This document shows, piece by piece, positions 1 to 60,275 of a stretch of DNA of 60,275 nt. The stretch spans positions 1 to 60,275 of the forward strand of contig WAOD01000062.1 in assembly GCA_015521465.1 (NCBI GenBank). The letters are read 5' to 3'. The stretch is from DHVE2 group archaeon (GTDB lineage Archaea; Thermoplasmatota; Thermoplasmata; Thermoplasmatales; Aciduliprofundaceae). Numbering within the stretch: the first letter of the stretch is position 1; each line of letters opens with the position of its first letter. Both the position numbers and the translations under genes were made by a program. The notes below the pieces were generated by a model. It made no database searches. It saw nothing but the letters and a program-made list of their open reading frames with translations, and was not told the DNA's origin.

Positions 1-2298
1 GTTTTATACCTTACCAATGTTAGTAGATCATTCATATCTGGGAATTACGGTTTCATAGGTCTGGTTAACTGCAGCAACATAACCATCACTGCAAAAAAAA
101 TCTACAATGAATACGAAGGCTTTCTCTTGGCTTACAGCAAAGATATAAGTATTGGTCAAATTACAATAAATGAATCTTACTATGGAATATTTGGCTACAA
201 CTCTACGGAAATAAATGTTTATAATATGAGTGTTGAATCGGTTAGCAGGGGGGTCATGATTCATAATTCCACCAATGGTTATTTTGAACATGGAAATGTT
301 ACAAATTCCTCTTATGGGTTCTTTGTAGAAGGTTCCAACTGGATTAAAATAGCGAATTTCACATTCACTTACACGCAAAACACGGTAATTTACATTAAAG
401 ACTCTGGAAATGCAAGCATTACCAACAACACCTTGCTGAACATAACCAAAAACGGAGTTATTGTTTTAGATTCTGAAAACATGTCTTTGCAAGGAAATCG
501 ATTTACAGGTAAAAACATATATGTATATTACCAGCACTACCACATAATAGATTTCGCATCTTCCAAGAACATCACAGTGGAATACAACAGAATCGAGCAC
601 ATACCCAACGTATATTCTGAACCCTTCTATATTTACAAAGGAAGAGACATCATAGTATCCAGAAACACAATAAAAGATGTGTTAACAAAAGGTATCTCTA
701 CTAAATATTTAAGTGCCAACGTGACAATAAGAGATAACCTGCTCATGGGCATGAACACTGGGATTGATGTAGAATCATCATCTAATGTTAAAATCATAAA
801 TAACACAATATACAACACAAGTAGAGGTTTGTACATGGGTGGTGGTAAATACAATCTGGTTAGATATAACAACATATCCCACTCATCGAGCTATGGGATA
901 TATCTTCACAGCGTAAGTAACTCTCTCATAGAATTAAATAATGTATCTTTCACCCATGGTAAATATTCTCCTAGTACTGGTATTTATTTTGAAGGAGCAG
1001 GCGAAGTTGAGAAATATTATACGGTAATAAGAGCAAACACGCTTTGGAATAACACTGGTCCTGGAATTTATGTATATCATTGTGGCGGGATTAAGATTTA
1101 TGACAATTTCTTCTATTATAATAGAGGCTCTAATGATACATATAATCATACTCACATACAGGCTAAAGTTGATGAGGCAAGATACACCACATGGTATTCT
1201 GAGGGCGGATATGGAAATTACTGGTATGACTGGGCAAATAATAATGATAGTAATGACCAAAATAACGATGGTATCGTTGACTGGAAGTATTGGTTAGAGA
1301 AGGATGTTCTTGGGTATGTATCTGATCCCTATCCTTTAAAATATCCAATAATTTTGCGAGATCCGTCCGCTCCATTGAATCTAACCATATCAAACTACAG
1401 CGTTAACAACACCTATGTGAACCTTAGTTGGAAACCACCCCTTTCAGATGGTGGCGTTCCCATTAAAAAATACTATATCTATCGTTATTATACTAATGGT
1501 GTAGGAGGATGGTACTCTACTACGCGTATTGCAACGGTGGATGCAAATCAATTGTGGTACAATGATACAAGTGTATCCAAGGGTTACAAGTACTTCTATT
1601 ATGTAACAGCAGTGGCTGCCACGGAGGGGCCACCAAGCGAGACGGTAGATGTTATAATTGCAAACCCGCCTGATCCACCAAAGAACGTTAAGGCTGTGGC
1701 AGGTGATGGAGAGGTAACTCTCACGTGGAGCATATCCTCTTGGGGCGGAGGCGATGTGTATCCCAAAGGAATAAAGATTTACAGAAATGGAGTATTCTTA
1801 AAGAAAGTGGATTCATATACCACAAAATACGTTGATAAAGATGTTGTAAATGGAGAAAATTACACATACTATCTCACACAGTTGAATCAGTTCTTTGAGA
1901 GCAGACCAAGCGAAAATGTAACCGTTAGACCTATTGGAAAGCCCGAGAGTCCAACTAATCTTAATGCAACAGTTGGTAATGGGTATGTTAATTTGACATG
2001 GCAACCTCCAGTGAGTGATGGTGGGGACTCCCTTAAAGGTTACAACATATACAAAAACGGAGTACTTGTCGTAACAGTATCACCGAATCAAACATACTAC
2101 AATGATACCAATGTAGTTAGTGGGCAAACATACATGTATTATGTAACCGCTATCAACTCCGCCGGGGAGAGTAACCCTAGCAACGAGGTGCAAGCCACAC
2201 TACCTGGAACAATTCCAGAATTATCTGCAGGAATTTGGACAGTGATCTTCACACTAATTTCTATGATTTTATTTGAGAAATATCGTAAATATTCTTAA
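1..2298 (+). CDS. Surface glycoprotein, 5'-truncated by the window edge: parallel beta-helix (PbH1/NosD-like) repeats, three Fn3-like modules, C-terminal membrane anchor
   Basis: Frame 1 has no stop from nt 1 to the TTG at 127 where the ORF track starts, so the gene begins upstream of the window. Periodic beta-helix turns are present (SRNTIKDV, RDNLLMG, INNTIYNT, RYNNISHS). There are three modules of the type 'P..P.NL....G...V.L.W.PP.SDGG..I..Y.IY'. The C-terminus is PEL + hydrophobic helix + KYRKYS. N-x-S/T sequons are very dense. Confidence 0.75.
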   Translation, partial: VLYLTNVSRSFISGNYGFIGLVNCSNITITAKKIYNEYEGFLLAYSKDISIGQITINESYYGIFGYNSTEINVYNMSVESVSRGVMIHNSTNGYFEHGNVTNSSYGFFVEGSNWIKIANFTFTYTQNTVIYIKDSGNASITNNTLLNITKNGVIVLDSENMSLQGNRFTGKNIYVYYQHYHIIDFASSKNITVEYNRIEHIPNVYSEPFYIYKGRDIIVSRNTIKDVLTKGISTKYLSANVTIRDNLLMGMNTGIDVESSSNVKIINNTIYNTSRGLYMGGGKYNLVRYNNISHSSSYGIYLHSVSNSLIELNNVSFTHGKYSPSTGIYFEGAGEVEKYYTVIRANTLWNNTGPGIYVYHCGGIKIYDNFFYYNRGSNDTYNHTHIQAKVDEARYTTWYSEGGYGNYWYDWANNNDSNDQNNDGIVDWKYWLEKDVLGYVSDPYPLKYPIILRDPSAPLNLTISNYSVNNTYVNLSWKPPLSDGGVPIKKYYIYRYYTNGVGGWYSTTRIATVDANQLWYNDTSVSKGYKYFYYVTAVAATEGPPSETVDVIIANPPDPPKNVKAVAGDGEVTLTWSISSWGGGDVYPKGIKIYRNGVFLKKVDSYTTKYVDKDVVNGENYTYYLTQLNQFFESRPSENVTVRPIGKPESPTNLNATVGNGYVNLTWQPPVSDGGDSLKGYNIYKNGVLVVTVSPNQTYYNDTNVVSGQTYMYYVTAINSAGESNPSNEVQATLPGTIPELSAGIWTVIFTLISMILFEKYRKYS

Positions 2299-2307
2299 TT
2301 TTTTTTT
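2299..2307 (+). terminator. T9 run directly after the stop codon (archaeal oligo-T terminator)
   Basis: taa followed by ttttttttt at 2299-2307. Confidence 0.45.
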
Positions 2308-2362
2308 CATTTGAATAGGTAACGAAACTTCAGATGGTATATAAAAAGAGATGGAAGGATTC

Positions 2363-2632
2363 CTAACTGATCTCCGCTTTCTCCAGCAGAAACGCCCACG
2401 AGCCTTCCTCGTCTTCCGGGTCGAAGTCACCGGTGGTTTGCTCGAACGCTTTACGCAGTTGCTTAATGGTGAATCTAATTTTCTTTTTCTTGTGCAGGTA
2501 CCGCACCACGTGCACCAGCGCCATGTATCTGGACCAGTGTGTGTACTCTGCGATATCGTTCACAATTCCAGTCAATGATTTCCCCTGTTTCCACATTTTC
2601 CATATCTTCCTGTCCAGCGATTCAAAGCTCAT
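2363..2632 (-). CDS. Small hypothetical protein of the element (possible HTH, 'GKSLTGIVNDIAEY')
   Basis: 89-aa ORF in the GC-rich block. Its start overlaps the stop of the upstream 62-aa ORF by 4 nt. Confidence 0.45.
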   Translation of the reverse strand: MSFESLDRKIWKMWKQGKSLTGIVNDIAEYTHWSRYMALVHVVRYLHKKKKIRFTIKQLRKAFEQTTGDFDPEDEEGSWAFLLEKAEIS

Positions 2633-2817
2633 GGTTCTCCCTCCCTCTGTGTCAGCCCTATAATCTTACCAAGTCCGTACTTCTTCATTAGCACCGCAAA
2701 TTTGAGGTCCACAACGATTATTTCTCCCTCTTTTGCTGTAAGATCCTCTTTGGGCAATGCTATCCGAAAGTCCCGAGTACATTTCACTCTAGCGCACATT
2801 TGCCTCGTCATCTTCAA
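2629..2817 (-). CDS. Small hypothetical protein of the element (weak SpoVT/AbrB-like 'FRIALPKE' segment)
   Basis: 62-aa ORF. It overlaps the 3' end of the 555-aa gene by 29 nt and the next ORF by 4 nt, in an operon-like arrangement. Confidence 0.35.
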   Translation of the reverse strand: MKMTRQMCARVKCTRDFRIALPKEDLTAKEGEIIVVDLKFAVLMKKYGLGKIIGLTQREGEP

Positions 2818-4456
2818 TCACATCTATCTTCCCAGCAGTTAGCAGTTGCTCAGCCAATTCTATTGGGCACTTCAACACTGAGCCAGCCGTTAGTAGTACA
2901 TCTTTTCCCAACACCTCAGAGTACCAAGAGAACGGCTCTAACACGCAGCAGTTGACTGTATCTTCCTCTTTGCATAGCTCATTGATTAAAATCTCCAGTT
3001 CTATTTCCGTGGGCTCTGGTAGTAAATCAAGCACAGATTCGTAGTCAATTTCCGGATCCTTTACAATATCGGGAATTTCCATTATAGACTCATTTGTTCT
3101 GTATTTCCTCCATCCTTCAACCCATCTCCGCGTATCCGTAAGATAGATGTATCTACCACGCACCTTTGAGTCCCCTATGGTTATCGTTCTCCTTTTCGTG
3201 TGGAATCCGAGCTCTTGCATGAGCCTTCCAATTCTCGCATTGCTCATACCCGTTATATCCGCTAACATGCCCGCGGTAATCGCAACAATCTTTCCCTCGC
3301 CTTCGGTGTCTTCGTAATACGCATAGGTGATATATTTCTTGAATTTCTCTGGCAAATCCTTGCCGTGGATTATTCCCTGCGCAATGTCCACTATTGCATT
3401 GAATATCTGGCCCTCAGCACTGTTTGCTCGTTGCTCGGCAATTTTTTTCTGCCTATCTAAGAGCCATTTAACAAAGGAGTTCTGCATGATGCCGTCCCCG
3501 AAAAGTGGAAGAATGATAGAAAGCGGAGCGGCCAGTTGTTTGAGTCTTGGCTCCACAGGCAGCTGCTGAACCAGCTCGATTTTCTCGTCATCAACTCTTT
3601 TCCAGTTTCTCAAACACCATGCTGCTATCATATCCCTAAGCCTCTCTGTCTCTTCGAAATATGTAGTTGGCAGCACCGGCGGAATGTCCCTACGGTTTGT
3701 CTCGTACGGAGAGATAGACAGAATTCTCCCTTCTGTTGCAGCGTCCCTGAATGGCTCTCGCATGGCAAATATCTTCGGTGAGAACGGGTCAAAAGCCTCG
3801 ATTTTCGATGGGTCATTCCGGTTGCTCATTATAGCCACTTTTCTCCTTTCGAAGCCTGCGTTTACGAATTTCACAAGATCATTTTCTTTATCACCTTTGA
3901 AATCGGCCTCGTCGAGCACTAAAGTTCCCTTTGCAATCTCCTGCACTCTCATAATCGCACTGCGAGTTGCCGTGCCTGCCAACATCAGGGGATAAAAGCA
4001 CAAATCTCCTGTAACCGTGAGCATCCGCGATTTGCCTTTCCCACTGTCTCCTAAGAACCGCAGATACGCAACCGTGTTCGATTTTCTGTAAAACCACGTA
4101 AAAAGTATAAAGAACACTACAAGCTCAAGGTCATTCTCGGGCAGATCCACATATTTTCTCAGGTGCTCCTTTATTCTCGCGAATAATTCTGGCGTTTCTA
4201 TATGCTCCGCGTTAACTATGTTGGTAGTGGGATACTCCAAGGGTAACCGGTGCCCCTTCTTGTCGAGTTTTGGCACTAAGGGCCGGTATTTCTCCCCATC
4301 AACTGTTACTTCCTCGGTCAGTTTTATCTCTTCGCTTTCTGGGTCATAGTACGCGAAATAGTAACCCTGTGCTCCTTTGACCGCCAGGTATATCCTGTCC
4401 TCTGTGTCAATGAACGTCACTTCCTTGTAATCCTTTTTCTTCTGCTTTTTGGCCAT
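2789..4456 (-). CDS. P-loop NTPase, putative replication helicase/initiator of the element, with a C-terminal winged-helix-like segment
   Basis: Walker A 'GDSGKGKS'. Walker B 'TLVLDEADF'. HTH-like 'ITGMSNARIGRLMQELG'. 555 aa, GC-rich, with no housekeeping motif recognised. Confidence 0.6.
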   Translation of the reverse strand: MAKKQKKKDYKEVTFIDTEDRIYLAVKGAQGYYFAYYDPESEEIKLTEEVTVDGEKYRPLVPKLDKKGHRLPLEYPTTNIVNAEHIETPELFARIKEHLRKYVDLPENDLELVVFFILFTWFYRKSNTVAYLRFLGDSGKGKSRMLTVTGDLCFYPLMLAGTATRSAIMRVQEIAKGTLVLDEADFKGDKENDLVKFVNAGFERRKVAIMSNRNDPSKIEAFDPFSPKIFAMREPFRDAATEGRILSISPYETNRRDIPPVLPTTYFEETERLRDMIAAWCLRNWKRVDDEKIELVQQLPVEPRLKQLAAPLSIILPLFGDGIMQNSFVKWLLDRQKKIAEQRANSAEGQIFNAIVDIAQGIIHGKDLPEKFKKYITYAYYEDTEGEGKIVAITAGMLADITGMSNARIGRLMQELGFHTKRRTITIGDSKVRGRYIYLTDTRRWVEGWRKYRTNESIMEIPDIVKDPEIDYESVLDLLPEPTEIELEILINELCKEEDTVNCCVLEPFSWYSEVLGKDVLLTAGSVLKCPIELAEQLLTAGKIDVIEDDEANVR

Positions 4457-4459
4457 GTT

Positions 4460-4969
4460 TCACCACCTCCTGCTGGCTACCCACTCCCTTGCCTTCATTA
4501 TTGTCAGTTCCCGGTATCTATTGCCCGCCGTGGGCCATTTTCCTATTCCGCAGCGCATCATCACTTCGTTGATCTCTGCGTCCGTGAAACCCTGGTACAC
4601 GAGTTCTCGCACACAAGCAAGTTCGGCCTCACTGCGGCTCGGGTATCCGTACCGTGCCCACCTTCCTTCACAAAGGTCCCGGAACCACTTGTCCCTGTGC
4701 ATAAGTTCCTCGATGGTTGGATGGTCGTGAGATTGCTGTAAAATGCTTCCTTTTATCCCATTCGTGCTCTCTCCCGTGTCATTTAAAATGCTCTCAAGAA
4801 GTGTCGCATTCCGTTCTCTGGCGTTTTCTATGTCCCCCATGTCAAATTTGTCGTACCAGTAAGTAAGCAGTGGGTAGTGTGGAATCTTTAGATTTGTAAA
4901 GCCGATGGGCTGAAACAGTCTATTGATGTTATAGGTATGGTAGAACTCCACGCCAGAGTCATTCCGCAC
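4460..4969 (-). CDS. Hypothetical element protein (169 aa), first gene of the minus-strand module
   Basis: GTG start at 4969. Its stop lies 3 nt before the start of the 555-aa gene. The segment 'SRSEAELACVRELVYQGFTDAEI' resembles helical domains of plasmid primase/Rep proteins, but this is a weak call by eye. Confidence 0.45.
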   Translation of the reverse strand: MRNDSGVEFYHTYNINRLFQPIGFTNLKIPHYPLLTYWYDKFDMGDIENARERNATLLESILNDTGESTNGIKGSILQQSHDHPTIEELMHRDKWFRDLCEGRWARYGYPSRSEAELACVRELVYQGFTDAEINEVMMRCGIGKWPTAGNRYRELTIMKAREWVASRRW

Positions 4970-4992
4970 CTGCGGAATCAGAAAAATCAGGT

Positions 4993-5012
4993 AATTACGC
5001 AGCTGCGTAATT
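4993..5012. promoter_or_regulatory. Perfect 20-bp palindrome AATTACGCAGCTGCGTAATT next to a TATA-like box, 24 nt upstream of the module start codon
   Basis: The sequence equals its own reverse complement when read directly. On the minus strand, 'TTGATAAATT' (plus-strand 5009-5018) overlaps its upstream arm. Confidence 0.5.
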
Positions 5013-5040
5013 TATCAAACAGATGCATGTCAAAGGGTCT

Positions 5041-6408
5041 TCACATGCCAAGCAGCCATTTCCACAGAGGAACAAAAACTATCTTTTTGCCTTTTATTTC
5101 CTCAACAGCATCGTAGGAAGAGTTAATAACCAAAAGATTCTCGCAGTTCAGCGCATCACTTGCTTTGATTAGCGCAGTAACCTCTCTTTTTTTGGTATCG
5201 TAGTCCGACACATCGTAGGAAACTTGGATTAGCTGCTCTATTTTCAAATCATTTCTAATGACAAAATCAACTTCTTTTCCTCTCTGATCTTTCCAGTAGA
5301 ACACATCAAAATTATCTTTCGAACCTCTTCTGAGAAGCTCCACAGCGACCATATTCTCGTAAAGTCTGCCCATATCCTTTGAGAATTTAGTGGATATGCT
5401 GGATATGAACCCGTTGTCTATGATGTAAACCTTCCGAGGATACTGCATCTGGTCCTTGATTTTGTAAGAGAATATGGGGATACTATGTATAAAATAAGAG
5501 CTTTCGATGTAGCCCAGATAGTTCAATACAGTGGTCTTTCCGATGTGGTATCCCATGCTCTTCAGGGTGTTGTACAGCTTACTTATAGAGTAATTCGTGG
5601 AGTTCAATAGTAACTTTAAAAGAGCTTTGATTCCTTCCTCGTTACCAACATTGAATCTCTCGATTATATCCCTGCTCAGAACCGTTCTGAAGTAATCCTG
5701 CAGGATCTCAAACTTTTTGCTCTCATCCGCTAAAACCACTTCCGGCATACCTCCATAGGTAAGGTACTCATTGAGAGCCCTTAAAATCACGGTCCGGGTG
5801 CTCTCTGAATACTCCGCATCCTTATAATTAACATTAATGTTCTTAAATCTCAAAAACTCGGTAAAAGAAAGGGGATGTACCTTAATTTCGAGGCTTCTAC
5901 CCCGCAATTCCGTGGGTAGCTCTCTGCTGGAAACCTTGGACGATGAGCCAGTGATGAATATATTGACGCTTTCGTTATCGTATATTCTCCTCAACCACTT
6001 GCTCCAGTGGGGCATGTTCTGAATCTCGTCCAGCAAAAGATATCTCGGCTCCGAAAATGTCTCTTTTATTGCAGGAACCAAATTAGTCAAGAATTCCGTG
6101 CTCTCCGGTATTCTCTCATCATCAAAGTTGATGTAAATCACTTCCTCCCGGCTGTACTCCTTAAGCAACTTTTTTATTAGAGAATAGAGAATGTACGTTT
6201 TTCCAACTCTTCTAAATCCCGTAATTGCCACTATCTTGCGAGGAGTCATTTTCAGGTATCCCTCTAGCTCCACCTCTCTTGGGATTATTTCGGGAATCTT
6301 TTTGTCCTTCCACGAATACAGGATTGTCTTTATTGTATTATCCATGGTACAATAATGATATGAAACTGTACTACTTAACCTTTTTGCAGTATGATTTCGG
6401 ATTTCCAT
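5041..6408 (-). CDS. AAA+ ATPase of the COG1373 type (AAA_14 + DUF4143 architecture)
   Basis: Walker A 'GFRRVGKT'. Walker B 'YLLLDEIQ'. The C-terminal part is paralogous to the neighbouring ORF ('VHPLSFTEFLRF', 'EVDFVI'). Confidence 0.8.
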   Translation of the reverse strand: MEIRNHTAKRLSSTVSYHYCTMDNTIKTILYSWKDKKIPEIIPREVELEGYLKMTPRKIVAITGFRRVGKTYILYSLIKKLLKEYSREEVIYINFDDERIPESTEFLTNLVPAIKETFSEPRYLLLDEIQNMPHWSKWLRRIYDNESVNIFITGSSSKVSSRELPTELRGRSLEIKVHPLSFTEFLRFKNINVNYKDAEYSESTRTVILRALNEYLTYGGMPEVVLADESKKFEILQDYFRTVLSRDIIERFNVGNEEGIKALLKLLLNSTNYSISKLYNTLKSMGYHIGKTTVLNYLGYIESSYFIHSIPIFSYKIKDQMQYPRKVYIIDNGFISSISTKFSKDMGRLYENMVAVELLRRGSKDNFDVFYWKDQRGKEVDFVIRNDLKIEQLIQVSYDVSDYDTKKREVTALIKASDALNCENLLVINSSYDAVEEIKGKKIVFVPLWKWLLGM

Positions 6409-6418
6409 TGAATTGCAA

Positions 6419-7168
6419 TTATTGCAACAGAAACCTCCACAGCGGGATCAATGTCACTCCGTTCATGTCTCCCTCTTTTGTTCTTGTTATCACCGCTTTA
6501 GAATAACCTCTCAAATTTCTCAGATTCTTCAAGTCCTCCTCGGCGATGTTGTCTTTGTATTTTGACTCCCATGCCATATTACCACGAACAAAATCCACTT
6601 CGAGCCCTGATGTGCGATGATACCGCACCTCTCCTTGCTGCTTTAGCTTTAAATACACCAGATTCTCCACAATTGCCCCCAAATTTATTTTGTCCACTAT
6701 TACCGTGAAAAACCCAGTATCCTCGAGGTATATTTTTCTTGGGGATACCTTTCTCTCAGATAGTTTTCCTTCTCTCTCCACGTCGTATATCAAATTAGCC
6801 TCCTTGAAGAAATACAGTATATCGCTCACATCATCTTTGGATATTCCAACGCATCTGGCAATTTTTCTCAGGCTCGCAGGTGTGCCCACACTCTGCGCCA
6901 AGCATGCCAAAGTATCCGCGAGATTTTCAACGTTTCTTATCCCATGGGTCCCTGCAATATCTCTGTATATGATGGTGCCTAGAAGGTATTGGAGATAATT
7001 CAAATCCTTTGTTTTTACATATTCTGGTAACCCACCCATTGTGGCGTACTCTTCCGCTAATTTGGGATAAAGATGTGCATCCGCAGGCGTGATTTCGTTG
7101 TTTGTGAATTGAAGATATTCTCTAAAGTTTAGAGGATAGACATGAATTACCCTTTGCTTCCCTGTCAA
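6419..7168 (-). pseudogene. 5'-truncated COG1373 paralog lacking the whole AAA domain
   Basis: The ORF begins at 'VIHVYPLNFREYLQF', which aligns to residue ~175 of the 455-aa neighbour ('EIKVHPLSFTEFLRF'). The frame is closed ~20 nt upstream. It has only a TTG start. Confidence 0.6.
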
Positions 7169-7276
7169 AGATGGTATATAAATGTGTCTCTAAATAATTG
7201 GACACTATTGCTTTTTACTGTCTATTCACAATATGACAACATAAAATCCTGTTTCTCTGACGGTCATGGCCCCAAA

Positions 7277-8113
7277 TTATGGTTCAAACACCTTTACTAT
7301 CTCACCTACCACCTGTGGGTACCAGTAATCCGCCTGCTTCACCTTCGCGAGGTAGTGCATGGAACCGATGCTCACTGGACTGCGACCCTGTATGAAATCT
7401 GCCACACTCTCCGGCACGTTGTGCATAATAAGGAAGTTGTAGTTCCACTTGCGCAAGTACTTGGGTGAGAGTGTACGCCTTGCGAAATAATTGGTTACGC
7501 CCCTGTCAGTTATCTCATATCTCTTCATAACTTCAAAGATATTCAAAGGCATGTATGCATAGTAAGAACGCTTGGTACCCCTCGAAGAGAATATTGGTAA
7601 ACGAACAAAGTTATCCGCGATGTGAGCTCTTGATCTATCAAAATTATTTATCAGGTGCACTCCCTCAATAACTCTTAATCCAGACACCGCAAGAAGCAAA
7701 AACACGGTGCGGTATCTTTCGTCATTAATCTCGTTGTATGCTTTTATCACCTCTTCATTGGAAGGGATGTAATTATCCACGTTAGAGCGAACGACTTTCA
7801 GTATCCTTCGATATTTTGCCAAGGTTCCTGGGTCTATGAGATCAAATTCCTCATAATAGTTCAGTAGATTTCGGAGTGCAAGAACTATATACTTCTTGCC
7901 GGTTGCTTTTTCTCTTATTTCCCATAGTTCATGGAGGTCACTAATGATTTTAGTTCCAACAAATCTATCAAGAGTGCTTATAATGGCCTTTACGTATTTT
8001 TCGGATGTGACTCTCTTGCTTAGCCATACAGTAAAATCCGCCTTCACAGACGCATAATCCAGAGAAAACCGGTACGGTTGAGGGGCCAGTCCCGTAGGGG
8101 TTCCTGGGTTCAA
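7277..8113 (-). CDS. int: Tyrosine recombinase, SSV-type integrase C-terminal fragment, Int(C)
   Basis: Catalytic-type residues: 'LAVSGLRVIEG' (Arg), 'HNVPESVADFIQGR' (His-x-x-Arg region), 'GSMHYL' (Tyr). The first ~120 codons contain no ATG. The frame is open back to 8146, and codons 1-17 are antisense to the tRNA fragment. Confidence 0.75.
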   Translation of the reverse strand: MNPGTPTGLAPQPYRFSLDYASVKADFTVWLSKRVTSEKYVKAIISTLDRFVGTKIISDLHELWEIREKATGKKYIVLALRNLLNYYEEFDLIDPGTLAKYRRILKVVRSNVDNYIPSNEEVIKAYNEINDERYRTVFLLLAVSGLRVIEGVHLINNFDRSRAHIADNFVRLPIFSSRGTKRSYYAYMPLNIFEVMKRYEITDRGVTNYFARRTLSPKYLRKWNYNFLIMHNVPESVADFIQGRSPVSIGSMHYLAKVKQADYWYPQVVGEIVKVFEP

Positions 8114-8128
8114 ATCCCAGCCCCCGCA
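8078..8128 (+). mobile_element. att site: 3' half of a tRNA-Leu(GAG)-like gene, running from the anticodon loop to the discriminator
   Basis: TTGAGGG loop, GCCAG, long variable arm TCCCGTAGGGGTTC, T-arm CTGGG-TTCAAAT-CCCAG, acceptor CCCCCGC, then A, followed by a T5 run. There is no complementary 5' acceptor, D-arm or 5' anticodon-stem strand upstream. The acceptor strand is identical to that of the intact tRNA-Leu at 51451. Confidence 0.7.
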
Positions 8129-8197
8129 CTTTTTAGCTGTTGTTGTTTATAATATGAGAAATCGCAACTCTAAAATACGCTGCTCCAATCCCTCACC

Positions 8198-9844
8198 GTG
8201 AAGCTCGTAGTTGAGGATTTTCCAGAGACTTTATCCGGAACTTTGGAAGGATATATTGCTGCATTAAACAAGGCAAGGAGGAGGATACACGAGGAGCTTT
8301 TGGTTATAAATAGTGTGCCTATAAAACCGATGTCGCATCAGATTGAGGTGGCAAAGAAGGTAATATACGACATGGACTGCAGGGCCATACTTGGGGACGA
8401 AGTGGGGCTTGGAAAAACCATCGAAGCGGGATTGATTTTGAAAGAAAAAATACTTAGGGATGAGGTTAGCAGTGCGCTCATTCTTGCTCCAGCATCTCTT
8501 GTACAGCAGTGGAAAACTGAACTTGAAGAAAAGTTTAACATGAATTTCACGATAGCCACTTCTCCCGAGGAATTTATGGAGCGCTTTGTGGTAGCTTCCA
8601 TTCATCTGGCCAAAAGAGAAAGGTACAGGAACAGCGTTGTTGGCAGGTCATGGGATATGGTGGTGGTTGATGAAGCGCATCATGTTAGAAATCCTAAAAC
8701 TCAGAATTACAGGCTTTTGCGCGAACTAAACTCTAAATTCATGCTTCTATTGACGGCCACGCCTGTTAGCAATTCTCTGAAGGAAATATACTATCTTGGA
8801 GACCTTCTTCGGCCGGGAATATTTGGAACTTACCGAGAGTTTGAATCGTTGTACTTCTCTGATAAGAAGGGGCAAAGCATAAAGAATCAGGAAGAGCTCA
8901 GAAGAAAGCTATCGGAGATTATGGTAAGAAATAGGAGAAGAGACGTTTTTGTGGATTTCACCGAGAGGGTTGTAAAGACTCATGTTGCCCGGATGGAAGG
9001 AAAAGAGCGTGATCTTTATGATTTAATACTGGATTTTTTGCGAAGCGAGGAGAACAAACTGCGGGTTATTTCTTATGCTAAAGCGGCCACATCTTCTCCA
9101 AGAACAGTTGCGAAGATGGCATGGAAAGCCCTGAAACGAGAAGAAAATCTCTATGGGCGAGAGGCTTTGCTTAAAATATACAGGGCAGCCATGGACTCTC
9201 CATTTACCAAATTAGAGCTTCTCAAGAAGGTAGCCGAGAGCGTTGAAGGCGGGGTGATTTTTACCACTTATCTTGAGACCATGCACGAGATTGATGACTT
9301 TTTGCAGGATTATGGGTATCATGTTCTGACTTATCATGGGGGCATGAGCAGGGAAGAAAAAAGCAGGACTATTGAAGAATTCAAAAAGAAAAGAGGCTTT
9401 TTAATAGCCACCGATTCTGGCGGTGAGGGTCTTAACCTCCAATTTGAAAACGTTATGATTAATTTTGACCTCCCGTGGAATCCCATGAGGGTTGAGCAGA
9501 GGATTGGTCGGATACACAGGATTGGCCAGGTGCGCGACGTTTATGTTGTGAATTTAGCTTACGAGGATACTATAGAAGAGCACATACTTCGGATTTTAGA
9601 CAAGAAGATAAATCTGTTCAGGAGTGTGGTTGGCGAGGTAGATGCCATACTTGGCTCCCTTGAGAGAAATTTTGAAAGTATAATAGCTGATATTATAATG
9701 AAATCAAGGGACAGGGCGGAGATGGCTACCCGGCTTGATATGCTAGGTGATGACCTTGAAAAGATAAGGAGCAGGTACGAAAGGAGCATGGAGATAAACG
9801 ATTCCATATTTTCTCAGTTCAACCTTGGTATTGGAGGTGTTTAA
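8198..9844 (+). CDS. SNF2/SWI2-family helicase, minimal core only
   Basis: Motif I 'GDEVGLGKT'. Motif II 'VVVDEAHHVRN'. Motif III 'LLLTATP'. 'GGEGLNLQ'. Motif VI 'WNPMRVEQRIGRIHRIGQ'. Confidence 0.9.
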   Translation: MKLVVEDFPETLSGTLEGYIAALNKARRRIHEELLVINSVPIKPMSHQIEVAKKVIYDMDCRAILGDEVGLGKTIEAGLILKEKILRDEVSSALILAPASLVQQWKTELEEKFNMNFTIATSPEEFMERFVVASIHLAKRERYRNSVVGRSWDMVVVDEAHHVRNPKTQNYRLLRELNSKFMLLLTATPVSNSLKEIYYLGDLLRPGIFGTYREFESLYFSDKKGQSIKNQEELRRKLSEIMVRNRRRDVFVDFTERVVKTHVARMEGKERDLYDLILDFLRSEENKLRVISYAKAATSSPRTVAKMAWKALKREENLYGREALLKIYRAAMDSPFTKLELLKKVAESVEGGVIFTTYLETMHEIDDFLQDYGYHVLTYHGGMSREEKSRTIEEFKKKRGFLIATDSGGEGLNLQFENVMINFDLPWNPMRVEQRIGRIHRIGQVRDVYVVNLAYEDTIEEHILRILDKKINLFRSVVGEVDAILGSLERNFESIIADIIMKSRDRAEMATRLDMLGDDLEKIRSRYERSMEINDSIFSQFNLGIGGV

Positions 9845-11420
9845 CTTGGACTCCTTTTCTTCTGTTAAAATCAAGAGAAAAAAGCCAGATTTTAGAAATG
9901 CCACTCTCGTGGATGATGTCTTCGAGCGGGACCGTGTTTTTCACTCTTTTGCCATACAGGTGAGATACATTGGCAAGGAATCCAAAACGGAATTGAGAGA
10001 GTACTTATGGGGTCCAGATGGTAAAATGAACCCTGAGATTTTGAAAGGAGCCGAGTTTGAAAGTTCAAAGGAAAAATCTGAGTTCAAGATACCTGCTGAA
10101 ATAATAGAAGAAATCAGGGAAAGGGGAGAGAAAGAAGAGGCAAAATTTCACAGGGAGCTCGAAAAAGAGAGACGAGATGTTATATTGCATCTTAAAAGGG
10201 TTCTTGAAGAGAACATGCGGGAGGAGAAATACGAAGAGGTTGAGAGGATAAAGGCTGAGATTGAGAGGCGGGAAAATGCTGAGTTACCGGAGCTTGTTGT
10301 TAAAATAGAGCCTGTTGCCCTTTTAGAGATACACGCGCCTGTAGAGATTCACCATTCTCGGCTCAGAAATGAATTTGCAGAGAAAGAGCTTACCTGGAAG
10401 TTTGACACACTTACCGGTGAGCATGATTTAAGGTGTGAGGGTTGTGGAAAAAGTGCAATGGAGTTCTATCTCACAGTTGATGGCATATCCTGTGAGAGTT
10501 GCCTGAAGGAGTGCAAGGAATGTGGAAAACCTATGATTCATGCAAAAGAATGCAAAGTTTGCCATGCTCCGTTATGTGATGAACACGCTCACTACTGCTC
10601 CACTTGTCACGAGCCCATTTGCTCAGAGCATGCTACCAAATGCAAATTTTGCAGTAATGAAATGTGTCCTGACCACGTGAACAGGTGCTCAGTTTGCAAT
10701 GCGCCATTGTGCGAAGAGCATACTTATCATTGCTCCGTTTGCGGTTCAACTATAGGCCCTATGCATGTTAGAGTTTGCGATGTTTGCGGTTCTAATGTAT
10801 GCCCTGAACATATACACAAATGTGCCATATGCGGCAAAAACGTTTGCGAAAACTGTGCAGTGGAGCTTGATGGAAAATGGTACTGCAAGGAGCATTTAGA
10901 AAAGAGCTATGGAGGTAAGTGGGTAATTCCAGAAGTACGGTGCAAGACATGCGGTGTTGCTTTAGCGAGTGATGAGATAAATCGCTGCTCTGTATGCAAC
11001 GCGCCTTTATGCGAAGAGCATACTAATCATTGTTCCGTTTGCGATGCACCCCTATGCGATGAGCATACTCATCATTGCACGATATGTAATGTGCCCCTGT
11101 GCGAGCAGCATGTATTTATCTCCGAGTTAAGTGGTAGAGAGTACTGTGAAGAGCATTCTTCATTCTGTAAAATTTGTGGTAGAATCGTAGGGAAAGATGA
11201 GCTCAAAAATGGAGTATGCCATGCCTGCTCAAACATGGTGGAGGTTAGCAGGAGAGAGATACCACGTGAAATAATGTTCAAGTTTCCGTATTCAAAGCAT
11301 GGAAAAAGATGGTTTGTGTCCAGGGGTAAAAATGTTGCGTACATTACAGAGGTAAAAGGCGTGATTCTTGCATATCGAATAGTCAATGGAGAAATTGTTG
11401 AGCATCGTGGGAAAAGGTGA
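9825..11420 (+). CDS. Cysteine/histidine-rich multi-zinc-finger protein with an N-terminal coiled coil
   Basis: It overlaps the SNF2 stop. A GGAGGT Shine-Dalgarno at 9833-9838 suggests the true start may be the TTG at 9846. There are ~15 tandem C-x2-C-x3-[LIV]-C-x2-H-x3 units. No ATG occurs near the 5' end. Confidence 0.8.
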   Translation: MVLEVFNLDSFSSVKIKRKKPDFRNATLVDDVFERDRVFHSFAIQVRYIGKESKTELREYLWGPDGKMNPEILKGAEFESSKEKSEFKIPAEIIEEIRERGEKEEAKFHRELEKERRDVILHLKRVLEENMREEKYEEVERIKAEIERRENAELPELVVKIEPVALLEIHAPVEIHHSRLRNEFAEKELTWKFDTLTGEHDLRCEGCGKSAMEFYLTVDGISCESCLKECKECGKPMIHAKECKVCHAPLCDEHAHYCSTCHEPICSEHATKCKFCSNEMCPDHVNRCSVCNAPLCEEHTYHCSVCGSTIGPMHVRVCDVCGSNVCPEHIHKCAICGKNVCENCAVELDGKWYCKEHLEKSYGGKWVIPEVRCKTCGVALASDEINRCSVCNAPLCEEHTNHCSVCDAPLCDEHTHHCTICNVPLCEQHVFISELSGREYCEEHSSFCKICGRIVGKDELKNGVCHACSNMVEVSRREIPREIMFKFPYSKHGKRWFVSRGKNVAYITEVKGVILAYRIVNGEIVEHRGKR

Positions 11421-11499
11421 GTCTGATGAAAGGGTTTTAAGATAATCACCAGCGGAGCAAATGGGAAAATTTATAAACACTGTAAACTTACGCCCACCC

Positions 11500-12111
11500 A
11501 TGTATTTGATAGTGGAACGAGAGGAGGTAATCCGCATACCGCCCCCAATGTTAGGCGAGGACGTTGATGATATTGTTTGGCAACTTGCAGTTGATAAAAT
11601 AGAGGGTAGCGTTTATTCATTCTCGCGTGAGGAGGTTAAGGATGCGAGTGAGAGAAAATATGTTATAGTTCTACTTATGGATTTGAAAAGAGTAGGTGAT
11701 GGGGTAATTGTACCTGGAGATGGGGCGGTATATCAAAAGGTCAGGTTCAAGGCTCTGGCTTATCATCCTGAGATTCAGGAAGTGGTTTTGGGTTCAGTGG
11801 TAGATGTTCTTAAGTTTGGTGCGTTTCTTAGAATAGGTCCGTTGGACGGACTGCTGCACATAAGTCAGGTTATGGATGATATTATAGATGTGGATGTTGA
11901 AGGTAAAAGGCTTATCGGTAAAGAGTCAAAGAGAATTTTGAGGAATGGTGACAAGGCGATAGTGAGAATTGTAGCTTTGAGCATAAATGATGCGAATCCC
12001 CGGCATAGCAAGATAGGTTTGACCATGAGGCAGTCGGGACTTGGGAACCTGAAATGGTTTGAAACCGAAGAAAATAAAGCTGATGAAAAAAATAAGGGTG
12101 GTAAAAAATGA
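11500..12111 (+). CDS. rpo7: DNA-directed RNA polymerase subunit E' (Rpo7) with S1 domain
   Basis: 'MYLIVEREEVIRIPP', 'GSVVDVLKFGAFLRIGPLDGLLHISQVMDD', 'IGLTMRQSGLG'. I chose the internal ATG; the ORF is open from 11461. Confidence 0.9.
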   Translation: MYLIVEREEVIRIPPPMLGEDVDDIVWQLAVDKIEGSVYSFSREEVKDASERKYVIVLLMDLKRVGDGVIVPGDGAVYQKVRFKALAYHPEIQEVVLGSVVDVLKFGAFLRIGPLDGLLHISQVMDDIIDVDVEGKRLIGKESKRILRNGDKAIVRIVALSINDANPRHSKIGLTMRQSGLGNLKWFETEENKADEKNKGGKK

Positions 12112-12290
12112 GTGAGCTTAGAGCATGTAAAGTTTGCAGGAGAATAACCACCGAATTAACATGCCCATATTGTGGCGGTGAGACATCTACCGAGTGGCAT
12201 GGGTACGTGTACATATTAAATAGTGAAATGTCTCAGATTGCAAAGGAGATGGGGGCTGAAAATGGGGAATACGCTCTTCGAGTTCGATAA
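12108..12290 (+). CDS. spt4: Transcription elongation factor Spt4 (RpoE'')
   Basis: 60 aa with zinc ribbon 'CKVCRRI...CPYCGG'. ATGA overlap with rpo7. Confidence 0.85.
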   Translation: MSELRACKVCRRITTELTCPYCGGETSTEWHGYVYILNSEMSQIAKEMGAENGEYALRVR

Positions 12291-12786
12291 GGTACTAAGG
12301 CTCCCTGAAAGTTTAAGGGCTGAACTCCAAAGGGTACACGGTAGGTTATTGAGAGAATGCGAGTTATCCAAAGTGTTAAAAACTGAGAACGGAATTTTAA
12401 TTTCCGTTGGTGATGTGGTCACTTACACCCTTTTAAAGCATGGTTTTTCTCCAAAAGTGGCTGTTGTTGATTATAAAACCAAGAGAGAGAATATAGAATT
12501 AGAAGAGATAAAAAATTTTGGAGATATTGTTTATTGTGTTAGAAATCCTCCAGGAACAATCACACCTGAGTTTGCTAAGCGTATAAAAGATGCCATTAAT
12601 CATGATGGAAACGTTCGCTTGGAGGTAGATGGTGAAGAAGATTTGGGCGTCATCCCTGCGGTGATTTATGCGCCTGTAGGCGGTATTGTTATATATGGGA
12701 TGCCCGATACGGGTTTAGTTCTGCTTAAAGTAACGGATGATGATAAAAAATCTGCGTTGGAAATAGTGAGGAATATGGAGGTATGA
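12262..12786 (+). CDS. DUF359 protein (GTP-dependent dephospho-CoA kinase family)
   Basis: 'ISVGDVVTYTLLKHGFSPKVAVVDYKTKR', 'EVDGEEDLGVIPAV'. It occupies the conserved archaeal position after spt4. Start set at the internal ATG. Confidence 0.7.
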   Translation: MGNTLFEFDKVLRLPESLRAELQRVHGRLLRECELSKVLKTENGILISVGDVVTYTLLKHGFSPKVAVVDYKTKRENIELEEIKNFGDIVYCVRNPPGTITPEFAKRIKDAINHDGNVRLEVDGEEDLGVIPAVIYAPVGGIVIYGMPDTGLVLLKVTDDDKKSALEIVRNMEV

Positions 12787-12789
12787 GCT

Positions 12790-13089
12790 ATGGAAATAAA
12801 AATAGTGGATAAGAAAGAGAACCCGCTACTGCATAGGCTTGAGGTAAAGTTCGTGGTTAGCCATCCTAAATCAAAGACTCCGTCCAGAGAGGATGTTAGG
12901 AACTTAATTGCGGCAAATTTAAGTGCTGAAAAAAACAGGGTAATTTTGGATTATATGCACACACCATTTGGTGCTAATGAGACAAGCGGTTATGCCAAGA
13001 TATATGATAGTGTTGAGAATGCTAAAAAAATAGAGCCCGATTATATACTCCTGCGTAACAAGCTCATAGAGAAGAAAGAGGAGGAATAA
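12790..13089 (+). CDS. rps24e: Ribosomal protein eS24
   Basis: '[33 protein letters not shown]'. Confidence 0.9.
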
Positions 13090-13091
13090 CT

Positions 13092-13244
13092 ATGGAGAAG
13101 AGAGAGTTGTATGAGGTTAAGAACAATCAGGTTGTTAGAAAGAGGAGATTTTGCCCAAAATGTGGCCCAGGTGTGTTCATGGCAGACCACGGGGATCGAT
13201 ATTCCTGTGGCAAGTGTGGATACACGGAATTTAAGAAAAAGTAA
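13092..13244 (+). CDS. rps27ae: Ribosomal protein eS31 (S27ae), 50 aa, below the ORF-track cutoff
   Basis: My hand translation is [50 protein letters not shown]. It has a C4 zinc ribbon and the conserved position after rps24e. Confidence 0.85.
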
Positions 13245-13245
13245 G

Positions 13246-13319
13246 GGGCCCGTGGGGTAGTCTGGATATCCTCGGGGCCTCCGGAGCCTCTGACCCGGGT
13301 TCGAATCCCGGCGGGCCCG
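13246..13319 (+). tRNA. tRNA-Arg (anticodon CCG), no encoded CCA
   Basis: Acceptor GGGCCCG/CGGGCCC. Anticodon stem GGGGC/GCCTC with loop CTCCGGA. T-arm CCGGG-TTCGAAT-CCCGG. 74 nt. Confidence 0.9.
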
Positions 13320-13530
13320 CTTTATAGTTTTTTTGTTTTGGAAGCAAGGGGTTTATATCTTCTTACTTGGTATGTGCGCTAAATTGCTGTTTTTGGCTGT
13401 ATTTCTTATTGTTAATCTTTTCGTATTGTCCTTTTCGTTGTTTATACAGGATCAATAGTTTTTAGCATACGGCAATAAGCGAACTTCAATTATTTGATTG
13501 GTGTCAAAATTATGGGTGCAATTCAAAAAA

Positions 13531-13538
13531 TTTAAATA
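13531..13538 (+). promoter_or_regulatory. TATA-like box (TTTAAATA, A-rich upstream) for the peptide-transporter operon
   Basis: It lies in the 305-bp intergenic region. A strong SD, AAGGAGGA, precedes the ATG at 13626. Confidence 0.3.
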
Positions 13539-13625
13539 GGAAGATTTGTATAAGCGGCTCGATACGGCGTTCCCCTATACGCCAATAGGAGGAATGCCTA
13601 AAAAGAGAAAAGGAGGATATGGAAT

Positions 13626-16600
13626 ATGAACAGAAGGAATTGGAAGAGAATTATGTTAGTAAGTATAGTGCTATTAGCAGTGATTATCAGTGGCTTTTCA
13701 GCGATGACGCATGCAATGGCTCCTCAGCCAACAACAAAGGCTGGTGGGGTTTTAAAAATTGCAATGCAGCAAGATATGCCAAATTTCAACTACTTTGACT
13801 TGACCAGTAATACTGTGTGGAAAAGTAATGTCATTGGCTGGAATTTTGAAAGCTTGATAGGTATGGATTACGACGGGAAGGCGTATCCCTTGCTTGCGAA
13901 GAGCTATCAGTTTTATCCAAATAACTACACCGTGATTATACATCTGAGGGAAAACGTGACTTTCCAGGATGGTCAGCCACTTACGGCAAATGATGTGATA
14001 TTCTCGTACTGCGCCGAAAGGCAGGGAACTACTGTTTCAGGTACTTCTTTCACGGTGCCTTTCGATGATAATAATGACGGTGTCGTTAGCTATTCTGAAA
14101 TAAAGAACCATGTAATATACATAAACAAGTACACGGTTAAGATAGTTGCAAGGCAGCCGTACAACTACTTCTTCTTGGGAACGCTGGGTATTCCAATAAT
14201 ACCTGAGCACATATGGAAGAACCACTTGGTCAGTCCTGATGGCAGTGCGGTGTCTGTTGATTCGCATGGGTATACTAATGGAATACTTGATACTTCTTGG
14301 AATACCGATCCTAAAGCAACCATAGGAACTGGTCCCTGGATGTATGCTGGTGGTGTTAAAGATTCATACAGAATAGAGAAACCCTATCAGGGATATTGGG
14401 GTAAGAATTTCAAGACTCCTGATGGTTATCCACTCTGGAGCAAGAACGTTACAGAGATGGATTTCAAGATATACTCTAATTTGGATACGGCGGTATTAGC
14501 TCTGCAAACTGGTGACGTGGACTATATTGCTTGGTCCATTCAGCCGGGGAAGGTTCCAATTTTGAAGCAGGATCCGAACATCAAGCTTCACTATATGGCA
14601 GATAATGGTTATTTCTACCTTGCGTTTAACGAGAAGCAGTACCCTGCTAATTACATAGCGTTCAGGCATGCGGTATCTCATGTTATTGATAAGCAGACTG
14701 CTGTGCAGAGGTACCTTGGTGGCTTTGGTAGGGCTGGAGACTCTGTGGAGCCCCCCTTCCTTAGTGCTTGGTACAACGCTTCTGTGCAGCACTATCCTTA
14801 CAGTTTGTCTACTGCAAAGAAGATTCTGGATGGCCAATTGGTCCAGGCGGATAACGGATTCATAGAGCAGAATCCTGCATGGGGTGAGAAATTTGTGGAT
14901 GTCAATGGCGATGGTTGGAGGGATTTGCCTGATGGTTCTCCGATGCCTCCAATAACGCTGTTTACACCTCCTGCAGATTATGATCCTGTGAGAATCAAGG
15001 TTGGGCAGGGTATTGCATCCAATCTGAGAAGCATTGGGGTCAATATTCAGGCAAAGCCTGTGGACTTTGATACCTTGGTTGCATATATGCAGTCCTACAA
15101 CTATATCATGCTGGAGCTTGGCTGGTCTCTCGGTACTGATGCAATAGGAAACGTTCAGGATATATTTGGTCCGCATTCCATGCAGAATACATGGGGCTGG
15201 TGGAACGCTAGCAGTCCTAATCCATTTTACGTGAATGCTGGTGGTGTCAAAAACACTCGTGCGGATAAGATGTCTCAGGACTATGCAACTTTGTTTTCCA
15301 AGGTTATAAACAAGGCGGCCACTACCTTTAATACCACAAAGCAGATCAAGTATACAAAGTGGGCGCAGGATATCATTGCAAAGGCAACGGTGGTTAATGT
15401 TCTGTATTATAGGCTCAATATAGAAGCAACCCGCAAGTCCTGGTCTGGATGGGTTGAGTGGCAAGGCTCCGTCTTCAACGGTTTCTCTTTGGCTGAGCTT
15501 CATAAGGGATCTATTGGTGGCGGTGGCGTAGCACCCCCAACACCTGGTGAGAAGTCGATGGGTGTTTCTCTTAATGTGCCCGGCAGAGTTCTGGTAAATG
15601 GTAACGGGACAGGTAGTGTGTATGTTATGGATAGCAATGGAATTCCTCTCAAGGGTGCTAAGGTAACCCTTAAGTCTTCCAATACAACACTTTTGACTTT
15701 GATGCAAAGCGGAGGCACCACCAATGCAAATGGGGTGTATACCTTTAAGTTCAAAGGAGTAAATACTGGATTTGCGCAGGTTAAAGTATCGGTGAGTGCT
15801 AATGGCTATCCTGTGGTTAACAAGACGGCTACAATTGAGGTTGTGAACAAAGTCATGCATGTACTTTCTGCAACAGTGACTGCTGATAAGCTATCTTTAT
15901 CTCCAGGCGCGCAGACGAAGGTAACTGTCCATGTGGTTGATCAGGATGGTAAAAATGTCAGTGGTGTGACTGTTTCTGTGGATAAGAATCTGGTTGGTTA
16001 TGGTACTTTGGATAAATACACAGGCACCACTGATGCAAACGGGGATATAACCTTCACATATACTGCGCCATCTGCGGAGGATATGAATAAGCTCTTTGTC
16101 AACATGCATACTATTGGTAAGCTGGTGTTTACTATCTCTAAGCCAGGATATGCGCACAGCAACACTCCTGTTCTGCAGTTAATAACCTACAATACTAATC
16201 CTAGCATATGGGACATTGTGCGTGTCACTTCTGCTACAAATTGGACAGTGAATGCTACGAGCTTGTCCACGGACATAACCATTAAGGCTATTGGTGTAGA
16301 TGGTTCAGCACTAAACGATACTGTAGTGGATATTAGTTACTCAAATGCGACTTATCTTGCCGATGCTCCTGCAAACGTTACTACTGATTCCAATGGTATT
16401 GCTCATGTGCATTTGACATTTAACAAGGGTCTTTCAACAAAAGTGGTAATTGTGAAATTCCACATACCATCTATACACTCTATAGATGATGCAGCTGATA
16501 TTCTCTACTGGAATGGTAGTGTGGGTGTACCTCTTTATGGAGGTCATATATCCGCAGATCCTTTCATGGTTGGTGCAGACAACATTAATTACACCGTGGA

Positions 16601-18302
16601 GCTCTATAACCAGACTAATCAGCATCCAATTGGCACCCAAACAATCGGTACGGTCCTTGCAGACTCCCCTGACGGAGCACTCGGGGATCTTGCATCTGGT
16701 CCTGCGTTTGATACTGCGTGGGAGTATGTGGGTATAAACGTGTATGCAAATTACAGTGATACCTCTCTTGGATTGCCTGGTGAGTGGAATGGTGTTGCTG
16801 ATAATACAAAGACTACTGTGAATTGGCTCGATTGGGGCTTTAACGCCACGGCAGCTTGGGGTGTTCCAAATAAAGAGACTACATATCAGTACATAAAGTG
16901 GTTCTATGGTATGGATATGGAGCCAATGAAGGTTGTTAACGGTACCGGGAACTTCGTGATTACAAGGGATCAGAGTTCTTACAGGGATCTTGTGGAGAGT
17001 CTGTATGTAGTAACAGGAGGAATTACATACTATGTTACCAATCCTGCAGTAAATGCATTTGTCATGTATGGGAACCAGGGCTTCCAGACTCAGATTGGCT
17101 TCCACAGGGCAATGAAGATACTGGTTGAGAATGTGAATATTGATCCGATGGTCACCCCAGGACATCAGTTCTCTGTTACGGCAACTGTCTTTGATCAGAA
17201 TAATACCCCTGTACCTAATGTGGTGGTTAGTGCATATAACAACGCTATAAAGAGCAAGGCCAAGTTCCCTGCTGTTACAGGAACTACCGATAAGAATGGT
17301 GTGGCTACTATGACTCCTACTGCGCCTGCGATTTCTTCTGCTTCTGAACTGACTGTCTATGTGAAGGCAAAGGGTGATTCTACTACTTACTCTGTGCTGG
17401 AGGGAACACAGATTGCAGTGTTGCCGCCATACATATTCATGACCGTAACTCCGCTTGTAAATGGTGCAACACTCGGAGACAAGGTTGCGTTTGATGTCTA
17501 TGTGACAGATTCCAGTGGGGCTCCTGTATCTGGTGTCTCTGTATCTGCAGCACCTACTATGGGGAATGCAACCACTGCCGGTGAGACTGCCGCCAATGGC
17601 CATGCAACCTTTGTGCTGGATACATCTACAATAGATCCTTCAATGGTGTCAACAAATGTGTTCTCTGTTTCTGTGACTGTGACTGGTCTTAAGAGTGGAT
17701 ACAGTCCTGTGTCTGCTACAACGGGTACAGTGATTGTGAAGGGATACCCACCGATACTGTCTATTGGCTTGGTCAATAATGCAAATGTATTTGCTGGTAA
17801 GAATAACATAAGTGGGTATGTTTATTCTACAGGTAATGTCAGTGTTCAGGTAAGCGTTGATGGAAGCACCCCTGCAAGTGCAACTTTGACAAAGGTTGGC
17901 GATGTAGTATACATGGGTAAACTCTTCCATAAGTACAAGTGGACATATTCTACCGATCTCAAGAGTGGTATGCACAATATAACCGTTACTGCGGTGGCTA
18001 GCGGTGGTGCAACTACGACACAGACCGTAGAAGTTAATGCCGCATCCAGTGCACCAGGCACGGCACCTAGCAATCCTGGTGGTGGAGCTGTAGTTGTCGG
18101 TGGCGTTGACATGTGGTTGATACTCTCAATAATACTGATACTCATCATAATTGTGATGGGTGCAATGCTTGCAAAGAAGGGCGGCAGTGGAACCAGTGTC
18201 CCTAAGGAAGAGCCAGTGGAAGAAGAGGAATCTGAAGAGGAAGAAGAGACTCCTGAGGAAGAAGAGACTCCCGAGGAAGAAGAGGGAGGTGAAGAACTAT
18301 AA
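13626..18302 (+). CDS. oppA: Giant family-5 (OppA/DppA-type) peptide-binding protein fused to a long Ig-like stalk, a TM anchor and an acidic tail
   Basis: Signal anchor. SBP_5-type N-terminal ~600 aa ('LAKSYQFYPNNYTVIIHLRENVTFQDGQPLTANDVIFSY'). Then ~850 aa of repeated 'VTV.V.D.NG.P..G..V' Ig-like modules. The TM is 'MWLILSIILILIIIVMGAML'. The tail is 'EEPVEEEESEEEEETPEEEETPEEEEGGEEL'. Confidence 0.85.
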   Translation: MNRRNWKRIMLVSIVLLAVIISGFSAMTHAMAPQPTTKAGGVLKIAMQQDMPNFNYFDLTSNTVWKSNVIGWNFESLIGMDYDGKAYPLLAKSYQFYPNNYTVIIHLRENVTFQDGQPLTANDVIFSYCAERQGTTVSGTSFTVPFDDNNDGVVSYSEIKNHVIYINKYTVKIVARQPYNYFFLGTLGIPIIPEHIWKNHLVSPDGSAVSVDSHGYTNGILDTSWNTDPKATIGTGPWMYAGGVKDSYRIEKPYQGYWGKNFKTPDGYPLWSKNVTEMDFKIYSNLDTAVLALQTGDVDYIAWSIQPGKVPILKQDPNIKLHYMADNGYFYLAFNEKQYPANYIAFRHAVSHVIDKQTAVQRYLGGFGRAGDSVEPPFLSAWYNASVQHYPYSLSTAKKILDGQLVQADNGFIEQNPAWGEKFVDVNGDGWRDLPDGSPMPPITLFTPPADYDPVRIKVGQGIASNLRSIGVNIQAKPVDFDTLVAYMQSYNYIMLELGWSLGTDAIGNVQDIFGPHSMQNTWGWWNASSPNPFYVNAGGVKNTRADKMSQDYATLFSKVINKAATTFNTTKQIKYTKWAQDIIAKATVVNVLYYRLNIEATRKSWSGWVEWQGSVFNGFSLAELHKGSIGGGGVAPPTPGEKSMGVSLNVPGRVLVNGNGTGSVYVMDSNGIPLKGAKVTLKSSNTTLLTLMQSGGTTNANGVYTFKFKGVNTGFAQVKVSVSANGYPVVNKTATIEVVNKVMHVLSATVTADKLSLSPGAQTKVTVHVVDQDGKNVSGVTVSVDKNLVGYGTLDKYTGTTDANGDITFTYTAPSAEDMNKLFVNMHTIGKLVFTISKPGYAHSNTPVLQLITYNTNPSIWDIVRVTSATNWTVNATSLSTDITIKAIGVDGSALNDTVVDISYSNATYLADAPANVTTDSNGIAHVHLTFNKGLSTKVVIVKFHIPSIHSIDDAADILYWNGSVGVPLYGGHISADPFMVGADNINYTVELYNQTNQHPIGTQTIGTVLADSPDGALGDLASGPAFDTAWEYVGINVYANYSDTSLGLPGEWNGVADNTKTTVNWLDWGFNATAAWGVPNKETTYQYIKWFYGMDMEPMKVVNGTGNFVITRDQSSYRDLVESLYVVTGGITYYVTNPAVNAFVMYGNQGFQTQIGFHRAMKILVENVNIDPMVTPGHQFSVTATVFDQNNTPVPNVVVSAYNNAIKSKAKFPAVTGTTDKNGVATMTPTAPAISSASELTVYVKAKGDSTTYSVLEGTQIAVLPPYIFMTVTPLVNGATLGDKVAFDVYVTDSSGAPVSGVSVSAAPTMGNATTAGETAANGHATFVLDTSTIDPSMVSTNVFSVSVTVTGLKSGYSPVSATTGTVIVKGYPPILSIGLVNNANVFAGKNNISGYVYSTGNVSVQVSVDGSTPASATLTKVGDVVYMGKLFHKYKWTYSTDLKSGMHNITVTAVASGGATTTQTVEVNAASSAPGTAPSNPGGGAVVVGGVDMWLILSIILILIIIVMGAMLAKKGGSGTSVPKEEPVEEEESEEEEETPEEEETPEEEEGGEEL

Positions 18303-18364
18303 ATTCTTCTCTTTATTTTTTTAATATTTTTGTTCTCGTGGTGGTGTTTGGAGGTGAATAAATT

Positions 18365-19363
18365 ATGGGTCCGTTAGGTGCGTATGTCATTAAAAGAACA
18401 ATACAACTGGTAATAACGCTCATTGTGATTATGACTATAATATTTGCGCTTCTTGAGGCTTTGCCCGCAAAGCCTTATCAGCTTTTAATGCAATCTCCTG
18501 GTCTTACTCCTCAGCAGAAGGAGGCTATGATTAAGGAGATGGGTTATGATAAATCCGTTTGGCAGAGGTATCTTATTTATATGACTAATATGTTCACGTT
18601 CAATTTTGGTCGCTCTTTTATGACTGGTCAATCGGTAAATTATTTGCTGTTTGGCGGTTATGATGATGTAACACATTCCTACGTGTACGGGCGTTTGTGG
18701 AACACCCTCATTTTGTTTGGTTTGGCTACTATATTGGCGTATCTTATTGGGTATTTCTTAGGAGCAATTGTTGCTTGGAAAAGAGGAAGTTGGCTGGATT
18801 CCGGGACTATTGTTACGAGCCTGATATTCTACAATATGCCTACATTCTGGTTGGGTTTGATTTTCATATATGTATTCGCTTTTGAGTTAGGGTGGTTCCC
18901 GTTACGTGCTAATGCATGGATGCAGTATGGGTACTTTTCCATAGCTTTTGTGAAAGCACTTATTATGCCTTTGACTGTACTGTTGCTTGTAAGTCTTGCA
19001 GGAACCACGCTATTGATGAGAACAAGCATGCTTGATGTGATGGGTGAAGAGTACATAGTTACTGCAAAGGCAAAGGGACTTCCTGAGAAAAGGGTGCTTT
19101 ATAAACATGCAGCCAGAAACGCGTTACTGCCATTGGTTACATCTTTTGTGATAGCACTTGCGTTTACGGTGGCCGGTGGCGTTATTACCGAACAGGTGTT
19201 CACGTATCCTGGTGTTGGTTTGCTCTATATTACTGCTTTGATGCAGCTGGATTTGCCCATTGTATATGCAACACTTTACATAATCACGCTGCTGGTATTG
19301 ATTGGAAACTTTGTGGCTGACTTACTGTATGGTGTACTCGATCCAAGAGTGAGGATTCAGTAA
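18365..19363 (+). CDS. oppB: Peptide ABC transporter permease (OppB/DppB type)
   Basis: 'YVIKRTIQLVITLIVIMTIIF' N-terminus. 'EEYIVTAKAKGLPEKRVLYKHAARNALLPLVT' EAA loop. Confidence 0.9.
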   Translation: MGPLGAYVIKRTIQLVITLIVIMTIIFALLEALPAKPYQLLMQSPGLTPQQKEAMIKEMGYDKSVWQRYLIYMTNMFTFNFGRSFMTGQSVNYLLFGGYDDVTHSYVYGRLWNTLILFGLATILAYLIGYFLGAIVAWKRGSWLDSGTIVTSLIFYNMPTFWLGLIFIYVFAFELGWFPLRANAWMQYGYFSIAFVKALIMPLTVLLLVSLAGTTLLMRTSMLDVMGEEYIVTAKAKGLPEKRVLYKHAARNALLPLVTSFVIALAFTVAGGVITEQVFTYPGVGLLYITALMQLDLPIVYATLYIITLLVLIGNFVADLLYGVLDPRVRIQ

Positions 19364-19377
19364 GGAGGTGAATTAAT

Positions 19378-21687
19378 ATGAAATCTGTTAGATGGGATGA
19401 AATGAAACGTAGTATGGAAAGGGCTATAAAAACCAATTGGAGTCTGTTTAAACAGAGTAAGTTAGGAGTGGTCGGTTTGGCAATAATCACTTTTTTTATT
19501 ATTATTGCAATATTTGCACCGGTAATTCCATTTACCTATTCCCCAACCTATTTGGCTCCTGCTGGTGATTTGTTTGAGATAGATAATTCTACTAAGACAA
19601 TACCGACACAAGGAAATTGGCATTCTCCTGTATCCGTGCTTACTCCGAGGACATCCTATGGTAAGAATTCTATGATTGCTGGCGTGTTGCTCTATTCCTC
19701 GTCAGGGAAATCATATTTCTACCCTAGGGATTTCTCCAATACTACATTACTTAGATTGAATAATCCTATAAGCAGGGACATACCTGTGGGGATGAAAGAT
19801 ATGGTATATCTAAAGGAAAATACAAAGATTATTGGTATCACTAACAACTCTATGTACATGTATTCTGTTCATTTTTACAGAAATTTAGAAGATGTGGTAC
19901 TTGACAATTTCTTAAAGAATCCCACTGTGGTTCGCTTACCATATCATGTTCAGTATTTCTCTAATGTGTGGGATTACAACGTTACTGTAACTTCCAATAC
20001 TCATGCATTGGTGGCTATAGCTCTTGCAGGTGGGCACAATGTTACAATATTTATGTGGGAGTATCTTGTTGCCAATATGGGGGGGCTTCCTTATGTTGTT
20101 GCTCCTGGTTTGCACTTTGTATATAACTTTACAGTGAATTCTACTATTGAGGCTAATCCCCAAATCAGGTTTGATACTGCAAATCATCATACATGGGTTA
20201 TAGTGCCTACAAAGAGTGCAATTGAAAAGTATAACATTTTGCTGAAATATAAATCAACGGGCGGCGAGGAAAATATAAAGTATGTGGATGGAATCGCAGG
20301 TAAGCAATTGGACTGGAAATATTCTTTAAATGCAGCAGGTGAGCAGTTAGCAGGGAGCCATAGCGTTAGCTTGGTTTATGCACAGGCAGGACAGGGTATA
20401 AAAAGGAGTAGGGATGTAGTGGTAATACTTTGCAAGAACAATTATGCTCTGGGTATATTTGCTAACAATGGAACTTTGGCATGGAACAATACTATTTCCC
20501 TAAATCCCATGGATCCGCGTATTCATGCGTTGAATGTTATTGGTTTGCATGGAACTATAAGAGAATTTACCATGATTTACGGGACAACGAATGTGGGGAG
20601 CTTCGTTGCAAAATTGGATCCATCTACGGGAGTGGTAATGGATAATCGCACTTCATATTTGGTGCTGAAAGGTGATATAAATTACGTATCTCAGTATGAC
20701 CAGGGAGCTAGATCGTATTATGTTAGTACTAAACAGGGATCTATATATGAGATTAGTGAACAGTTTAGAACCGAATTGATGGGTGGTGCAAGAGGAATTG
20801 GTTTGAACAAGTCGTTTATGGTTTTGGGTGGTGCAGCAACTCCTGCTGTTTATCTTGGTACAGTTTTCCCAATGTCTGGCCAAACTGGTACATATATAGG
20901 TGTGGTTACAAAACAGAATACTTTATATCTCCAGGCGTCTGGTGGCTCTCGTATCCCTACTGTGGTCATTCCACCATTTGGACATGGGCGCTATTCTGGT
21001 AATTTCTACCTGTTTGGAACTGATTACGAGGGTCATGATATCTGGACTTGGCTTGTTTACGGCGCAAGGACATCGCTTCTTGTAGGTCTTACCGCTGCAA
21101 TTATTTCTGTGCTGGCGGGTACTTTCATAGGGATAATCTCTGGTTTCTACGGTGGTTGGATTGACATAGTCATTATGAGAACAGTAGATATTATCCTTAC
21201 TTTACCTGGTATTGTCATTATGCTTTTGCTTGCTGCGGTTTTAGGACCTAACATATGGAACATCGTATTGATCATATCAGTGTTGGGTTGGGCAGGAATT
21301 GCAAGAGTTATCCGTGCTGTAACATTATCTTTGAAGAACAGGCCATTCATGGATGCGGCCAGGGTTGCTGGGGCATCCAATGCGAGAATGATAACCGTGC
21401 ATATCTTCCCTAACGTGCTTCCATTGACTTTCCTGTACATGACCTTTGGTGTGGCCGGAGCGATTCTTTCGGAGGCGGCTCTTGCCTTCCTGGGACTTGG
21501 AGATCCTAATTCAATATCCTGGGGTATGATGCTTCAGTATCTAAGGATGTACGCACAGCAGACAAATCCGAACGCGTGGGGATGGCTCGTCATGCCTGGT
21601 GTGTTTATAACTTTGATTAGCCTTTCGTTCTATCTGGTTGGCAGGGCATTTGACGAGATAGTGAATCCGCGCTTGAGGAAGAGGTGA
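19378..21687 (+). CDS. oppC: Peptide ABC transporter permease (OppC/DppC type) with a ~500-aa extracellular insert after TM1
   Basis: OppC_N-like start ('FKQSKLGVVGLAIITFF'). The canonical permease core occupies only the last ~220 aa ('MDAARVAGASNARMITVHIFPNVLP'). Confidence 0.85.
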   Translation: MKSVRWDEMKRSMERAIKTNWSLFKQSKLGVVGLAIITFFIIIAIFAPVIPFTYSPTYLAPAGDLFEIDNSTKTIPTQGNWHSPVSVLTPRTSYGKNSMIAGVLLYSSSGKSYFYPRDFSNTTLLRLNNPISRDIPVGMKDMVYLKENTKIIGITNNSMYMYSVHFYRNLEDVVLDNFLKNPTVVRLPYHVQYFSNVWDYNVTVTSNTHALVAIALAGGHNVTIFMWEYLVANMGGLPYVVAPGLHFVYNFTVNSTIEANPQIRFDTANHHTWVIVPTKSAIEKYNILLKYKSTGGEENIKYVDGIAGKQLDWKYSLNAAGEQLAGSHSVSLVYAQAGQGIKRSRDVVVILCKNNYALGIFANNGTLAWNNTISLNPMDPRIHALNVIGLHGTIREFTMIYGTTNVGSFVAKLDPSTGVVMDNRTSYLVLKGDINYVSQYDQGARSYYVSTKQGSIYEISEQFRTELMGGARGIGLNKSFMVLGGAATPAVYLGTVFPMSGQTGTYIGVVTKQNTLYLQASGGSRIPTVVIPPFGHGRYSGNFYLFGTDYEGHDIWTWLVYGARTSLLVGLTAAIISVLAGTFIGIISGFYGGWIDIVIMRTVDIILTLPGIVIMLLLAAVLGPNIWNIVLIISVLGWAGIARVIRAVTLSLKNRPFMDAARVAGASNARMITVHIFPNVLPLTFLYMTFGVAGAILSEAALAFLGLGDPNSISWGMMLQYLRMYAQQTNPNAWGWLVMPGVFITLISLSFYLVGRAFDEIVNPRLRKR

Positions 21688-22733
21688 TAAAAATGGATGA
21701 CAACTTGCTTACTGTAAAGAACCTTTCGGTACACTATAAAATCAGGAACGGGTGGGTTTACGCCGTGGACGACGTTAACTTCACTCTTAAACGCGGTGAA
21801 ACTATGGGCCTGGTAGGTGAATCAGGATGCGGTAAGACCACAACAGGTTATGCTGTTACTCAGCTTCTTGCAGATAACGCCTATTTGAAGAGCAACAGCA
21901 AGGTTGTGTTTGATGGCACAGATTTGATAAAGATAGGTACGTACCCGAGCAAACAATACAAAGGATACCGAAAAATTGATGAATACAATCCAAAAATGCG
22001 CTCTTACAGGTGGAAACGAATTTCTATGATTTTCCAGGGTGCCATGAATGCTTTTAATCCTGTGTACACTGTTGGTGATCAAATAAAGGAAGCTATATTG
22101 CAACACGAGGAACTCACTGATGAGGAAGTTAGAAAGAGAATAGAAATGCTGTTTGATTTGGTGGGCATACCAAAGGATCGTATAGATAATTACCCTCACG
22201 AGTACAGTGGTGGTATGAAACAGAGAGCCATGATTGCCATGTCCCTTGCTCTTAGCCCTGATTTAATAATCGCAGATGAGCCGACAACGGCTCTGGATGT
22301 GGTTACCCAGGACCGTATACTGGGTAAAATCTCTGAGCTTCAAAGAAGGGAGAACGTGGCAATGATACTGATAACACACGATGTTAGCGTGGTTGCAGAG
22401 ATGGCTGAAAAGATGGCAGTTATGTATGCAGGTCATCTTGTTGAAAAGGGAACTGCGAGGGAGATATTCAAGGAGACTGCACATCCTTACACAGAGGCTT
22501 TGCTTAAGGCATTTCCAAGCATAAAGGGGGAAAAGAAGAGGTTAAGGTCAATACCTGGAAGCCCTCCAGATTTGGCAAATCCTCCAAAGGGATGCAGGTT
22601 TGCACCAAGATGCCCTTATGCAAAAGATATATGTCTTGAAAAGGAGCCACCTGTAGTTGAGATATCTCCAGGGCATTTGTCCAAGTGTCATTTCGCAGAA
22701 GAGCTATATGGCGAGTTGAGTGGTGGTGAGTAA
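21684..22733 (+). CDS. oppD: Peptide ABC transporter ATPase (OppD type)
   Basis: Walker A 'GESGCGKT'. Signature 'YSGGMKQR'. Walker B 'LIIADEPT'. C-terminal 'GCRFAPRCPYA' oligopeptide-type Cys motif. Confidence 0.9.
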   Translation: MIKMDDNLLTVKNLSVHYKIRNGWVYAVDDVNFTLKRGETMGLVGESGCGKTTTGYAVTQLLADNAYLKSNSKVVFDGTDLIKIGTYPSKQYKGYRKIDEYNPKMRSYRWKRISMIFQGAMNAFNPVYTVGDQIKEAILQHEELTDEEVRKRIEMLFDLVGIPKDRIDNYPHEYSGGMKQRAMIAMSLALSPDLIIADEPTTALDVVTQDRILGKISELQRRENVAMILITHDVSVVAEMAEKMAVMYAGHLVEKGTAREIFKETAHPYTEALLKAFPSIKGEKKRLRSIPGSPPDLANPPKGCRFAPRCPYAKDICLEKEPPVVEISPGHLSKCHFAEELYGELSGGE

Positions 22734-22734
22734 G

Positions 22735-23778
22735 ATGGCAGGGTATACTGATGGTAAGGTTATTGTGAAGGTTAGAAATCTCAAAAAATACTTCGACTTG
22801 CATGTGGGTATGTTCAAGTTTTCTGGGGAGCCTCTGTACGTGAAGGCAGTGGATGGTATATCCTTTGACTTACACGAGGGAGAAGTCATTGGTTTGGTGG
22901 GTGAATCTGGATGCGGTAAATCCACAACGGGCAGACTGTTAACGCGTCTCGAGGTCCCTACCAGTGGTTCTGTGCTTTTCGAGGGAAAGGATATTGCAAA
23001 GCTATCTGGAAAAGAGCTCAAGAGCTATCGTAGACACGTGCAGATGATATTTCAGGATCCGTATGAATCTCTGAATCCCAGGTTTACCGTGCAGAAAACT
23101 ATCATGGAACCCCTAATAATACACGGTATCGGTGAGACCTACGATGATAGAGTTGAGATGGTTATAAAAGCTCTGGAAGATGCAGGATTAAGACCTGCCG
23201 AGGAGTACCTTTCAAGATACCCTCACCAGATGAGCGGAGGTCAGAGACAGAGAGTTGCTATTGCAAGGGCTATGGTTCTTAAACCAAAGTTCATAGTTGC
23301 CGATGAGCCTGTATCCATGCTGGATGTATCTATAAGAGCCGGTGTTATGAATTTAATGCTTGATTTGAGAGAGAAGTACAAGATACCATACATCTTCATA
23401 ACCCACGATATTGCGGTTGCGAGGTACATGTCTGATCGTATTGCCGTGATGTACCTTGGCAAGATTGTAGAAATTGGAGAGACCGACGAGGTTATTTTCA
23501 ACCACGTACATCCCTACACCCGCGCTCTTATATCTGCGGTTCCAGTGCCTGACCCGGACCACAAGCATGGTAGGGTTGAGATAAAGGGAGAAATACCGAG
23601 CCCTATAAACTTGCCAAAAGGCTGTCGTTTCTGGCCAAGGTGCCCGTATGCGCAGAAGGGCATTTGCGACAAGAAAGAACCACCTCTTAAAGAGATTTCA
23701 CCGGGACACTTTGTAGCGTGCCACTTTGCAGAGAAGTTCATGGAAGAGGAGCCCACTGAGAAAACGGTGGAGGTATGA
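22735..23778 (+). CDS. oppF: Peptide ABC transporter ATPase (OppF type)
   Basis: 'GESGCGKST', 'MSGGQRQR', 'FIVADEPV', 'GCRFWPRCPYA'. The ATG lies right after the oppD stop; the ORF is open from 22720. Confidence 0.9.
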   Translation: MAGYTDGKVIVKVRNLKKYFDLHVGMFKFSGEPLYVKAVDGISFDLHEGEVIGLVGESGCGKSTTGRLLTRLEVPTSGSVLFEGKDIAKLSGKELKSYRRHVQMIFQDPYESLNPRFTVQKTIMEPLIIHGIGETYDDRVEMVIKALEDAGLRPAEEYLSRYPHQMSGGQRQRVAIARAMVLKPKFIVADEPVSMLDVSIRAGVMNLMLDLREKYKIPYIFITHDIAVARYMSDRIAVMYLGKIVEIGETDEVIFNHVHPYTRALISAVPVPDPDHKHGRVEIKGEIPSPINLPKGCRFWPRCPYAQKGICDKKEPPLKEISPGHFVACHFAEKFMEEEPTEKTVEV

Positions 23779-23785
23779 TTTGTAG

Positions 23786-24358
23786 ATGAATAACCTGAGG
23801 CTGATTTTCTATATTTTTATTTTTTTGTCAATTTTCTTATTTGTATCAGGTGCGTATTCAGGTTACTCCCTTGCTAACTTGGAGAAAACGAGAACGGTTT
23901 TAATTAATAGCAATCCTCAGAACGTCAGTTTTCGCGTGTATTTTAATAATACTTCTTATGTACCAAATATAAAATTCACCCTTGTTAATCCTGGGCACAT
24001 GAAATTTACGGTGGAACAAATCACATGGCATGTTTTTTTAGTAAATGGTTCGGTTAAGCATCAGGCGAACAACTACGTGTATTTTTTCTTCAATAATAAG
24101 GTTTTTTTGCCTCCTGGTGGTCATAAGCGCATATCAATTATTGATAATCTTACTACGCATATCTGGCAATCTTATATTCTCTCACAGGTAAGATGGCTAT
24201 CCAAAAAATATGGATGCAATAATGTTACATGGTACACAACCTTGGATATTAGAGGTTTTGTAGGTGATTATAATACTGAACAGTACAGGTACAACGTGAG
24301 AACATGGTACCTGTGGAACTTGCCTGCAGTGGAGCTGTCGTACTATGGATATAGCTGA
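23786..24358 (+). CDS. Hypothetical membrane-anchored extracellular protein
   Basis: N-terminal hydrophobic anchor 'LIFYIFIFLSIFLFVSGA'. It has sequons but no recognised motif. Confidence 0.45.
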   Translation: MNNLRLIFYIFIFLSIFLFVSGAYSGYSLANLEKTRTVLINSNPQNVSFRVYFNNTSYVPNIKFTLVNPGHMKFTVEQITWHVFLVNGSVKHQANNYVYFFFNNKVFLPPGGHKRISIIDNLTTHIWQSYILSQVRWLSKKYGCNNVTWYTTLDIRGFVGDYNTEQYRYNVRTWYLWNLPAVELSYYGYS

Positions 24359-24776
24359 GAAAATACATGTTTTTTCTCGCATTCTTTTATTTGTCTTACT
24401 TACTACACCCGTATACTCTTATCTAACGTTTTATCTTGTGTACCCTGTTATTTGTGTTTTGCCCGTTGGAGCGTATCCGTATACCTATTTGTTAGACGTT
24501 TTTTATGCAATAGTCATTGGTCTTTTTCTTGGGATATTAATCGAGTCTCTTCAGGAAATATTTTTGGTGATCATTGTCTCTTCCTTCTTAGGATATATTC
24601 TTGCAATAGTTTATCAGGCATTTCCCTATTTTTTGTATGGCTATTCTCTCTATATTAGTGATATCGTTATTATGCGATTTGTAGAATACAGCTGGTTAGT
24701 CTTTATAATTTACCCTATGATGGGAATCATTGGTGGTCTCATAGGAGGATATATACGAGATAAATTGGAAGATTGA
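24345..24776 (+). CDS. Hypothetical polytopic membrane protein
   Basis: 143 aa, four hydrophobic segments. It overlaps the previous stop. Confidence 0.45.
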   Translation: MDIAEKIHVFSRILLFVLLTTPVYSYLTFYLVYPVICVLPVGAYPYTYLLDVFYAIVIGLFLGILIESLQEIFLVIIVSSFLGYILAIVYQAFPYFLYGYSLYISDIVIMRFVEYSWLVFIIYPMMGIIGGLIGGYIRDKLED

Positions 24777-26072
24777 TTATGGTTTAACCCTCCTTATAGT
24801 CCTCGGATACGGAATTGCGTACTTTATATGCTCCAAGCCTGCAATCCACCATACGAGCCTGTCCACTCCAAGTCCGAATCCCGCGTGAGGTACACTTCCG
24901 TATTTTCTCAGGTCCACGTACCAGTAGTAATCCTCTGGATTGAGGTTTTCCTCTTCAAGTCTTTTAAGCAGCACATCTAACTTGTATATCCTTTCTCCTC
25001 CACCTATAACCTCTCCGTAACCTTCAGGAGCAAGCATATCATGGCAAAGGACTACCTTGGGATTTTCTGGGTCTGGCCTGTGATAGAATGGTTTTATTTC
25101 TATTGGGTAATGTGTTATGAATACCGGCTTGTCAAAATTTTTGGTGATGGCTGATTCCTCATCGGCACCCAGATCATCTCCGTATTTCATGGATACTCCG
25201 TGCTCATTGGCAAAATCTACAAGTTTCTCGTATTTCATTCTTTCAAATGGCTTTTCTATGTTCTCTAACATTTTTGTATCCCTGTTCAGTATTTTTAATT
25301 CTTTTTTTCTGTCTTGAAGTACTTTCTGAACAATTTGAACAGTCATTTCTTCTTCGTCGTCAATCATATCGCTGTTGTGGTACCATGCGGCTTCCGCCTC
25401 AGCATGCCAGTATTCAGTCAGATGCCTCCTTGTTCTGCTTTTTTCTGCTCTAAAACTTGGTGCCACTGTATACACTTTTTCCAGGGAAAATATTAATGTT
25501 TCAAGGTAAAACTGAGAACTCTGGGTCAGGTACGCTTTTCTGTTGAAATATGGGACTTCAAACAGCGTTGAACCACCTTCTACAGCACCTGTTACAAACA
25601 TTGGGCCCTGTGTTTCATAGTATCCTTTTTCTCTAAAGAAATCATGTAACGCTCCGAAAATGGTTGACCTTATTTTGAGTATTGCATTCATCTCCCTGCT
25701 TCTTACCCATAGATGCCTGTTGTCTAAAAGGAACTCATCGCTCTTGTCTTTGGATATGGGAAAATTGAAAGAAGGTCCGACGATCTCTAAATTTTTCGCG
25801 TGTATTTCGTATCCAGTTGGCGCCCTCTCTTCTTTTGCGATGATTCCCGAAATCTTTATTGATGATTCCACCCCAACCTTGTCCAGCTCTTTGAATTTCT
25901 CGTTACCCACCACCTTTTTTTCTACCACACATTGTACAATGTCTGTGGAATCTCTCAAAACTACAAATATGAGCTTTCCAGTTCTTCTCTTTCTGTAAAT
26001 CCACCCTCTTAGCTCCACATCTTTACCAATCCAGTCATCGTTTAATATTTCCTGAACGTGTTTTATTACCAT
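24777..26072 (-). CDS. asnS: Asparaginyl-tRNA synthetase (class IIb)
   Basis: 'FRAEKSRTRRHLTEYWHAEAE' (motif 2 region). 'DMLAPEGYGEVIGGGER'. 'YYWYVDLRKYGSVPHAGFGLGVDRL' (AsnRS-type motif 3). Confidence 0.8.
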   Translation of the reverse strand: MVIKHVQEILNDDWIGKDVELRGWIYRKRRTGKLIFVVLRDSTDIVQCVVEKKVVGNEKFKELDKVGVESSIKISGIIAKEERAPTGYEIHAKNLEIVGPSFNFPISKDKSDEFLLDNRHLWVRSREMNAILKIRSTIFGALHDFFREKGYYETQGPMFVTGAVEGGSTLFEVPYFNRKAYLTQSSQFYLETLIFSLEKVYTVAPSFRAEKSRTRRHLTEYWHAEAEAAWYHNSDMIDDEEEMTVQIVQKVLQDRKKELKILNRDTKMLENIEKPFERMKYEKLVDFANEHGVSMKYGDDLGADEESAITKNFDKPVFITHYPIEIKPFYHRPDPENPKVVLCHDMLAPEGYGEVIGGGERIYKLDVLLKRLEEENLNPEDYYWYVDLRKYGSVPHAGFGLGVDRLVWWIAGLEHIKYAIPYPRTIRRVKP

Positions 26073-26148
26073 ACATCTCCCAATGATATTTCTCTATTTA
26101 TACCTTAGCTGAGCAATGTTTATATTTTGTTAGGTATTACCTAACCGC

Positions 26149-27150
26149 ATGAAATTGCAGGCCATTATTATTGTTTCACTGCTCCTTATTTCTCTGGCAG
26201 GTGCGCAGGCTCATGCTTCTTCCGAGGGAGGTAAGATTAATGTGGTTTCTACTCTACAAACATTTTCCTATATTGTAAAGATGATTGGTGGCTCTTACGT
26301 TCATTCTTCGTATATAGTTCCGCTGGGCACCGACATTCATGATTATTCCCTTACCCCTGCAGATATTGATAAGATAAATTCTGCAAAGTTGGTTGTTTTA
26401 GCTGGAAGCGAGTATTTTTCAATAGATAGAGAAATTAAGAAAAATGCCGAGGGGAAGGTTATTTTAGATATAGATGATTACAACGCTACACTTTTGCCGC
26501 TTGGTACAATGAAGAAAAATTTTCATGGATATTGGTTATATCCTAACAACACTGTAAATATAGCCAGAGCGATATATTTAAAGCTTTCTTCTTTGGATCC
26601 CGCGCATGAGATGTACTATAAAGCAGGATACGTTTCTTTTTTGAATGATTTAAATAAAACTTTGAGTCTTGCAAGAAAAATGGTAATTCACGGGAGTATG
26701 CTTGGGAAAGGCGTTATTTTAGCCGTTCCAGGTGTGTTTTACATAGCAAAAGCACTTGGTTTAGACGTGAAAGGGGTTCTTGTGGAGGGACCAAACCAGT
26801 TTGCATCACAGTCAGAGCTTGACAGCATGCGCAACGATGTTCGCCAGGGCAAGATAAGCTTTATAATAAACGCGGTGAGCATGGAGCATAGTCGGGCTGG
26901 AAGCATTGCTATAGAATTGTCCAGGCAAACTGGTGCAAAGATAGCTTACTTTAAAGTGTTTTCAACGGAAAACTATACATTTTTGCTTTTGGACAGTGCA
27001 GCAGTTATATCTTCTGTTAATTCGATAACTTCTTACAGCGGGACATCTTGTGATTACTTTCCATATGTGTATGTAATAAGCGCACTCATTGCACTTGTTA
27101 TATACATTGCATACCTTGCGGTTTCTTACAGGAGAGAGCTTCTCAGGTGA
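26149..27150 (+). CDS. ZnuA/TroA-like metal-binding protein (cluster-9 SBP) with a C-terminal TM anchor
   Basis: 'KINVVSTLQTFSYIVKMIGG', 'GTDIHDYSLTPADIDKINSAKLVVLAG'. Terminal hydrophobic helix + RRELLR. Confidence 0.65.
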   Translation: MKLQAIIIVSLLLISLAGAQAHASSEGGKINVVSTLQTFSYIVKMIGGSYVHSSYIVPLGTDIHDYSLTPADIDKINSAKLVVLAGSEYFSIDREIKKNAEGKVILDIDDYNATLLPLGTMKKNFHGYWLYPNNTVNIARAIYLKLSSLDPAHEMYYKAGYVSFLNDLNKTLSLARKMVIHGSMLGKGVILAVPGVFYIAKALGLDVKGVLVEGPNQFASQSELDSMRNDVRQGKISFIINAVSMEHSRAGSIAIELSRQTGAKIAYFKVFSTENYTFLLLDSAAVISSVNSITSYSGTSCDYFPYVYVISALIALVIYIAYLAVSYRRELLR

Positions 27151-27183
27151 ATATTCAAGGTTTGTACCAAAACTCATATATTA

Positions 27184-28122
27184 ATGTATATCTTATTTCT
27201 TTTTGTGAAACTCAAAACATTCCTTTTAGTCGTACTATTCGTTTCATCTTTATTCTTTATTTCGTTCAGCCCGGGCTATGGTGAAAATGTCAGAGCCACT
27301 ATTAATTTTGGAAAAGTAAATATTCATTTTTTTTCAACGGGAAACGGTTTTAACCTTACAATTAATGACACGCAGTACGTTGAAATTTATTTTGAGAGGA
27401 TTTTTTTAGGGGACAGTACTTTTCATAACTTTCGTGGATTCTGGTACTCTGATTTGCAGAACATGAATTACACTTATGGTTATTCTTCAAGCAAGTTGAT
27501 GGGAAAGTATTTTTACATACATATGTGGAAAAACGGGACTTTGAAAAGAATAGGTCTCGGAGAGAGGTATAATTTTAAGTTGTTGGTAAATTTTTATGTG
27601 GCAAGTAAGAACTATACCAAAAATGGTATCAGTGTTGGTCGTAACACGATACGCTACGATGTTATTATATCTACAGATAGCCCTGCGAAGTACGTTTATT
27701 TGGAGCATACCTTACATTCAAATTTGCTTGAAAAAGCGTGGACATACTCATCGCATTCAGGACATTGGCATGGGCTGTTGCGTACTTCAAAAATGATGTG
27801 GTTAAATCGTACCCACAAAATGCGTATGGCGTTTGGTAATTATGAAGGTAACCGACATGTTGAGTATATGTGGATAGGTGATAAAGTAAAAGCGCTCTAT
27901 ACTTATTATGATGAGCATGTGAACATATTTTTTGTTTATAACAATACGGGTTTTATCGTTCAGGACCCGTACATAAGCCTCCCTTATCCAATTCTGCCCA
28001 ATGGTACCGCGGAAAAGATTGTTAATTACTTTGCAGAACATGTGGAGTCTATAGCCGTTGGAACGTTGATTGCAGGGGCAATAATACTTGCTCCAGCAAT
28101 CCTTAGAAGAAGAAAATTGTAG
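27184..28122 (+). CDS. Hypothetical surface protein, His-rich patch, N- and C-terminal anchors
   Basis: Signal anchor. 'SSHSGHWHG' and 'THKMRMAFGNYEGNRHVEY'. C-terminal 'IAGAIILAPAILRRRKL'. Confidence 0.45.
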   Translation: MYILFLFVKLKTFLLVVLFVSSLFFISFSPGYGENVRATINFGKVNIHFFSTGNGFNLTINDTQYVEIYFERIFLGDSTFHNFRGFWYSDLQNMNYTYGYSSSKLMGKYFYIHMWKNGTLKRIGLGERYNFKLLVNFYVASKNYTKNGISVGRNTIRYDVIISTDSPAKYVYLEHTLHSNLLEKAWTYSSHSGHWHGLLRTSKMMWLNRTHKMRMAFGNYEGNRHVEYMWIGDKVKALYTYYDEHVNIFFVYNNTGFIVQDPYISLPYPILPNGTAEKIVNYFAEHVESIAVGTLIAGAIILAPAILRRRKL

Positions 28123-28170
28123 CTTTGTTAACTACAAAATTTTAAAATGTAATTCATCAATAGCGAGGGT

Positions 28171-29712
28171 ATGTATATAATAAAACCCTCTGATTTAAAG
28201 GAAGGGCTACCTAAGGAGACAAAATCTCTCTGCCCAGTGTGTAGCAAGGTAATTCCAGCGACCATATACGAGGAAGATGGTAAAATTTGGTACAAGAAAA
28301 CATGCCCGGAGCATGGCGAGTTCAAGGATATTTATTATGGAGATGCTGAGGTTTGGCACTGGATGGAAAAGTGGGGGACCATTCTTGATGGAATTGGACC
28401 AGAGTATCCTAAGATATTCAACGGTTTTTCTGATCACCATTATTCTTTGACTGCACTGGCGAATCTTGATCTTACCAATAGGTGCAATCTGAGATGTCCC
28501 ATATGTTTTGCAAATGCCAACGCTGCAGGTTACGTTTACGAGCCTGATTTTGACACAGTTGTTAAGATGATGAAGCTGCTAAGGGATGAAAAGCCAGTGC
28601 CTACACCTGCCATACAGTTTGCAGGCGGTGAGCCGACCATTTATCCGCGTTTCTTCGATGTTATTCGCAAGGCAAATGAGTTAGGTTTTCCACAGGTTCA
28701 GGTTGCTACTAATGGTATATTGATTGCCAATCAGAAAGACTTTGCCCAGAAGATGGCAGATGCAGGCATGCATACTGTTTATCTTCAATTTGACGGTTTT
28801 AAGGAAGAAACTTACATTACTGCAAGGGGTGTGAATTTGCTGCCCCTGAAGATGAAGGCAATAGAAAATCTCAGGAATGTCAAGCCAAAACCCCTCGCAA
28901 CTGTTTTAGTGCCCGTTGTGGTCAAGGGTGTAAATGATGATGAGGTTGGTAAAATAGTTGAGTTTGGTCTTCAAAATTTAGATGTGATTAGGGCAGTTAA
29001 TTTTCAGCCAGTTGCTCTAACCGGTCGCATTCCACAGGGCGAAATACTGAAGATGAGGTACACCACCGGTGACCTGATTCGCGATTTGCACGAGCAGACA
29101 GATTTCATAGAAAAGAAGGATTTCTTCCCCATACCTGTTGCTGCTCTGTTTGCAGAGTTGGCTGCCCAGATCTTCCACAAACCCGAACCTGCATTTACCA
29201 CGCATCCTGCTTGCGGTGCGGCCACGTACGTATTCCATGACTATGAAAAGGACAAGAACATACCCATTACCCGTTTCATAGATGTAGCTGGTTTGCTGGA
29301 AGCATTAAAGGACCCTGTATTCAACGAGGATTTCGAAAAGCGTGGTAAGTTGAGGAATGTCCTTATGCTTTACAAGCTGCTTAAGAAACACTACGATCCT
29401 AAATACGCACCCACGGGATTCAAGCTTAAAGAGATACTATCTGTATTTGAGCAGGGAACCAAGGATTCTCTGGGCAAGCTTCACTGGGATTCAATGTTCA
29501 TAGGCGCCATGCACTTCCAGGACCACTGGAATTACGATATTGCTCGTGTGGTGCGTTGTGTAATACATTACGTCACTCCCGATATGAGGCTTATTCCGTT
29601 CTGCTCATACAATTCAGGACCGACATTCAGAACGGAGGTTGAAAAGAAGTTTTCGGTATCGCTTGAAGAATATAGAAAGAAACACGGCAATGTGGTAGGA
29701 GTAGAGGGATAA
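28171..29712 (+). CDS. tes: Radical SAM enzyme, candidate tetraether lipid synthase (Tes / GDGT-MAS family)
   Basis: Canonical 'CNLRCPIC' (CX3CX2C). N-terminal 'CPVC...CPEHG' metal site. 513 aa. It is followed within 2 nt by a ferredoxin and then geranylgeranyl reductase. The radical SAM call is secure; the Tes assignment is from memory of the family and from context. Confidence 0.6.
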   Translation: MYIIKPSDLKEGLPKETKSLCPVCSKVIPATIYEEDGKIWYKKTCPEHGEFKDIYYGDAEVWHWMEKWGTILDGIGPEYPKIFNGFSDHHYSLTALANLDLTNRCNLRCPICFANANAAGYVYEPDFDTVVKMMKLLRDEKPVPTPAIQFAGGEPTIYPRFFDVIRKANELGFPQVQVATNGILIANQKDFAQKMADAGMHTVYLQFDGFKEETYITARGVNLLPLKMKAIENLRNVKPKPLATVLVPVVVKGVNDDEVGKIVEFGLQNLDVIRAVNFQPVALTGRIPQGEILKMRYTTGDLIRDLHEQTDFIEKKDFFPIPVAALFAELAAQIFHKPEPAFTTHPACGAATYVFHDYEKDKNIPITRFIDVAGLLEALKDPVFNEDFEKRGKLRNVLMLYKLLKKHYDPKYAPTGFKLKEILSVFEQGTKDSLGKLHWDSMFIGAMHFQDHWNYDIARVVRCVIHYVTPDMRLIPFCSYNSGPTFRTEVEKKFSVSLEEYRKKHGNVVGVEG

Positions 29713-29714
29713 AC

Positions 29715-29897
29715 ATGATGAAGGTAGACCCAGCTCTGTGTAATTACTGTGGGGCCTGCGTTGGCTCCTGCCCGGTGAATTGCATGTTCCTGGATGAAAC
29801 ACGTGTACTTATTGATGAGGATAAGTGCATAAAGTGCGGTTTCTGCATTCGCACCTGTCCTGTTGGCGCGATTTCTGCTGATTGGTGGTCAAAATGA
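29715..29897 (+). CDS. 2x[4Fe-4S] ferredoxin
   Basis: 'CNYCGACVGSCP' and 'CIKCGFCIRTCP'. Confidence 0.85.
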   Translation: MMKVDPALCNYCGACVGSCPVNCMFLDETRVLIDEDKCIKCGFCIRTCPVGAISADWWSK

Positions 29898-31081
29898 AGA
29901 GATACGAATATGATGTTTTAGTTATAGGTGCAGGTCCCGGGGGTTCTATGGCCGCCCGGTTTGCTGCCAAGAATGGAGCCAAGGTTCTTCTCATTGAAAA
30001 GAGGCCGGAGATAGGTGTTCCTGTGAGATGTGCAGAAGGCATATCCAGGGATTGGCTGGACATGGTGGACATTAAGGTGGATAAGCGGTGGATTGACCAG
30101 GAGATTGAAGGTGCAAGGATTTATTCACCCGATGAGGAAAGCGTGATAGAACTCTCTGCAGAGCAGGCAGGAAACGAGGTGGGTTTTGTTATAAACCGTG
30201 AGTACTTTGACAAGCATCTTGCATCCCTTGCGGTGGAAGAAGGCGCTGAGCTTTGGTTGAAAAGCCCCGCCGTAAAAATCATCAAAGAAGACGGATATGT
30301 GAAAGGTGCAATAGTAAGAAAATTTGGCGAGGAAGTGGAAGTTCGTGCCAAGATAGTGATTGCCGCAGATGGATACGAATCGCAGGTGGCGCGCTGGGCA
30401 GGCATAAACACAGTTTTAAGGGAAAGGGATATTGTGACTTGCATCGAGTACCGGATGACTGGCATAGATTTAGATGAGCGGTTCACCCATTTTTACATAG
30501 GCTCATGTGCACCGGGAGGGTATCTGTGGATATTCCCCAAGGGAAAGAACGAGGCGCACGTGGGTATTGGTGTGGCGCTTAACAAAATAAAAGAGCCGGG
30601 CGAGGTGAAGATGTACCTTGATAAGTTCATTGAAGAGCATCCCAATCTTAAAAAGGGAGGGCCCATTCAGATCATAACCGGTGCCGTTTCTGTTTGTCCA
30701 GTGCCAAAGAGGATAGTTGGTAATGGCATAATGCTTGTGGGTGATGCCGCGAGACTCATAGATCCCATAACTGGTGGTGGAATTGCCAACGCATCCATAT
30801 CTGGAATGTGGGCTGGTGAAGTGGCGGCGAAGTGCTTAAAAAATCCTGGAGAAGAGTGTTTGAGCGAGTATCAGGAGAAGGTAAAGAAAAAGTGGGAAAA
30901 GAAGCATCTTCGCAACTGGTTTGTGAAAGAAAAGCTTTCGGAGCTTGATGACGAAACGTTGAACAAGCTGATGGACGTGGTTTCAGAGGCTGATTTCAAG
31001 GAGATATCTGTCAGGGCAATCTTGGAAGCAGTGCAGGAAAAATATCCAGAATTGATTGAAGAGTTTGAAGACCTTCTCTGA
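29894..31081 (+). CDS. Geranylgeranyl reductase (digeranylgeranylglycerophospholipid reductase family)
   Basis: FAD fold 'YDVLVIGAGPGGSMAARFAAKNG'. 'IEKRPEIGVPVRCAEGIS'. 'LVGDAARLIDPITGGGI'. ATGA overlap with the ferredoxin stop. Confidence 0.85.
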   Translation: MKRYEYDVLVIGAGPGGSMAARFAAKNGAKVLLIEKRPEIGVPVRCAEGISRDWLDMVDIKVDKRWIDQEIEGARIYSPDEESVIELSAEQAGNEVGFVINREYFDKHLASLAVEEGAELWLKSPAVKIIKEDGYVKGAIVRKFGEEVEVRAKIVIAADGYESQVARWAGINTVLRERDIVTCIEYRMTGIDLDERFTHFYIGSCAPGGYLWIFPKGKNEAHVGIGVALNKIKEPGEVKMYLDKFIEEHPNLKKGGPIQIITGAVSVCPVPKRIVGNGIMLVGDAARLIDPITGGGIANASISGMWAGEVAAKCLKNPGEECLSEYQEKVKKKWEKKHLRNWFVKEKLSELDDETLNKLMDVVSEADFKEISVRAILEAVQEKYPELIEEFEDLL

Positions 31082-31092
31082 TTCTTTCACTT

Positions 31093-33462
31093 TTATTTAA
31101 CCCTTGCAGCATTAATGACCTCGTCGTTGTTTTCCAGATTTATTAGTTTTACACCGTGTGCGTTTCTTCCCATTACGCGTATGTTTTTCACAGGAAATCT
31201 TATGCTCATGCCGTTTTTTGTAAGCACTATTACTTCCGAGTCATCATCCACCATGATGCTCTTTACCACGCTAGCATTACGCGTTTCAATGTTCTTCACC
31301 CCGAATCCCCCGCGTTTTATTTTGCGGTACTCGTCAATTATTGTTCTTTTTCCATGGCCGTCAGTGAGAATCGCAAACACATATTTTCCCTCTGAAGATA
31401 ATCCTGCGGAAACAACTTCGTCTCCATCTCTCAACCTTATGCCGTGAACTCCTCTTGCAGTTCTTCCCATTATTCTCACATCGTCCTCATCAAATCTTAT
31501 TGCTTGTCCGTATTTGGTGAAAATCATGACCTCGCTATCTCCGTTGGTTATCATCACATCTACAATTTCGTCATCTTCGTCGAAGTTTATTGCTCTCATT
31601 CCGTTGCTTCTTATGTTAGAAAATTCAGAGAGATAGGTTCTTTTAACTATACCTTTTTTGGTCACAAAGAAGAGTATGCCTTGGAAATCTTTAACCGAAA
31701 TCATTCTTATTACCGGGCTGTCTATTTTTGGTAATATATTCACTATGGCTCTCCCCTTTGACCTTCTGCTTCCCTCAGGTATTTCGTATGCCTTTGCGGA
31801 GAACACTTTTCCAGATGCTGTGAAAAATAACAGGTAATCATGCGTGTCTGCTTTGACCACGTCTCTTATTAAATCATCATCTCCGTAGGATATCATCAAT
31901 CCCTTGCCACCGCGATGCTGCACCTTGTATTCATCTAAGCTTATTCTCTTAACGTAGCCCCTTTCGGATATGATAACAACGTTTTCTCCTTGGGGTATAA
32001 GCTCTTCCAGTGTTCTTCTATCCACCTCGCCGTAAACTATTTCCGTGCGCCTTTTGTCTCCGTACTTGTTTTTAACGTCAATAAGCTCATCTTTTATTAC
32101 ATCGTACCTCATCTTTTCATCGCTTAGTAATTTTTCCAGGTATTCTATTTCTTCCTCCAATTTTTTAGCTTCCTCTTTCAAGGCGTTGATTTCCATTGAG
32201 GTGAGTTTCTGCAGGCGCATTTCAAGTATGGCCTTTGCCTGTATGTCTGAGAATCCCATGTTTACCAGGTTTGCGTGTGCTTCTTTCACGTCCTTTGAAG
32301 CTTTAATTGTTGCTATAACCTCGTCAATTATGCTAAGCGCCCTTATGAGCCCGTCCAGTATGTGTTTCCTCTCTTTATCTTTTTCAAGCCTGAATTTGGA
32401 TTTTCTGATTAACACGGACATCCTATGATTTATGTACTCCCTCATTAATTCTTTTAAATTCAGCACTTTTGGTACTCCATCCACCAGCACCAGATTTATT
32501 ATTCCGTAAGTTACCTCAAGGTCAGTGTGCTCCATTAATTGATTCACGACAACCTCTGGATTAAAGTCTCTTTTTACTTTTATAACTATTCTTATTCCGT
32601 CTCTATCGCTTTCGTCCTTCAGGTCGGATATGCCATTGAGCTTTCCATCTCTAACCAATGCTGCAATTTTCTTGAGTATGTTGCTCTTGTTCAACCCGTA
32701 CGGAATTTCGTTTATTATTATGCTCTTGTCTTTTATTTCGTACTTTGCAGATATTTTTATTTTTCCCCTTCCGGTGGTATATGCTTCCACCAATCCGCCA
32801 TAGCCGGTAACCTTCCCGCCAGTGGGGAAATCTGGGCCCTTTACAAATTTTAGCAAGTCGTTAATTGCCGCATCTGGATTATCTATGAGATACACCATAG
32901 CATCTACAATCTCGCTTAGATTGTGGGGGGGCATGTTCGTGGCCATGCCAACTGCTATTCCGCTGGAGCCGTTAATTAAGAGGTTGGGGACCCTTGAGGG
33001 TAGAACCAAGGGCTCTTTAAGCGTGCCGTCAAAATTCGGCATGAAATCCACGGTTTCCATGTCTATGTCTTGAAGCATCTCCTCTGCAATTTTTGATAAC
33101 CTTGCCTCCGTGTACCTCATTGCAGCAGGGGCATCCCCATCAATAGAGCCAAAATTACCTTGGCCATCGACCAGAAGATATCTCATTGAGAAGTCCTGTG
33201 CCATTCTGGCAAGGGTGTTGTAAATTGCCTGATCTCCGTGTGGATGGTACTTACCCATAACCTCTCCTACAATTCTCGCGCTTTTCTTGTATGGTTTATT
33301 GTGATGCAAACCCAGTTGATACATTCCATACAAAATCCTGCGATGCACGGGCTTTAACCCGTCTCTAACATCGGGTATTGCTCTTGATACAATAACGCTC
33401 ATGGCGTAGTCTAAATATGAATTTTTCATTTCCTCGTCAATTGGACGCTCTTTAATATCCAT
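31093..33462 (-). CDS. gyrA: DNA gyrase subunit A
   Basis: '[30 protein letters not shown]', 'GKYHPHGD', active-site '[10 protein letters not shown]'. C-terminal beta-pinwheel repeats. Confidence 0.95.
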
Positions 33463-33505
33463 ATCCTTGGAGAAGGAAGGATGTTATATATCCCTTTTCC
33501 TGTAA

Positions 33506-36500
33506 TTAATTCTGTTTTTTTGCATCTTTTATTGAATTTGGCAGATTTATTATAAAAATGCTTCCCCTTGGCTTGTTATCTGCCACTTCTATCGTTCCCC
33601 CATGGAGCTCGATGATCTTTTTGACAATGGCCAACCCGAGCCCGGAGCCCCTCTTGGAAATCCTTTCAAATGCCTCGAAAATTATTTCTTTTTTCCCCTC
33701 AGAAATTCCTATACCGTCATCTGCTACCTTTATCTCTACATTTCCATTTTCAGAGTTTATTGTTACCATAACCACTTTTGCTCCATACTTGTATGCATTG
33801 TCCAGAAGATTTACGAAGACCTCTTCTATTATAGGATATGCGTCTATTTCAGTTTCTCCTTTTACTATGATCTTGCTTTTTGGATATTTATCTCTTATCA
33901 ATCCGTACGCTTTCTCCACAATTTCTCTAATGTTCATTCTTTCAATTTCCTGGTGTATTTTTTTCATGTCCAGCTTGGAGAACAGCCTTGCCCTCTCAAT
34001 TATTTTCACGCTGTTATCAAGGGCGTTTTTTATTTCATCTAAATACTCCTCTTTGCATTCATCTTTCAGAAGTTCGGTGTATCCCTCTATAACGGCAAGC
34101 GGGTTTTTAAGGTCATGGCTTACTATGTGGAGCATGAGTTCCTGTAAATTTTTTGAGGATTCCAGCTCTTTTTGATACAGAATGCTGTCGATAGTTGCTC
34201 CCATGTGGGATGCAAGCATGTCTATCATCATCTTCTCCTCGGTGGCAATTCCTTTTTCTGCAATTCTGCTCACCGTCATAACTGCATATACTTTTCCCCT
34301 GGCAATGATTGGAATCGCATAGGTGCTTTCTATTTTCCCGGTATTTTCAATATATTTTTCGTCGTAATATGATTTGGTCTTTTCCCATGCCAATTTTATG
34401 ATTTCCAGATTGTTGTTATTTTCCTCGGATTCCTTTGCATTCTCATTTCTTGTGGATTCAATATGATTTTCTCTCGTTTCTATTCTGACCCGGGCGAAAT
34501 GCAGTATGGAATTGATTCCGTTTGAAACTATTTTAAAAACCTCATCCACATTTTTTGCATTTTTGATTTCCCGGGCAATTCTCTCCAGTGCGATAATTGT
34601 ATCCTCTGTCTCTTTTATGTGCGTTATGTCTGTCACGCTACCCATTACCGCAATTTTTCCCTCCCAATCAATTTTGGACACCTTGACTTCGCACCAAATA
34701 GCATTGCCTCTTTTTGTTATTAGCTGTGCTATGTAGTTGTTTGGAGCAGGTAGATCTCTGAGTCTGCTGTCATAAAATACCAGTATCATTTTAACATAGT
34801 GCGGGTGTATGAATTTATCAACCCTTTCGCCTATTATCTCCACCAGCTCGTAACCTAACATCCTTGCCATTTCTCTATTGGCATATACGATTCTCTTGTC
34901 CTGAATTATGGCTATTCCCGTAGCAACATTTTCAAAAAGTATCTTGTATTTTTCTCGCTCATTTTTTATTCTCTCCTCCATCTTCTTTCTCTCGGTGATG
35001 TCCAATATAATTCCAACAGTTCCCACCACTTCTCCTTTTATGCTCTTGATTGGTGAGGCGTAAATGAGTACCTGTATAATTGTTCCATCTTTTTTCACAA
35101 ATTCCGATTCGTAAGAATCTGATATGGATGCGAGTCTCCTCTTTGTCCCTTCTTCTATGTCTTTAAACCCCTTTTCAGTGGTGAAATTTTTAAGATGCTT
35201 TCCAATCATTTCTTCTGGTTTGTAGCCGAGCATGTCTGCAAAATCTTCATTTACAAATTTGAACACCATATCTCTGTCCGTGGTAGCCATGCCCACTATA
35301 TTTGTGTTCACGATTGAGCTGTATAGCTCCTCCCTGACTTTTAGCTCTGCGTACATCTCAGCGTTTGCTATGACCATTGCGAAGTTATCCGAGACTATGC
35401 GGAGAATTCTCAGGTCCCGCTCCGTAAAAGCGTTATCTTCCTTGCTCTGCACACTTAACACGCCAAACGTTTTGCCGTGGTATTTCAGCGGGATACCGAC
35501 CCAAGAGTTCATCATGGTGCCAACTTTTCGTATGTCCGCTGGTAAATTTCCGTTGTTAACTTTCTTCACGTAAAGCTCTTTTTCATGAGTTGCAACCCAC
35601 CCTGCAAGGGTGTCTTTATCGTTAAATGGTATGCTGTGCTTTTCGTATTTTTTTCCCTCGCCCACAACGAACTCAACATTTATCTTTTCTTTTTTATCGT
35701 CTATTAGCGCCACTAAAAACGCGTCCATTTTTGGAAGTATTTTTTTAAGTTCCAGGTATGCTGTTTCAAATATACTCTCTAAGTCAAGGGTGCTGGATAT
35801 TTTGTTTAAAAATTTGTAAAGAAACGTAAGTTCATCTTTTTCCCTTTCAAGCTCTTTCTCTCTTTCTACTCTGCTTGTTATATCCCTTGCAACTACTATA
35901 AAATTCCATTTTTTTCCTATTTTCACTTTTCCTATGCTCAGTTCCACCGGCATTTCCTGCCCATCTTTATTTTTAGCTAAAATTGTTATTAACTTACTTT
36001 TCCTATCCCATTTATCGGTTTCTATGTCTTCAAAGAACACTTTTTTGTATTCATCTACAAATTGTTCGGGAATTATTTTCCACACTGTATTTCCTAGTAT
36101 CTCATTTTTTTTGAAACCGAATATTCTCTCTGCACTGCTATTCCAGCTGGTAATTTTTCCCGCATCGTTTATTACCATAACAGCGTCCTGTATTGCTTCC
36201 TCCAGCGTTTTTTCAATTCTTATCTCTTCCTCCAGTGCAATTTCAGTCTGGAGAGCTTCCGTGATGTCTATCAAATTCACTAAAATCGTGTTTTTGAACG
36301 GTCTTGCCAGTGCAGTAACCCAAATCCAGCCATCTTTTGCTTTTATTTGTGTTATCATGCTTTCCTCTATGCCCCCGTCTCTGACTCTTTTAAGGAGTTC
36401 CTTCATTTTATCTTTGTCTTTGCATGGCAGGTATTTTAGGAAGTTAGTTCCAACAACCTCTTTTTCTTCAATCTTCCCCTTTTTTAAAACCTCGCTGTTA

Positions 36501-36589
36501 ACTTCTATTATTCGAAAATCGTGGTCAAGTATGGCTATACCAACGAAAGCCACGTTGCAGGCGTCGCAGAGCATATTTTTATTTACCAT
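33506..36589 (-). CDS. Cytoplasmic multi-PAS/GAF sensor histidine kinase
   Basis: H-box 'IVSHDLKNPLAVIEGY'. N-box 'NLLDNAYKYG'. 'DDGIGI'. 'GSGLGLAIVKKIIELHGG'. Several PAS-like 'DITERK/DITSRV' boundaries. No TM segment. Confidence 0.9.
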   Translation of the reverse strand: MVNKNMLCDACNVAFVGIAILDHDFRIIEVNSEVLKKGKIEEKEVVGTNFLKYLPCKDKDKMKELLKRVRDGGIEESMITQIKAKDGWIWVTALARPFKNTILVNLIDITEALQTEIALEEEIRIEKTLEEAIQDAVMVINDAGKITSWNSSAERIFGFKKNEILGNTVWKIIPEQFVDEYKKVFFEDIETDKWDRKSKLITILAKNKDGQEMPVELSIGKVKIGKKWNFIVVARDITSRVEREKELEREKDELTFLYKFLNKISSTLDLESIFETAYLELKKILPKMDAFLVALIDDKKEKINVEFVVGEGKKYEKHSIPFNDKDTLAGWVATHEKELYVKKVNNGNLPADIRKVGTMMNSWVGIPLKYHGKTFGVLSVQSKEDNAFTERDLRILRIVSDNFAMVIANAEMYAELKVREELYSSIVNTNIVGMATTDRDMVFKFVNEDFADMLGYKPEEMIGKHLKNFTTEKGFKDIEEGTKRRLASISDSYESEFVKKDGTIIQVLIYASPIKSIKGEVVGTVGIILDITERKKMEERIKNEREKYKILFENVATGIAIIQDKRIVYANREMARMLGYELVEIIGERVDKFIHPHYVKMILVFYDSRLRDLPAPNNYIAQLITKRGNAIWCEVKVSKIDWEGKIAVMGSVTDITHIKETEDTIIALERIAREIKNAKNVDEVFKIVSNGINSILHFARVRIETRENHIESTRNENAKESEENNNNLEIIKLAWEKTKSYYDEKYIENTGKIESTYAIPIIARGKVYAVMTVSRIAEKGIATEEKMMIDMLASHMGATIDSILYQKELESSKNLQELMLHIVSHDLKNPLAVIEGYTELLKDECKEEYLDEIKNALDNSVKIIERARLFSKLDMKKIHQEIERMNIREIVEKAYGLIRDKYPKSKIIVKGETEIDAYPIIEEVFVNLLDNAYKYGAKVVMVTINSENGNVEIKVADDGIGISEGKKEIIFEAFERISKRGSGLGLAIVKKIIELHGGTIEVADNKPRGSIFIINLPNSIKDAKKQN

Positions 36590-36647
36590 TCATTTGGATA
36601 ACGATATGTGCTTTATTAACATTGCTCATAGGAGTATTTTTCCCAGG

Positions 36648-37160
36648 CTAAATGAAATCTTTCTCTTCACTCAGCACTTCCTCCCATGATTTACAACCTG
36701 AGTACGCTTCTAAGGGTTCTTTGTTCATAACGAAGAAATTTGGACCCCACTTGAATATGCTCATTATCTTTTTTGCCTGCTCCTTGTATCCTATTATGTA
36801 AAGCGTTGCAGCCAGGGCCTCCGCGCTGCTCAACTGCCCGGGATGTCCGTAATTCACGGGGTTAACTGGAACCAGGAACGGCAGGCGGCGAAAATTTCCA
36901 CGAAGGCTCCAAAATACCTCACGTGCGTGCTGCCAGGAGCAGTCCACCACGGTTATGCCTCTTCTTTCAGCTGTTCTCCTATCAGCGGGGGAAACAACTC
37001 TTCTGGTGAACGGGGATAGAATTATGCTCCCTGCGGGTATTTTGTATTTGTTTGAGGTAAGGTGTGCGAACCCGAACCTTGCCAGTTTCTTTGCCGTGCA
37101 TTTTTTGGGGTCATCCTGGTTAAGATGCAACACATGCAACCGGATTTCATCTTGGTCCAA
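36648..37160 (-). CDS. tsr3: Tsr3-type rRNA aminocarboxypropyltransferase (DUF367)
   Basis: 'LHVLHLNQDDPKKCTAKKLARFG', 'VVDCSW', 'NPVNYGHPGQLSSAEALAATLYI'. Confidence 0.8.
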   Translation of the reverse strand: MDQDEIRLHVLHLNQDDPKKCTAKKLARFGFAHLTSNKYKIPAGSIILSPFTRRVVSPADRRTAERRGITVVDCSWQHAREVFWSLRGNFRRLPFLVPVNPVNYGHPGQLSSAEALAATLYIIGYKEQAKKIMSIFKWGPNFFVMNKEPLEAYSGCKSWEEVLSEEKDFI

Positions 37161-37782
37161 ATATACCCCTCCCTATTCTCACTATATTTGCCCCCTCTTC
37201 CACGGCAATCTTCCAGGAGTCTGTCATTCCCATGGATAGATATTTAATGTTGTGTTTATCTTTTAAAGATTCAAAAATTTCGCGGGTGATTCTGAAATAC
37301 TTCCTTATTTCTTCCCCTTCCACTGCGGGTCCCATTGTCATTATACCTATTAACTCAAGATTATCCAGAGCATCTATTTCTTCGGCAAGCTTTTCTGCAT
37401 CTTCCGGAAAGATACCCGTTTTGTTCTCTTCTCTTCCAGAATTTATTTCTATCATAACCGGCATTTTTTTCTCCAATATACCGCATTTTCTGCTTAATTC
37501 CGTGGCTATTTTAATGGAATCTACGGATTCAATCACGTCAAAAATCTCGCATGCTTTTTTTACCTTATTCCTTTGTAAATGGCCTATGAGATGCCATTCT
37601 ACCTTCTCAGTTATATAATCTTTCTTTTTAGCCGCCTCCTGCACGTAATTCTCGCCAATTAGTCTGACTCCCGCGTTAATTGCCCTTTTGATTTCATCAA
37701 CGCTTCTTTTTTTGGTTGCAGCTAACAGGGCAACGTGAGGTGGCAGTTCTTTTAGCAATATTTTGATGTTTTCTTCAATCAT
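37147..37782 (-). CDS. yggS: YggS-family PLP-binding protein
   Basis: 'LLAATKKRS' (PLP Lys). 'IGENYVQE', 'WHLIGHLQRNKVK', 'LSMGMTDS', 'VRIGRGIFG'. I chose the ATG at 37782; the TTG ORF starts at 37800. Confidence 0.8.
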   Translation of the reverse strand: MIEENIKILLKELPPHVALLAATKKRSVDEIKRAINAGVRLIGENYVQEAAKKKDYITEKVEWHLIGHLQRNKVKKACEIFDVIESVDSIKIATELSRKCGILEKKMPVMIEINSGREENKTGIFPEDAEKLAEEIDALDNLELIGIMTMGPAVEGEEIRKYFRITREIFESLKDKHNIKYLSMGMTDSWKIAVEEGANIVRIGRGIFGPR

Positions 37783-38143
37783 TGCCTTGTGAATCTGCAA
37801 ACTCCATTATCTTTTTTGCGGTTTCATCGCTTATCAGGTGTTCTATAACGCATGCATCTTTGTTTGCGATTTCTTCACTCACTCCCAGACTAATGAACAG
37901 CTTTTTAATCGCATTATGCTTTTTTTCCAGCTCTTTTGCCAGACGCAATCCCTTGTCTGTAAGGTCCACATTTCTGTATTTTTCGTATTTGACGTATCCC
38001 TCCTTTGATAGTTTCTGTAGCATTTCTGTTATACTGGAAGGTTTCACGTTCATGTATCTTGCCAGGTCAATTGCTCTTATGTACCCCTTCTTTTTTTTGA
38101 GCTCGTACATCCTCTCAATGTATGTTTCTCGTATTTCTTTCAC
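37775..38143 (-). CDS. DtxR/MntR-family metal-dependent transcriptional regulator (short form)
   Basis: 'TYIERMYELKKKKGYIRAIDLARYMNVKPSSITEMLQKLSKEGYV', then 'LTDKGLRLAKELEKKH'. Confidence 0.75.
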   Translation of the reverse strand: MKEIRETYIERMYELKKKKGYIRAIDLARYMNVKPSSITEMLQKLSKEGYVKYEKYRNVDLTDKGLRLAKELEKKHNAIKKLFISLGVSEEIANKDACVIEHLISDETAKKIMEFADSQGND

Positions 38144-38161
38144 AGTACCTAAATTATTTAG

Positions 38162-41301
<3,140 letters not shown>

Positions 41302-41396
41302 CTGCTTACATATGCTTTTGCATGTATAAAAATGTTCTGCAAATACTGTGGAGACGATATGGAAAGTATTATTAACTTCTAAAACTTTAATACAGT

Positions 41397-42041
41397 GTGA
41401 GCCTGAAATCCGAGGCATTAAGAAAAACGCTTCATCTTGGTGGTTTGCTCATTCCTGGGTCATATTTCTATTTTGGAAAGGAAATCACACTCTTGCTCAC
41501 AGCCATCTTTTTAGTGGCATTTTTTATGATTGAACCTTACAGGATTTCTCGGGATACCACGCAGAAAATTATAGAGGGAATCAGACCTCTCTTCAACGAA
41601 GAAGTTTTCAAGGTTATTAGCAAAGGGTTTGAGATGGTAGATAGCAAAATCAGGGAGATTACCCGGGCCGAAGAGGAAAATTGCATAGGTGCGCATATCT
41701 ATTTTACAGTTGCGGCCATGATTAACATAATGTTCTTCCCTAAAGAAATTGCAATGGCGACGATAATTGTGGCAACCATAAGCGATGCTCTTGCAGCCAT
41801 CGTTGGAAAGAGCCTCGGGAAGCACAGATTCAAAAATTCCAAGAGTCTGGAAGGGAGTCTGGCGTTTTTCTTTTCCGCCTTTGCTATATTCATATTCTTT
41901 GTGCCCTTGCCTTATGCAATTTTGGGCTCGGTGGTTGGCACCGTGGTGGAGTTTTTCAATGTGCCTCCAAATGACAATTTTTCTAATCAGCTTGCGATGT
42001 CATTTTTTATGTATCTTCCGATTATTCTGCTTGAAATGTAG
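41397..42041 (+). CDS. CTP-transferase-1 family membrane protein (dolichol/polyprenol kinase-like)
   Basis: 'LRKTLHLGG' N-terminus. 'GKSLGKHRFKNSKSLEGSLAFFFSAF'. Six hydrophobic helices. A TATTATTA box lies ~26 nt upstream of the GTG (leaderless layout). Confidence 0.55.
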   Translation: MSLKSEALRKTLHLGGLLIPGSYFYFGKEITLLLTAIFLVAFFMIEPYRISRDTTQKIIEGIRPLFNEEVFKVISKGFEMVDSKIREITRAEEENCIGAHIYFTVAAMINIMFFPKEIAMATIIVATISDALAAIVGKSLGKHRFKNSKSLEGSLAFFFSAFAIFIFFVPLPYAILGSVVGTVVEFFNVPPNDNFSNQLAMSFFMYLPIILLEM

Positions 42042-42105
42042 CTTTTTCTGAGGAATAATATCGAATTATGAAAAGTATTAAATCCTTGATTTCCATATTG
42101 TAAAT

Positions 42106-42813
42106 ATGCTCTTCCATTCTGTTCCTGGATTAGAAAAAATATTTGCAAAGGATGTAAACAAGCCAAAGGTCATCTTGATAGTGGGTCCCCCTGGCTCGAT
42201 GAAGACCACTTTTGCATACACGGTAATGACTCGTTATCTAACTCAGACAGGCGAGTTTGGGTTATATACCACCCTGGAAGAGCCCGTGGATTCACATCTT
42301 GCAAATATGGAAAGTCTTGGGATAAAATTGACCAGAAACATGCAGGTTTCTGATATTAGTGACTTGAGAGAAATGGACCTCATTTTAGGTGAGAAAGAGA
42401 AGGTGGATTATCTTTCGCTTATTGAAAAAATGATTGTGCATTTCAAGGAAGAGATGAAGGATAAGTTTTCTTTCTTCACCTTGGATTCTTTGGGTGCACT
42501 GTATTCCATAATGCCCAATACTGAAAATCTAAGGCAGCAGATGTTCTATTTCATGCGCACGCTTCATGGCTACAATTTGTATTCTTTTATAATCATGGAA
42601 GAGCAGCTTGGAGGTGGAGTCTCATACCTTGGCAACGAGGGATTCTTGGTAGATGGTATAATCCACCTCGGGGTGGACCGTTCTCGCGGCAGGCTTGTAA
42701 GGTATCTCCAGGTTGAAAAGATGCGCACTTCCGAACACAGCATGGAAAAATTTGCCTTCGAATTCCGGGATGGAAAGATAAACATTCTTGGTCCTATATT
42801 CGAGCAGGACTAA
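42106..42813 (+). CDS. KaiC/RecA-superfamily ATPase, single domain
   Basis: Walker A 'GPPGSMKT'. Walker B-like 'FFTLDSL'. 'FIIMEE'. C-terminal 'RYLQVEKMRTSEHS', typical of KaiC-like/Rad55-type archaeal ATPases. Confidence 0.7.
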   Translation: MLFHSVPGLEKIFAKDVNKPKVILIVGPPGSMKTTFAYTVMTRYLTQTGEFGLYTTLEEPVDSHLANMESLGIKLTRNMQVSDISDLREMDLILGEKEKVDYLSLIEKMIVHFKEEMKDKFSFFTLDSLGALYSIMPNTENLRQQMFYFMRTLHGYNLYSFIIMEEQLGGGVSYLGNEGFLVDGIIHLGVDRSRGRLVRYLQVEKMRTSEHSMEKFAFEFRDGKINILGPIFEQD

Positions 42814-43247
42814 ATGTCAAACAAAACCTTTGCGTATCCTTCTTTTAAATTTATTTCCAATTCGTGGTATGTCACCGCTTTTATTTCCATTTTTATGTTG
42901 TGTCTGCTCTTGTCTATTGGCTCACCAAGTGCCACTCCTGATAAAGTGTATTTCTCATCTATTTTGTGAATTATCACATTGAAATCACCCATTAGAACAA
43001 ACTCCACGCTGTAAACGTATAGCAATTCTGAAAGGTAATCTACTAAAAGGTCCTCTAAGGTTGGCGACTCTATGCTTACTCTGTACTTTCCAACAGTATA
43101 TACTTTTTCTATGTCCGTTATCAAATCAAACATCGCGTACGCTGCTTTTTCGAATAACTCCTCAACACGCTTTCCTCTTACCTTGATTCCTATATCCGCC
43201 GTGTGCTCCAGCACTTCGTAGGGCTTGGTGCTGTGCTTATCATCCAT
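42810..43247 (-). CDS. Archease
   Basis: 'YEVLEHTADIGIKVRG', 'IKAVTYHELEI'. I chose the internal ATG. Confidence 0.85.
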   Translation of the reverse strand: MDDKHSTKPYEVLEHTADIGIKVRGKRVEELFEKAAYAMFDLITDIEKVYTVGKYRVSIESPTLEDLLVDYLSELLYVYSVEFVLMGDFNVIIHKIDEKYTLSGVALGEPIDKSRHNIKMEIKAVTYHELEINLKEGYAKVLFDI

Positions 43248-43331
43248 AAATAGTAATTCACAGGTATGCTTTAAGCTTTTCCTTTCTTGTTTATTCCGCA
43301 AGTATTAATTTATTCAAATGCATGCTGGCTT

Positions 43332-44801
43332 ATGAATGTGCTGATAAGCGTTTCAGACAAGAGCAACATAGATCGCTTTGCAAGAGCATTGATTGACATG
43401 GGTCACAAGATTATTTCCACAGGGGGAACTTATAAATTTCTTTCAGAAAGAGGTATAAATGTTACAAAAGTGGAGGATATTACCCGCTTTCCGGAGATTC
43501 TAAATGGCCGTGTTAAAACCCTTCATCCTGCGATACATGGTGGGATTCTTGCAAAAAGCTATAATGATCTGGAAGGGAGCGAAATCAAGCCAATAGACAT
43601 GGTGGTGGTAAACCTATATCCTTTTGAAAGGTACGTAACTGCAAGTGAGGAGGAGCTCATAGAGAATATTGATATTGGGGGTGTGGCTCTCCTGCGGGCC
43701 GCCGCCAAAAATTACAATCGCGTCATAGTGGTATCTAGTGTGGAACAGTACGATGAAGTAATCACACTTCTAAAATCCGGAAAATTCAACATTGAGAAGC
43801 GCCGGGAATTCGCTTTAAGGGCATTTGCACTAACCGCGGCATATGATTCTGTGATATACAACACATTGCATTCTCGTTTCCGCGATGGTTTTCCGGAGTT
43901 CCTTTTATTAGCCAAGCCCATGAGGGATATGCTCAGGTACGGAGAAAATCCGCACCAGAAAGGTGCTTTTTACAGTAATACCAAATCATTCGTACAGCAT
44001 CACGGAAAAAAACTGTCTTTCAATAATTTATACGATATGGATTCTGCGTATTCAATAGTTTCAGAGTTTGAAGAGCCGGCTGTGGCAGTGATAAAACACG
44101 CAAACCCTTGTGGGGCTGCGGTTGGGAAGAGCCAGGCAGATGCTTTTGAAAGGGCGTGGGCCGGTGACCCCATGTCTGCTTACGGTAGCATTGTGTCTTT
44201 CAATAAAACTCTGAATCTGGAGACTGCAGAACTTCTTAAAAAAAAGTTTGTTGAAGTGGTGGTTGCTCCGGGTTTCTCAGAAGATGCTTTAGAACTGCTC
44301 AAAAAGAAGAAGAATTTAAGAGTAATTGAAATGAAAAATAGAAGGTCTGAAGCTTTTGAATTGAGGCAGCTTGGTTTTGGATTTTTAGTGCAGGAATGGA
44401 ACGATAAAAAGTTGAGCGATTACAGGGTTGTATCCCGGAGAGCGCCGATTGATAGCGAGATAAAGGACATGCTTTTTGCGTGGAAAATTGTCAAGCATGT
44501 CAAGAGCAATGCCATAGTGTTTGCAAAGGATGGTATGGTTGTGGGTGTGGGTGCCGGACAGATGAGCAGGGTTGACTCTGTCAGGATTGCGCGGTTCAAA
44601 GCTGGAGATAGAGCGGCAGGAGGGGTCATGGCCTCCGATGCGTTCTTCCCATTTAGAGATGGTATAGATGAGGCATTTGAAGCTGGAATAACTGCCATTA
44701 TTCAGCCTGGTGGCTCTATACGCGATGAAGATGTGATAAGTGCTGTTGACGAGCATGATATGGCAATGGTTTTCACAGGATACCGCGTGTTCAGGCACTG
44801 A
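43332..44801 (+). CDS. purH: Bifunctional AICAR formyltransferase / IMP cyclohydrolase
   Basis: 'LISVSDKSN', 'IISTGGT', 'GRVKTLHPAIHGGIL', 'IDIGGVALLRAAAKN', 'YGENPHQ', 'IKHANPCG', 'AIIQPGGSIRD'. Confidence 0.9.
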   Translation: MNVLISVSDKSNIDRFARALIDMGHKIISTGGTYKFLSERGINVTKVEDITRFPEILNGRVKTLHPAIHGGILAKSYNDLEGSEIKPIDMVVVNLYPFERYVTASEEELIENIDIGGVALLRAAAKNYNRVIVVSSVEQYDEVITLLKSGKFNIEKRREFALRAFALTAAYDSVIYNTLHSRFRDGFPEFLLLAKPMRDMLRYGENPHQKGAFYSNTKSFVQHHGKKLSFNNLYDMDSAYSIVSEFEEPAVAVIKHANPCGAAVGKSQADAFERAWAGDPMSAYGSIVSFNKTLNLETAELLKKKFVEVVVAPGFSEDALELLKKKKNLRVIEMKNRRSEAFELRQLGFGFLVQEWNDKKLSDYRVVSRRAPIDSEIKDMLFAWKIVKHVKSNAIVFAKDGMVVGVGAGQMSRVDSVRIARFKAGDRAAGGVMASDAFFPFRDGIDEAFEAGITAIIQPGGSIRDEDVISAVDEHDMAMVFTGYRVFRH

Positions 44802-44810
44802 GGTGATTGT

Positions 44811-45974
44811 ATGTATCTTACAAGAGAAGAGGAAAAGGTACTTGATGGAGAGTTAGGAACTGGTTACGAGAAGATGATGCGCATTCTTGTAAAGATGGGA
44901 GAGATATTTGGAGCGGAGCGTCTCATACCTGTGAAATCCGCACAGATATCTGGTGTGTCATACAGGACAATAGGTGATGCGGGGTTGCATTTTTTAAAAA
45001 GCTTGCACGGAGTTCGTGTGTCCGTTCCAGCTACTCTAAATCCTCTTGCATTTGATGACGATCATTTAAAAGAGCTACGTGTTGATGAGGAAATGTATCA
45101 AAAGCAGATGGAGATCATAACGGCATATACGGACATGGGAATAAAGCCCACGATGACCTGTACTCCCTATTATTACGATAATGTTCCAGATTTTGGAGAG
45201 CATATTGCATGGGCGGAAAGTTCTGCGGTTATATATGCTAATTCCATTATTGGTGCAAGAACAAATAGAGAAGGTTCTGTAAGTGCACTTGCATCTGCGG
45301 TCATTGGAAAAACGCCAGAGTACGGTTATCATCTCAAAGAAAATAGAAAAGCAACGCACATTATAGATGTTAATTTCGAGCCGGAAGGCGAGGATTATCC
45401 GCTTATTGGACTATTTGTGGGTTCTGCAGTGGATGGGGTGCCATACTTCCGAATAAGAGGTGATTACACAGACTTTAAGTTGATGGGTGCTGCCATGGCT
45501 GCCTCTGGGAGCGTGGCCATGTACCATGTGGAAAGCATCACGCCGGAGTATAAGGGTGCTTTGAATGATAATGTGGAACGGATAACTGTCGATAGGAATG
45601 ACATTGAGGGGTTCAAAGGAGCTCCGGTGGACGTTGAGTTGGTGGCCATAGGGTGCCCTCATGTTTCTCGTGATGAACTGAGAAAGATTGCCGAGTTTTT
45701 AGATGGTAAAAGGAAAAAAAGAGGCGTGGAGTTATGGATATTTGCTGCCAAAAGCGTCATGGATAGAAGCGATGAATATGTGAATGTTATACGCAAATTT
45801 GGGGGCAAGGTAATGAAAGATACTTGCGTGGTGGTAAGCAATGCCGGAAAGATATACAGTTATATAGGAACAAATTCTGGAAAGGCCGCTTTTTACCTGC
45901 GCAAAGAAAAGTTTGGAGGTGCTAAGGTTGTGGTTCGTGACATGTACACTTTATTAAGGAGCGTGATTGAATGA
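44811..45974 (+). CDS. Aconitase-X (DUF521) catalytic subunit; candidate phosphomevalonate dehydratase large subunit
   Basis: 'MYLTREEEKVLDGELG', 'TCTPY', 'WAESSAVIYANS', 'IGCPH'. Confidence 0.75.
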   Translation: MYLTREEEKVLDGELGTGYEKMMRILVKMGEIFGAERLIPVKSAQISGVSYRTIGDAGLHFLKSLHGVRVSVPATLNPLAFDDDHLKELRVDEEMYQKQMEIITAYTDMGIKPTMTCTPYYYDNVPDFGEHIAWAESSAVIYANSIIGARTNREGSVSALASAVIGKTPEYGYHLKENRKATHIIDVNFEPEGEDYPLIGLFVGSAVDGVPYFRIRGDYTDFKLMGAAMAASGSVAMYHVESITPEYKGALNDNVERITVDRNDIEGFKGAPVDVELVAIGCPHVSRDELRKIAEFLDGKRKKRGVELWIFAAKSVMDRSDEYVNVIRKFGGKVMKDTCVVVSNAGKIYSYIGTNSGKAAFYLRKEKFGGAKVVVRDMYTLLRSVIE

Positions 45975-46339
45975 TTGTGCGGGGTAAAGTGATATATCCA
46001 GGGGTAGCAAAGGGAAAAGCAGTTAAATGCGAAAAGCCAGTGGTTATCCTCGGGGACGTGGACGCAAAAAAAGGCACTGTGGAAGGATGCGGTAATGTGA
46101 AGAACAAAATTCTTGTTTTTCCCCGGGGTGCAGGAAGCACGGTTGCTTCATACACTATCTACGCGCTTAGATATTACAACACAGCTCCAGCTGGTATAAT
46201 AGTTGAAAATGCCGAGCCAATTGTGGTGGCAGGCTCAATAATAGCGGAGATACCAACGGTGGATGGCATAGACCTATCATTAATAAAGTCGGGTATGTTG
46301 GTGAAAATAGAGAATGACAGGGTGATAATTCCTGATTAA
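45971..46339 (+). CDS. Aconitase-X swivel subunit (DUF126); candidate phosphomevalonate dehydratase small subunit
   Basis: 122 aa. 'ILVFPRGAGSTVASYTIY', 'AGIIVENAEPIVVAGSIIAEIP'. ATGA overlap with the large subunit. Confidence 0.7.
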   Translation: MIVRGKVIYPGVAKGKAVKCEKPVVILGDVDAKKGTVEGCGNVKNKILVFPRGAGSTVASYTIYALRYYNTAPAGIIVENAEPIVVAGSIIAEIPTVDGIDLSLIKSGMLVKIENDRVIIPD

Positions 46340-49300
46340 AGCTTTCCATCAACCGTTTCCTTCAGTTTTTCTATTTCTTTGTCATCTTCCAATTCTTCAA
46401 CGTTAAACAGCATTATAGCGTTCGCTTTCTGTATTTCCTCTTTTATCTCCTTTATAAAGTCGTTTATAGTATCAAAACCGTTTATTGCCACCATGAAGTC
46501 AAATGCATCCCACATTACTATTTTTGCACCTTTTGCCAGGTTCTTTATTATTGCATCTTTCAGGCTTTCAAGGTCCTTTGGCTTGATATTCTTGCCCATC
46601 GGCACGTAAGATATCCATATTACCGAGGTGTTTTTCAGGTTGTACTCTTTTTTTACAGTGTCTGGATCTTCCTTTGTTATAAGCACTTTCTTTTCGTCTT
46701 TGTAGGAGGATGTGACTATGGAGGCAACCTTGGAGAAATCACCCCAGGCAAGGTAAATTTTGCCTTCCGAAATTCCCTCTTTCTTTTCCATCTCAACTCT
46801 TATCGGTGCACCACAATGTGGACAAAAATCGTCGTCTTCGCTCAGCTCTGTTCCGCAGAACGGGCACACATTTTTTCCATTCTCTTTTTTCGGTTTAAAT
46901 GCCGTGGAAAACAGGTACTCTTTTATTTTGTTGGCAAAGCTCATTGAGAAGCCAGGTATCTCAGCCAGGTCCGTTGGCGATGCTTGCATCAACTCGTAAA
47001 CGCTTCCGTACCCCATTTGGAACAGCGTTTCTGCTTTGTTCTCTGCAATTCCCGGGATGCTCATAAATGCCTTTATGACCCACTTTTTAAAAAGAGGATT
47101 TATTCCTATAATCACGTCAAAATCCATTATTGGCCACTCTATAACGTAAGCGTATTCCACGTATTCAAAATCCACATTTCTTGCTCGTGTTCTCTCTTTT
47201 ATTTCATCGGTGTATCCCTTTAAAATACGGAGTATGTAGTTGTCAGAGGATATGCTGACATCTATAACATCGTCGTAATCCATGTTTATATCTTTACGCA
47301 TGTAGTTTATGCGCCTTATAACCTCGTTTACCATCCTTATACGCATGGTGGTAATATCTCTTTCAGTGTTGAAGTATAAGTCTCCGTACTTGGATTCCCT
47401 TTTCACGTATCCTTTAGGAACTTTCTCTATAAATTTAACCATGTCCGGGGTGATGCGCACCACGAACCCTTCTATGCCCATGGTATAGCCGCCTACGTTC
47501 AGTGCGTTCATAACATCTTTTATATTTTTGCGTTTCAGCAAATACGCTATTTTTGGGGCCCATGAACGGTACATTCTGTTAATTGCTTCAACATCCGGTT
47601 CGATGATAACGTCCATTTCTTCCCATTTTTCAGTGGGATAAAACACGAGAACGTTTGTAAATCTCATAATTATCTCTGAGAACTCTTTTAACATCTCTGC
47701 TTTTTCCGATACAAATACCACCTTTTTTAAGGGCTCTCTACGGGGAATTCCCCTTTCCTTTCTGAATTTCATGATTTGTCTAATAATACTCCTGACAATT
47801 TCCATTCCCTTTACTTCCAAAACCTCTGTTGTTTCAATTTTTATTGTCTCAGCGTTCATTTTAGATAGGAATTCTTCGCTAAATTCCTGGTCAAATACCA
47901 AAAACATTCTAAGTGCGTCTAATATTGGCTCTTCTAAAATGGATTCTTTTCTTCTCATGCTTACGTAAAATCTGGAAATGTCTTTCACGGCAAAATTGTA
48001 AAGTAAGTGAAAAGCATCTTTGAAGTTCCCGTTATTTGCTCTGGAAATAAAACCCCTTTTTACCTGTTCTGTTCTGTATAGCATCCAGTTATCAATTATG
48101 TCTCTGGGTTCAGATTTTCCGTATATTTCTATGTACTTTTTGAGATTTTCCAGTACGTTTTTTAGTTTTCTAATTTTGGTGGCGTTGTCCCCAACTTTAC
48201 CCCTGTTCTTGAGCATGTAGAGTACTTGTTCAACATCCTCTTCTGGGTATTTGCTGCGAATTATATATGTGTAATCGGAAATCTTCTTGTTATTTGCTTT
48301 TAAGAACTCGTTAATGATTTTATATTTTTGCCTTTTCTCATGAAGGAATGCCACGCCTTCTCCGCTACCCATGCTGTAATAAGCGCCTACCGTAATGAAT
48401 GATGGGTTGTAAAAAAATGGTCTCTCCATAACATTTCCACAAATTGGACAGTTTTTGACCTGTTCATCTCCGTGCTCAAAGTGACCGCATGAGTTACAGT
48501 ACAGTATGGGCATCCGGTACGCTCCGCCGTCCGCTGAAATTTCAATGTTTATTTTTTCGTCTTTTAGGTGCAGCTTGGGTATATTCACCTCCTTTAATAC
48601 ATCACCGCACTTGGGGCACACCAATCTCTTTACTTTGAATGTGACAGAGTATATGACGGAATATGAAGAAATCCTCTTTTTAAGGTTGTATTCGTCCACA
48701 TCTCTTTTAGTGAGATACCCCGTGTGATAGTTTCCCACTGCAACGTATTTAACAATTTTGATATTTTTTGATATATCTCCAAACTTCCCGGTCATAATTT
48801 CCTGCTCGGGTACTTCTATTTTGTTTATCAGCACATCTTTCATGTCTGCTGGAGCAATCCAGATCTCATTGCCCATTTGCACGTATATTAAATCCTCATT
48901 GTCGCTTATGGCCAATCCTACTGGATCATACCCTTTCTTTATTTTATCTATGAAGTACAACCTGCGTCCAATTCGAACTCTCACGATGTTGTAGACCTCA
49001 TCTATTTCCTCCTCTTTAACTTCATCTTTGGAGTAATGGGTGTTGCACCTCCTGCAGTAATAACTTTTTCTGGTGACAATTCTCAATTTACCATCTTTGT
49101 ACAGCTCCCCTATCAAATTGTCAAGCTCACCTATATACTCTTCCGCTTTTATTATATTGAAATCTCCATCTATTTTTTTTATTACCTCGTAATCCTCGTC
49201 TCTAATCCCGTATGTAACCACGTTTACGTTTACGTCTTCCCCTAATATTCTTTTGAATCTTTTATAGGTGGAGTAATGAACAAACTCATCAATTTCTTCT

Positions 49301-49356
49301 TTTGTCACTTTGTTTTCAATGGGATACGTGAATATTTGCCCACTCATACTAATCAT
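46336..49356 (-). CDS. Class-Ia aaRS-like (IleRS-like) paralog without HIGH/KMSKS, fused to HhH, a double zinc ribbon and a DUF835/KaiC-like C-terminal domain
   Basis: Anticodon-binding-domain signature 'DNWMLYRTEQV....FKDAFHLLYNFAVKDISRFYVSMRR'. IleRS-type C-terminal segments 'IVRSIIRQIMKFRKERGIPRREPL' and 'MVNEVIRRINYMRKDINMDYDDVI'. Several CxxC ribbons. 'IPGIAENKAETLF...LAEIPGFSMSFANKI'. 'CPFCGTELSEDDDFCPHCG'. Confidence 0.6.
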   Translation of the reverse strand: MISMSGQIFTYPIENKVTKEEIDEFVHYSTYKRFKRILGEDVNVNVVTYGIRDEDYEVIKKIDGDFNIIKAEEYIGELDNLIGELYKDGKLRIVTRKSYYCRRCNTHYSKDEVKEEEIDEVYNIVRVRIGRRLYFIDKIKKGYDPVGLAISDNEDLIYVQMGNEIWIAPADMKDVLINKIEVPEQEIMTGKFGDISKNIKIVKYVAVGNYHTGYLTKRDVDEYNLKKRISSYSVIYSVTFKVKRLVCPKCGDVLKEVNIPKLHLKDEKINIEISADGGAYRMPILYCNSCGHFEHGDEQVKNCPICGNVMERPFFYNPSFITVGAYYSMGSGEGVAFLHEKRQKYKIINEFLKANNKKISDYTYIIRSKYPEEDVEQVLYMLKNRGKVGDNATKIRKLKNVLENLKKYIEIYGKSEPRDIIDNWMLYRTEQVKRGFISRANNGNFKDAFHLLYNFAVKDISRFYVSMRRKESILEEPILDALRMFLVFDQEFSEEFLSKMNAETIKIETTEVLEVKGMEIVRSIIRQIMKFRKERGIPRREPLKKVVFVSEKAEMLKEFSEIIMRFTNVLVFYPTEKWEEMDVIIEPDVEAINRMYRSWAPKIAYLLKRKNIKDVMNALNVGGYTMGIEGFVVRITPDMVKFIEKVPKGYVKRESKYGDLYFNTERDITTMRIRMVNEVIRRINYMRKDINMDYDDVIDVSISSDNYILRILKGYTDEIKERTRARNVDFEYVEYAYVIEWPIMDFDVIIGINPLFKKWVIKAFMSIPGIAENKAETLFQMGYGSVYELMQASPTDLAEIPGFSMSFANKIKEYLFSTAFKPKKENGKNVCPFCGTELSEDDDFCPHCGAPIRVEMEKKEGISEGKIYLAWGDFSKVASIVTSSYKDEKKVLITKEDPDTVKKEYNLKNTSVIWISYVPMGKNIKPKDLESLKDAIIKNLAKGAKIVMWDAFDFMVAINGFDTINDFIKEIKEEIQKANAIMLFNVEELEDDKEIEKLKETVDGKL

Positions 49357-49503
49357 TACCCTAAACTTGTTTCAATAATATATATCTATCGCTTAATTTC
49401 GCAAATTTTGCTCGTTTAATTTTGAAGAGTTTAAAGAATCAAATCACTGATTATTTGCAGTAGTTAGAATAATGATTATATCCATGGTTAATATGTAGGT
49501 GCA

Positions 49504-50319
49504 GTGAATCCTTACATTGCGATAATTCGTATTGGAAATTGCGTAATGTCTGTTGTGGCTGTTTTACTTGTGGGTATAATTTCCGTGGGATACGGAATCA
49601 CCTCTTATTTGCTACAGCTTACTCTTGGAATTCTTACTGTTTTTCTGATAACTGCTGGAGGTAATGTCATAAATGATTATTATGATAGGGAAGTTGATAA
49701 AATAAACCACCCTGAAAGACCTATCCCATCTGGAAAAATCAAGCCGCAAACTGCCGTTATTTACTCAGCGTTTCTATTTTCTGGAGGAATTCTATCCTCT
49801 TATTTCATCTCTACCTGTGCTTTGTTAGTTGCCTCTTATGCTGTTTTCATGCTTCTCCTATATGAATCGTCGTTGAAGTACGAGGGTCTTGCTGGTAACA
49901 TTGCTGTTAGTATCTTAGTTGGAATGCTATTTGTGTATGGGGGCGTGATATTCGGTAATTTGTCTTTGATGGCCATTTTTGCTACTATGGCCTTTTTTGC
50001 GAATCTTGGCAGGGAAATTATAAAGGATGTAGAGGATATGGCGGGGGATATTAATAGGAGAACGCTTCCAAAGAAAATAGGAAGGAAAAAAGCTTCTCTT
50101 TTAGCCATGTCTTTCTTGTATGCATCCGTACTAATTAGCCCGTTGCCGTATCTTTTATTTGGTTTTTCTATATATTATATTTTGGCCGTTCTGGTCTCTG
50201 ACGGAATTTTTATATATGCTGCACACATTCAATTTAAAGACCCCCATGCTGGGCAGAAATACGTCAAGTATGCCATGCTTGCAGGTTTAATCGCGTATCT
50301 GGTAGGTGGATTGACATGA
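49504..50319 (+). CDS. UbiA-family prenyltransferase, digeranylgeranylglyceryl phosphate synthase
   Basis: 'GGNVINDYYDREVDKINHPERPIPSGKI' and a second Asp-rich 'IIKDVEDMAGD'. GTG start. Confidence 0.8.
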   Translation: MNPYIAIIRIGNCVMSVVAVLLVGIISVGYGITSYLLQLTLGILTVFLITAGGNVINDYYDREVDKINHPERPIPSGKIKPQTAVIYSAFLFSGGILSSYFISTCALLVASYAVFMLLLYESSLKYEGLAGNIAVSILVGMLFVYGGVIFGNLSLMAIFATMAFFANLGREIIKDVEDMAGDINRRTLPKKIGRKKASLLAMSFLYASVLISPLPYLLFGFSIYYILAVLVSDGIFIYAAHIQFKDPHAGQKYVKYAMLAGLIAYLVGGLT

Positions 50320-51053
50320 AGGTTATGGAGTATATTGAACAACACGTGAAGGACGGGAAGATGCATATGACTTTAATAGACCCCGATGACCAGACTCCCG
50401 AGACTGCGGGAGAGGTTGCAAAAGCTGCTAAAAGCGCCGGAACAGATGCCATAATGATCGGGGGCTCAACGGGCATAACGAAAGAGTTGATGGACAACAC
50501 CATCAGGGAAATTAAAAAAGTTGTAGAAATTCCTGTAATTATATTTCCCAACTCCGCTCATGTTCTTTCTCCTTATGCTGATGCTTTGTATTTCATGAGC
50601 CTGCTTAACTCCAGGGATGTGGACATGATAATTGGGCAGCAGGTTAAAGGTGCTATTTATGTCAAGAAATTGGGACTTGAGCCTATTCCTATGGGATATA
50701 TAATAGTAGAGCCGGGAATGACTGTTGGCAGGGTTGGAAAAGCAGTGCCCATACCTCGCAAAAACCCGGAGCTAGCTGTTGCATATTCTCTCGCTGCACA
50801 GTACCTTGGTATGCGAATGGTATATCTGGAGGCAGGAAGCGGAGCACCCGAACCTGTACCTGCTGATATGGTCTCTGCGGTTAGAAAGGAGATATCTGTA
50901 CCTCTGGTAGTTGGCGGGGGTATCCGAACTCCAGAAAAAGCCAGGAGTATAGCCAAAGCGGGTGCGGATATTATTGTGACTGGAACTATTGTTGAGATAG
51001 AGAGGGATATAGAATCAAAACTTTCCGAACTGATAAATGCAATTAAGTCCTAA
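50316..51053 (+). CDS. Geranylgeranylglyceryl phosphate synthase (PcrB/GGGPS)
   Basis: 'HMTLIDPD', 'IMIGGSTG', 'VYLEAGSGA', 'LVVGGGIRTPEKA'. ATGA overlap with the upstream gene. Confidence 0.85.
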   Translation: MKVMEYIEQHVKDGKMHMTLIDPDDQTPETAGEVAKAAKSAGTDAIMIGGSTGITKELMDNTIREIKKVVEIPVIIFPNSAHVLSPYADALYFMSLLNSRDVDMIIGQQVKGAIYVKKLGLEPIPMGYIIVEPGMTVGRVGKAVPIPRKNPELAVAYSLAAQYLGMRMVYLEAGSGAPEPVPADMVSAVRKEISVPLVVGGGIRTPEKARSIAKAGADIIVTGTIVEIERDIESKLSELINAIKS

Positions 51054-51306
51054 ATTTTTCAATATACTTTTTTGCGCTTTTTATAGTGCCCGTGGTTCTG
51101 TATGTTTTTATGCCGTGCTCCATTAATATATTTATAATATTGTCTTTGAACCAATGTCTGCATCTTATTACCGTGCATCCTTGAAAAGTGCCTATTACCC
51201 TTGCTTGTATGTCTATCTCCTTTATTTCCTTCATAGCTTCTTTTATTTTCTCATTTTTTTCCGTAATTATGTACCTTCTCCTTCCTACTTTTGATTTTAT
51301 AACCAC
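51043..51306 (-). CDS. RNase P protein component 2 (Pop5/Rpp14-like), short form
   Basis: 'GRRRYIIT', 'CTVIRCRHWFKDNIINIL', 'TTGTIKSAKKYI' match the Pop5 pattern from memory. At 87 aa it is shorter than typical. Confidence 0.5.
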   Translation of the reverse strand: MVIKSKVGRRRYIITEKNEKIKEAMKEIKEIDIQARVIGTFQGCTVIRCRHWFKDNIINILMEHGIKTYRTTGTIKSAKKYIEKFRT

Positions 51307-51419
51307 GAATACCGTATTTAAGACTACTTTAAATTGATATCTATTTTCTGATTCAAAAAATCAAATTAATTGTGTTTTTAATTGCTAACAATTTATTTTA
51401 AATAAATCTCTGCGAAAGG

Positions 51420-51427
51420 TTATATAT
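51420..51427 (+). promoter_or_regulatory. TATA box (TTATATAT) ~27 nt upstream of tRNA-Leu
   Basis: AAAGG-TTATATAT spacing relative to nt 51451. Confidence 0.5.
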
Positions 51428-51450
51428 TCATTTGAATTTAGCATACCAAA

Positions 51451-51535
51451 GCGGGGGTTCCCGAGCATGGCCAAAGGGGCCGGACTTAAGATCCGGTTCC
51501 GAAGGGATTCGTGGGTTCAAATCCCACCCCCCGCA
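51451..51535 (+). tRNA. tRNA-Leu (anticodon TAA), long variable arm
   Basis: Acceptor GCGGGGG/CCCCCGC. Anticodon stem CCGGA/TCCGG with loop CTTAAGA. T-arm GTGGG-TTCAAAT-CCCAC. 85 nt. Confidence 0.9.
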
Positions 51536-51637
51536 CTTTTACTTGAGTTTTACAATTATTAGCAAATTTACTATTTTCTGCTATTTTATTATTAATTTAC
51601 TATCAAGATGTCTTATACTTTGGATGCAAAATCAAAG

Positions 51638-51724
51638 TGGCGCCGAGGGGGAGATTCGAACTCCCGAGTCCTCGCGGACAGTGGATCTCGAATCCACCGC
51701 CTTGCCTGGCTAGGCTACCTCGGC
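51638..51724 (-). tRNA. tRNA-Ser (anticodon CGA), CCA encoded
   Basis: The reverse complement reads GCCGAGG...GTGGA-TTCGAGA-TCCAC, variable arm TGTCCGCGAGGACTC, GGGAG-TTCGAAT-CTCCC, CCTCGGC-G-CCA. Confidence 0.9.
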
Positions 51725-51747
51725 TTTGTGAGGCATAGCATGGGATT

Positions 51748-51755
51748 ATTTTAAA
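51748..51755 (-). promoter_or_regulatory. TATA box (TTTAAAAT on the minus strand) ~27 nt upstream of tRNA-Ser
   Basis: Position relative to the tRNA 5' end at 51724. Confidence 0.45.
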
Positions 51756-51882
51756 TTTTTCTCTAACATGCATACTAAATAATTTTTATTATAAAATCAT
51801 CGTTGAGAATCTCCGTCTTTTGATGCAGCGTTGTAAAGAATATCTCCTCAAATCTTATATAGTAAATTGTACATTGTATCTT

Positions 51883-54800
51883 ATGAAGTGGAGTGCATTT
51901 GTTATCGTAATTATGGTGATTTTAAGCATATTTACGGGTATTCTTATCAACACCTTTAACGGTGAAAGTGTGCATAGGAGCATTCAATCACTTTCGTCAT
52001 CTATTGAAACCCTTGATACGGTCAGGGCAACTCCCCATCTTGACTGGAATGGAAGCTTTCCATATAATGTGCAGGCACTACCATTCGTAATGCATGGAAA
52101 GGTAAATGTTACTGCAGTAGGCGATGTAAATGGTGATGGGAAGGTTGATGTAATATTTTCATCCACTGATGATGATAAGATTTTCGTGTATTTCAACAGA
52201 GGGGAATATACCAGCGTTTTTCCATCGCTTGTTCTCAACGATTCCGATGGTATAAATGAACCGGTTGATGTTTCGGTGGTAGATGGTCTTCTTGCGGTTG
52301 CATCCCATGTAACAACGTTGTCTCCTCCCACTGAAACTGATACCGTGAAGTTGTATAATTTGACAAGTGGAAAAATCATATCTTTAAAACCCCCTACTGG
52401 AGCGACTGGTGTTGATTATGAGATAACTTCCCTTGCAGTGGGTGATTTTAATGGGGATGGAAAGGAAGATATAGCTGCGGCATTTTCTGTAAATGGTTCG
52501 TTATCCACTACACAGAAAAGTAAGATAGATATCTATTTCTCGCCGTTTACAGATAATCAGAGTGCCAATGAGACTATTTCTGTGGATTGGAATATTGAGA
52601 AAATTACCGCCGGTAATTTCAGGACTGTGGGCGAAAAAGATATTGCTGCGGTGGTGAATAATAGAACCGACGTGCTGGTATTCTATCCGGATTCATCAGG
52701 TGATTTTAGCTCAAATGATTATTCTGAGCATCCCGTTAATTACACCACGACTATTTGCGCTCATGATTTGAATAATGATGGAATAGATGAGTTGATAGTT
52801 GGCGATTCAGGTACGGGTAATGTTAGCATTTATCACGCTAATGACGGAAGCGATTTGCCAGAGTATCCTTCTTTAAATATAACCGAAGATTCTGGGGTGA
52901 GTGCAATAGCGGTTGGTAATTTTAATCCGGATGCATATCCTGATATTGTAGTGGCCAGAAAGGATGTGCTTGTGGATGGCCATGATGTTCCATTGTACCT
53001 GAGAATTTACGATGGCCCTTGGAATTTTAATGGAGGAAGTATTAATGCCCCTAGTAGAACCATATTTGCAGGATACAATGTTTTGGACATGAAGGTGGCA
53101 GATATAAACGGTGACGGAATGGACGACCTAATAACTTGCGATTACGGGGGGTTTAACGATTACCCCTCCGTGCCATATGTTCTGTATCAGCGAGATGGGT
53201 ATCTGAAGGGTATTGCGGACGAATCATTGTACGGGGGACTTCTTCCCAGTGGTGTTGCAATAGGTGATATAAACGGTGATTCTCTAAATGATATTGTTGT
53301 TGCCCAAACTAAGGCAAACAAAACAGGCGTTTTTCTAAATGATGGATACGGATTTCCACGGTTCTACTCTACAGTTAACAATACTCCCGGGAATCCGGGC
53401 TTTGTTGCACTATCCAACATATCCAATGCGTACCGTGATGATATTGTTGTCAGCCACCTTTCTGATGGGAATTTAACTTTATACAGCACCAGTGGAAATA
53501 TTCTCACATTAAGAACGTATATGAACACAACTTACATGGTGATGTTTGGTGACACGCGCAATGAAAATGAAAGTGATATACTTGTTAATTCTCTTACTAA
53601 CCCCGAGATTGATATATTTTTAGGAGATGGTTTTTCTAATGATAGTCTTCCGCAGGTTAGAGTTCCACTATTCAATGTTTCTCGTGATTTTTCACTCATT
53701 AGTGTTATGGGAGAGCGTTATCCAGAACTTGTTGTAATGTACTCCACAAACATTACCATATATAAGCAGAATACCGTAAGCAATTTTACACCTGAGGAAG
53801 TAATACCCAATCCTTCCGGTTACAATGGTGCAGCGATTGCAGTGGGTGATTTCAATGGTGATGGAAAGGATGACCTTCTTGCAATCTACAACAGTAACAC
53901 TTCTTTTAAGTCTATGTATGCTATTTACTCTCAAAATGAGGATACCATTCAGAATGCTTCATATATTTCTGGAAACTTAACAGGAAGAGTAAGAAGCGTT
54001 ACTGTGGGTGATTTCAACGACGATGGTGTTCCTGATTTTGCAGTGGTGACAAATTACAATATGGTTGTAGTTGCCTACAATGATGAAAGTGTTTTCAATT
54101 ACGACTACTTTGCGACTGATCCAAATCCCGTGTATATAGCTTCTGGTGATGTCAATGGTGATGGAAAGGAAGACATAGTCGTTTCAGCTGATAGTCCCGT
54201 GTACGATGCTTTACCAAGAGAAGTGGATATGGTGGATGTTTACTACCAGAAAGATACAAAACCCGTTGCAAATATTTCTGGGCCTCAGGAAATCTACGAA
54301 GGCCATTACCTGAATCTAAGTGCTGAGAATTCCACGGATACCTTATCCGATATATCTTCCCTGAATTACACATGGTACGTTAAGAATGGAAGTGAGTGGT
54401 CTTTTGTTTCATATGGTGTGAATCTCTCATACTTTGTGAAAACTCAAGGCAATTATACATTCATGGTAGTTGTTAAGGATAAAGAGGGTTTAAGTGATAA
54501 TGCAACCAAAAATGTTACTGTTCTTGATACAGTTCCTGTGGTTAATTTTACATACTACAACGCTGTTGAGGGACAAAACACAACGTTTCATGCAAACATA
54601 AGCGCGTATGATGGTGTTGACGAAATCAAGTGGGACATGAACGGTGATGGGATGTGGGATTTTTATAATACAACATGGGTAAACTACACATATAAGGAGA
54701 ATGGAACGTATCACGTTAATCTTACCGTAATTGATGGTGATGGGAGCGTAGGATATGTGAACAAGACGGTATTTATAAAAGACACAGTTCCCACGTGCAA

Positions 54801-56583
54801 TTTCTCATATTCCCCCAAAGTTATATACGAGGGTGAAGTGGTTAGTTTTACTGCTTCTTGGAGCTCTTACGACCCCGTGGTAAACTGGACATGGTATATC
54901 TCGAATAATGTTTTGTACGGTAAAAATATAAATTATACATTTCAGGAGAACGGTACCTACACGGTAACTCTTCAGGTTAGAGACAGTGACGGTTCTGTGG
55001 CAAACTCATCTAAAAAACTTGTTGTTCTGGACACGCAACCCATAGTGAACTTCACTTATAGCCCTCAAGTGGTTTACGAGGGTGAAAGCGTTAATTTCAC
55101 TGCGCATGTTGAGTCATACGATGAAATAAAGTCGTATTTCTGGGATTTTGGAGATGGTAATTACTCCACAGATAAGAATCCCACCCATGTTTTTAATGAA
55201 AATGGAACATATACCGTTACTTTGTATGTAACTGATGCTGATGGCTCCAATGTTAGTGCCTCCAAGGTAATTGTGGTCAAAAATGTAAAACCCTCGGTTA
55301 CTCTTGCCTATACCAATGCCGTAGAGGGAGAGAACACCACATTTTACGTAAATATAACATCTTATGATGGGATTAAGTACGTGGTTCTTTATTTTGGGGA
55401 CGGAAAGAAGGTGAATATCACAAATCCTCCAAATCACCTGAAAATATACCATGTGTACGTTAGAAATGGCAGCTATGAAGCAAGTGTTTTTGTGAAGACT
55501 CTTAACGGCGATCAGGCAAGCAGTGCTATAACCGTTGTGGTAGAGGATACATTACCAAAAGTGGTTCTTAGAGTGATAGGTTCAAGTGTTGTCAAAGAAG
55601 ACGAACGGGTGTGGCTCAGTGCAAATGGAACCACTGCTTACGATGGAATAAAAGAGTATTTATGGGATTTTAACTATATGAACAACCATTTCACTGCTGA
55701 TAAATCTACCGAGGTTCCATATACTTTCACAAGTTTCCCGGAGCGGGGCAATTATACTGTTGCTGTGATGGTGATTGATGGCGATGGCTCAGGAGCTCTT
55801 GGATTTGCGAAGATAACCGTGGTGAACGTTCCTCCTGTGGCTAATTTTACGTATAATATATCTTATAATGTGGTTTATGTTGATGGCTCTCACTCATATG
55901 ATACCCCGTCTGACAAGGCATCTTTGATTTACATGTGGAACTTTGGAGATGGCTCCCATGTTGTGTATGGTATGACCGCAGAGCATGAATACAAGAAACC
56001 GGGAAAGTATGTGATAACGCTAATTGTTAAGGATAATGATGGAGTAGAAAGTAAAATGAGCAAGGTTATTGAAATAAAAACAGTACCCGTAACAAACGGT
56101 GGTACTGCAGACAAAACACTGGGCTTAATTCTACTTATACTCATTCCTATAATTGGAGGACTTTTAGCAGTTCTTATATACATGCGAGGAAAACAGGCAA
56201 TCATAGATGATGTGTACCTCATATCTGATTCTGGGTTGCTTATACACCATTCTACGAGAAGATTGAAACCTGATATGGATGAGGATGTGCTATCCAGCAT
56301 GTTAGTTGCCATACAGGAATTTGTTAAAGATGCCTTCAAAGGAGAGACCGATGTATCGCTCAAGAGCATGGACTTTGGAAACAAGAAGATACAGATTCAC
56401 CGGGGCAAGCATCTGTTTCTTGCAGTTGTGAGCAACAGGGACGTACCCAAGAAACTTGCAGGGAAAATATCCTCAATCCTAAATGAGATAGAGGAGAAGT
56501 ACGGGAAAGTTTTGGAGAACTGGGATGGAGACGTGTCTGCGTTCAGGGGTGTAGAGGAGATTCTTAAAAAGATATGGGAATGA
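51883..56583 (+). CDS. Giant type-I membrane protein: FG-GAP/VCBS beta-propeller repeats, ~8 PKD modules, one TM, and a cytoplasmic Roadblock/LC7-like domain
   Basis: Nine 'GD.NGDG..D' calcium-loop repeats. PKD signatures 'WDFGDGNYSTDKNPTHVFNENGTYTVTLYVTDADG' and 'WNFGDGSHVV...HEYKKPGKYVITLIVKDNDG'. TM 'LGLILLILIPIIGGLLAVLIY'. The 133-aa tail starts 'DDVYLISDSGLLIHH'. Start set at the ATG before the signal anchor; the ORF is open from 51820. Confidence 0.8.
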   Translation: MKWSAFVIVIMVILSIFTGILINTFNGESVHRSIQSLSSSIETLDTVRATPHLDWNGSFPYNVQALPFVMHGKVNVTAVGDVNGDGKVDVIFSSTDDDKIFVYFNRGEYTSVFPSLVLNDSDGINEPVDVSVVDGLLAVASHVTTLSPPTETDTVKLYNLTSGKIISLKPPTGATGVDYEITSLAVGDFNGDGKEDIAAAFSVNGSLSTTQKSKIDIYFSPFTDNQSANETISVDWNIEKITAGNFRTVGEKDIAAVVNNRTDVLVFYPDSSGDFSSNDYSEHPVNYTTTICAHDLNNDGIDELIVGDSGTGNVSIYHANDGSDLPEYPSLNITEDSGVSAIAVGNFNPDAYPDIVVARKDVLVDGHDVPLYLRIYDGPWNFNGGSINAPSRTIFAGYNVLDMKVADINGDGMDDLITCDYGGFNDYPSVPYVLYQRDGYLKGIADESLYGGLLPSGVAIGDINGDSLNDIVVAQTKANKTGVFLNDGYGFPRFYSTVNNTPGNPGFVALSNISNAYRDDIVVSHLSDGNLTLYSTSGNILTLRTYMNTTYMVMFGDTRNENESDILVNSLTNPEIDIFLGDGFSNDSLPQVRVPLFNVSRDFSLISVMGERYPELVVMYSTNITIYKQNTVSNFTPEEVIPNPSGYNGAAIAVGDFNGDGKDDLLAIYNSNTSFKSMYAIYSQNEDTIQNASYISGNLTGRVRSVTVGDFNDDGVPDFAVVTNYNMVVVAYNDESVFNYDYFATDPNPVYIASGDVNGDGKEDIVVSADSPVYDALPREVDMVDVYYQKDTKPVANISGPQEIYEGHYLNLSAENSTDTLSDISSLNYTWYVKNGSEWSFVSYGVNLSYFVKTQGNYTFMVVVKDKEGLSDNATKNVTVLDTVPVVNFTYYNAVEGQNTTFHANISAYDGVDEIKWDMNGDGMWDFYNTTWVNYTYKENGTYHVNLTVIDGDGSVGYVNKTVFIKDTVPTCNFSYSPKVIYEGEVVSFTASWSSYDPVVNWTWYISNNVLYGKNINYTFQENGTYTVTLQVRDSDGSVANSSKKLVVLDTQPIVNFTYSPQVVYEGESVNFTAHVESYDEIKSYFWDFGDGNYSTDKNPTHVFNENGTYTVTLYVTDADGSNVSASKVIVVKNVKPSVTLAYTNAVEGENTTFYVNITSYDGIKYVVLYFGDGKKVNITNPPNHLKIYHVYVRNGSYEASVFVKTLNGDQASSAITVVVEDTLPKVVLRVIGSSVVKEDERVWLSANGTTAYDGIKEYLWDFNYMNNHFTADKSTEVPYTFTSFPERGNYTVAVMVIDGDGSGALGFAKITVVNVPPVANFTYNISYNVVYVDGSHSYDTPSDKASLIYMWNFGDGSHVVYGMTAEHEYKKPGKYVITLIVKDNDGVESKMSKVIEIKTVPVTNGGTADKTLGLILLILIPIIGGLLAVLIYMRGKQAIIDDVYLISDSGLLIHHSTRRLKPDMDEDVLSSMLVAIQEFVKDAFKGETDVSLKSMDFGNKKIQIHRGKHLFLAVVSNRDVPKKLAGKISSILNEIEEKYGKVLENWDGDVSAFRGVEEILKKIWE

Positions 56584-56585
56584 GT

Positions 56586-57380
56586 TTATCTTACTTTTCT
56601 AAGTATTTTTAGTCTTTTTAATTTCAACTCCCTTGCTTCTTCGTCGCCCTTGAAAGATCTTTCCACTTCTTCCAATAAGTCTATGAATTTTTTAACAGAG
56701 TCGTAGTCCGGAGTATGTATGTTTACTCCAGCTTTTTCTGCCTGTTTTCTCACAATGGGCATTGCATCGTTTATATCTCCGTAATTTATCGAGAAATCAT
56801 ATATGATATAGTCCAGGGCGTCTTTTACAGTTCTTACCTCCTTGGATTGCTTATTTTCTTTGCCAGTTGCGATGTTCATGCCAAGCATGTGCTCTGCAAG
56901 CTTTCTAAAGGCCAGCTCAACATTTTCCCCTGTTTTGGCACTCGTCAAAAAATACTCCATATTGTACTTTTCAGCCAGTAGCCTCAAATCATCCTCTTGT
57001 ACTTCCCAGTTATCCAAGTCACTTTTATTTCCCAGTAAAATTAGAGGAATTCCAGGGGCTATTTTGTACAGCTGGGGAATCCAGTATCCTTCAATGGATT
57101 CTAAAGTACTTCGTCTGGTAACGTCCACGACCATGAAGGCGCCTTCTGCACCTTTGAACGATGCCCATTGTACCCTTTCGTATCCTTTCTGACCAAGGAT
57201 GTCCCATATCATAAGCGTTACTTCTGAGTCTCCGATTACCATGCTCTTTTTAGATACTCTTGTACCTATTGTTGCAATATACTTTTCATTAAATTTGTTC
57301 AGGACAAATCGATTTATAAGTGATGTTTTACCCACACCCCCATCTCCCAAAAGAACCATTTTCTTTTTGAGCAGTTTCAT
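56586..57380 (-). CDS. Ras-superfamily (Rab/Ras-like) small GTPase with a ~95-aa C-terminal extension
   Basis: G1 'GDGGVGKTS'. G2 'IATIGT'. G3 'WDILGQ'. G4 'GNKSD'. G5 'TSAK'. Confidence 0.85.
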   Translation of the reverse strand: MKLLKKKMVLLGDGGVGKTSLINRFVLNKFNEKYIATIGTRVSKKSMVIGDSEVTLMIWDILGQKGYERVQWASFKGAEGAFMVVDVTRRSTLESIEGYWIPQLYKIAPGIPLILLGNKSDLDNWEVQEDDLRLLAEKYNMEYFLTSAKTGENVELAFRKLAEHMLGMNIATGKENKQSKEVRTVKDALDYIIYDFSINYGDINDAMPIVRKQAEKAGVNIHTPDYDSVKKFIDLLEEVERSFKGDEEARELKLKRLKILRKVR

Positions 57381-58063
57381 ACCTGGTAATTATTGTGGGT
57401 GTATTTAAAAATTTATTTAGTTATCTTAAATTCACTGCAAGTTAAATTTATTTAAATCCATGTGTGTTTATCTATACGTTTCTAATCTAATGGCAACAGT
57501 TGTTTTTCCTTTTATAATTTCCTTTCCGCATTTTTCTTTTGGACAAGCTTGCAACTTGCCTTATATGGAAAAACTATTCGTGTACAAATTTAAATGGCCA
57601 TCCATGTAACATGCAGAGTGCATAATTGCTGTAGCGATAATCATTTTTCTATTTTTGGATTAGGGAATGCCACATCTCAAGCTGTATCTTGGGATATTGG
57701 AAATTATACTGGGTTGTATGTGCCAAAACCCAAGTAGGATTATCAAAGGGGTGTAAACGGAAACGCTGATGTGCACCCATGTACATTTCTATCTTAAATA
57801 TGAAACTGCGCTATTATCTCAAGATACCACACGGGTAAATACGAGCACCGATGGCCATGGTGTATTTTATCTTGGGGGGCATCTCGTTCTCCACAGGGAA
57901 TATGTGGGACAGCTGAAAGTACATCATGTACAGAACGAACTATGACAACTTCAGCTACGCTATAGTCCAGTTGAATGAGCAATACGAGCAGAATTATTCA
58001 ACAGATCACATAGACAGTATACTATTGGACATTACCGTTAAGGCAGAAATATAGTGAATGGAA

Positions 58064-58486
58064 TCACCTCTCAAGTTCGAGCATTGCAGAGTTCTCAAAA
58101 AACATCTCGCAATCTTTGTTTCTCCATGGTGTGATTTTAAGATGCTTTAATTTTTTTTCATTAAAGTTTATAATTTTATCGTTTCTTGGAAGGGATAGCT
58201 CAAAGTCTTCTGCGCTTATTGCCACGATATTTTCAGAGCCTTCAGAGCTGCAAAGAGCTATAGCGTCTTTTATTTGCCTCTTCCCGGATAATATTAACAT
58301 CATTTCAAGATGCTCCTTGTTGGCTATGTTCTTTCCCCTGGAGAAGTTCTCAAGCATTTTGTTGTATGCCCATTCAATATGCTCTCTGCACCCTACGCAG
58401 AGATAATTAAAAACATAAATGCCCCTGAAAGCTAACTCTTGGGATTTTTTGGCATATACATTTCCTTGGTATCCCTTAACAATCAT
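58064..58486 (-). CDS. cgi121: KEOPS complex subunit Cgi121
   Basis: '[20 protein letters not shown]' and terminal 'AMLELER' match the archaeal Cgi121 pattern. 4-nt overlap with the lonB stop. Confidence 0.7.
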
Positions 58487-60275
58487 TCGTATCCCCTAAT
58501 GCTCTCAAATCTCTTAAGCATTTCATCTTTTTTATTGCAGTCTTCCAAGGCATGTTCAAAGACCTCGTCAATGGTGCTTACCGGTATGATTTCTATTCTG
58601 TTCTTGTGCTCTTCGTCCAGTATAACATCGTCCACGTTTGCCTTGGGGATTATAACCTTTTTTAGCCCTGCTTCTATTGCTGCTTCCACCTTTGCAGTAA
58701 CTCCTCCCACTGGTAGCACATGTCCTCGTATACTTAGCGAACCGGTCATGGCTATGCACTGTTTCACAGGTATGCTTTCCAGAGCAGATACCACTGCCGT
58801 TGCAACGCTGATACTGGCACTATCTCCTTCAACACCCTCGTATGTGCCTATGAATTGAATGTGCACATCGTAGTTAGTTATGTGCTTTCCAAAATATTTC
58901 TTTATGATGGCAGATACGTTTTCCACAGCTTCCTTTGCAATCTCACCTAATTTACCCGTGGCAATCATCCTGCCATGCTCTTTTGCCTGCGCGGGGGTAA
59001 CTTCTGCCATTATTGGGAGAACTATTCCTGAGTATTCTGCCATGCCACTGCTCGCAGAATATACGGCCAGACCGTTTACCATTCCTATGGCCTTTCCCTC
59101 GCTCAGGAAAGTCTTGTACTCTTTTTTCATCTCTATTAACCTGTCTGTTACCTGCTGTTCCAGCGGTTTGGATATCTTTTTTGCTTTCAGCACGTGCTCT
59201 GCCGTGACGTATTCTGCGCCTTCTTCTCTTGCAATATCCCCTGCGACTCTAACAAGACCTCCCAGTTCCCTAAGTCTGAGAGTTAATTTTCCTTTTCTTC
59301 CTGCCCTTTTTTGAGCTTCTTTTATTATCTCGGCCACCGCATCTTTCGTGAAATGGGGTATTTTTCCATCTTTTTTGACTTCTTGGGCTATAAACCTGAT
59401 TAAATTCTTGCGGTTCTCTTCGGTATCCGGCATGGTGGATTTCATGAATACCTCGTATCCATAGCCCCTTATTCTGGAACGCAGTGCGGGATGCATTCCC
59501 TGCAACGCGTCCAGGTTTCCTGCCGCAACAAGTATAAAATCACACGGAACAGGTTCTGTATGCACCATCGCCCCGGCAGAGTGCTCGCTTTGCCCGGATA
59601 TGGGAAACTTTTTCTCTTGAATGGCGGTGAGCAATGCCTGCTGGGATTCTATTCTAAGCATATTTATTTCATCTATGAACAGCACCCCTTTGTGCGCCTT
59701 GTGTATTGCTCCAGCCTCTACCCTGACATGAGGTGGTGTTTCCAGCCCGCCACTTTGAAACGGGTCGTGGCGCACATCACCCAAGAGGGCGCCGGCATGG
59801 GCACCGGTTGCATCTATAAAAGGTGGTTTTTCTCCCTTTTCGTGAGATACTAACAGCTTTGGAACCATTGCCTTCTCTTCTCTCTGAATGGCAGAGCCGG
59901 TAAACGCGTAAAGGAATATGGCTATGAATATTGACCAGAACAAGAATGAGTAATCTTTTGTTACAAAAGCCCCGAATATACCGAGAAATATTAGCAGAAA
60001 TAGAATCATTTGCATACTCATTTTCCTTTCATTTTTCTTTTTGTTAGCCTCTCTTTGATACTGCTGAACTATGTACTTTCCCTGCCCGGCGGGTACTATT
60101 TTTATCTTTGGTGAGTTAGGATCTTCTTCATTTGGAAAAACCAGCACATCCTCCAAATCCTCCCTTGGTAGAAAATCAACCATACTCTGAGCAAGCATAC
60201 TCTTTCCGGTTCCTGGGTCTCCAAGAAGAATCACGTGCCTTTTCTGCCGGGCAGCTTTCTTTATTACCTCTACTG
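58483..60275 (-). CDS. lonB: Archaeal membrane-bound Lon protease (LonB), 5' end beyond the window
   Basis: The frame stays open to nt 60275 ('..[23 protein letters not shown]'). Walker B 'GVLFIDEI'. Two TM helices are inserted in the AAA domain. Protease '[24 protein letters not shown]' (Ser-Lys dyad). Confidence 0.9.

Follow-up and report, generated by a model that had tools for sequence, protein, structure and literature searches.

The window analysed here, a 60,275-nt stretch of DNA from a DHVE2 (Aciduliprofundum-like) archaeon, carries two abutting genes on the forward strand, the first encoding an SNF2 ATPase and the second a zinc-rich partner protein (Table 1). Stop and start codons are separated by 1 nt, and a Shine-Dalgarno-like motif lies within the SNF2 coding sequence. 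The first-pass annotation had given the same SNF2 coordinates, with the stop inside the next open reading frame and the GGAGGT 7 nt before a TTG, and our reading agrees in each respect. When listed from position 9825, the partner frame overlaps the SNF2 stop; the alignment of homologues and a comparison of the junctions favour the start at 9846 over this one, and the relative L008 (92–95% identical) has an ATG exactly at the position of the TTG. At every DHVE2 locus a purine-rich GGnGGTG is found 6–8 nt 5' of the partner start, and the stop-to-start gap ranges from −8 to +1 nt. Upstream of the SNF2 gene, TTTATAATA is a candidate archaeal promoter for the two-gene unit; the model behind a sigma-70 promoter scan of the region is inapplicable to archaea.

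Table 1. Features of the SNF2–partner locus and its upstream flank (positions in the window)
Feature	Position	Strand	Remarks
SSV-type (archaeal phage) integrase	7277..8113	-	PF16795 E 6e-46; PHROG integrase E 3e-45
tRNA 3' fragment, ~45 nt, att-like remnant	about 8084..8129	+	69 nt upstream of SNF2 start
TTTATAATA, TATA-box-like element	8147..8155	+	43–51 nt upstream of SNF2 start; read from sequence
SNF2 ATPase gene, 548 aa	8198..9844	+	stop TAA at 9842–9844
GGAGGT, Shine-Dalgarno-like	9833..9838	+	within last SNF2 codons; 7-nt spacer to partner TTG
Partner gene, 524 aa	9846..11420	+	TTG start at 9846
YqhG-superfamily core, residues 1–194	9846..10427	+	profile match; first ~100-aa YqhG subdomain absent
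Zinc array, residues 197–461 (265 aa)	10434..11228	+	44 Cys, 27 CxxC/CxxH knuckles
Direct repeats, 45-nt register	10551..11111	+	copies at 10551, 10686, 10731, 10986, 11031
Basic C-terminal domain, residues 466–524	11241..11417	+	net charge +8, pI 10.5

The SNF2 gene lies directly upstream of the partner gene in 10 of the 10 DHVE2 loci that have upstream DNA. The same order is found in L015, L017, L022, L023, L025 and L026, and 33 of 80 SNF2-anchored metagenome loci have a downstream ORF for a YqhG-like partner (see below) with 0 to 33 zinc knuckles. In the metagenome loci no long SNF2 at ≤32% identity has such a partner, nor does any of 80 viral SNF2 loci. The gene-neighbourhood survey for which the first-pass annotation had called thus reveals an adjacency that is kept in DHVE2, in distant bacterial and archaeal relatives and in metagenomes. 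Because of this conserved pairing, it is sound to think of a two-component SNF2 machine whose partner is supplied in trans, and SNF2 and partner are a real, tightly and translationally coupled two-gene unit, as had been suspected. It is very improbable that the genes are mere neighbours with independent functions, coupled only because the genomes are compact. Short intergenic distances are indeed frequent in the window, e.g. in the rpoE'/spt4 overlap, but in Archaea and Bacteria alike the pair stays together in the same order amid flanking genes that all differ, and the junction retains both its narrow spacing and its SD-like motif.

Pfam matches in the SNF2 protein are confined to the motor, which bears out the earlier view of a two-lobe enzyme without accessory domains. 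SNF2-rel_dom (PF00176) covers residues 58–280 (E 3e-37; 129 bits vs a cutoff of 24.9) and Helicase_C (PF00271) residues 338–443 (E 2e-24), the generic helicase models ResIII and DEAD overlap the motor region, and Pfam gave no match for chromo, HARP, RING or nuclease domains. Walker A (GLGKT), DEAH, TATP and QRIGRIHRIGQ are intact in the translation; with both lobes and these motifs the protein is an SNF2 family ATPase. Its best PDB match is the archaeal dsDNA translocase core 1z63 of Sulfolobus solfataricus SSO1653, also called SsoRad54 (E 6.5e-41, residues 64–488), with RapA as the second-best solved-structure family (E 4e-35). SSO1653 itself is longer and extended at its N-terminus. E. coli RapA (HepA), known for RNA polymerase recycling, belongs to the same prokaryotic SNF2 branch, but it has 968 aa and carries N-terminal RNAP-binding and C-terminal domains in cis, where the DHVE2 protein has a separate partner instead. 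Assignment to RapA proper was rejected, as the NCBIfam model (NF003426) reached 188 bits vs a cutoff of 576 with a match limited to the motor.

The closest relatives outside DHVE2 are SNF2s of 550–600 aa from Bacillales and haloarchaea. The YqhH orthologue of Alkalihalophilus pseudofirmus OF4 (P0121) shares 44% identity over 506 aa with the DHVE2 protein and has the same minimal size of ~550 aa; the gene overlapping it downstream is a bona fide YqhG (PF11079, E 6e-126), and the pair is located in a conserved chromosomal gcvT/comG neighbourhood. In Bacillales as in DHVE2 the SNF2 gene comes first, the two genes overlap or abut, and the partner cores are homologous at the profile level. By its size, the lack of accessory domains, the similarity to YqhH and the YqhG-like gene on its 3' side, the DHVE2 motor falls into the YqhH/HepA-like clade of minimal SNF2s. 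Natronomonas moolapensis (L023) and the metagenomic loci L025 and L026 likewise encode SNF2s, 38–41% identical to that of the window, followed by an abutting partner with the same core.

The partner has 12 close homologues, all from DHVE2, and as a whole it matched nothing in Pfam, NCBIfam, PADLOC or PHROGs. The first-pass annotation had rightly described its 265-aa zinc array, but "charged coiled coil" does not do justice to the N-terminal ~190 aa: in the AF2 model (mean pLDDT 89), residues 4–74 form beta strands, 84–144 a helical hairpin and 151–187 a meander of beta strands. Residues 13–194 align over 182 columns with a 46-sequence YqhG-like profile built in the present analysis (hhalign 96.5%, E 7.7e-10; HMM E 4e-6), which places the partner in a YqhG-like superfamily, with an aligned region that includes the coiled coil and with the first subdomain absent. 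An earlier 10-sequence profile gave 27% only in hhalign, the Pfam YqhG family (PF11079, gathering score 25 bits) does not include the window partner, which it left unmatched even at E ≤ 1, and searching 1.84 billion representative proteins with an N-terminal profile built from DHVE2 alone recovered only the cluster it came from. What connects the partner to YqhG is therefore the iterated profile, which contains the coiled-coil segment. Direct Pfam YqhG matches were obtained for P0022 and for 7 of 36 other partners; P0022, encoded downstream of a 577-aa SNF2, combines its YqhG match (E 4e-9) with a following zinc array.

All 44 cysteines of the partner fall within the array, for which about 13 Zn sites are predicted. 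The repeating unit is mostly C-x2-C-x4-C-x2-H-x3 with a period of 15 aa, a pattern of 15 residues also appears in the DSSP assignment of the model, and every knuckle Cys and His is invariant among DHVE2 orthologues. Growth of the array has been modular: copies in the 45-nt register are up to 79% identical, and the orthologue P0005 has exactly one 15-aa unit fewer. The array has a net charge of −12. The basic C-terminal domain, in which two short helices (474–485) precede four beta strands (489–522), is conserved in distant family members and is a candidate nucleic-acid contact. L025 and L026 share the type of 15-aa knuckle array, but the L025 partner is without the C-terminal domain, and the 387-aa Natronomonas partner ends after a single zinc ribbon, equivalent to the first one in the DHVE2 array. 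No domain library matched the knuckle array, and its only structural resemblance is a weak one to tandem LIM domains (Foldseek E at least 0.035). Inclusion among LIM domains was rejected (PDB phmmer E 0.085–0.9; Foldseek E 0.035–0.6; TM ≤ 0.37). The analogy with the RING domain of Rad5/HLTF, drawn in the first-pass annotation, finds no support, as no RING model matches SNF2 or partner; the pair is no Rad5/Rad16/HLTF-type RING-bearing SNF2, either in cis or in trans.

Both subunits are homologous to the YqhH/YqhG pair, with which they share the coupling of the genes, and judged by sequence comparison the locus is an archaeal version of this widespread bacterial pair. Whereas Bacillales YqhG has 265 aa and no zinc array, the DHVE2 partner is without the first ~100-aa subdomain and has about 330 additional aa (~13 zinc sites and the basic C-terminal domain). 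We conclude that it is probably a YqhG-superfamily adaptor from which the first subdomain has disappeared and to which a zinc rod of 15-aa units and a basic C-terminal domain have been added. The earlier remark that no system of this composition has been characterised must be qualified, as the pair is part of a named family, albeit one that is functionally uncharacterised.

It is reasonable to propose, with moderate confidence, that the locus encodes a two-subunit YqhH/YqhG-type SNF2 machine in which a bare motor and a zinc-rod adaptor perform a chromosomal job. The first subunit, related to RapA/HepA and the SSO1653 core, would be a dsDNA translocase motor, catalytically intact by its motifs, that itself lacks a targeting domain. 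The second would be made by coupled translation from the same mRNA, with the ribosome-binding site inside the SNF2 gene, and its rod of ~13 zinc sites would have arisen by duplication of the 15-aa knuckle unit. The two proteins may associate, the partner targeting or regulating the motor within their complex. Contact with nucleic acid would be made by the basic C-terminal domain and not by the acidic array, which could serve as a rigid, heat-stable spacer or a protein-docking rod. As has been proposed for RapA/HepA, the machine might clear or remodel stalled protein–DNA complexes in transcription or repair, rather than act against viruses. A chromosomal role is in line with the DHVE2 neighbours of the pair, which include gyrA, LSm/purF, pelota, proteasome/FttA and rpoE' genes. 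B. subtilis YqhH has been listed as a poorly characterised HepA/RapA homologue among the RNAP-interacting translocases (PMC7385302), and a yqhH knockout of B. thuringiensis is UV-sensitive (PMC10054049).

By analogy with eukaryotic systems, the motor might instead slide or evict histones or Alba-type proteins, with the zinc rod docking on chromatin proteins. Among PDB structures, the ISWI, CHD1L, DDM1 and INO80 motors align well with the SNF2 core (E 1e-33 to 1e-27), an acidic, LIM-like array would fit protein docking, and there is a precedent in HELLS/DDM1, an SNF2 ATPase that depends on, and is activated by, the separately encoded zinc-finger protein CDCA7 (PMC10538959). The latter resemblance is an analogy only, as we found no relationship in sequence or fold between the zinc module of CDCA7 and the DHVE2 array. 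We regard such an archaeal chromatin or nucleoid remodeler as improbable: histone-free bacteria, Bacillales and others, commonly carry the SNF2/YqhG-like module, no histone-recognition domain was found, and the likeness to eukaryotic remodelers is limited to the generic motor.

The left flank of the pair is formed by an SSV-type integrase gene, the 5' end of which lies in the tRNA fragment. With this PF16795 gene overlapping a tRNA-derived att sequence, the flank qualifies as a case of tRNA-targeted integration, and the integrase bounds a variable integrated element on the right, the region left of the integrase differing from that of L008. A left-end att repeat of the element was not found. 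What the first-pass annotation had taken for a tRNA/att site is no whole tRNA: ARAGORN predicted none there, and the ~45-nt fragment resembles the 3' part of the tRNA-Leu(taa) at 51451–51536, matching its 3' end over 24 nt with 1 mismatch (0 expected by chance). The supposed link of the pair to this integration site does not extend beyond the near-identical L008. Integrase and tRNA fragment are incidental, since the pair has other locations, amid housekeeping genes, in other DHVE2 genomes. Further neighbours are rpoE'/spt4, DUF359 and S24e in the window, and gyrA, pelota, a Na/H exchanger, CBS/purF and proteasome/FttA at the other DHVE2 loci.

The window pair nevertheless adjoins a variable element with a PDC-S01-like ATPase, and one may ask whether it defends against mobile elements, the motor scanning DNA and the zinc-rod partner acting as a sensor for foreign DNA or a viral protein; interference would then come from a nuclease encoded elsewhere, or from the motor stripping proteins off invading DNA. 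The NCBIfam and PADLOC models closest to the SNF2 are indeed DrmD, BrxHI/HII, DpdE, HmaA and ZorD. In bacterial relatives (P0013, P0015) three-gene operons of SNF2, partner and Mrr_cat occur; ZorD likewise combines SNF2 with an Mrr-like nuclease. In P0016 Mrr_cat is fused to the same type of array inside an integrase/SMODS (MGE) island, this array type is also present on HerA/DUF87 ATPases that match defence HerA models, and the Natronomonas pair adjoins a DUF499/HmaC-like ATPase gene and an integrase. Moreover, the pair is non-syntenic between DHVE2 genomes and evolves faster (SNF2 69%, partner 61% identity) than its housekeeping neighbours (79–92%). The non-synteny and fast evolution, the Mrr sublineage, the Mrr–array fusion and the Natronomonas neighbours were weighed against the chromosomal reading.

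The SNF2, however, scores far under every equivalog cutoff, and further genes of DISARM, BREX, Zorya or Dpd are absent from the vicinity of the pair. As candidates we rejected DISARM DrmD (251 and 220 bits vs 950 for DrmD_b and 610; no drmA/B/C or methylase neighbours), Zorya ZorD (102 vs 1500 bits), Dpd DpdE (228 vs 500 bits) and BREX BrxH; for the latter three the PADLOC matches cover motor segments only, and no companion genes were found. The SNF2s of these systems are multidomain proteins of 870–1290 aa, whereas the DHVE2 motor scores at 10–25% of the cutoffs and has no companion genes in the window. PADLOC did not match the partner, YqhG or the Zn relatives; the Mrr gene is limited to one bacterial sublineage among all loci compared; the pair neighbours housekeeping genes in DHVE2, and its Bacillales orthologue sits in the gcvT/comG neighbourhood; and viral SNF2 loci are devoid of the partner. 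A defence role is not supported at this locus, and we consider it unlikely.

More speculatively, YqhH/YqhG-type pairs could represent an ancient, prokaryote-wide two-subunit SNF2 machine with an undescribed, evolvable zinc rod of 0 to >30 knuckles, the DHVE2 pair acting as a sensor-motor rather than in housekeeping; we advance this only tentatively. If it were true, the rod would be an accessory module of general use to DNA translocases and conflict systems, with target specificity set by its length or surface. An array that serves HerA and Mrr proteins, too, as a rigid spacer or specificity element would add a new building block to the machinery of DNA transactions and conflict. Little is understood of prokaryotic SNF2 ATPases other than RapA and those of the defence systems. 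Here, both in Bacteria and in Archaea, a minimal SNF2 motor is accompanied by a dedicated partner, and an orphan archaeal zinc-rich protein is now linked to YqhG. The pair thus offers a testable two-protein system for how a bare SNF2 motor is targeted, for which thermostable DHVE2 proteins and the genetically tractable Bacillus and haloarchaeal versions are possible sources. The rod, together with the preceding helical hairpin and beta meander, is also found on HerA/DUF87 translocases, Mrr nucleases, a VWA protein and an E2-like enzyme.

The SNF2 gene and its partner lie where the first-pass annotation placed them, and their junction agrees with both the ORF table and the raw sequence. The longest mechanical ORF downstream opens at 9825 and overlaps the SNF2 stop. 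As thirteen aligned partner homologues start around an MDSF motif and L008, a near-identical DHVE2 relative (~92-95% identical), has an ATG at the position of the TTG in the window, the partner was taken to begin at this codon. Across the DHVE2 loci, the partner start lies at -8 to +1 nt from the SNF2 stop and is preceded, at 6-8 nt, by a GGnGGTG motif. The C-terminal SNF2 peptide (…F-x-L-G-[IV]-[GV]-G-G-V-stop) is conserved as well. Since the bases that encode it also make up the SD-like motif of the partner, constraints on the protein and on the translation signal are inseparable at 9819-9844. A scan for bacterial sigma-70 promoters and terminators, which has no bearing on an archaeon, gave sites no commoner than in shuffled sequence. 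In Pfam, the SNF2 protein shows SNF2-rel_dom (residues 58-280) and Helicase_C (338-443), overlapped by generic helicase models. The two motor lobes are its whole content, as had been proposed, and all ATPase motifs are intact.

Features of the gene pair, the neighbouring element remnant and the partner protein
Feature	Position	Strand	Source or remark
SNF2 ORF, 548 aa	8198-9844		stop TAA 9842-9844; ORF table and raw sequence
GGAGGT	9833-9838		raw sequence
Partner start codon TTG	9846		raw sequence
Partner gene, 524 aa	9846-11420		homologue alignment and L008 start codon
SSV-type integrase	7277-8113	minus	
Truncated DUF4143 gene	6419-7168		
Intact AAA_14/DUF4143 ATPase	5041-6408		PADLOC PDC-S01, E 1e-110
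Primase-like ORF	4460-4969		
555-aa ORF of unknown type	2789-4456		
89-aa ORF	within element remnant 2363-8129		
Beta strands	partner residues 4-74		AlphaFold2 model
Long helical hairpin	partner residues 84-144		AlphaFold2 model
Beta meander	partner residues 151-187		AlphaFold2 model
Periodic knuckle array	partner, after beta meander		AlphaFold2 model
C-terminal domain	partner short helices 474-485, then four beta strands 489-522		AlphaFold2 model

All 12 close homologues of the partner (51-92% identity) come from DHVE2, and every related genome contig carries a DHVE2-group or Thermoplasmata archaeal title. An SNF2 gene directly precedes the partner in 10/10 DHVE2 loci with upstream DNA, which bears out the adjacency that the first-pass annotation had put forward for checking. 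The flanking genes vary among the genomes (gyrA and LSm/purF; pelota; Na/H exchanger; CBS/purF; PLD/DUF3198 and topA; proteasome/FttA). In the DHVE2 locus L001 the pair adjoins gyrA, whereas the gyrA of the window (31093-33462) adjoins a PAS/GAF histidine kinase. At the corresponding synteny break (window 31093-36589 versus L001 3898-9584) L001 harbours the pair and the window a 1027-aa GAF/PAS histidine kinase. Between these two loci, identity is 69% for SNF2 and 61% for the partner, versus 79-92% for housekeeping neighbours. Since the pairing is kept while the flanking genes differ, the two-gene cassette is, on comparative sequence grounds, the conserved unit, and the integrase/tRNA and rpoE' contexts are both incidental. 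Downstream of the pair lie rpoE', spt4, a DUF359 gene, S24e and tRNA-Arg; the rpoE' adjacency was rejected as a functional clue because only a 95%-identical relative has it.

A tRNA/att site and a mobile-element relic had been described next to the pair. The relic is real, but the tRNA is only a 3' fragment of ~45 nt, located 69 nt before the SNF2 start and overlapping the beginning of the SSV-type integrase gene; ARAGORN and Rfam show nothing beyond this fragment upstream of SNF2. In sequence it is similar to the tRNA-Leu(taa) 3' end at 51.5 kb. The stretch 2363-8129 is the remnant of a small integrated element, and the GC content climbs to 0.47 at 3-5 kb. The window is collinear with L008 (92% DNA identity) from 7166 rightwards through the pair, whereas the left side differs; element content differs too, the intact AAA_14/DUF4143 ATPase gene being absent from L008. 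A variable integrated element thus abuts the pair, which belongs to the conserved chromosomal side. As the pair is located elsewhere in other DHVE2 genomes, nothing about function should be read into its position beside an integration site. A search for the left att site of the element gave no convincing direct repeat. An exact 15-nt direct repeat, TGTTTATAATATGAG, occurs at 216-230, within the ORF of a beta-helix/fn3 surface protein, and 7.9 kb away at 8144-8158, where it overlaps the TATA-like box ahead of SNF2. Either chance or an old att-like duplication may account for it.

All 44 cysteines of the partner fall within residues 197-461. Its 27 CxxC/CxxH knuckles are mostly arranged in 15-aa units (C-x2-C-x4-C-x2-H-x3), which implies ~13 zinc sites. 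The array repeats in a 45-nt register at the DNA level, and in the alignment exactly one 15-aa unit is missing from the array of the DHVE2 orthologue P0005. Read from these sequences, the array therefore grew in a modular fashion by unit duplication. A confident AlphaFold2 model (mean pLDDT 89), based on an alignment of 17 sequences, replaces the simple coiled coil once assumed for the N-terminal ~190 aa by strands, a hairpin and a meander. Because residues 4-17 form ordered strands in the full model and are disordered in the N-terminal-only model, they probably pack against the C-terminal part. With a net charge of -12 the array is acidic; the final 59 residues, at net +8 and pI 10.5, are strongly basic.

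The partner has no match in Pfam, NCBIfam, PADLOC or PHROGs. In a PDB sequence search nothing but LIM or ferredoxin-like proteins came up, none of them significantly (E >= 0.08), and Foldseek against the PDB gave none at E <= 1e-3 for the full model or the N-terminal model (pLDDT 89 and 83, respectively). The best weak structural matches of the array were tandem LIM domains; RapA at rank 23 (E 1.1) was dismissed as noise. Domain and structure searches revealed no RING signal, and with weak LIM matches as the best ones the suggested likeness to Rad5/Rad16/HLTF, with a zinc module supplied in trans, is therefore architectural at most. HELLS-CDCA7, an SNF2 protein with a separate zinc-finger activator (PMC10538959), is a closer analogy. 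A DHVE2-only N-terminal profile run against 1.84 billion representatives recovered its own cluster and two coiled-coil/low-complexity matches only.

Beyond DHVE2, the closest SNF2 relatives (38-44% identical, 550-600 aa) belong to haloarchaea and Bacillales. The SNF2 of Alkalihalophilus pseudofirmus OF4 is 44% identical to that of the window over 506 aa; its gene adjoins gcvT and the comG operon, and the next gene, which overlaps it, encodes a bona fide YqhG (PF11079, E 6e-126). This is the YqhH/YqhG locus; YqhH of B. subtilis is referred to as HepA/RapA-like and is poorly characterised (PMC7385302). For the two closest non-DHVE2 SNF2s examined, an unannotated protein with the DHVE2-partner core and knuckle units is encoded 0-2 nt past the stop. 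The Natronomonas partner consists of the core and one zinc ribbon, which in the alignment pairs with the first of the DHVE2 ribbons. Distant homologues share the whole partner architecture at 22-28% identity; those in bacteria are encoded after minimal SNF2 genes, and one of the distant homologues, P0022, has a direct Pfam YqhG match ahead of its zinc array.

A metagenome scan anchored on SNF2 returned 80 loci, to which we applied a partner HMM that draws solely on N-terminal, non-zinc segments of family members. A YqhG-like ORF lies downstream in 33/80, in every case next to an SNF2 of at least 34% identity; the long SNF2s in this set (<=32% identity) are never followed by one. Direct Pfam YqhG matches were obtained for 7 of 36 YqhG-like partners, and the knuckle counts of the metagenomic ones range from 0 to 33. 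When the DHVE2 N-terminal alignment was compared with the enlarged YqhG-like profile, hhalign reported 96.5% probability (E 7.7e-10, 182 columns) over a region that is partly coiled coil. An earlier comparison with a 10-sequence set had reached only 27%, and in BLASTP a segment of 20 aa aligned with the N-terminus of P0022 (E 0.006); it took the addition of SNF2-anchored partners to the profile to make the link convincing. The alignment of the DHVE2 partners with the YqhG core starts in the middle of the latter, so its first subdomain (~100 aa) is missing from them. The pair is a further variant within the YqhH/YqhG family, and the earlier remark that no characterised system has this composition needs amending: the family is named, though itself uncharacterised. 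No literature on the SNF2/partner pair or on archaeal zinc-array partners was found, and the zinc-knuckle rod and its YqhG link appear undescribed in the libraries and literature searched.

Judged by sequence, an intact SNF2 motor without targeting domains is thus accompanied by a co-encoded, translationally coupled partner of the YqhG superfamily. The idea of a two-component machine was right in that such a pair is conserved; the complex itself we infer. SNF2 and partner would form a heteromer in which the partner may target or regulate the motor, its basic C-terminal domain could contact nucleic acid, and the acidic zinc rod might act as a rigid spacer or protein-docking element. Candidate substrates include stalled RNAP, a repair intermediate or foreign DNA. 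We consider it reasonably probable that the pair, this structure included, serves chromosomal DNA-protein remodelling with a dedicated adaptor, and prefer this to a role as a defence system, which seems unlikely. The best defence-library models of the motor are DrmD, BrxH, DpdE and ZorD, but it scores a small fraction of every equivalog cutoff and companion genes are absent. SNF2-partner-Mrr operons would fit defence, yet the Mrr gene is confined to a single bacterial lineage (that of P0013/P0015), and the nuclease was therefore rejected as a general third component. Fusions of the array to Mrr within an integrase/SMODS island and to HerA/DUF87 ATPases, the DUF499/HmaC-like gene adjoining the Natronomonas pair, and the shifting position and quick evolution of the pair in DHVE2 also point towards defence. 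Against this, partner sequences have no PADLOC match, the pair has chromosomal, housekeeping surroundings in DHVE2 and Bacillales, and a YqhG-like partner occurs at 0/80 viral SNF2 loci. A search of viral contigs gave no relative of the partner.

Several relatives merit description. The bacterial three-gene operons (L005-L007, L015) encode an SNF2 (~600 aa), a YqhG-like zinc-array protein (660 aa) with an extra N-terminal Cys cluster (CCDLCPF...CCDFC), and an Mrr_cat protein (337-344 aa). In Natronomonas moolapensis (L023, 1687-9435) the pair has as its neighbours a divergent gene for a DUF499/HmaC-like ATPase of 1068 aa and one for a tyrosine integrase, a setting that is defence-island-like, unlike the DHVE2 contexts. 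On a 1.29-Mb Methanomassiliicoccales contig (L016, 8001-9635), P0016 is an Mrr_cat nuclease fused to the zinc-knuckle array; its island also includes genes for a tyrosine integrase and a SMODS nucleotidyltransferase, and a Rep-like gene. P0025-P0031 (~990-1006 aa; metagenomic and Methanomethylicia) are HerA/DUF87 ATPases with a C-terminal array of the same type (21-26 knuckles), which suggests that the zinc-rod module may also serve a second class of DNA translocase. In a 10-sequence search, the coiled-coil and beta segment ahead of their array showed weak similarity to the latter half of the YqhG-like core (E 1e-5 to 1e-6). In P0023 (555 aa) the array follows a ubiquitin-conjugating (E2, UQ_con) domain, with a membrane helix at the C-terminus, and P0021 (1046 aa) is a YqhG-like protein with an array, an inserted VWA domain and 99 Cys.

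Follow-up and report, generated by a model that had tools for sequence, protein, structure and literature searches.

In the window analysed here, i.e. a 60,275-nt stretch of contig WAOD01000062.1 from a DHVE2 group archaeon (GCA_015521465.1), three adjacent genes raise the question of whether the formation of tetraether lipids and the saturation of their isoprenoid chains are controlled together and served by one electron donor. A sequence-only reading of the window had proposed such a unit, consisting of a 513-aa radical SAM enzyme of the tetraether lipid synthase (Tes) type, a 2x[4Fe-4S] ferredoxin and the flavoenzyme that saturates isoprenoid chains, and its gene boundaries prove to be exact (Table 1). 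Read from the sequence, the junction between tes and fdx is a 2-nt spacer ('AC'), while the ATG of ggr at 29894 overlaps the TGA of fdx in a 4-nt ATGA. Adjacent and co-directional, tes, fdx and ggr thus form one tightly coupled unit that would be translationally coupled and depend on a single promoter, and this operon structure bears out the proposed co-regulation of the saturation and coupling genes.

Table 1. Features of the tes-fdx-ggr locus (positions in the window).
Feature	Position	Strand	Remarks
Palindrome TTGTAG-N9-CTACAA, putative operator	28117..28137		Arms conserved across family loci
TATA-like box TTTTAAAA, inferred promoter	28140..28147	+	Position and family conservation
tes, tetraether lipid synthase (radical SAM)	28171..29712	+	513 aa; TAA stop 29710-29712
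fdx, 2x[4Fe-4S] ferredoxin	29715..29897	+	60 aa; Pfam Fer4 and Fer4_7
ggr, digeranylgeranylglycerophospholipid (geranylgeranyl) reductase, flavoenzyme	29894..31081	+	395 aa; match to 3OZ2
T-rich stretch TTCTTTCACTTTTATTT, possible oligo-T terminator (inferred)	31083..31098	+	After ggr stop
gyrA ORF	31093-33462	-	Convergent; 11 nt past ggr

The product of tes scores 584.4 bits against the NCBIfam Tes profile NF045702 (cut-off 450; profile positions 2-485 of 486) and matches GDGT-MAS, 7TOL_A, over residues 13-505 (E 5e-144). Its AF2 model (pLDDT 92.2) has the four-domain fold of 7TOL, with Foldseek TM-scores of 0.89/0.91 to 7TOM and 0.88/0.91 to 7TOL, and Pfam Radical_SAM is matched with 81.8 bits. 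The two motifs on which the sequence-only reading had relied are both present, i.e. the radical SAM motif C105-x3-C109-x2-C112, which is invariant in 72 homologs, and the N-terminal rubredoxin-like site C21-x2-C24-x20-C45-x2-H48, which has the exact published CX2CX20CX2H spacing, is likewise invariant in homologs and is matched by Pfam Zn_ribbon_HMPTM with 76 bits. In a whole-genome search, no other protein matched NF045702 above the cut-off. A better Tes was sought in the genome and none was found, the remaining radical SAM matches being MoaA, a tungsten-cofactor maturase and a SPASM protein; Aciduliprofundum boonei also has only one Tes-level match. Identities of 83-99% across 14 genomes of the family clearly point to purifying selection. 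Profile, structural match and predicted fold agree that gene 1 encodes, as had been proposed, a genuine Tes/GDGT-MAS ortholog; the genome has no other. The host itself is a member of the tetraether-making Aciduliprofundum family, and the enzyme would join phytanyl termini by C(sp3)-C(sp3) coupling to yield GDGT or macrocyclic archaeol.

The assignments of the two other genes agree with that reading as well. By its matches, gene 3 encodes the lipid geranylgeranyl reductase (GGR), a full-length ortholog of the Thermoplasma acidophilum DGGGPL reductase 3OZ2 (E 7e-145, 486 bits) with which it shares the FAD-binding and GGR catalytic domains (FAD_binding_3, 73 bits; PF22578 GGR_cat, 96 bits). It scores 230.3 bits against TIGR02032 (cut-off 158.8), and the second GGR-family gene of the genome (G000:C73) reaches just 95 bits against 3OZ2. 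What sets it apart from the Thermoplasmatales type is that it falls below the Thermoplasmatales-specific equivalog cut-off of NCBI (NF041160, 560 versus 780), and the same is true of the lineage-specific equivalog NF041080. The ferredoxin carries two CX2CX2CX3CP motifs, CNYCGACVGSCP and CIKCGFCIRTCP, and matches Fer4 with 60.5 bits over two stretches and Fer4_7 with 52.7 bits.

How widespread is this arrangement, and is it new? The order tes>fdx>ggr is present in 87 of the 93 clade-A loci, and since it recurs in 14/14 loci of the family (f1), in 10/10 of the sister family (f5) and in 63/69 of the others, the gene order is, by this comparison, far from chance expectation. Outside the clade, it was found in none of 61 loci (0/11 for families f3 and f7; 0/50 among loci sampled from the phylum of a 'Halobacteriota' MAG). 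One locus in the latter sample has fdx-ggr 2 kb downstream. The sequence-only reading had presented the three-gene unit as a new implication, but this part does not hold: the adjacency of MA_1486 (Tes), MA_1485 (ferredoxin) and MA_1484 (GGR) in Methanosarcina acetivorans was already described in 2022 as a clue to the discovery of Tes (Zeng et al. 2022, PMC8941075), and the account is repeated in a 2026 review (PMC13459092). The tes-fdx-ggr operon itself is one more member of this published arrangement. As far as the M. acetivorans cluster can be followed from the description in PMC8941075, it has the same three products adjacent, the same pairing of ferredoxin and GGR (Isobe et al. 2014, as cited in PMC8941075) and the same biosynthetic logic of saturation followed by tail-to-tail coupling; one review places the ferredoxin 'downstream' of the M. 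acetivorans GGR (PMC9385802). By contrast, the present host is a heterotroph of the Thermoplasmatota whose Tes is without the Cys ligands of the N-terminal cluster and whose operon is associated with a conserved palindrome and a candidate TrmB-type regulator. For the Methanocaldococcus jannaschii enzyme MJ0619, no operon with fdx-ggr is reported.

The position of fdx between tes and ggr, with a 2-nt gap on one side and a 4-nt overlap on the other, invites the suggestion that both enzymes share this ferredoxin as a dedicated reductant, GGR for its FAD and Tes for its radical SAM cluster, and that in this family it offsets the loss of the surface N-terminal cluster from Tes. Its retention there in nearly all clade-A loci would fit this suggestion, as would the need of radical SAM enzymes for a low-potential donor, the role in electron transfer proposed for the auxiliary cofactors of GDGT-MAS (PMC9433317) and the formation of GDGT in Escherichia coli expressing ma1484-1485 together with mj0619 (PMC12042123). 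However, in two related genomes in which tes and ggr are apart (G026 and G029) the ferredoxin stays fused to ggr; in the Thermoplasmatales-type relatives (family f7) ggr keeps its ferredoxin but does not adjoin tes; and none of the 61 tes loci outside clade A has an adjacent ferredoxin. Moreover, the presence of the ferredoxin does not correlate with the loss of the N-terminal cluster, the sister family f5 and most Methanomassiliicoccales having both the Cys triad of this cluster and the ferredoxin. Overall, we give a shared reductant somewhat less than an even chance, and the comparative evidence on a single shared electron donor leans the other way. Because operons with the triad carry the ferredoxin too, the idea that it substitutes for the lost cluster was rejected. 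The role of the ferredoxin for GGR has been shown in M. acetivorans (PMC8941075, PMC9385802); this function has been shown for GGR only, and in another organism.

We next turn to the region upstream of tes, where a palindrome is followed after 2 nt by the TATA-like box, at a distance of ~27 nt from the tes ATG. The block AACTACAAAATTTT(T)AAAAT does not vary within the family. The placement of the box agrees with archaeal BRE/TATA geometry and suggests that it marks the tes promoter. Among 13 family loci, the arms of the palindrome are conserved while its spacer and flanks vary. Allowing at most one mismatch, it is present in the 200 nt ahead of tes in 12/13 f1, 3/9 f5 and 41/72 other clade-A loci and in 0/61 loci outside clade A. 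The copy before tes is the only perfect one in the 1.5-Mb genome, and only two copies are intergenic, of which one lies 33 nt before tes and the other 34 nt before the gene for SAM synthetase (methionine adenosyltransferase), where it is conserved in 17/17 family genomes. The site before the SAM-synthetase gene was not found in f3, f4, f5 or f7, and it is absent among the perfect copies of the core palindrome in five Methanomassiliicoccales genomes. In the f3 and f7 genomes the palindrome is at chance level, with a single perfect copy inside a nuoB-like gene.

A palindrome in this position could be a generic promoter feature or the terminator hairpin of the upstream gene, in which case the TrmB-like gene found next to tes in other lineages (see below) would be a coincidental neighbour. 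The right arm indeed shares positions with a BRE/TATA-like ACAAAA-TTTAA motif that occurs commonly within the order, the upstream ORF of the window reaches with its TAG stop codon into the left arm, and genome-wide counts of the palindrome are not above those of a reversed control. Against this, the upstream gene varies among loci while the distance between palindrome and tes is fixed; the arms are conserved around a 9-nt spacer that is fixed in length and variable in sequence; arm variants (TTGTCG) lack the compensating substitutions expected of an RNA hairpin; and 56 sites are found in ~21 kb of tes upstream sequence compared with a background of 3 matches in 1.0 Mb of flanks. The near-identical placement of the two sole intergenic copies and the divergent TrmB-like gene, which in 41 of 68 loci shares an intergenic region with tes, also speak against a feature without a regulator, and we consider such a feature unlikely. 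A narrower point concerns the right arm: its CTACAA runs into ACAAAAA-TTTAA, a motif also present ahead of other promoters of the order, so that part of the conservation of this arm may be ordinary promoter sequence.

Which protein might act at this putative operator? TrmB, TrmBL1 and TrmBL2 of Thermococcales and haloarchaea act on palindromic sites near BRE/TATA. The divergent TrmB-like gene that adjoins tes in 41/68 of the other clade-A loci has one ortholog in this genome, which lies on another contig (G000:C10:2600-3334; reciprocal-best in 5/5 genomes). Its product matches PF01978 with 69.6 bits (cut-off 25.6) and, partially, PF11495 with 26.3 bits (cut-off 22.2), and its best folds are 5BPD (TrmBL2) and 3QPH (TrmB). 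Because these domain matches exceed their cut-offs whereas its scores are far under every NCBIfam equivalog cut-off for TrmB, TrmBL1 and TrmBL2, the protein is by profile a member of the TrmB family and none of its named members. Like TrmB and TrmBL2, it has an N-terminal winged helix, a long dimerising helix and a PLD-like C-terminal domain, and, as in the TrmB systems, the associated site is a palindrome with a spacer next to a TATA box. Unlike TrmB, TrmBL1 and TrmBL2, to which it is ~21% identical, this 244-aa protein is without the sugar-binding subdomain, and the genes associated with it belong to lipid and SAM metabolism rather than sugar metabolism. From conservation and gene neighbourhood, the regulator most likely binds the tes palindrome; as its gene does not adjoin the operon in the family, the link to the operator rests on the other lineages. 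Families f3 and f7, which have no palindrome at their tes promoters, also possess an ortholog of the regulator. In the literature searched, no regulator of tetraether synthesis is named. The new leads on regulation from this locus are a palindrome abutting the TATA box together with a candidate TrmB-type regulator whose gene lies elsewhere in the genome, and the presence of the same putative site before the SAM-synthetase gene.

A further lead concerns Tes itself. The enzyme is 46% identical to MJ0619 (7TOL, 7TOM; Lloyd et al. 2022, PMC9433317) and collinear with it over the full length, and the two share the rubredoxin-like CX2CX20CX2H site, the CX3CX2C motif, the Cys residues of the C-terminal cluster with its labile Met and the conserved Tyr. 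In contrast to MJ0619, it has a 6-residue deletion, into which Cys73 and Cys77 of the [Fe4S4]N ligands fall, and Ser87 at the position of Cys80; the His ligand of this cluster is retained as H90. We treat the [Fe4S4]N cluster (Cys73, Cys77, Cys80, His) as typical of the crystallised enzyme and not as defining Tes. The triad Cys73/77/80 is present in 129 of the 158 Tes compared, and the tree indicates that it was lost three times independently, one of these losses being that of the Aciduliprofundum-family Tes; locus L120 is scored as lacking the triad in this tree only because its ORF ends at a contig edge. At the C-terminal end, C348, C463, C478, M447 and Y467 are invariant in both alignments (A1 and A2), with M447 and Y467 aligning to 7TOL chain residues 459 and 479, i.e. 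native Met439 and Tyr459, and this conservation suggests that C348, C463 and C478 ligate [Fe4S4]C. The sequence-only reading had also noted additional Cys residues. These exist, but they are just the three C-terminal ones, too few for the full cofactor set: Tes has exactly 9 Cys and none to spare and, consequently, cannot hold the complete cofactor set of the crystallised enzyme. Counted by ligands, 9 Cys suffice for one Fe and two clusters, compared with three clusters in MJ0619. In other words, none of the three Cys that ligate the N-terminal auxiliary [4Fe-4S] cluster remains in the family Tes, as far as its residues tell.

The type enzyme has four metallocofactors, and the disappearance of every Cys ligand of one of them might mean that the family Tes is altered or reduced in function, making only macrocyclic archaeol or GTGT or being inactive, while another enzyme makes the tetraethers. 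We regard this as very improbable. Neither this genome nor that of A. boonei has a second Tes-level match; the radical SAM motif, the C-terminal cluster Cys, Met447 (=Met439) and Tyr467 (=Tyr459) are all invariant; and the protein is under clear purifying selection in the 14 family genomes. The Tes of A. boonei T469 (ADD08391.1), which is identical to the Tes of genome G012 and falls in the 85%-identity cluster, has the same 9 Cys, and A. boonei makes tetraethers, reported as GDGT-derived (Schouten 2008, as cited in PMC11186832). These published lipids, in the form in which they are cited there, suggest that the N-terminal cluster is dispensable for tetraether synthesis. The weakest alternative, that gene 1 is a cofactor-maturation radical SAM enzyme (either HMPTM/methanopterin methyltransferase, as MJ0619 was formerly annotated, or a member of the TrsS selenoprotein family), draws on the name of its Pfam domain ('HMPTM N-terminal zinc ribbon'), a TrsS score of 302 bits and the label 7,8-dihydro-6-hydroxymethylpterin dimethyltransferase of homologs in some JGI records, but is largely refuted and has next to no chance of being correct, as the TrsS score does not reach its cut-off of 490 while the Tes score exceeds its own, MJ0619 itself has been demonstrated to be GDGT-MAS (PMC9433317), the full-length fold is that of 7TOL and the gene is kept in an operon with a lipid reductase gene.

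Based on these data, we suggest a model in which the locus is very probably a conserved membrane-lipid operon of the Aciduliprofundum family that combines a reduced-cofactor Tes with a palindrome-binding TrmB-type regulator and a co-tuned SAM supply. In this model, the FAD enzyme GGR would saturate the geranylgeranyl chains of the diether lipid with electrons from the co-encoded dicluster ferredoxin, as shown for the M. acetivorans pair. Tes would then join the saturated phytanyl termini to form tetraethers and use two SAM per C-C bond, by orthology with the M. jannaschii GDGT-MAS, for which the saturated-lipid substrate, the 2 SAM per bond and the cofactor ligands have been defined (PMC9433317). 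The family enzyme would do so with a reduced cofactor set, i.e. the rubredoxin-like Fe, the radical SAM cluster and the C-terminal cluster with its labile Met, and without the surface N-terminal [4Fe-4S] cluster. The palindrome, which overlaps the BRE position, would be bound by a dimeric regulator of the TrmB family encoded at G000:C10:2600-3334, and because the same putative operator is also on the SAM-synthetase promoter, tetraether synthesis and SAM supply may be tuned together.

In its most specific form, to which we commit only tentatively and hold to be rather doubtful, a TrmBL2-like regulator would act through one BRE-overlapping operator to co-regulate the operon and SAM synthetase, and the family Tes would represent a natural minimal form able to make tetraethers in the absence of the N-terminal cluster. 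If true, the supply of SAM would be matched to tetraether synthesis at a cost of four SAM per lipid, the N-terminal [4Fe-4S] cluster would lie outside the catalytic core of Tes, and the protein would be the first proposed regulator of archaeal tetraether-lipid synthesis. A Tes without the N-terminal cluster is a lead on which of the four metal sites the unusual coupling of two inert carbons needs, and the three natural losses, one of them in a cultured tetraether maker, may offer enzymologists a ready-made minimal enzyme. The conserved palindrome, the candidate TrmB-type regulator and the link to SAM synthetase are leads on how archaea control the composition of their membrane lipids, and as such may be relevant to the reading of GDGT-based palaeoclimate proxies and to archaeal lipid engineering.

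The sequence-only reading had described a compact unit in which a radical SAM tetraether lipid synthase gene (tes), a gene for a 2x[4Fe-4S] ferredoxin (fdx) and a geranylgeranyl reductase (GGR) gene (ggr) follow each other, and our data bear out this arrangement and the identity of all three genes. ORF positions and junction sequences agree: tes and fdx are separated by 2 nt (...GGATAA-AC-ATGATG...), fdx and ggr share a 4-nt ATGA overlap (...TCAAAATGAAG...), and a convergent gyrA lies 11 nt past ggr.

Coordinates of the tes-fdx-ggr unit and its upstream elements
Feature	Position	Strand	Remarks
tes	28171-29712	+	513 aa, ORF reading
fdx	29715-29897	+	60 aa, ORF reading
ggr	29894-31081	+	ATG at 29894, 395 aa, ORF reading
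Palindrome (candidate operator)	28117-28137		sequence read
TATA-like box	28140-28147		~27 nt ahead of tes ATG

The tes product matches Pfam Radical_SAM together with the 'HMPTM' N-terminal zinc ribbon and scores 584.4 bits against the NCBIfam family NF045702 'tetraether lipid synthase Tes' (cut-off 450), while the second-ranked family, TrsS, reaches 302 and remains under its cut-off of 490. Residues 13-505 align with the Methanocaldococcus jannaschii enzyme GDGT-MAS (MJ0619; PDB 7TOL) with an E value of 5e-144, and an AlphaFold model with 72 homologs as input (pLDDT 92.2) has the same fold, with TM-scores of 0.89-0.91 on 7TOM/7TOL at 46% identity. Thus, the first gene encodes a tetraether synthase. 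A better Tes elsewhere in the genome, a concern raised from the sequence alone, was not found: in the 1.5 Mb, 96% complete genome no second protein scores above the NF045702 cut-off, and the weaker radical SAM matches are MoaA, a tungsten-cofactor maturase and a SPASM protein. Elsewhere in the genome (G000:C104:2769-5156; L003:1132-3519), the gene for a B12-binding radical SAM protein comes after one for a 506-aa radical SAM/SPASM protein; the two products score under every curated cut-off and are possibly further lipid-modifying enzymes of the ring or bridge synthase type.

The small middle gene encodes a ferredoxin with a Fer4 match and two CX2CX2CX3CP motifs. The third product is a lipid reductase: it scores 230 bits on TIGR02032 (cut-off 158.8), has the GGR_cat domain and is, over its full length, an ortholog of 3OZ2, the digeranylgeranylglycerophospholipid reductase of Thermoplasma acidophilum (E 7e-145). 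The genome has a second, divergent GGR-family flavoprotein gene (G000:C73:1524-2738; L039:1408-2622; TIGR02032 177 bits), which is only distantly related (95 bits) and has no ferredoxin alongside.

The finding is real and correctly identified; its headline, the three-gene unit, had previously been published. The Tes-ferredoxin-GGR adjacency in Methanosarcina acetivorans, a locus known here from papers, was a criterion for choosing the Tes candidate in Zeng et al. (PMC8941075) and is restated in a 2026 review (PMC13459092). GGR-ferredoxin synteny has been described across Euryarchaeota (PMC9385802), and GDGT has been produced in E. coli with the ma1484-1485 pair and mj0619 (PMC12042123).

In a survey of gene order, tes>fdx>ggr is kept at 14/14 loci of the window's family, 10/10 of its sister family (f5) and 63/69 other loci of the same Tes clade, which are mostly from Methanomassiliicoccales and other Thermoplasmatota. 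It occurs at none of the 11 loci of families f3 and f7, which belong to the same taxonomic order as the window's genome and have a Tes only ~38% identical, and at none of 50 sampled loci in the phylum of a 'Halobacteriota' MAG, one of which has fdx-ggr 2 kb downstream. A FastTree phylogeny of 158 Tes proteins places the synteny-bearing clade apart from the clade without synteny. One operon in the survey (L114; CAVGUW010000016.1) is labelled Bacteroides salyersiae; it is an archaeal tes-fdx-ggr operon nested among Methanomassiliicoccales-type MAG sequences in the Tes tree, and the contig appears to have been mis-binned in a public assembly.

Where the cluster is split, the ferredoxin accompanies GGR: two f7 genomes (G026 and G029; L262 and L263) have a fused fdx-ggr two-gene unit away from tes, with a ferredoxin 62% identical to the window's. 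This fits the published GGR-ferredoxin partnership, and the pattern does not support the idea that Tes accounts for the presence of the ferredoxin, which may serve both enzymes. Other palindromes, e.g. TTGTTTA-N4-TAAACAA, precede these two units beside the TATA box.

The window's Tes appears to have a reduced cofactor set. GDGT-MAS has four metal sites (Lloyd et al. 2022; PMC9433317), i.e. a rubredoxin-like Fe site (C9X2C12X20C33X2H36), an N-terminal auxiliary cluster, [Fe4S4]N, with C73, C77, C80 and a conserved His as ligands, the radical SAM cluster, and [Fe4S4]C, which is held by three Cys and a labile Met439 and accompanied by a conserved Tyr459. The window's protein retains the first site at exactly the published spacing (C21/C24/C45/H48), the radical SAM motif (C105/C109/C112), and C348/C463/C478, M447 and Y467. 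By contrast, HMMER aligns Cys80 with Ser87 and places Cys73 and Cys77 in a gap of 6 residues, and of the [Fe4S4]N ligands only the His (H90) is left. Because the protein has nine Cys in total, alternative ligands for [Fe4S4]N are absent. The Cys triad is lacking in 14/14 Tes proteins of the family; the f5 counterpart reads CP(x)DCGLC. The tree of 158 proteins shows three losses of the triad, namely in the window's family (support 100), in a 13-sequence clade of Methanomethylophilaceae and related MAGs (support 100) and in a single MAG; what looks like a fourth stems from a truncated ORF. In the Methanomethylophilaceae and related MAGs (L109-L117, L121, L122, L124, L125) and in L098, where the losses are independent, a Cys-poor insert takes the place of the triad.

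The cluster of Tes proteins at 85% identity includes Aciduliprofundum sp. MAR08-339 and Aciduliprofundum boonei T469 (ADD08391.1/WP_008082065.1, annotated as Tes by NCBI); G012, a genome of the window's family, encodes a Tes identical to the T469 protein. A. boonei is reported to have tetraether lipids (Schouten et al. 2008, as cited in PMC11186832) and, therefore, the possibility that the organism makes no GDGTs does not hold for this family. Since A. boonei has the same nine-Cys form of Tes as its sole homolog and makes tetraethers, catalysis most probably does not require the surface N-terminal cluster. We found no mention of Tes variants without this cluster in PMC9433317 or PMC13459092.

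Upstream of tes, 13 loci of the family have in common the block TTGTAG-N9-CTACAA-AA-TTTT(T)AAAAT with variable spacer and flanks. Allowing up to one mismatch within 200 nt upstream of tes, the palindrome is present at 12/13 loci of the family, 3/9 of f5 and 41/72 of the other loci of the clade, and at 0/11 of f3 and f7 and 0/50 of the 'Halobacteriota' MAG phylum; the background is 3 matches per 1.0 Mb of the same loci. Its right arm coincides in part with ACAAAA-TTTAA, a promoter-like motif common in the taxonomic order. Because variants in the arms are uncompensated, a protein site is more likely than an RNA hairpin. The stretch from the TATA box to the tes ATG (28148-28171) is 9-10 nt shorter in the window's genus than in the family's other genera and, therefore, tes mRNA may be leaderless or nearly so, with the GAGGG at 28165-28169 perhaps untranscribed.

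A candidate for the protein binding this site is encoded beside tes in 41/68 other loci of the clade, where a divergent gene for a ~245-aa protein shares the intergenic region with the palindrome. This protein matches the TrmB winged-helix family PF01978 at 70-78 bits and, in part, the TrmB C-terminal domain, and its top structural matches are TrmBL2 (5BPD) and TrmB (3QPH). A single ortholog is encoded in the window's genome, on a different contig (G000:C10:2600-3334; L176); it is a TrmBL2-like protein of 244 aa with 38-50% identity, and its best match is the tes neighbour in 5/5 Methanomassiliicoccales genomes; 38/41 relatives have an ortholog. In the window's family the candidate regulator is unlinked to tes, and orthologs also occur in lineages without the operator at tes. 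The gene lies between membrane transporter-like and ribosomal protein L10e-like genes, upstream of a gene for a large RNA polymerase subunit (names from translations), and the C-terminus of its product has an invariant ACGYTDNP..H..F motif. In the other phylum, that of genome G041 (L126-L175), a divergent TrmB-like gene adjoins tes at 3/50 loci, and TTGTAG-N9-CTACAA is absent.

With up to one mismatch, the window's genome has only two intergenic copies of the palindrome, the one in the tes promoter and ATGTAGCAATGAAAACTACAA at G000:C69:7872-7892 (L223/L224). The latter lies 34 nt ahead of a 398-aa gene for methionine adenosyltransferase (SAM synthetase; NF003364, 606 bits, cut-off 553), and it is present at equal distance in 17/17 genomes of the family with upstream sequence, directly followed by a TATA-like run. 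It was not found at the SAM synthetase gene in f3, f4, f5 or f7, or among the perfect core palindrome copies in five Methanomassiliicoccales genomes. Two f5 loci (L244, L245) have a different palindrome, GTAAT-N7-ATTAC, in the equivalent place ahead of the TATA box.

Thus, what is new at this locus is a natural Tes subtype predicted to lack the N-terminal cluster, a retained putative operator with an unlinked candidate TrmB-type regulator, and the second copy of this operator at the SAM synthetase gene. Because Tes consumes two SAM per C-C bond (PMC9433317), and hence four per tetraether, it is a sensible hypothesis that SAM synthesis and tetraether synthesis would be jointly controlled in this family.

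What the first reader, a model, noticed from the sequence alone, without database searches (positions are those of the whole stretch)
46336..49356. Catalytically dead IleRS-like paralog fused to HhH, a double zinc ribbon and a DUF835/KaiC-like domain
Residues ~415-475 carry the class-Ia anticodon-binding signature ('DNWMLYRTEQV...FKDAFHLLYNFAVKDISRFYVSMRR'). Residues ~515-545 and ~670-700 resemble the archaeal IleRS C-terminal junction and terminal domains. The N-terminus aligns with the Rossmann entry ('...FVHYSTYKRFKRILGEDVNV' against 'H.GH....I.KD...RY..M.G.DV'), but HIGH is gone and I can find no KMSKS. Four to five CxxC ribbons remain. After residue ~760 the protein has two helix-hairpin-helix motifs, a double zinc ribbon (CPFCGTELSEDDDFCPHCG) and a ~145-aa C-terminal domain with the look of DUF835. 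So the tRNA-recognising scaffold is kept, the aminoacylation chemistry is lost, and nucleic-acid-binding and putative oligomerisation or ATPase-like modules are added. It is divergently arranged with the lipid-synthase pair, and a stand-alone KaiC-like ATPase lies at 42106. Possible roles are tRNA(Ile) sensing, sequestration or modification, or a regulatory scaffold. I know of no characterised protein with this architecture.
Basis: partly seen in the sequence, partly recalled or inferred. Interest (0 to 1): 0.75.

Follow-up and report, generated by a model that had tools for sequence, protein, structure and literature searches.

The report
Dead IleRS with RadA-like iKaiC tail
This gene encodes an isoleucyl-tRNA synthetase that has lost all its catalytic and proofreading motifs but keeps its tRNA-recognising body and a conserved RadA/KaiC-like tail; it is found in every DHVE2 (Aciduliprofundum) genome examined, sits where related archaea keep their working, tailed synthetase, and has never been studied.

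Summary
ORF 46336-49356(-) encodes a 1006-aa (or 1003-aa) protein with significant Anticodon_1, DUF5915 (IleRS C-terminal domain), HhH, zinc-ribbon and DUF835 matches. It has no tRNA-synt_1 match. The predicted structure is nonetheless IleRS-like end to end (Foldseek E 1.6e-38 to IleRS2). HIGH, KMSKS, DQTRGWF and both editing motifs are gone.

Three points change the reading.
(1) The tail is not an addition to a dead enzyme. It is ancestral and widespread on fully active IleRS across Thermoplasmata, including Methanomassiliicoccus luminyensis.
(2) The gene is not a stray paralogue. It occupies the conserved ileS slot beside the AcnX pair, so it is the positional orthologue of the tailed ileS. 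It is present in all seven DHVE2 genomes examined, including cultured Ca. Aciduliprofundum boonei (Aboo_0847).
(3) The tail as a whole folds like RadA/Rad51 (HhH domain plus a RecA/KaiC core without a P-loop). DUF835 is the published 'iKaiC'.

Constraint is inverted: the ex-catalytic parts are least conserved, and DUF5915, HhH and the zinc ribbon are most conserved. Most likely it is a non-catalytic tRNA(Ile)-binding adaptor or sensor that works through its tail. I could not locate the functional ileS of these genomes, and no function has been tested.

The parts
46336..49356 (-). Whole ORF: 1006 aa from the ATG at 49356, or 1003 aa from the ATG at 49347. Stop codon at 46336-46338. This is the 'class C' degenerate IleRS with a RadA-like tail.
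49057..49356 (-). Residues 1-100: remnant of the first Rossmann half. The strand-loop-helix is kept in the model (E6-9, H19-37). The HIGH loop is replaced by 'YPIENKVTKEE', and 'GWDxHGLP' is lost.
48607..49056 (-). Residues 101-250: CP1 zinc knuckle (C101/C104 with C247/C250) enclosing a shrunken editing-domain remnant of about 140 aa. It lacks WTTTPWT and GTGxVH.
48412..48606 (-). Residues 251-315: second structural zinc site (C287/C290 with C303/C306), invariant in classes A, B and C.
48112..48411 (-). Residues 316-415: remnant of the second Rossmann half and stem-contact fold. DQTRGWF and KMSKS are absent. Class-C-specific conserved basic motifs 'F[LI]HxKR' (337-342) and 'KKRG' (383-386) lie here.
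47707..48111 (-). Residues 416-550: class-Ia anticodon-binding helical domain (Pfam Anticodon_1). D422, W424, A448, S461 and Y464 are invariant with active IleRS.
47101..47706 (-). Residues 551-752: IleRS C-terminal tRNA-binding domain (DUF5915). It is one of the most conserved parts of the family (69% mean pairwise identity) and contains 'EVIRRINYMRKD'.
46891..47100 (-). Residues 753-822: (HhH)2 domain like the RadA N-terminal domain, followed by the class-C-specific '[FY]xTAFKPKK' linker motif. It is the most conserved segment (79%).
46783..46890 (-). Residues 823-858: single zinc ribbon, CPFCG-x10-CPHCG.
46339..46782 (-). Residues 859-1006: DUF835 / iKaiC, a RecA/KaiC-type alpha/beta core. 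It has no Walker A but keeps a Walker-B-like D950 and an invariant N959.
44811..46339 (+). AcnX large subunit (44811-45974) and AcnX swivel subunit (45971-46339), named phosphomevalonate dehydratase by UniRef. They are convergent with the gene and overlap its 3' end by 4 bp. This is the conserved synteny marker of the Thermoplasmata ileS slot, not a functional part.

Best explanation
The gene is the direct positional descendant of the tailed isoleucyl-tRNA synthetase gene of Thermoplasmata. In the DHVE2/Aciduliprofundum lineage it has become a pseudo-enzyme.

Shown:
- The IleRS architecture is kept: two Rossmann halves, both structural zinc sites, the anticodon-binding bundle and the DUF5915 C-terminal tRNA-binding domain.
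- Every motif for Ile-AMP formation, transfer and editing is erased, and the editing domain is cut down.
- The C-terminal module folds like RadA: an (HhH)2 domain, a linker with a zinc ribbon, and a P-loop-less RecA/KaiC core (DUF835, 'iKaiC').
- Selection is now strongest on DUF5915, HhH and the zinc ribbon.

Inferred mechanism: the protein still binds the anticodon arm of tRNA(Ile) through the retained helical bundle and DUF5915 domain, without charging it. It uses the HhH-iKaiC tail to self-assemble or to dock onto a partner, most plausibly a KaiC-family ATPase. The working enzymes of related archaea would also perform this tail-dependent 'second job'. Once another ileS supplied Ile-tRNA in DHVE2, only the second job was retained. 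That job is a tRNA(Ile)-dependent adaptor or sensor function.
For: - Identity as IleRS-derived: Pfam Anticodon_1 and DUF5915. The family profile hits IleRS2 8c8u (E 6e-8) over 414-718, plus the CP1 knuckle. The AF2 model (pLDDT 81.8) matches IleRS2 8c8v at E 1.6e-38 over about 1000 columns, ahead of ValRS and LeuRS.
- Loss of chemistry: motif columns; TIGR00392 gives 25 bits against a cut-off of 621.
- Positional orthology: AcnX-swivel and AcnX lie convergent downstream of active tailed ileS in about 45 loci, and of the degenerate gene in the window, L001-3, L005, L006 and L087-89.
- Tail ancestral on active enzymes.
- Tail fold: model pLDDT 91.9. Foldseek gives RadA 2zud at E 1.7e-8 over 272 columns spanning both domains, then Rad51/Dmc1, then KaiC C1 at 2e-6. 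HMMER matches the RadA N-terminal domain.
- No P-loop in any class.
- DUF835 is 'iKaiC', an output domain of archaeal response regulators (PMC5847659).
- Retained function: intact ORFs in all DHVE2 genomes examined. Synonymous sites are saturated (pS about 0.8) while pN is 0.28-0.43 in the N-terminal part and 0.14-0.29 in the tail.
- Inverted constraint: class C is 0.40-0.46 identical in the Rossmann halves, 0.69 in DUF5915 and 0.79 in HhH. Active enzymes are 0.61 in the catalytic part and 0.27 in the HhH-linker.
- IleRS-wide invariant residues of the anticodon and C-terminal domains are kept.
Against: - No experiment or computation here shows tRNA binding, oligomerisation or any partner.
- No partner gene is conserved in the neighbourhood. 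The KaiC-family gene 4 kb away in the window is absent near the orthologues.
- The sequence-level link between DUF835 and KaiC was not reproduced (hhalign). It rests on fold and on a published classification.
- The functional ileS of DHVE2 genomes was not located, so co-existence is inferred from essentiality.
- The NJ tree groups class C with the other degenerate forms on long branches. This could mean an old paralogue clade rather than in-situ decay.
- The N-terminal remnant keeps its own conserved motifs (FxHxKR, KKRG), which may point to a function I have not recognised.
Confidence: 0.5

Rival explanations
1. It is a non-catalytic helper of the real IleRS or of a multi-synthetase/translation assembly. 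In this view it is a tRNA(Ile)-handing cofactor or scaffold, in the manner of Arc1p/AIMP-type tRNA-binding cofactors or the inactive catalytic-like module of the PheRS beta subunit. It would join the complex through its iKaiC tail.
For: - The same retained tRNA-binding body and tail.
- The related class-B paralogue sits at the end of the exosome/ribosomal-protein/prefoldin superoperon, a translation and RNA-processing context.
- In Aciduliprofundum and L006 the gene is divergent from a class-II aaRS gene.
Against: - No partner has been identified.
- It is unknown whether the real DHVE2 IleRS carries a tail to pair with.
- Neighbourhood beyond AcnX is not conserved across DHVE2.
Confidence: 0.2
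2. The tRNA-related body is only a structural leftover. The working part would be the RadA-like tail, acting on DNA or on recombination/repair proteins as RadA paralogues do.
For: - The tail's best structural matches are RadA/Rad51/Dmc1 and Rad51 paralogues, across both domains.
- The HhH domain aligns to the RadA N-terminal domain, and the class-C '[FY]xTA' motif aligns to RadA 'FKTA'.
- Stand-alone HhH-DUF835 proteins exist (P0327).
Against: - The core is about 145 aa with no P-loop, and I saw no counterpart of the DNA-binding loops.
- In the representative search of the tail, the HhH-DUF835 module was almost always attached to IleRS-derived proteins carrying DUF5915.
- DUF5915, a tRNA-binding domain, is among the most constrained parts.
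- The '[FY]xTA' motif is absent from class A.
Confidence: 0.1
3. It is a highly divergent but still functional isoleucyl-tRNA synthetase, possibly the only one in the genome.
For: - It lies in the ancestral ileS slot.
- It maps to COG0060 in one resource.
- I could not show a second ileS in the same genomes.
Against: - All ATP-, Ile- and editing-site signatures are missing in about 20 orthologues.
- The former catalytic halves are the least conserved parts.
- TIGR00392 gives 25 bits against a cut-off of 621, and Pfam tRNA-synt_1 gives no hit.
Confidence: 0.02
4. It is a decaying relic with no function.
For: The ex-catalytic part evolves about twice as fast as the tail.
Against: - Full-length intact ORFs occur in every DHVE2 genome examined, at 34-68% identity.
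- pN is far below the saturated pS.
- 67% mean column identity, with many invariant residues even in the N-terminal part.
- The AF2 model is confident.
Confidence: 0.03

Closest known systems
Archaeal/eukaryote-type (type 2) isoleucyl-tRNA synthetase, e.g. PDB 8C8V (P. megaterium IleRS2) and 8WND (yeast IleRS-tRNA complex)
   Same: Overall fold and domain order. Both structural zinc sites, the anticodon-binding helical bundle, and the DUF5915 C-terminal tRNA-binding domain with its invariant Arg residues.
   Different: No HIGH-type loop, KMSKS, DQTRGWF or GWDxHG. The editing domain is reduced and lacks both of its motifs. An extra RadA-like tail of about 250 aa is present. The conservation pattern is inverted.
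Tailed, active IleRS of Thermoplasmata (class A), e.g. Methanomassiliicoccus luminyensis IleRS, 1301 aa, annotated 'isoleucine--tRNA ligase'
   Same: The same HhH-(zinc ribbon)-DUF835 tail fused after DUF5915. The same genomic slot, convergent with AcnX-swivel/AcnX.
   Different: Class A keeps all catalytic and editing motifs and is 1280-1500 aa. Its HhH-linker region is poorly conserved (0.27) and its zinc ribbon is optional. Class C is about 1000 aa and inactive, with highly conserved HhH, a universal zinc ribbon and a '[FY]xTAFKPKK' motif.
DUF835 / 'iKaiC' output domain of archaeal response regulators (REC-DUF835; Galperin et al. 2018, PMC5847659)
   Same: The same Pfam family, scoring above the cut-off. 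A RecA/KaiC-type core without a P-loop.
   Different: Here the input module is an IleRS-derived tRNA-binding body plus an HhH domain, instead of a phospho-receiver domain. The function of iKaiC is itself only proposed.
RadA / Rad51 / Dmc1 recombinases
   Same: The same two-domain layout (N-terminal (HhH)2 domain, linker, RecA-type core). These are the best Foldseek matches. In class C a linker motif aligns with the RadA FxxA polymerisation motif.
   Different: No Walker A. The core is about 145 aa rather than about 230 aa. A zinc ribbon is inserted in the linker. TM-scores are low (0.34-0.44). No evidence of DNA binding.
Non-catalytic synthetase relatives (from my own knowledge, not tested here): the HisRS-like domain of GCN2, HisZ, and the inactive LeuRS copy of Sulfolobus islandicus
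   Same: A synthetase scaffold that has lost aminoacylation and is kept for binding or regulation. In GCN2 it is fused to a signalling domain and senses uncharged tRNA.
   Different: A different synthetase family, different appended domains and a different lineage. Here the dead copy occupies the ancestral gene's position. No functional data exist.

Membership tests
Isoleucyl-tRNA synthetase (class Ia, EC 6.1.1.5) | Rossmann-fold active site with the HIGH-type signature (archaeal form PPYTTGxIH[LIMV]GT) | tested here: not met
   Replaced by a variable 'YPIxxKxxxxx' in all class-C sequences. It is present in about 60 active enzymes aligned alongside.
Isoleucyl-tRNA synthetase (class Ia, EC 6.1.1.5) | KMSKS loop and the DQTRGWF / GWDxHGLP substrate-site motifs | tested here: not met
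   No counterpart in the aligned columns.
Isoleucyl-tRNA synthetase (class Ia, EC 6.1.1.5) | CP1 editing domain with WTTTPWT and GTGxVHxAP | tested here: not met
   Both motifs are absent. The segment between the zinc-knuckle cysteines is about 140 aa, against about 205 aa in T. thermophilus IleRS by my recollection.
Isoleucyl-tRNA synthetase (class Ia, EC 6.1.1.5) | Curated family models reach their cut-offs (TIGR00392; Pfam tRNA-synt_1) | tested here: not met
   TIGR00392 gives 25.2 bits against a cut-off of 621.4. PF00133 gives no hit.
Isoleucyl-tRNA synthetase (class Ia, EC 6.1.1.5) | Anticodon-binding helical domain and IleRS-type C-terminal domain (DUF5915) | tested here: met
   PF08264 at 31.8 bits (cut-off 25.1) and PF19302 at 27.2 bits (cut-off 27). 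The profile hits IleRS2 8c8u residues 670-998.
Isoleucyl-tRNA synthetase (class Ia, EC 6.1.1.5) | Overall IleRS fold | tested here: met
   Foldseek E 1.6e-38 to 8c8v over 1011 columns. IleRS structures rank above ValRS and LeuRS.
Isoleucyl-tRNA synthetase (class Ia, EC 6.1.1.5) | Aminoacylation of tRNA(Ile) | not testable with these tools
   Needs ATP-PPi exchange and charging assays.
DUF835 / iKaiC (PF05763) | Pfam model above the gathering score | tested here: met
   67.6 bits against a cut-off of 33.1, E 1.3e-18, residues 881-988.
DUF835 / iKaiC (PF05763) | RecA/KaiC-type alpha/beta core lacking the Walker-A P-loop | tested here: met
   The tail model (pLDDT 91.9) matches RadA/Rad51 and KaiC C1. 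No GxxxxGK[ST] is present in any of 51 aligned tails, and the Walker-B-like Asp is kept.
RadA/Rad51 recombinase | N-terminal (HhH)2 domain followed by a RecA core | tested here: met
   HMMER hit to RadA residues 6-82. Foldseek alignment of about 270 columns over both domains.
RadA/Rad51 recombinase | Walker A/B ATPase site and full-size core with DNA-binding loops | tested here: not met
   No Walker A. The core is about 145 aa. TM-scores are 0.34-0.44.
Tailed ileS locus of Thermoplasmata (positional orthology) | Gene carrying DUF5915-HhH-DUF835, convergent with AcnX-swivel and AcnX | tested here: met
   Seen in the window, L001-3, L005, L006 and L087-89, as in about 45 loci with an active gene.
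Anti-phage defence systems (PADLOC) | Match to any defence-protein model | tested here: not met
   No hit at E <= 0.01.

The most novel reading that the evidence does not exclude
The protein is an archaeal counterpart in principle of GCN2. It would be a dead synthetase body that reads the state of tRNA(Ile) (for example uncharged tRNA during starvation) and passes the signal through its iKaiC/RadA-like tail to KaiC-family ATPases. By my recollection of Makarova et al. 2017, which I could not read here, those ATPases have been proposed as the signalling hubs of archaea. The same tail on active IleRS of Methanomassiliicoccales and other Thermoplasmata would then be a built-in link between Ile-tRNA charging and cell signalling.
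Probability: 0.12. Interest if true: 0.9.

Novelty: new variant of a known kind. Interest (0 to 1): 0.62.

Why it matters
As far as I know, how archaea sense amino-acid starvation or the charging state of tRNA is unresolved; to my knowledge they lack both the RelA/(p)ppGpp route and GCN2.

This locus offers two things:
- A widespread but undescribed appended module (HhH plus iKaiC, RadA-like) on the housekeeping IleRS of a large archaeal group that includes human-gut methanogens.
- A natural separation-of-function variant in DHVE2, where catalysis is gone but the tRNA-binding body and tail are under strong selection.

That makes the tail's function directly testable, and in a cultured organism (Ca. 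Aciduliprofundum boonei, Aboo_0847).

The locus is also a clear case of a synthetase gene kept in place as a pseudo-enzyme while its essential job must have moved elsewhere. Finally, it exposes annotation errors: 'valyl-tRNA synthetase' for AGB04056.1, and plain 'isoleucine--tRNA ligase' for enzymes that are about 350 aa longer than usual.

Tried and rejected
(1) Locating the functional ileS of DHVE2 genomes.
- tblastn of active IleRS against the window found only this gene.
- A search with the core of the closest active relative (L010) returned only Methanomassiliicoccales-type tailed enzymes in the 120 hits shown, none with DHVE2-like composition.
- P0020 (contig at 31% GC) and L067 (69% GC) were excluded as DHVE2 candidates by composition.
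- The accession-number trick failed because the sources give no accessions for the MAG proteins.

(2) Sequence-only proof that residues 1-420 are IleRS-derived. hhalign gave only P = 0.0034 for residues 71-178. Structure was needed.

(3) A suspected tandem IleRS duplicate in L058 turned out to be a ValRS-like gene.

(4) Linkage to KaiC-family genes. They lie nearby in the window, L090, L027 and L056, but not in L001, L006, L087 or L089. This is not conserved.

(5) hhalign of the DUF835 profile against the window's KaiC-family protein found no signal.

(6) dN/dS could not be computed because synonymous sites are saturated. Only pN against pS was usable.

(7) The NJ tree of the shared region is dominated by long branches and was poorly rooted, so I did not use it to decide orthology.

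(8) A defence-system reading found no PADLOC hit.

(9) Literature. Several searches timed out. Makarova et al. 2017 is not held, so I could not check whether it mentions the IleRS fusion.

Full report
**1. The observation**

The database copy begins at the second ATG (1003 aa). A TATA-like box lies about 27 nt upstream of the first ATG, so both starts remain possible.

Pfam gives significant matches:
- Anticodon_1, residues 422-546
- DUF5915, residues 587-733 (the C-terminal domain of archaeal/eukaryote-type IleRS)
- HHH_5, residues 763-813
- a zinc ribbon, residues 829-852
- DUF835, residues 881-988 (E 1.3e-18)

Residues 1-420 match nothing. The NCBIfam ileS model scores 25 bits against a cut-off of 621. 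The window contains no other IleRS-like gene and no other class-I synthetase among its large ORFs.

**2. Is the N-terminal part really a dead IleRS?**

Sequence alone is weak. A family profile hits IleRS2 structures over 414-718, and only faintly over the CP1 zinc-knuckle segment. Profile-profile comparison of residues 1-420 with active catalytic domains gives P = 0.0034 for residues 71-178.

Structure settles it. The AlphaFold2 model built on 16 orthologues has a mean pLDDT of 81.8. It matches type-2 IleRS 8c8v at E 1.6e-38 over about 1000 columns, followed by yeast and S. aureus IleRS, and only then by ValRS and LeuRS.

I aligned the protein with about 60 active archaeal IleRS. Every functional signature is missing:
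- the HIGH-type loop (PPYTTGxIH[LIMV]GT in archaea)
- WTTTPWT and GTGxVH of the editing site
- DQTRGWF
- xMSKS

The model keeps the first strand-loop-helix. The loop is therefore overwritten ('YPIENKVTKEE') rather than deleted as MAFFT suggested.

The four CxxC pairs of the body are invariant across dead and active forms. By my recollection they correspond to IleRS's two structural zinc sites.

**3. Relatives define three classes**

- **Class A.** IleRS of 1280-1500 aa with all motifs intact and the same HhH/(zinc ribbon)/DUF835 tail. It is found in about 45 species loci of Methanomassiliicoccales, Methanomethylophilaceae and other Thermoplasmata. In a second search essentially all of the top 120 hits were class A, including the enzyme of cultured Methanomassiliicoccus luminyensis (1301 aa). 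These are annotated plainly as 'isoleucine--tRNA ligase'.
- **Class B.** Full-length but degenerate forms: P0017, P0018, L015 and L072, with L030 and L065 as variants.
- **Class C.** The window's type: about 1000 aa, degenerate and shortened, found only in DHVE2-group genomes.

The tail therefore predates the loss of activity.

**4. Position**

In nearly every class-A locus the ileS gene is followed, convergently, by the AcnX-swivel and AcnX genes. UniRef names these phosphomevalonate dehydratase subunits. The window gene has exactly this arrangement, with a 4-bp overlap. So do its orthologues in L001-3, L005 and L006.

I used AcnX as a probe and found the two complete or cultured DHVE2 genomes, Ca. 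Aciduliprofundum boonei T469 and Aciduliprofundum sp. MAR08-339. Both carry a 1007-aa or 1005-aa class-C protein in the same slot: PurH, AcnX, AcnX-swivel, class C, class-II aaRS, Opp. All class-C motifs are conserved in them.

Class C is thus present in all seven DHVE2 genomes examined and is the positional orthologue of the tailed ileS. Class B lies elsewhere, at the end of the exosome/proteasome superoperon, and is a true extra copy.

**5. The tail**

I modelled residues 743-1006 with 51 sequences and obtained pLDDT 91.9. The whole tail superposes best on archaeal RadA and on Rad51/Dmc1 across both domains (E about 1e-8, about 270 columns), then on KaiC domains.

HMMER independently aligns residues 756-825 to the RadA N-terminal domain. 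In that alignment the class-C motif '[FY]xTAFKPKK' falls on RadA 'FKTA'. By my recollection this is the FxxA polymerisation motif. It is conserved only in class C.

The DUF835 core has no Walker A in any class. It keeps a Walker-B-like Asp (D950) and an invariant Asn.

The only paper in the library that mentions DUF835 calls it 'iKaiC', an inactivated KaiC-like ATPase domain. That paper lists it as an output domain of archaeal response regulators (PMC5847659). I could not reproduce the KaiC link by sequence.

An exhaustive search with the tail found the module almost only on IleRS-derived proteins. It also found stand-alone HhH-DUF835 (293 aa) and zinc-ribbon-DUF835 (258 aa) proteins, which are plausible donors.

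**6. Selection**

All class-C genes are intact. Synonymous sites are saturated (pS about 0.8). Non-synonymous differences are 0.28-0.43 in the ex-catalytic part and 0.14-0.29 in the tail. The whole protein is therefore under purifying selection.

Within class C, mean pairwise identity by region is:
- Rossmann halves: 0.40-0.46
- Anticodon domain: 0.48
- DUF5915: 0.69
- HhH: 0.79
- Zinc ribbon: 0.70
- DUF835: 0.61

In active class-A enzymes the catalytic part is 0.61 and the HhH-linker region is 0.27. Constraint has moved from chemistry to the tRNA-binding C-terminal domain and the front of the tail.

**7. Most likely mechanism**

Shown: an IleRS scaffold without any catalytic or editing signature; retained anticodon-binding and C-terminal tRNA-binding domains with IleRS-wide invariant residues; and a RadA-like HhH-iKaiC tail.

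Inferred: the protein binds the anticodon arm of tRNA(Ile) without charging it. It uses the tail to oligomerise or to dock on a partner, most plausibly a KaiC-family ATPase. This would continue a second function that the tail already gives to active IleRS in related archaea.

A working ileS must exist elsewhere in these genomes, because Ile-tRNA formation is essential. I could not show this, since the relevant searches were capped.

Rival readings are scored separately: helper of the real IleRS or of a synthetase complex, a DNA-related RadA-paralogue role, a divergent active enzyme, and a decaying relic. The last two are very unlikely.

**8. What is known**

Databases name the cultured-organism orthologues inconsistently:
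- 'DUF835 domain-containing protein' (WP_008082614.1, WP_015282708.1)
- 'Uncharacterized protein' (UniProt B5IAI7, Aboo_0847)
- 'Anticodon-binding domain family'
- 'valyl-tRNA synthetase' (AGB04056.1), which is wrong

I found no paper linking IleRS to KaiC or DUF835. A recent synthetase domain catalogue lists neither HhH nor iKaiC as appended domains (PMC11580382).

Dead synthetase relatives are a known kind. From my own knowledge, examples are the HisRS-like domain of GCN2, HisZ, and the inactive LeuRS copy in Sulfolobus. This architecture, its in-place origin, and the wide occurrence of the tail on active enzymes appear undescribed. I file it as a new variant of a known kind, with an interest score of 0.62.

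Noticed in passing
L008-L063 (e.g. L010:3382-7633, L037:8129-12302); protein P0088: The housekeeping IleRS of most Thermoplasmata, including cultured Methanomassiliicoccus luminyensis, is 1280-1500 aa. It carries an HhH-(zinc ribbon)-DUF835 tail that public annotation ignores ('isoleucine--tRNA ligase').
   Followed up: yes
L090:4905-9266 (P0018) and L090:10880-12404: A full-length but motif-dead IleRS-tail paralogue (class B) sits at the 3' end of the exosome/proteasome/L37ae/RpoP/Pcc1/prefoldin superoperon. Two KaiC-family ATPase genes lie 1.6 kb downstream.
   Followed up: partly
L065:7940-13259; L030:1164-5421: Two further odd IleRS-tail proteins. L065 is a 1773-aa form with HIGH changed to 'HIGL' and KMSKS to 'RMNVS', but with WTTTPWT kept. 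L030 is a 1419-aa form that is degenerate at all motifs in a different way from class B. These may be independent steps toward pseudo-enzymes.
   Followed up: no
L011, L014, L017, L019, L031 (motif columns): A group of otherwise intact tailed IleRS has 'QMHKS' instead of KMSKS, and 'H[LM]GQ' instead of 'HxGT'.
   Followed up: no
L058:4528-7167: A ValRS-like 879-aa gene ('ATTRPE', 'HMGH', and 'PMHTS' in place of KMSKS) lies directly upstream of the tailed ileS in a Thermoplasmatota MAG.
   Followed up: partly
L068:8129-11270, L070:8129-11291: Some Methanomassiliicoccus IleRS lack the tail (about 1050 aa) although AcnX is still downstream in L070. This is a secondary loss, so the tail is dispensable for the enzyme as such.
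   Followed up: partly
L089:11521-14538 (AGB04056.1): The class-C protein of Aciduliprofundum sp. MAR08-339 is annotated 'valyl-tRNA synthetase' in GenBank. This is a mis-annotation.
   Followed up: yes
window 24777-26072 (-): A class-II synthetase (tRNA-synt_2 plus OB anticodon domain). In Aciduliprofundum and in L006 its homologue is the immediate divergent neighbour of the class-C gene. In this window it lies about 20 kb away, with UbiA/PcrB in its place.
   Followed up: partly
window 42106-43301: A KaiC-family ATPase (235 aa, Walker A intact) is convergent with an archease gene and overlaps it by 4 bp. By my recollection archease is a cofactor of the tRNA ligase RtcB. Neither is conserved next to the class-C gene in other genomes.
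   Followed up: partly
window 51820-56583 (+): A 1587-aa FG-GAP/PKD-repeat surface protein. It has a C-terminal membrane helix and a cytoplasmic domain of about 130 aa with no Pfam match. It lies just after divergent tRNA-Leu(UAA) and tRNA-Ser(CGA) genes.
   Followed up: no
window 9825-11420 (+): A 531-aa ORF with no Pfam match, overlapping the end of an SNF2-family helicase gene (8198-9844).
   Followed up: no
proteins P0327 (293 aa), P0365 (258 aa), P0358 (587 aa): Stand-alone HhH-DUF835 and zinc-ribbon-DUF835 proteins, and an HhH-DUF835 protein with an unknown 300-aa N-terminal part. These are candidate sources of the IleRS tail.
   Followed up: partly

Follow-up and report, generated by a model that had tools for sequence, protein, structure and literature searches.

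A longin-type tail on diverse Thermoplasmatota surface proteins, encoded beside a Rab-like GTPase more often than by chance, suggests a receptor-coupled GTPase switch outside eukaryotes

In a DHVE2 group archaeon, we found a surface receptor with a longin-type cytoplasmic domain, the genes for which stand beside Rab-like GTPase genes more often than expected by chance, suggesting that a receptor-coupled GTPase switch exists outside eukaryotes. The receptor gene lies in a stretch of 60,275 nucleotides (GCA_015521465.1, WAOD01000062.1:1-60275), referred to below as the window. The analysis establishes the domain architecture of the receptor, the fold class of its tail (from structure models), the size of the tail family and the statistical linkage of its genes to the GTPase. 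Our best explanation, held as a whole with slightly better than even confidence, is that the receptor is a type-I surface protein whose FG-GAP region and PKD stalk are joined by one TM helix to a longin-type domain inside the cell, that this domain belongs to a large Thermoplasmatota family used as a cytoplasmic module by a wide range of surface and membrane proteins, and that the tail would directly bind the Rab-like GTPase as a probably dimeric platform, docking or regulating it as GEF, GAP, effector site or anchor.

In eukaryotes, the control of small GTPases by longin and Roadblock platforms has a central place in membrane traffic and nutrient signalling; in archaea, such platforms have been discussed chiefly in Asgard lineages and in soluble form. 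In the present family, which has thousands of members, a longin-type domain sits right under the membrane as the tail of diverse Thermoplasmatota receptors, and gene neighbourhood links it to a Rab-like GTPase. Should the tail bind or regulate this GTPase, prokaryotes would have a simple device by which a single-pass receptor signals to a GTPase, and the origin of longin-Rab pairs could be studied in a testable system. Its domains are small and soluble and its GTPase canonical, and at least one DHVE2 member, Aciduliprofundum boonei, has been cultured.

The features considered, with the evidence for each in parentheses, are:
51883..56583, + strand: receptor gene, 1566 aa plus stop, with signal or anchor, FG-GAP region, seven PKD modules, TM helix and longin-type tail
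51883..51957, + strand: N-terminal hydrophobic signal peptide or anchor, MKWSAFVIVIMVILSIFTGILINTF (hydropathy scan)
52099..54282, + strand: FG-GAP/VCBS repeat region, aa 73-800 (Pfam, motif positions, self-profile search)
54247..56085, + strand: PKD stalk of seven tandem modules, aa 789-1401 (Pfam PKD_4, self-profile search)
56119..56184, + strand: single TM helix LGLILLILIPIIGGLLAVLIYM, aa 1413-1434 (hydropathy scan)
56185..56580, + strand: cytoplasmic longin-type domain, 132 aa (AF2 model, Foldseek, family search)
56586..56870, - strand: C-terminal extension of the GTPase, aa 171-264 plus stop (alignment with relatives; no Pfam match)
56871..57380, - strand: Ras/Rab-like GTPase G domain, aa 1-170 (Pfam Ras 3.9e-41, motif alignment, PDB matches)

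The receptor reading frame, which ends at 56583 on the + strand, has two possible starts, a TTG at 51820 and an ATG at 51883. The ATG yields 1566 aa, the same length as the product in the NCBI record. Upstream of the gene, A/T-rich TATA-like boxes are found at about 51750 and at 51783-51796.

What the initial annotation had observed of the receptor gene and its parts is confirmed, with several corrections of detail. All nine of the Ca-loop motifs that it quoted were located in the translated receptor (at aa 79, 186, 296, 344, 405, 460, 654, 708 and 754), which contains FG-GAP repeats with Ca-binding DxNxDGxxD loops and is matched by the Pfam models FG-GAP_3 (9e-37, nine stretches) and FG-GAP (2e-31). 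By self-profile search, about 10 blades are detectable in this region, and a stretch of ~150 aa (aa 490-640) has no detected repeat. A β-subunit-like gene was not seen. The PKD stalk also stands, yet its modules number seven and not about eight, as the seven stretches matched by each of the models PKD_4 (9e-70) and PKD (8e-50) correspond to the seven tandem modules that the self-profile search also gives. The single TM helix starts where it had been placed, at 56119, and ends at 56184 rather than 56181, while the tail, previously reported as 133 aa at 56182-56580, measures 132 aa (56185-56580). The cytoplasmic side begins with RGK right after the helix, in agreement with the positive-inside rule.

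The proposal that the tail fits the Roadblock/LC7/MglB pattern and regulates a GTPase is partly supported. In the AF2 model built from an alignment (pLDDT 90.1, pTM 0.85), strands are predicted at tail residues 7-14, 19-24, 59-64, 67-73 and 77-83 and helices at 33-50, 89-111 and 117-130, giving the order β-β-α-β-β-β-α-α, which is that of the longin topology. The first strand of the model starts about 5 residues past the TM helix, with no N-terminal helix, and two or three helices are C-terminal; the Roadblock order α-β-β-α-β-β-β, in which an N-terminal helix packs on the sheet, is absent from the model. The 50 best Foldseek matches listed are all longin or Roadblock proteins, mostly GTPase partners, so that the likeness to Roadblock/longin/MglB folds that had been anticipated is borne out at the level of the fold group. 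The best fit is the longin domain of Sec22b (1ifq; TM 0.73-0.76, rmsd 2.6 A over 125-129 columns), and the modelled tail superposes on solved longin domains over its full length. Other matches include AP sigma subunits (TM 0.58-0.66), Mon1-Ccz1 with Ypt7 (5ldd; 0.60), LAMTOR, the Rag C-terminal domains and MglB (E 3e-5). MglB, Roadblock and LAMTOR proteins, however, overlap the tail only in part (TM 0.45-0.55 for the three, with values of 0.33-0.46 also recorded for MglB and Roadblock), and MglB aligned over the full length gives an rmsd of 7-8 A. A model from the single sequence produced the same Foldseek picture. Because Sec22b fits far better than MglB, Roadblock or LAMTOR, the modelled tail is placed in the Roadblock/longin fold group, with longin topology, and not in the Roadblock/LC7 family.

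At the sequence level, the tail has no match above threshold among Pfam and NCBIfam models, and Pfam and profile searches found no significant match to any longin or Roadblock family. Robl_LC7 (Pfam PF03259) did not match the window's tail and appeared below threshold in 5 of 38 tail-family members (best E 0.0088). The sole Pfam echo of the window's tail is Fuz_longin_1 (E 0.13, sub-threshold), which is also found sub-threshold in 3 of the 38 members (best E 0.037). When the family profile was compared with PDB sequences, the Roadblock C-terminal domain of Gtr1 and CvnB5 came out on top at E about 0.3, while hhalign against the Sec22b longin domain, using an approximate Sec22b sequence, gave E 0.29. 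Membership of the tail in Roadblock/LC7 is thus ruled out by the order of its helices, its poor superposition on MglB and Roadblock proteins and the lack of a Robl_LC7 match over threshold.

The tail family comprises 3664 cluster representatives at 50% identity, and all 80 retrieved genome loci with the domain are from Thermoplasmatota. The family signature is kept in the window's tail, and the conserved residues include His, Arg, Asp and Trp. The attached ectodomains vary, among them NosD/β-helix with fn3, invasin-type Ig, FG-GAP with Big_9, PKD with CBM56, and DUF11. In some proteins the domain is also placed after multi-TM segments, in others it is present in two or three tandem copies, and a gene for a 620-aa receptor forms a conserved adjacent pair with a gene for a 190-aa protein made of a TM helix and a tail. 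This family is without a model in Pfam or NCBIfam and deserves one in the domain databases.

As had been noted, the only small GTPase in the window abuts the receptor gene: a single Ras hit was obtained, at 56586-57380 on the - strand, with 2 nt between the two stop codons. As the two genes are convergent, they are not co-transcribed in the window. The GTPase matches the Ras model, has G1 (GDGGVGKTS), T37/T40, G3 (WDILGQ), G4 (NKSD) and G5 (SAK), and carries the catalytic Gln of the DxxGQ motif; with G1-G5 complete, it looks functional as judged from sequence. Its closest solved structures are Rab7 and Rab11 (1.3e-29).

Tail genes adjoin a Rab-like GTPase at multiple loci in other genomes as well, so that a lack of conserved linkage, which would have counted against the initial proposal, did not show itself. 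The linkage is real but asymmetric. Seen from the tail, a Ras-like GTPase is encoded within 10 kb at 5 of 81 loci, and no such gene is near the receptors of ~1700 aa that carry this tail in Methanomassiliicoccales and other Thermoplasmata. Seen from the GTPase, 25 of the 80 metagenome loci built around its nearest relatives have a tail gene as immediate neighbour, in almost every case on the same strand; where at least 1 kb is available on both flanks the figure is 15/38 (39%), and at 5 further loci an adjacent receptor homolog is cut off by the contig end. With the chance rate set conservatively at 2% per locus, P is about 4e-23, a value that overstates the evidence because the loci are not phylogenetically independent.

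At least six distinct arrangements are found: the GTPase after a short TM+tail gene; the GTPase after a run of three or four tail proteins (L078, L088 and L109); the GTPase ahead of a 1400-aa receptor; the GTPase ahead of a 900-aa receptor; the GTPase beside a STAND ATPase/TPR protein into which a tail domain is inserted (L143 and L108); and the convergent pair seen in the window. No fusion of tail and GTPase was found. The convergent pair is retained at L003, L162 and L169, and also at L002, although that contig holds the end of the receptor gene only; on both sides, L162 and L169 have outer neighbours unlike those of the window. At L171, a close relative, the GTPase adjoins an MMPL transporter and no receptor is found there. 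About half of the well-flanked GTPase loci are without a tail gene, and in 7 of these a V4R+DUF835 protein is found instead. Independent co-directional adjacencies are present in distant lineages (L078, L069 and L166, together with the 25 metagenome loci).

We suggest that the tail would act as a membrane-proximal longin platform, likely dimeric (homo- or hetero-), as are other longin/Roadblock platforms, a reading for which the tandem tails and paired tail genes are suggestive. Such a platform may dock the neighbouring Rab7/Rab11-like GTPase or set its nucleotide state, and the receptor would be coupled to a GTPase switch in the outside-in or inside-out direction. Unlikely, yet to be taken seriously, is that the tail serves more generally to cluster, anchor or sort surface proteins, oligomerising receptors or tying them to a cytoplasmic scaffold or the biogenesis machinery, with the GTPase acting on a subset only and not regulated by the receptor; the GTPase could then direct insertion or localisation, as SRβ does with SRX. 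As docking is common to both, this partly overlaps our best explanation. It agrees with the presence of the same tail on such different ectodomains and after multi-TM segments, with 94% of tail loci lacking a GTPase neighbour and with Sec22b as the best structural match, since several longin domains, Sec22b and Ykt6 providing examples, do not regulate GTPases. It leaves unexplained, however, why at least a third of the GTPase genes adjoin a tail gene, in many arrangements, and why the tail is inserted in soluble STAND/TPR proteins beside the GTPase.

That the adjacency in the window is local synteny devoid of functional meaning appears improbable, as the pair is kept at L162 and L169 despite their different outer flanks and as co-directional adjacencies occur independently in distant lineages, even though the convergent genes have separate promoters, L171 has no receptor beside its GTPase and most tail genes are without such a neighbour. 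We give very little credence to the tail sensing small molecules in the cytoplasm as a profilin-like α/β domain of the PAS or GAF kind, with no relation to GTPases. Longin, Roadblock, PAS and GAF domains do share a profilin-like α/β sandwich, and the conserved His, Arg, Asp and Trp might line a pocket; nonetheless, PAS and GAF proteins are absent from the 50 best Foldseek matches listed, neither family appears among the sub-threshold Pfam matches of the tail family, and the gene linkage to the GTPase would be unexplained. Under the platform reading, a wider possibility, which we offer tentatively and lean against in its full form, is that the non-Asgard Thermoplasmatota may possess a widespread receptor-coupled GTPase system, in which diverse receptors share the longin tail as a Mon1-Ccz1-like platform (GEF or GAP) for the Rab7/Rab11-like GTPase and V4R (Bet3/TRAPP-like)+DUF835 proteins are alternative partners of the same GTPase family. 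If this is true, the eukaryotic longin-Rab module would have a counterpart in prokaryotes, which might even be related to it.

Mon1-Ccz1 likewise combines a longin partner with a Rab7-like GTPase, its first MON1 longin domain is the one represented by Fuz_longin_1, its complex with Ypt7 is among the structural matches, and the tandem or paired tails recall its heterodimer. Mon1-Ccz1 is, however, a soluble complex of eukaryotes whose subunits each have three longin domains, whereas the tail is one domain fused after the TM helix of a receptor; the sequence similarity of Mon1-Ccz1 to the tail is not significant, and the tail is only a candidate GEF. In MglB-MglA, found in bacteria and archaea, a small GTPase is likewise paired by gene neighbourhood with a Roadblock/longin-group domain, but MglB is soluble with the N-terminal helix of the Roadblock order and fits the tail poorly (TM about 0.45), and the GTPase here is Rab-like, with canonical DxxGQ and a C-terminal extension. 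Ragulator (LAMTOR)/Rag and SRα SRX/SRβ are membrane-attached platforms that hold a small GTPase at the membrane; LAMTOR1, however, uses a lipid anchor and Ragulator uses Roadblock dimers, and neither Ragulator nor SRα has a receptor ectodomain. Integrin α is similarly built, with an FG-GAP Ca-loop propeller, an Ig-like stalk, one TM helix and a cytoplasmic tail, although its tail is a short peptide bound by talin and kindlin and it requires a β subunit. Plexins are single-pass receptors with a cytoplasmic domain that acts directly on a small GTPase, but this domain has a RasGAP fold. The likeness to integrins and plexins is one of architecture only, and nothing indicates homology of the signalling parts. 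Asgard archaea have Rag-, Arf- and Rab-like GTPases along with Roadblock/longin proteins (in the PDB, Prometheoarchaeum Roadblock2, 9jq8, and a Thorarchaeota Rab, 7ezb); these are, as far as is known, soluble and stand-alone, whereas the present family is in Thermoplasmatota, TM-fused and unrecognised by existing models.

The GTPase lacks the C-terminal Cys prenylation motif of eukaryotic Rabs, ending in ...KRLKILRKVR with no Cys. Its extension of about 95 aa, on which Pfam gave no match, is helical, is conserved in the subfamily and ends in the basic stretch KLKRLKILRKVR; homologous extensions are found at L002, L003, L078 and L077 and at 34 metagenome loci.

The receptor gene is a single long open reading frame on the + strand that starts at 51820 (TTG) or 51883 (ATG) and ends at 56583; from the ATG it encodes 1566 aa, which equals the length of an NCBI-recorded product. 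Closely 5' of it lie two tRNA genes, tRNA-Leu(TAA) at 51451-51536 (+) and tRNA-Ser(CGA) at 51638-51724 (-), and a mechanical ORF at 51432-51713, which overlaps both, is probably no gene. All nine FG-GAP Ca-loop motifs named in the initial annotation were found where it had placed them, and Pfam matched the receptor with FG-GAP_3 (9e-37, nine stretches), FG-GAP (2e-31) and PKD_4 (9e-70, seven stretches). By self-profile search, about 10 blade-like FG-GAP units occupy aa 73-800, with none assigned at aa 490-640, and seven tandem PKD modules occupy aa 789-1401; the tandem PKD stalk described earlier is thus present, but with seven modules rather than about eight. A hydropathy scan likewise retained the single TM helix and cytoplasmic tail, with the helix ending at 56184 instead of 56181 and the tail having 132 instead of 133 aa:

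nt 56119-56184, + strand, single TM helix of the receptor (aa 1413-1434)
nt 56185-56580, + strand, 132-aa tail of the receptor

The hydrophobic N-terminus, the one TM helix and the RGK that follows the helix argue for a type-I topology, which places the tail on the cytoplasmic side.

AF2 gave a moderate model of the tail from the single sequence (pLDDT 72) and a confident one with a 38-sequence alignment (pLDDT 90.1, pTM 0.85), with the element order β-β-α-β-β-β-α-α. When the two models were compared with the PDB by Foldseek, all of the 50 top hits listed per model belonged to the longin/Roadblock group. The best full-length superposition was on the longin domain of Sec22b (TM 0.73-0.76, rmsd 2.6 Å), followed by AP sigma subunits (TM 0.58-0.66); Mon1-Ccz1 bound to Ypt7 reached TM 0.60, and MglB, dynein Roadblock and the LAMTOR/Rag C-terminal domains aligned only partially (TM 0.33-0.56). 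The model has no N-terminal helix, as β1 begins about 5 residues past the membrane and two C-terminal helices occupy the place of that helix, which is the longin and not the Roadblock arrangement. The proposal of a Roadblock/LC7-type tail therefore holds for the longin/Roadblock fold group, but not for the Roadblock arrangement, as the order of elements is that of longins and the best superposition is on Sec22b. At the sequence level, the tail-family profile placed the Gtr1 Roadblock C-terminal domain and CvnB5 at the top of the PDB at a non-significant E of about 0.3, and sub-threshold Pfam matches among 38 family members were to Robl_LC7 (5/38) and Fuz_longin_1 (3/38). An hhalign comparison of the profile with sequences of the Sec22b longin domain and LAMTOR2 gave nothing significant. 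These weak sequence echoes, which are not significant, accord with a longin/Roadblock fold.

Despite matching no Pfam or NCBIfam model (the sole hit was Fuz_longin_1, E 0.13) and no PDB sequence by phmmer, the tail belongs to a large family. Word-indexed searches with the tail or its alignment returned one relative only, and the family emerged when 1.84 billion cluster representatives were searched exhaustively with HMMER: 3664 of them matched at E<=1e-3, and 1355 did so at E<=1e-10. Its signature over 305 sequences is F..G.L..H..R..D..M..A.Q.F..D.F..L..FG..G..A..G..E..L..W.G..G, of which the receptor's tail keeps all positions except two. For scanning loci, one family alignment (A1) was too divergent and a narrower one (A2) was used in its stead. 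Cluster look-ups for tail proteins gave no informative names, and a second tail-domain gene was looked for in the window and not found. All 80 of the 80 genome loci retrieved for the tail come from Thermoplasmatota, namely DHVE2/Aciduliprofundum, which includes the closest loci (DHVE2), Methanomassiliicoccales and other Thermoplasmata MAGs.

Most members are large proteins of the secreted type whose C-terminus is formed by the domain of about 130 aa, within some 20-30 residues after a TM helix, and whose ectodomain varies (NosD/β-helix+fn3, invasin-type Ig, FG-GAP+Big_9, PKD+CBM56, DUF11). The domain is also found in short TM+tail proteins (150-300 aa), as two tandem copies in four-TM proteins, as two or three copies alongside CARDB and DUF5915 in proteins of 1000-2400 aa, and as an insertion in soluble STAND ATPase/TPR proteins; the last case means that it is not confined to membrane proteins. 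In the soluble TPR proteins at L143 (938-4066) and L108 (6747-10001), two loci from other genomes or metagenomes, the tail is inserted after an N-terminal AAA_16 (STAND ATPase) region and the gene adjoins a GTPase; Pfam was run on the L143 protein only, with which the L108 protein was grouped by cluster homology. A receptor of about 620 aa with DUF11 and a TM+tail protein of about 190 aa form a conserved pair, without a GTPase, at five further loci (L001, L032, L043, L046, L048).

Convergent with the receptor gene, at 56586-57380 (-) and with the two stop codons separated by 2 nt, lies a Ras-like GTPase gene. It is the only one in the window, as the initial annotation had it; a second was sought and none was found. 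The protein matches Pfam Ras at 3.9e-41, and a motif alignment shows G1-G5 all complete, including the DxxGQ glutamine; among solved structures, Rab7 and Rab11 are closest to it (1.3e-29), and a Thorarchaeota Rab also ranks high. Its 95-aa C-terminal extension, which had no Pfam match, ends in a basic stretch without a prenylation cysteine; judged from sequence, this basic C-terminal helix may aid membrane binding. The extension (56586-56870, -) is conserved throughout the subfamily as D..I..DF....GD....M.IVR.Q, and its basic end is possibly amphipathic. The C-extended subfamily is large, and sources label its members 'GTP-binding protein' or 'Rab family GTPase [Thermoplasmata archaeon]'.

The gene linkage between tail and GTPase is rare as seen from the tail side but strong as seen from the GTPase side. 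A Ras-like GTPase lies within 10 kb of the tail gene in only 5 of 81 tail-centred loci (L002, L003, L078, L077, L069), of which L002 and L003 are DHVE2 orthologs that share the window's convergent layout, and in other Thermoplasmata receptors of about 1700 aa that carry this tail have housekeeping neighbours and no GTPase nearby; a general linkage from this side is thus ruled out. From the other side, we considered 80 metagenome loci around the closest relatives of the GTPase (35-52% identity). A tail-domain gene directly adjoins the GTPase in 25 of these, almost always in the same orientation, and lies within 5 kb in 3 more; where both flanks reach at least 1 kb, adjacency is found in 15/38 loci (39%), and in five further loci an adjacent receptor homologue is cut by the contig end. 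The conserved linkage envisaged earlier is therefore borne out around the GTPase, but not as a rule for the tail.

That the receptor and the GTPase adjoin by chance fits these data poorly: at a conservative 2% chance per locus the binomial P is about 4e-23, although this value is overstated, as the loci are not phylogenetically independent. More telling than this value is the variety of arrangements, which include a short TM+tail gene followed by the GTPase, a series of three or four tail-bearing membrane proteins ahead of the GTPase (L078, L088, L109), the GTPase followed by a 1400-aa or 900-aa receptor, the GTPase beside a STAND/TPR protein into which a tail is inserted, and convergent receptor-GTPase pairs. 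At L162/L163 and L169, the GTPase is convergent with a 1550-aa tail-bearing FG-GAP/PKD receptor and both outer flanks are unlike those of the window, and on a Thermoplasmata chromosome (L166) a 2750-aa FG-GAP/laminin-G receptor with the tail is followed 23 nt on by the GTPase on the same strand. Counter-examples are L171, where an MMPL transporter occupies the receptor's place, and L164, L167/L168 and L170, where no tail gene lies by the GTPase homologue. In the tandem clusters (L078 141-6419, L088 650-8703, L109 186-4876), the tail proteins differ in size and the C-extended GTPase comes next on the same strand. No protein or ORF with both the tail and a G domain was found.

Longin/Roadblock dimers act on small GTPases as GEFs (Mon1-Ccz1, DENN, TRAPP), as GAPs (MglB, FLCN, GATOR1) or as scaffolds (Ragulator, SRX). 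This behaviour, the modelled fold, the gene linkage and the occurrence of tails in tandem and in pairs, suggestive of a dimeric unit, together favour a reading in which the tail would be a longin platform apposed to the membrane and would dock or regulate the Rab-like GTPase; of the readings considered, this is the best supported. On this reading, a few GTPases could serve many receptors that all carry the same tail, which would explain the unlike linkage from the two sides. A role of the tail as a ligand sensor fits the data poorly, and one as a general clustering or sorting module overlaps partly with docking or regulation. The tail is a candidate for a GEF, a GAP, an effector site or an anchor alike; speculatively, the nearly invariant Arg after β2 could be a catalytic finger. 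Systems that pair a longin or Roadblock protein with a GTPase are of a known kind. What appears new, relative to the domain libraries searched, is the large and unmodelled family itself, of which a prior description in papers is possible, its fusion to single-pass receptors and its presence in Thermoplasmatota.

At seven GTPase-centred loci (L082 2942-3790, L084 6903-7862, L132 6327-7400, L136 2170-2820, L148, L151, L152), a V4R+DUF835 gene stands directly after the Rab-like GTPase in the tail gene's stead; Pfam confirmed this for L084 and L132, and the other five are cluster homologues. TRAPP Bet3 has its prokaryotic relative in V4R, and the V4R+DUF835 protein looks like an alternative partner of the same GTPase family. 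The window itself encodes, at 46336-49356 (-), a 1006-aa protein whose aaRS-like parts, Anticodon_1 and DUF5915, are joined to an HhH motif, a zinc ribbon and, at the C-terminus, DUF835. DUF5915 is also present in the 1000-2400-aa proteins bearing 2-3 tail copies, V4R-DUF835 fusions adjoin GTPase homologues elsewhere, and these domains may form one network. Further large proteins of the window are a 1558-aa family-5 solute-binding domain fused to Big_1, carboxypeptidase-regulatory and macroglobulin-like domains (13626-18302, +), which is an unusual size for a solute-binding protein, and a 1027-aa GAF/PAS histidine kinase (33506-36589, -). A 723-aa NosD/β-helix+fn3 surface protein (127-2298, +) has no tail, and this ectodomain type bears the tail in other genomes (e.g., protein P0041).
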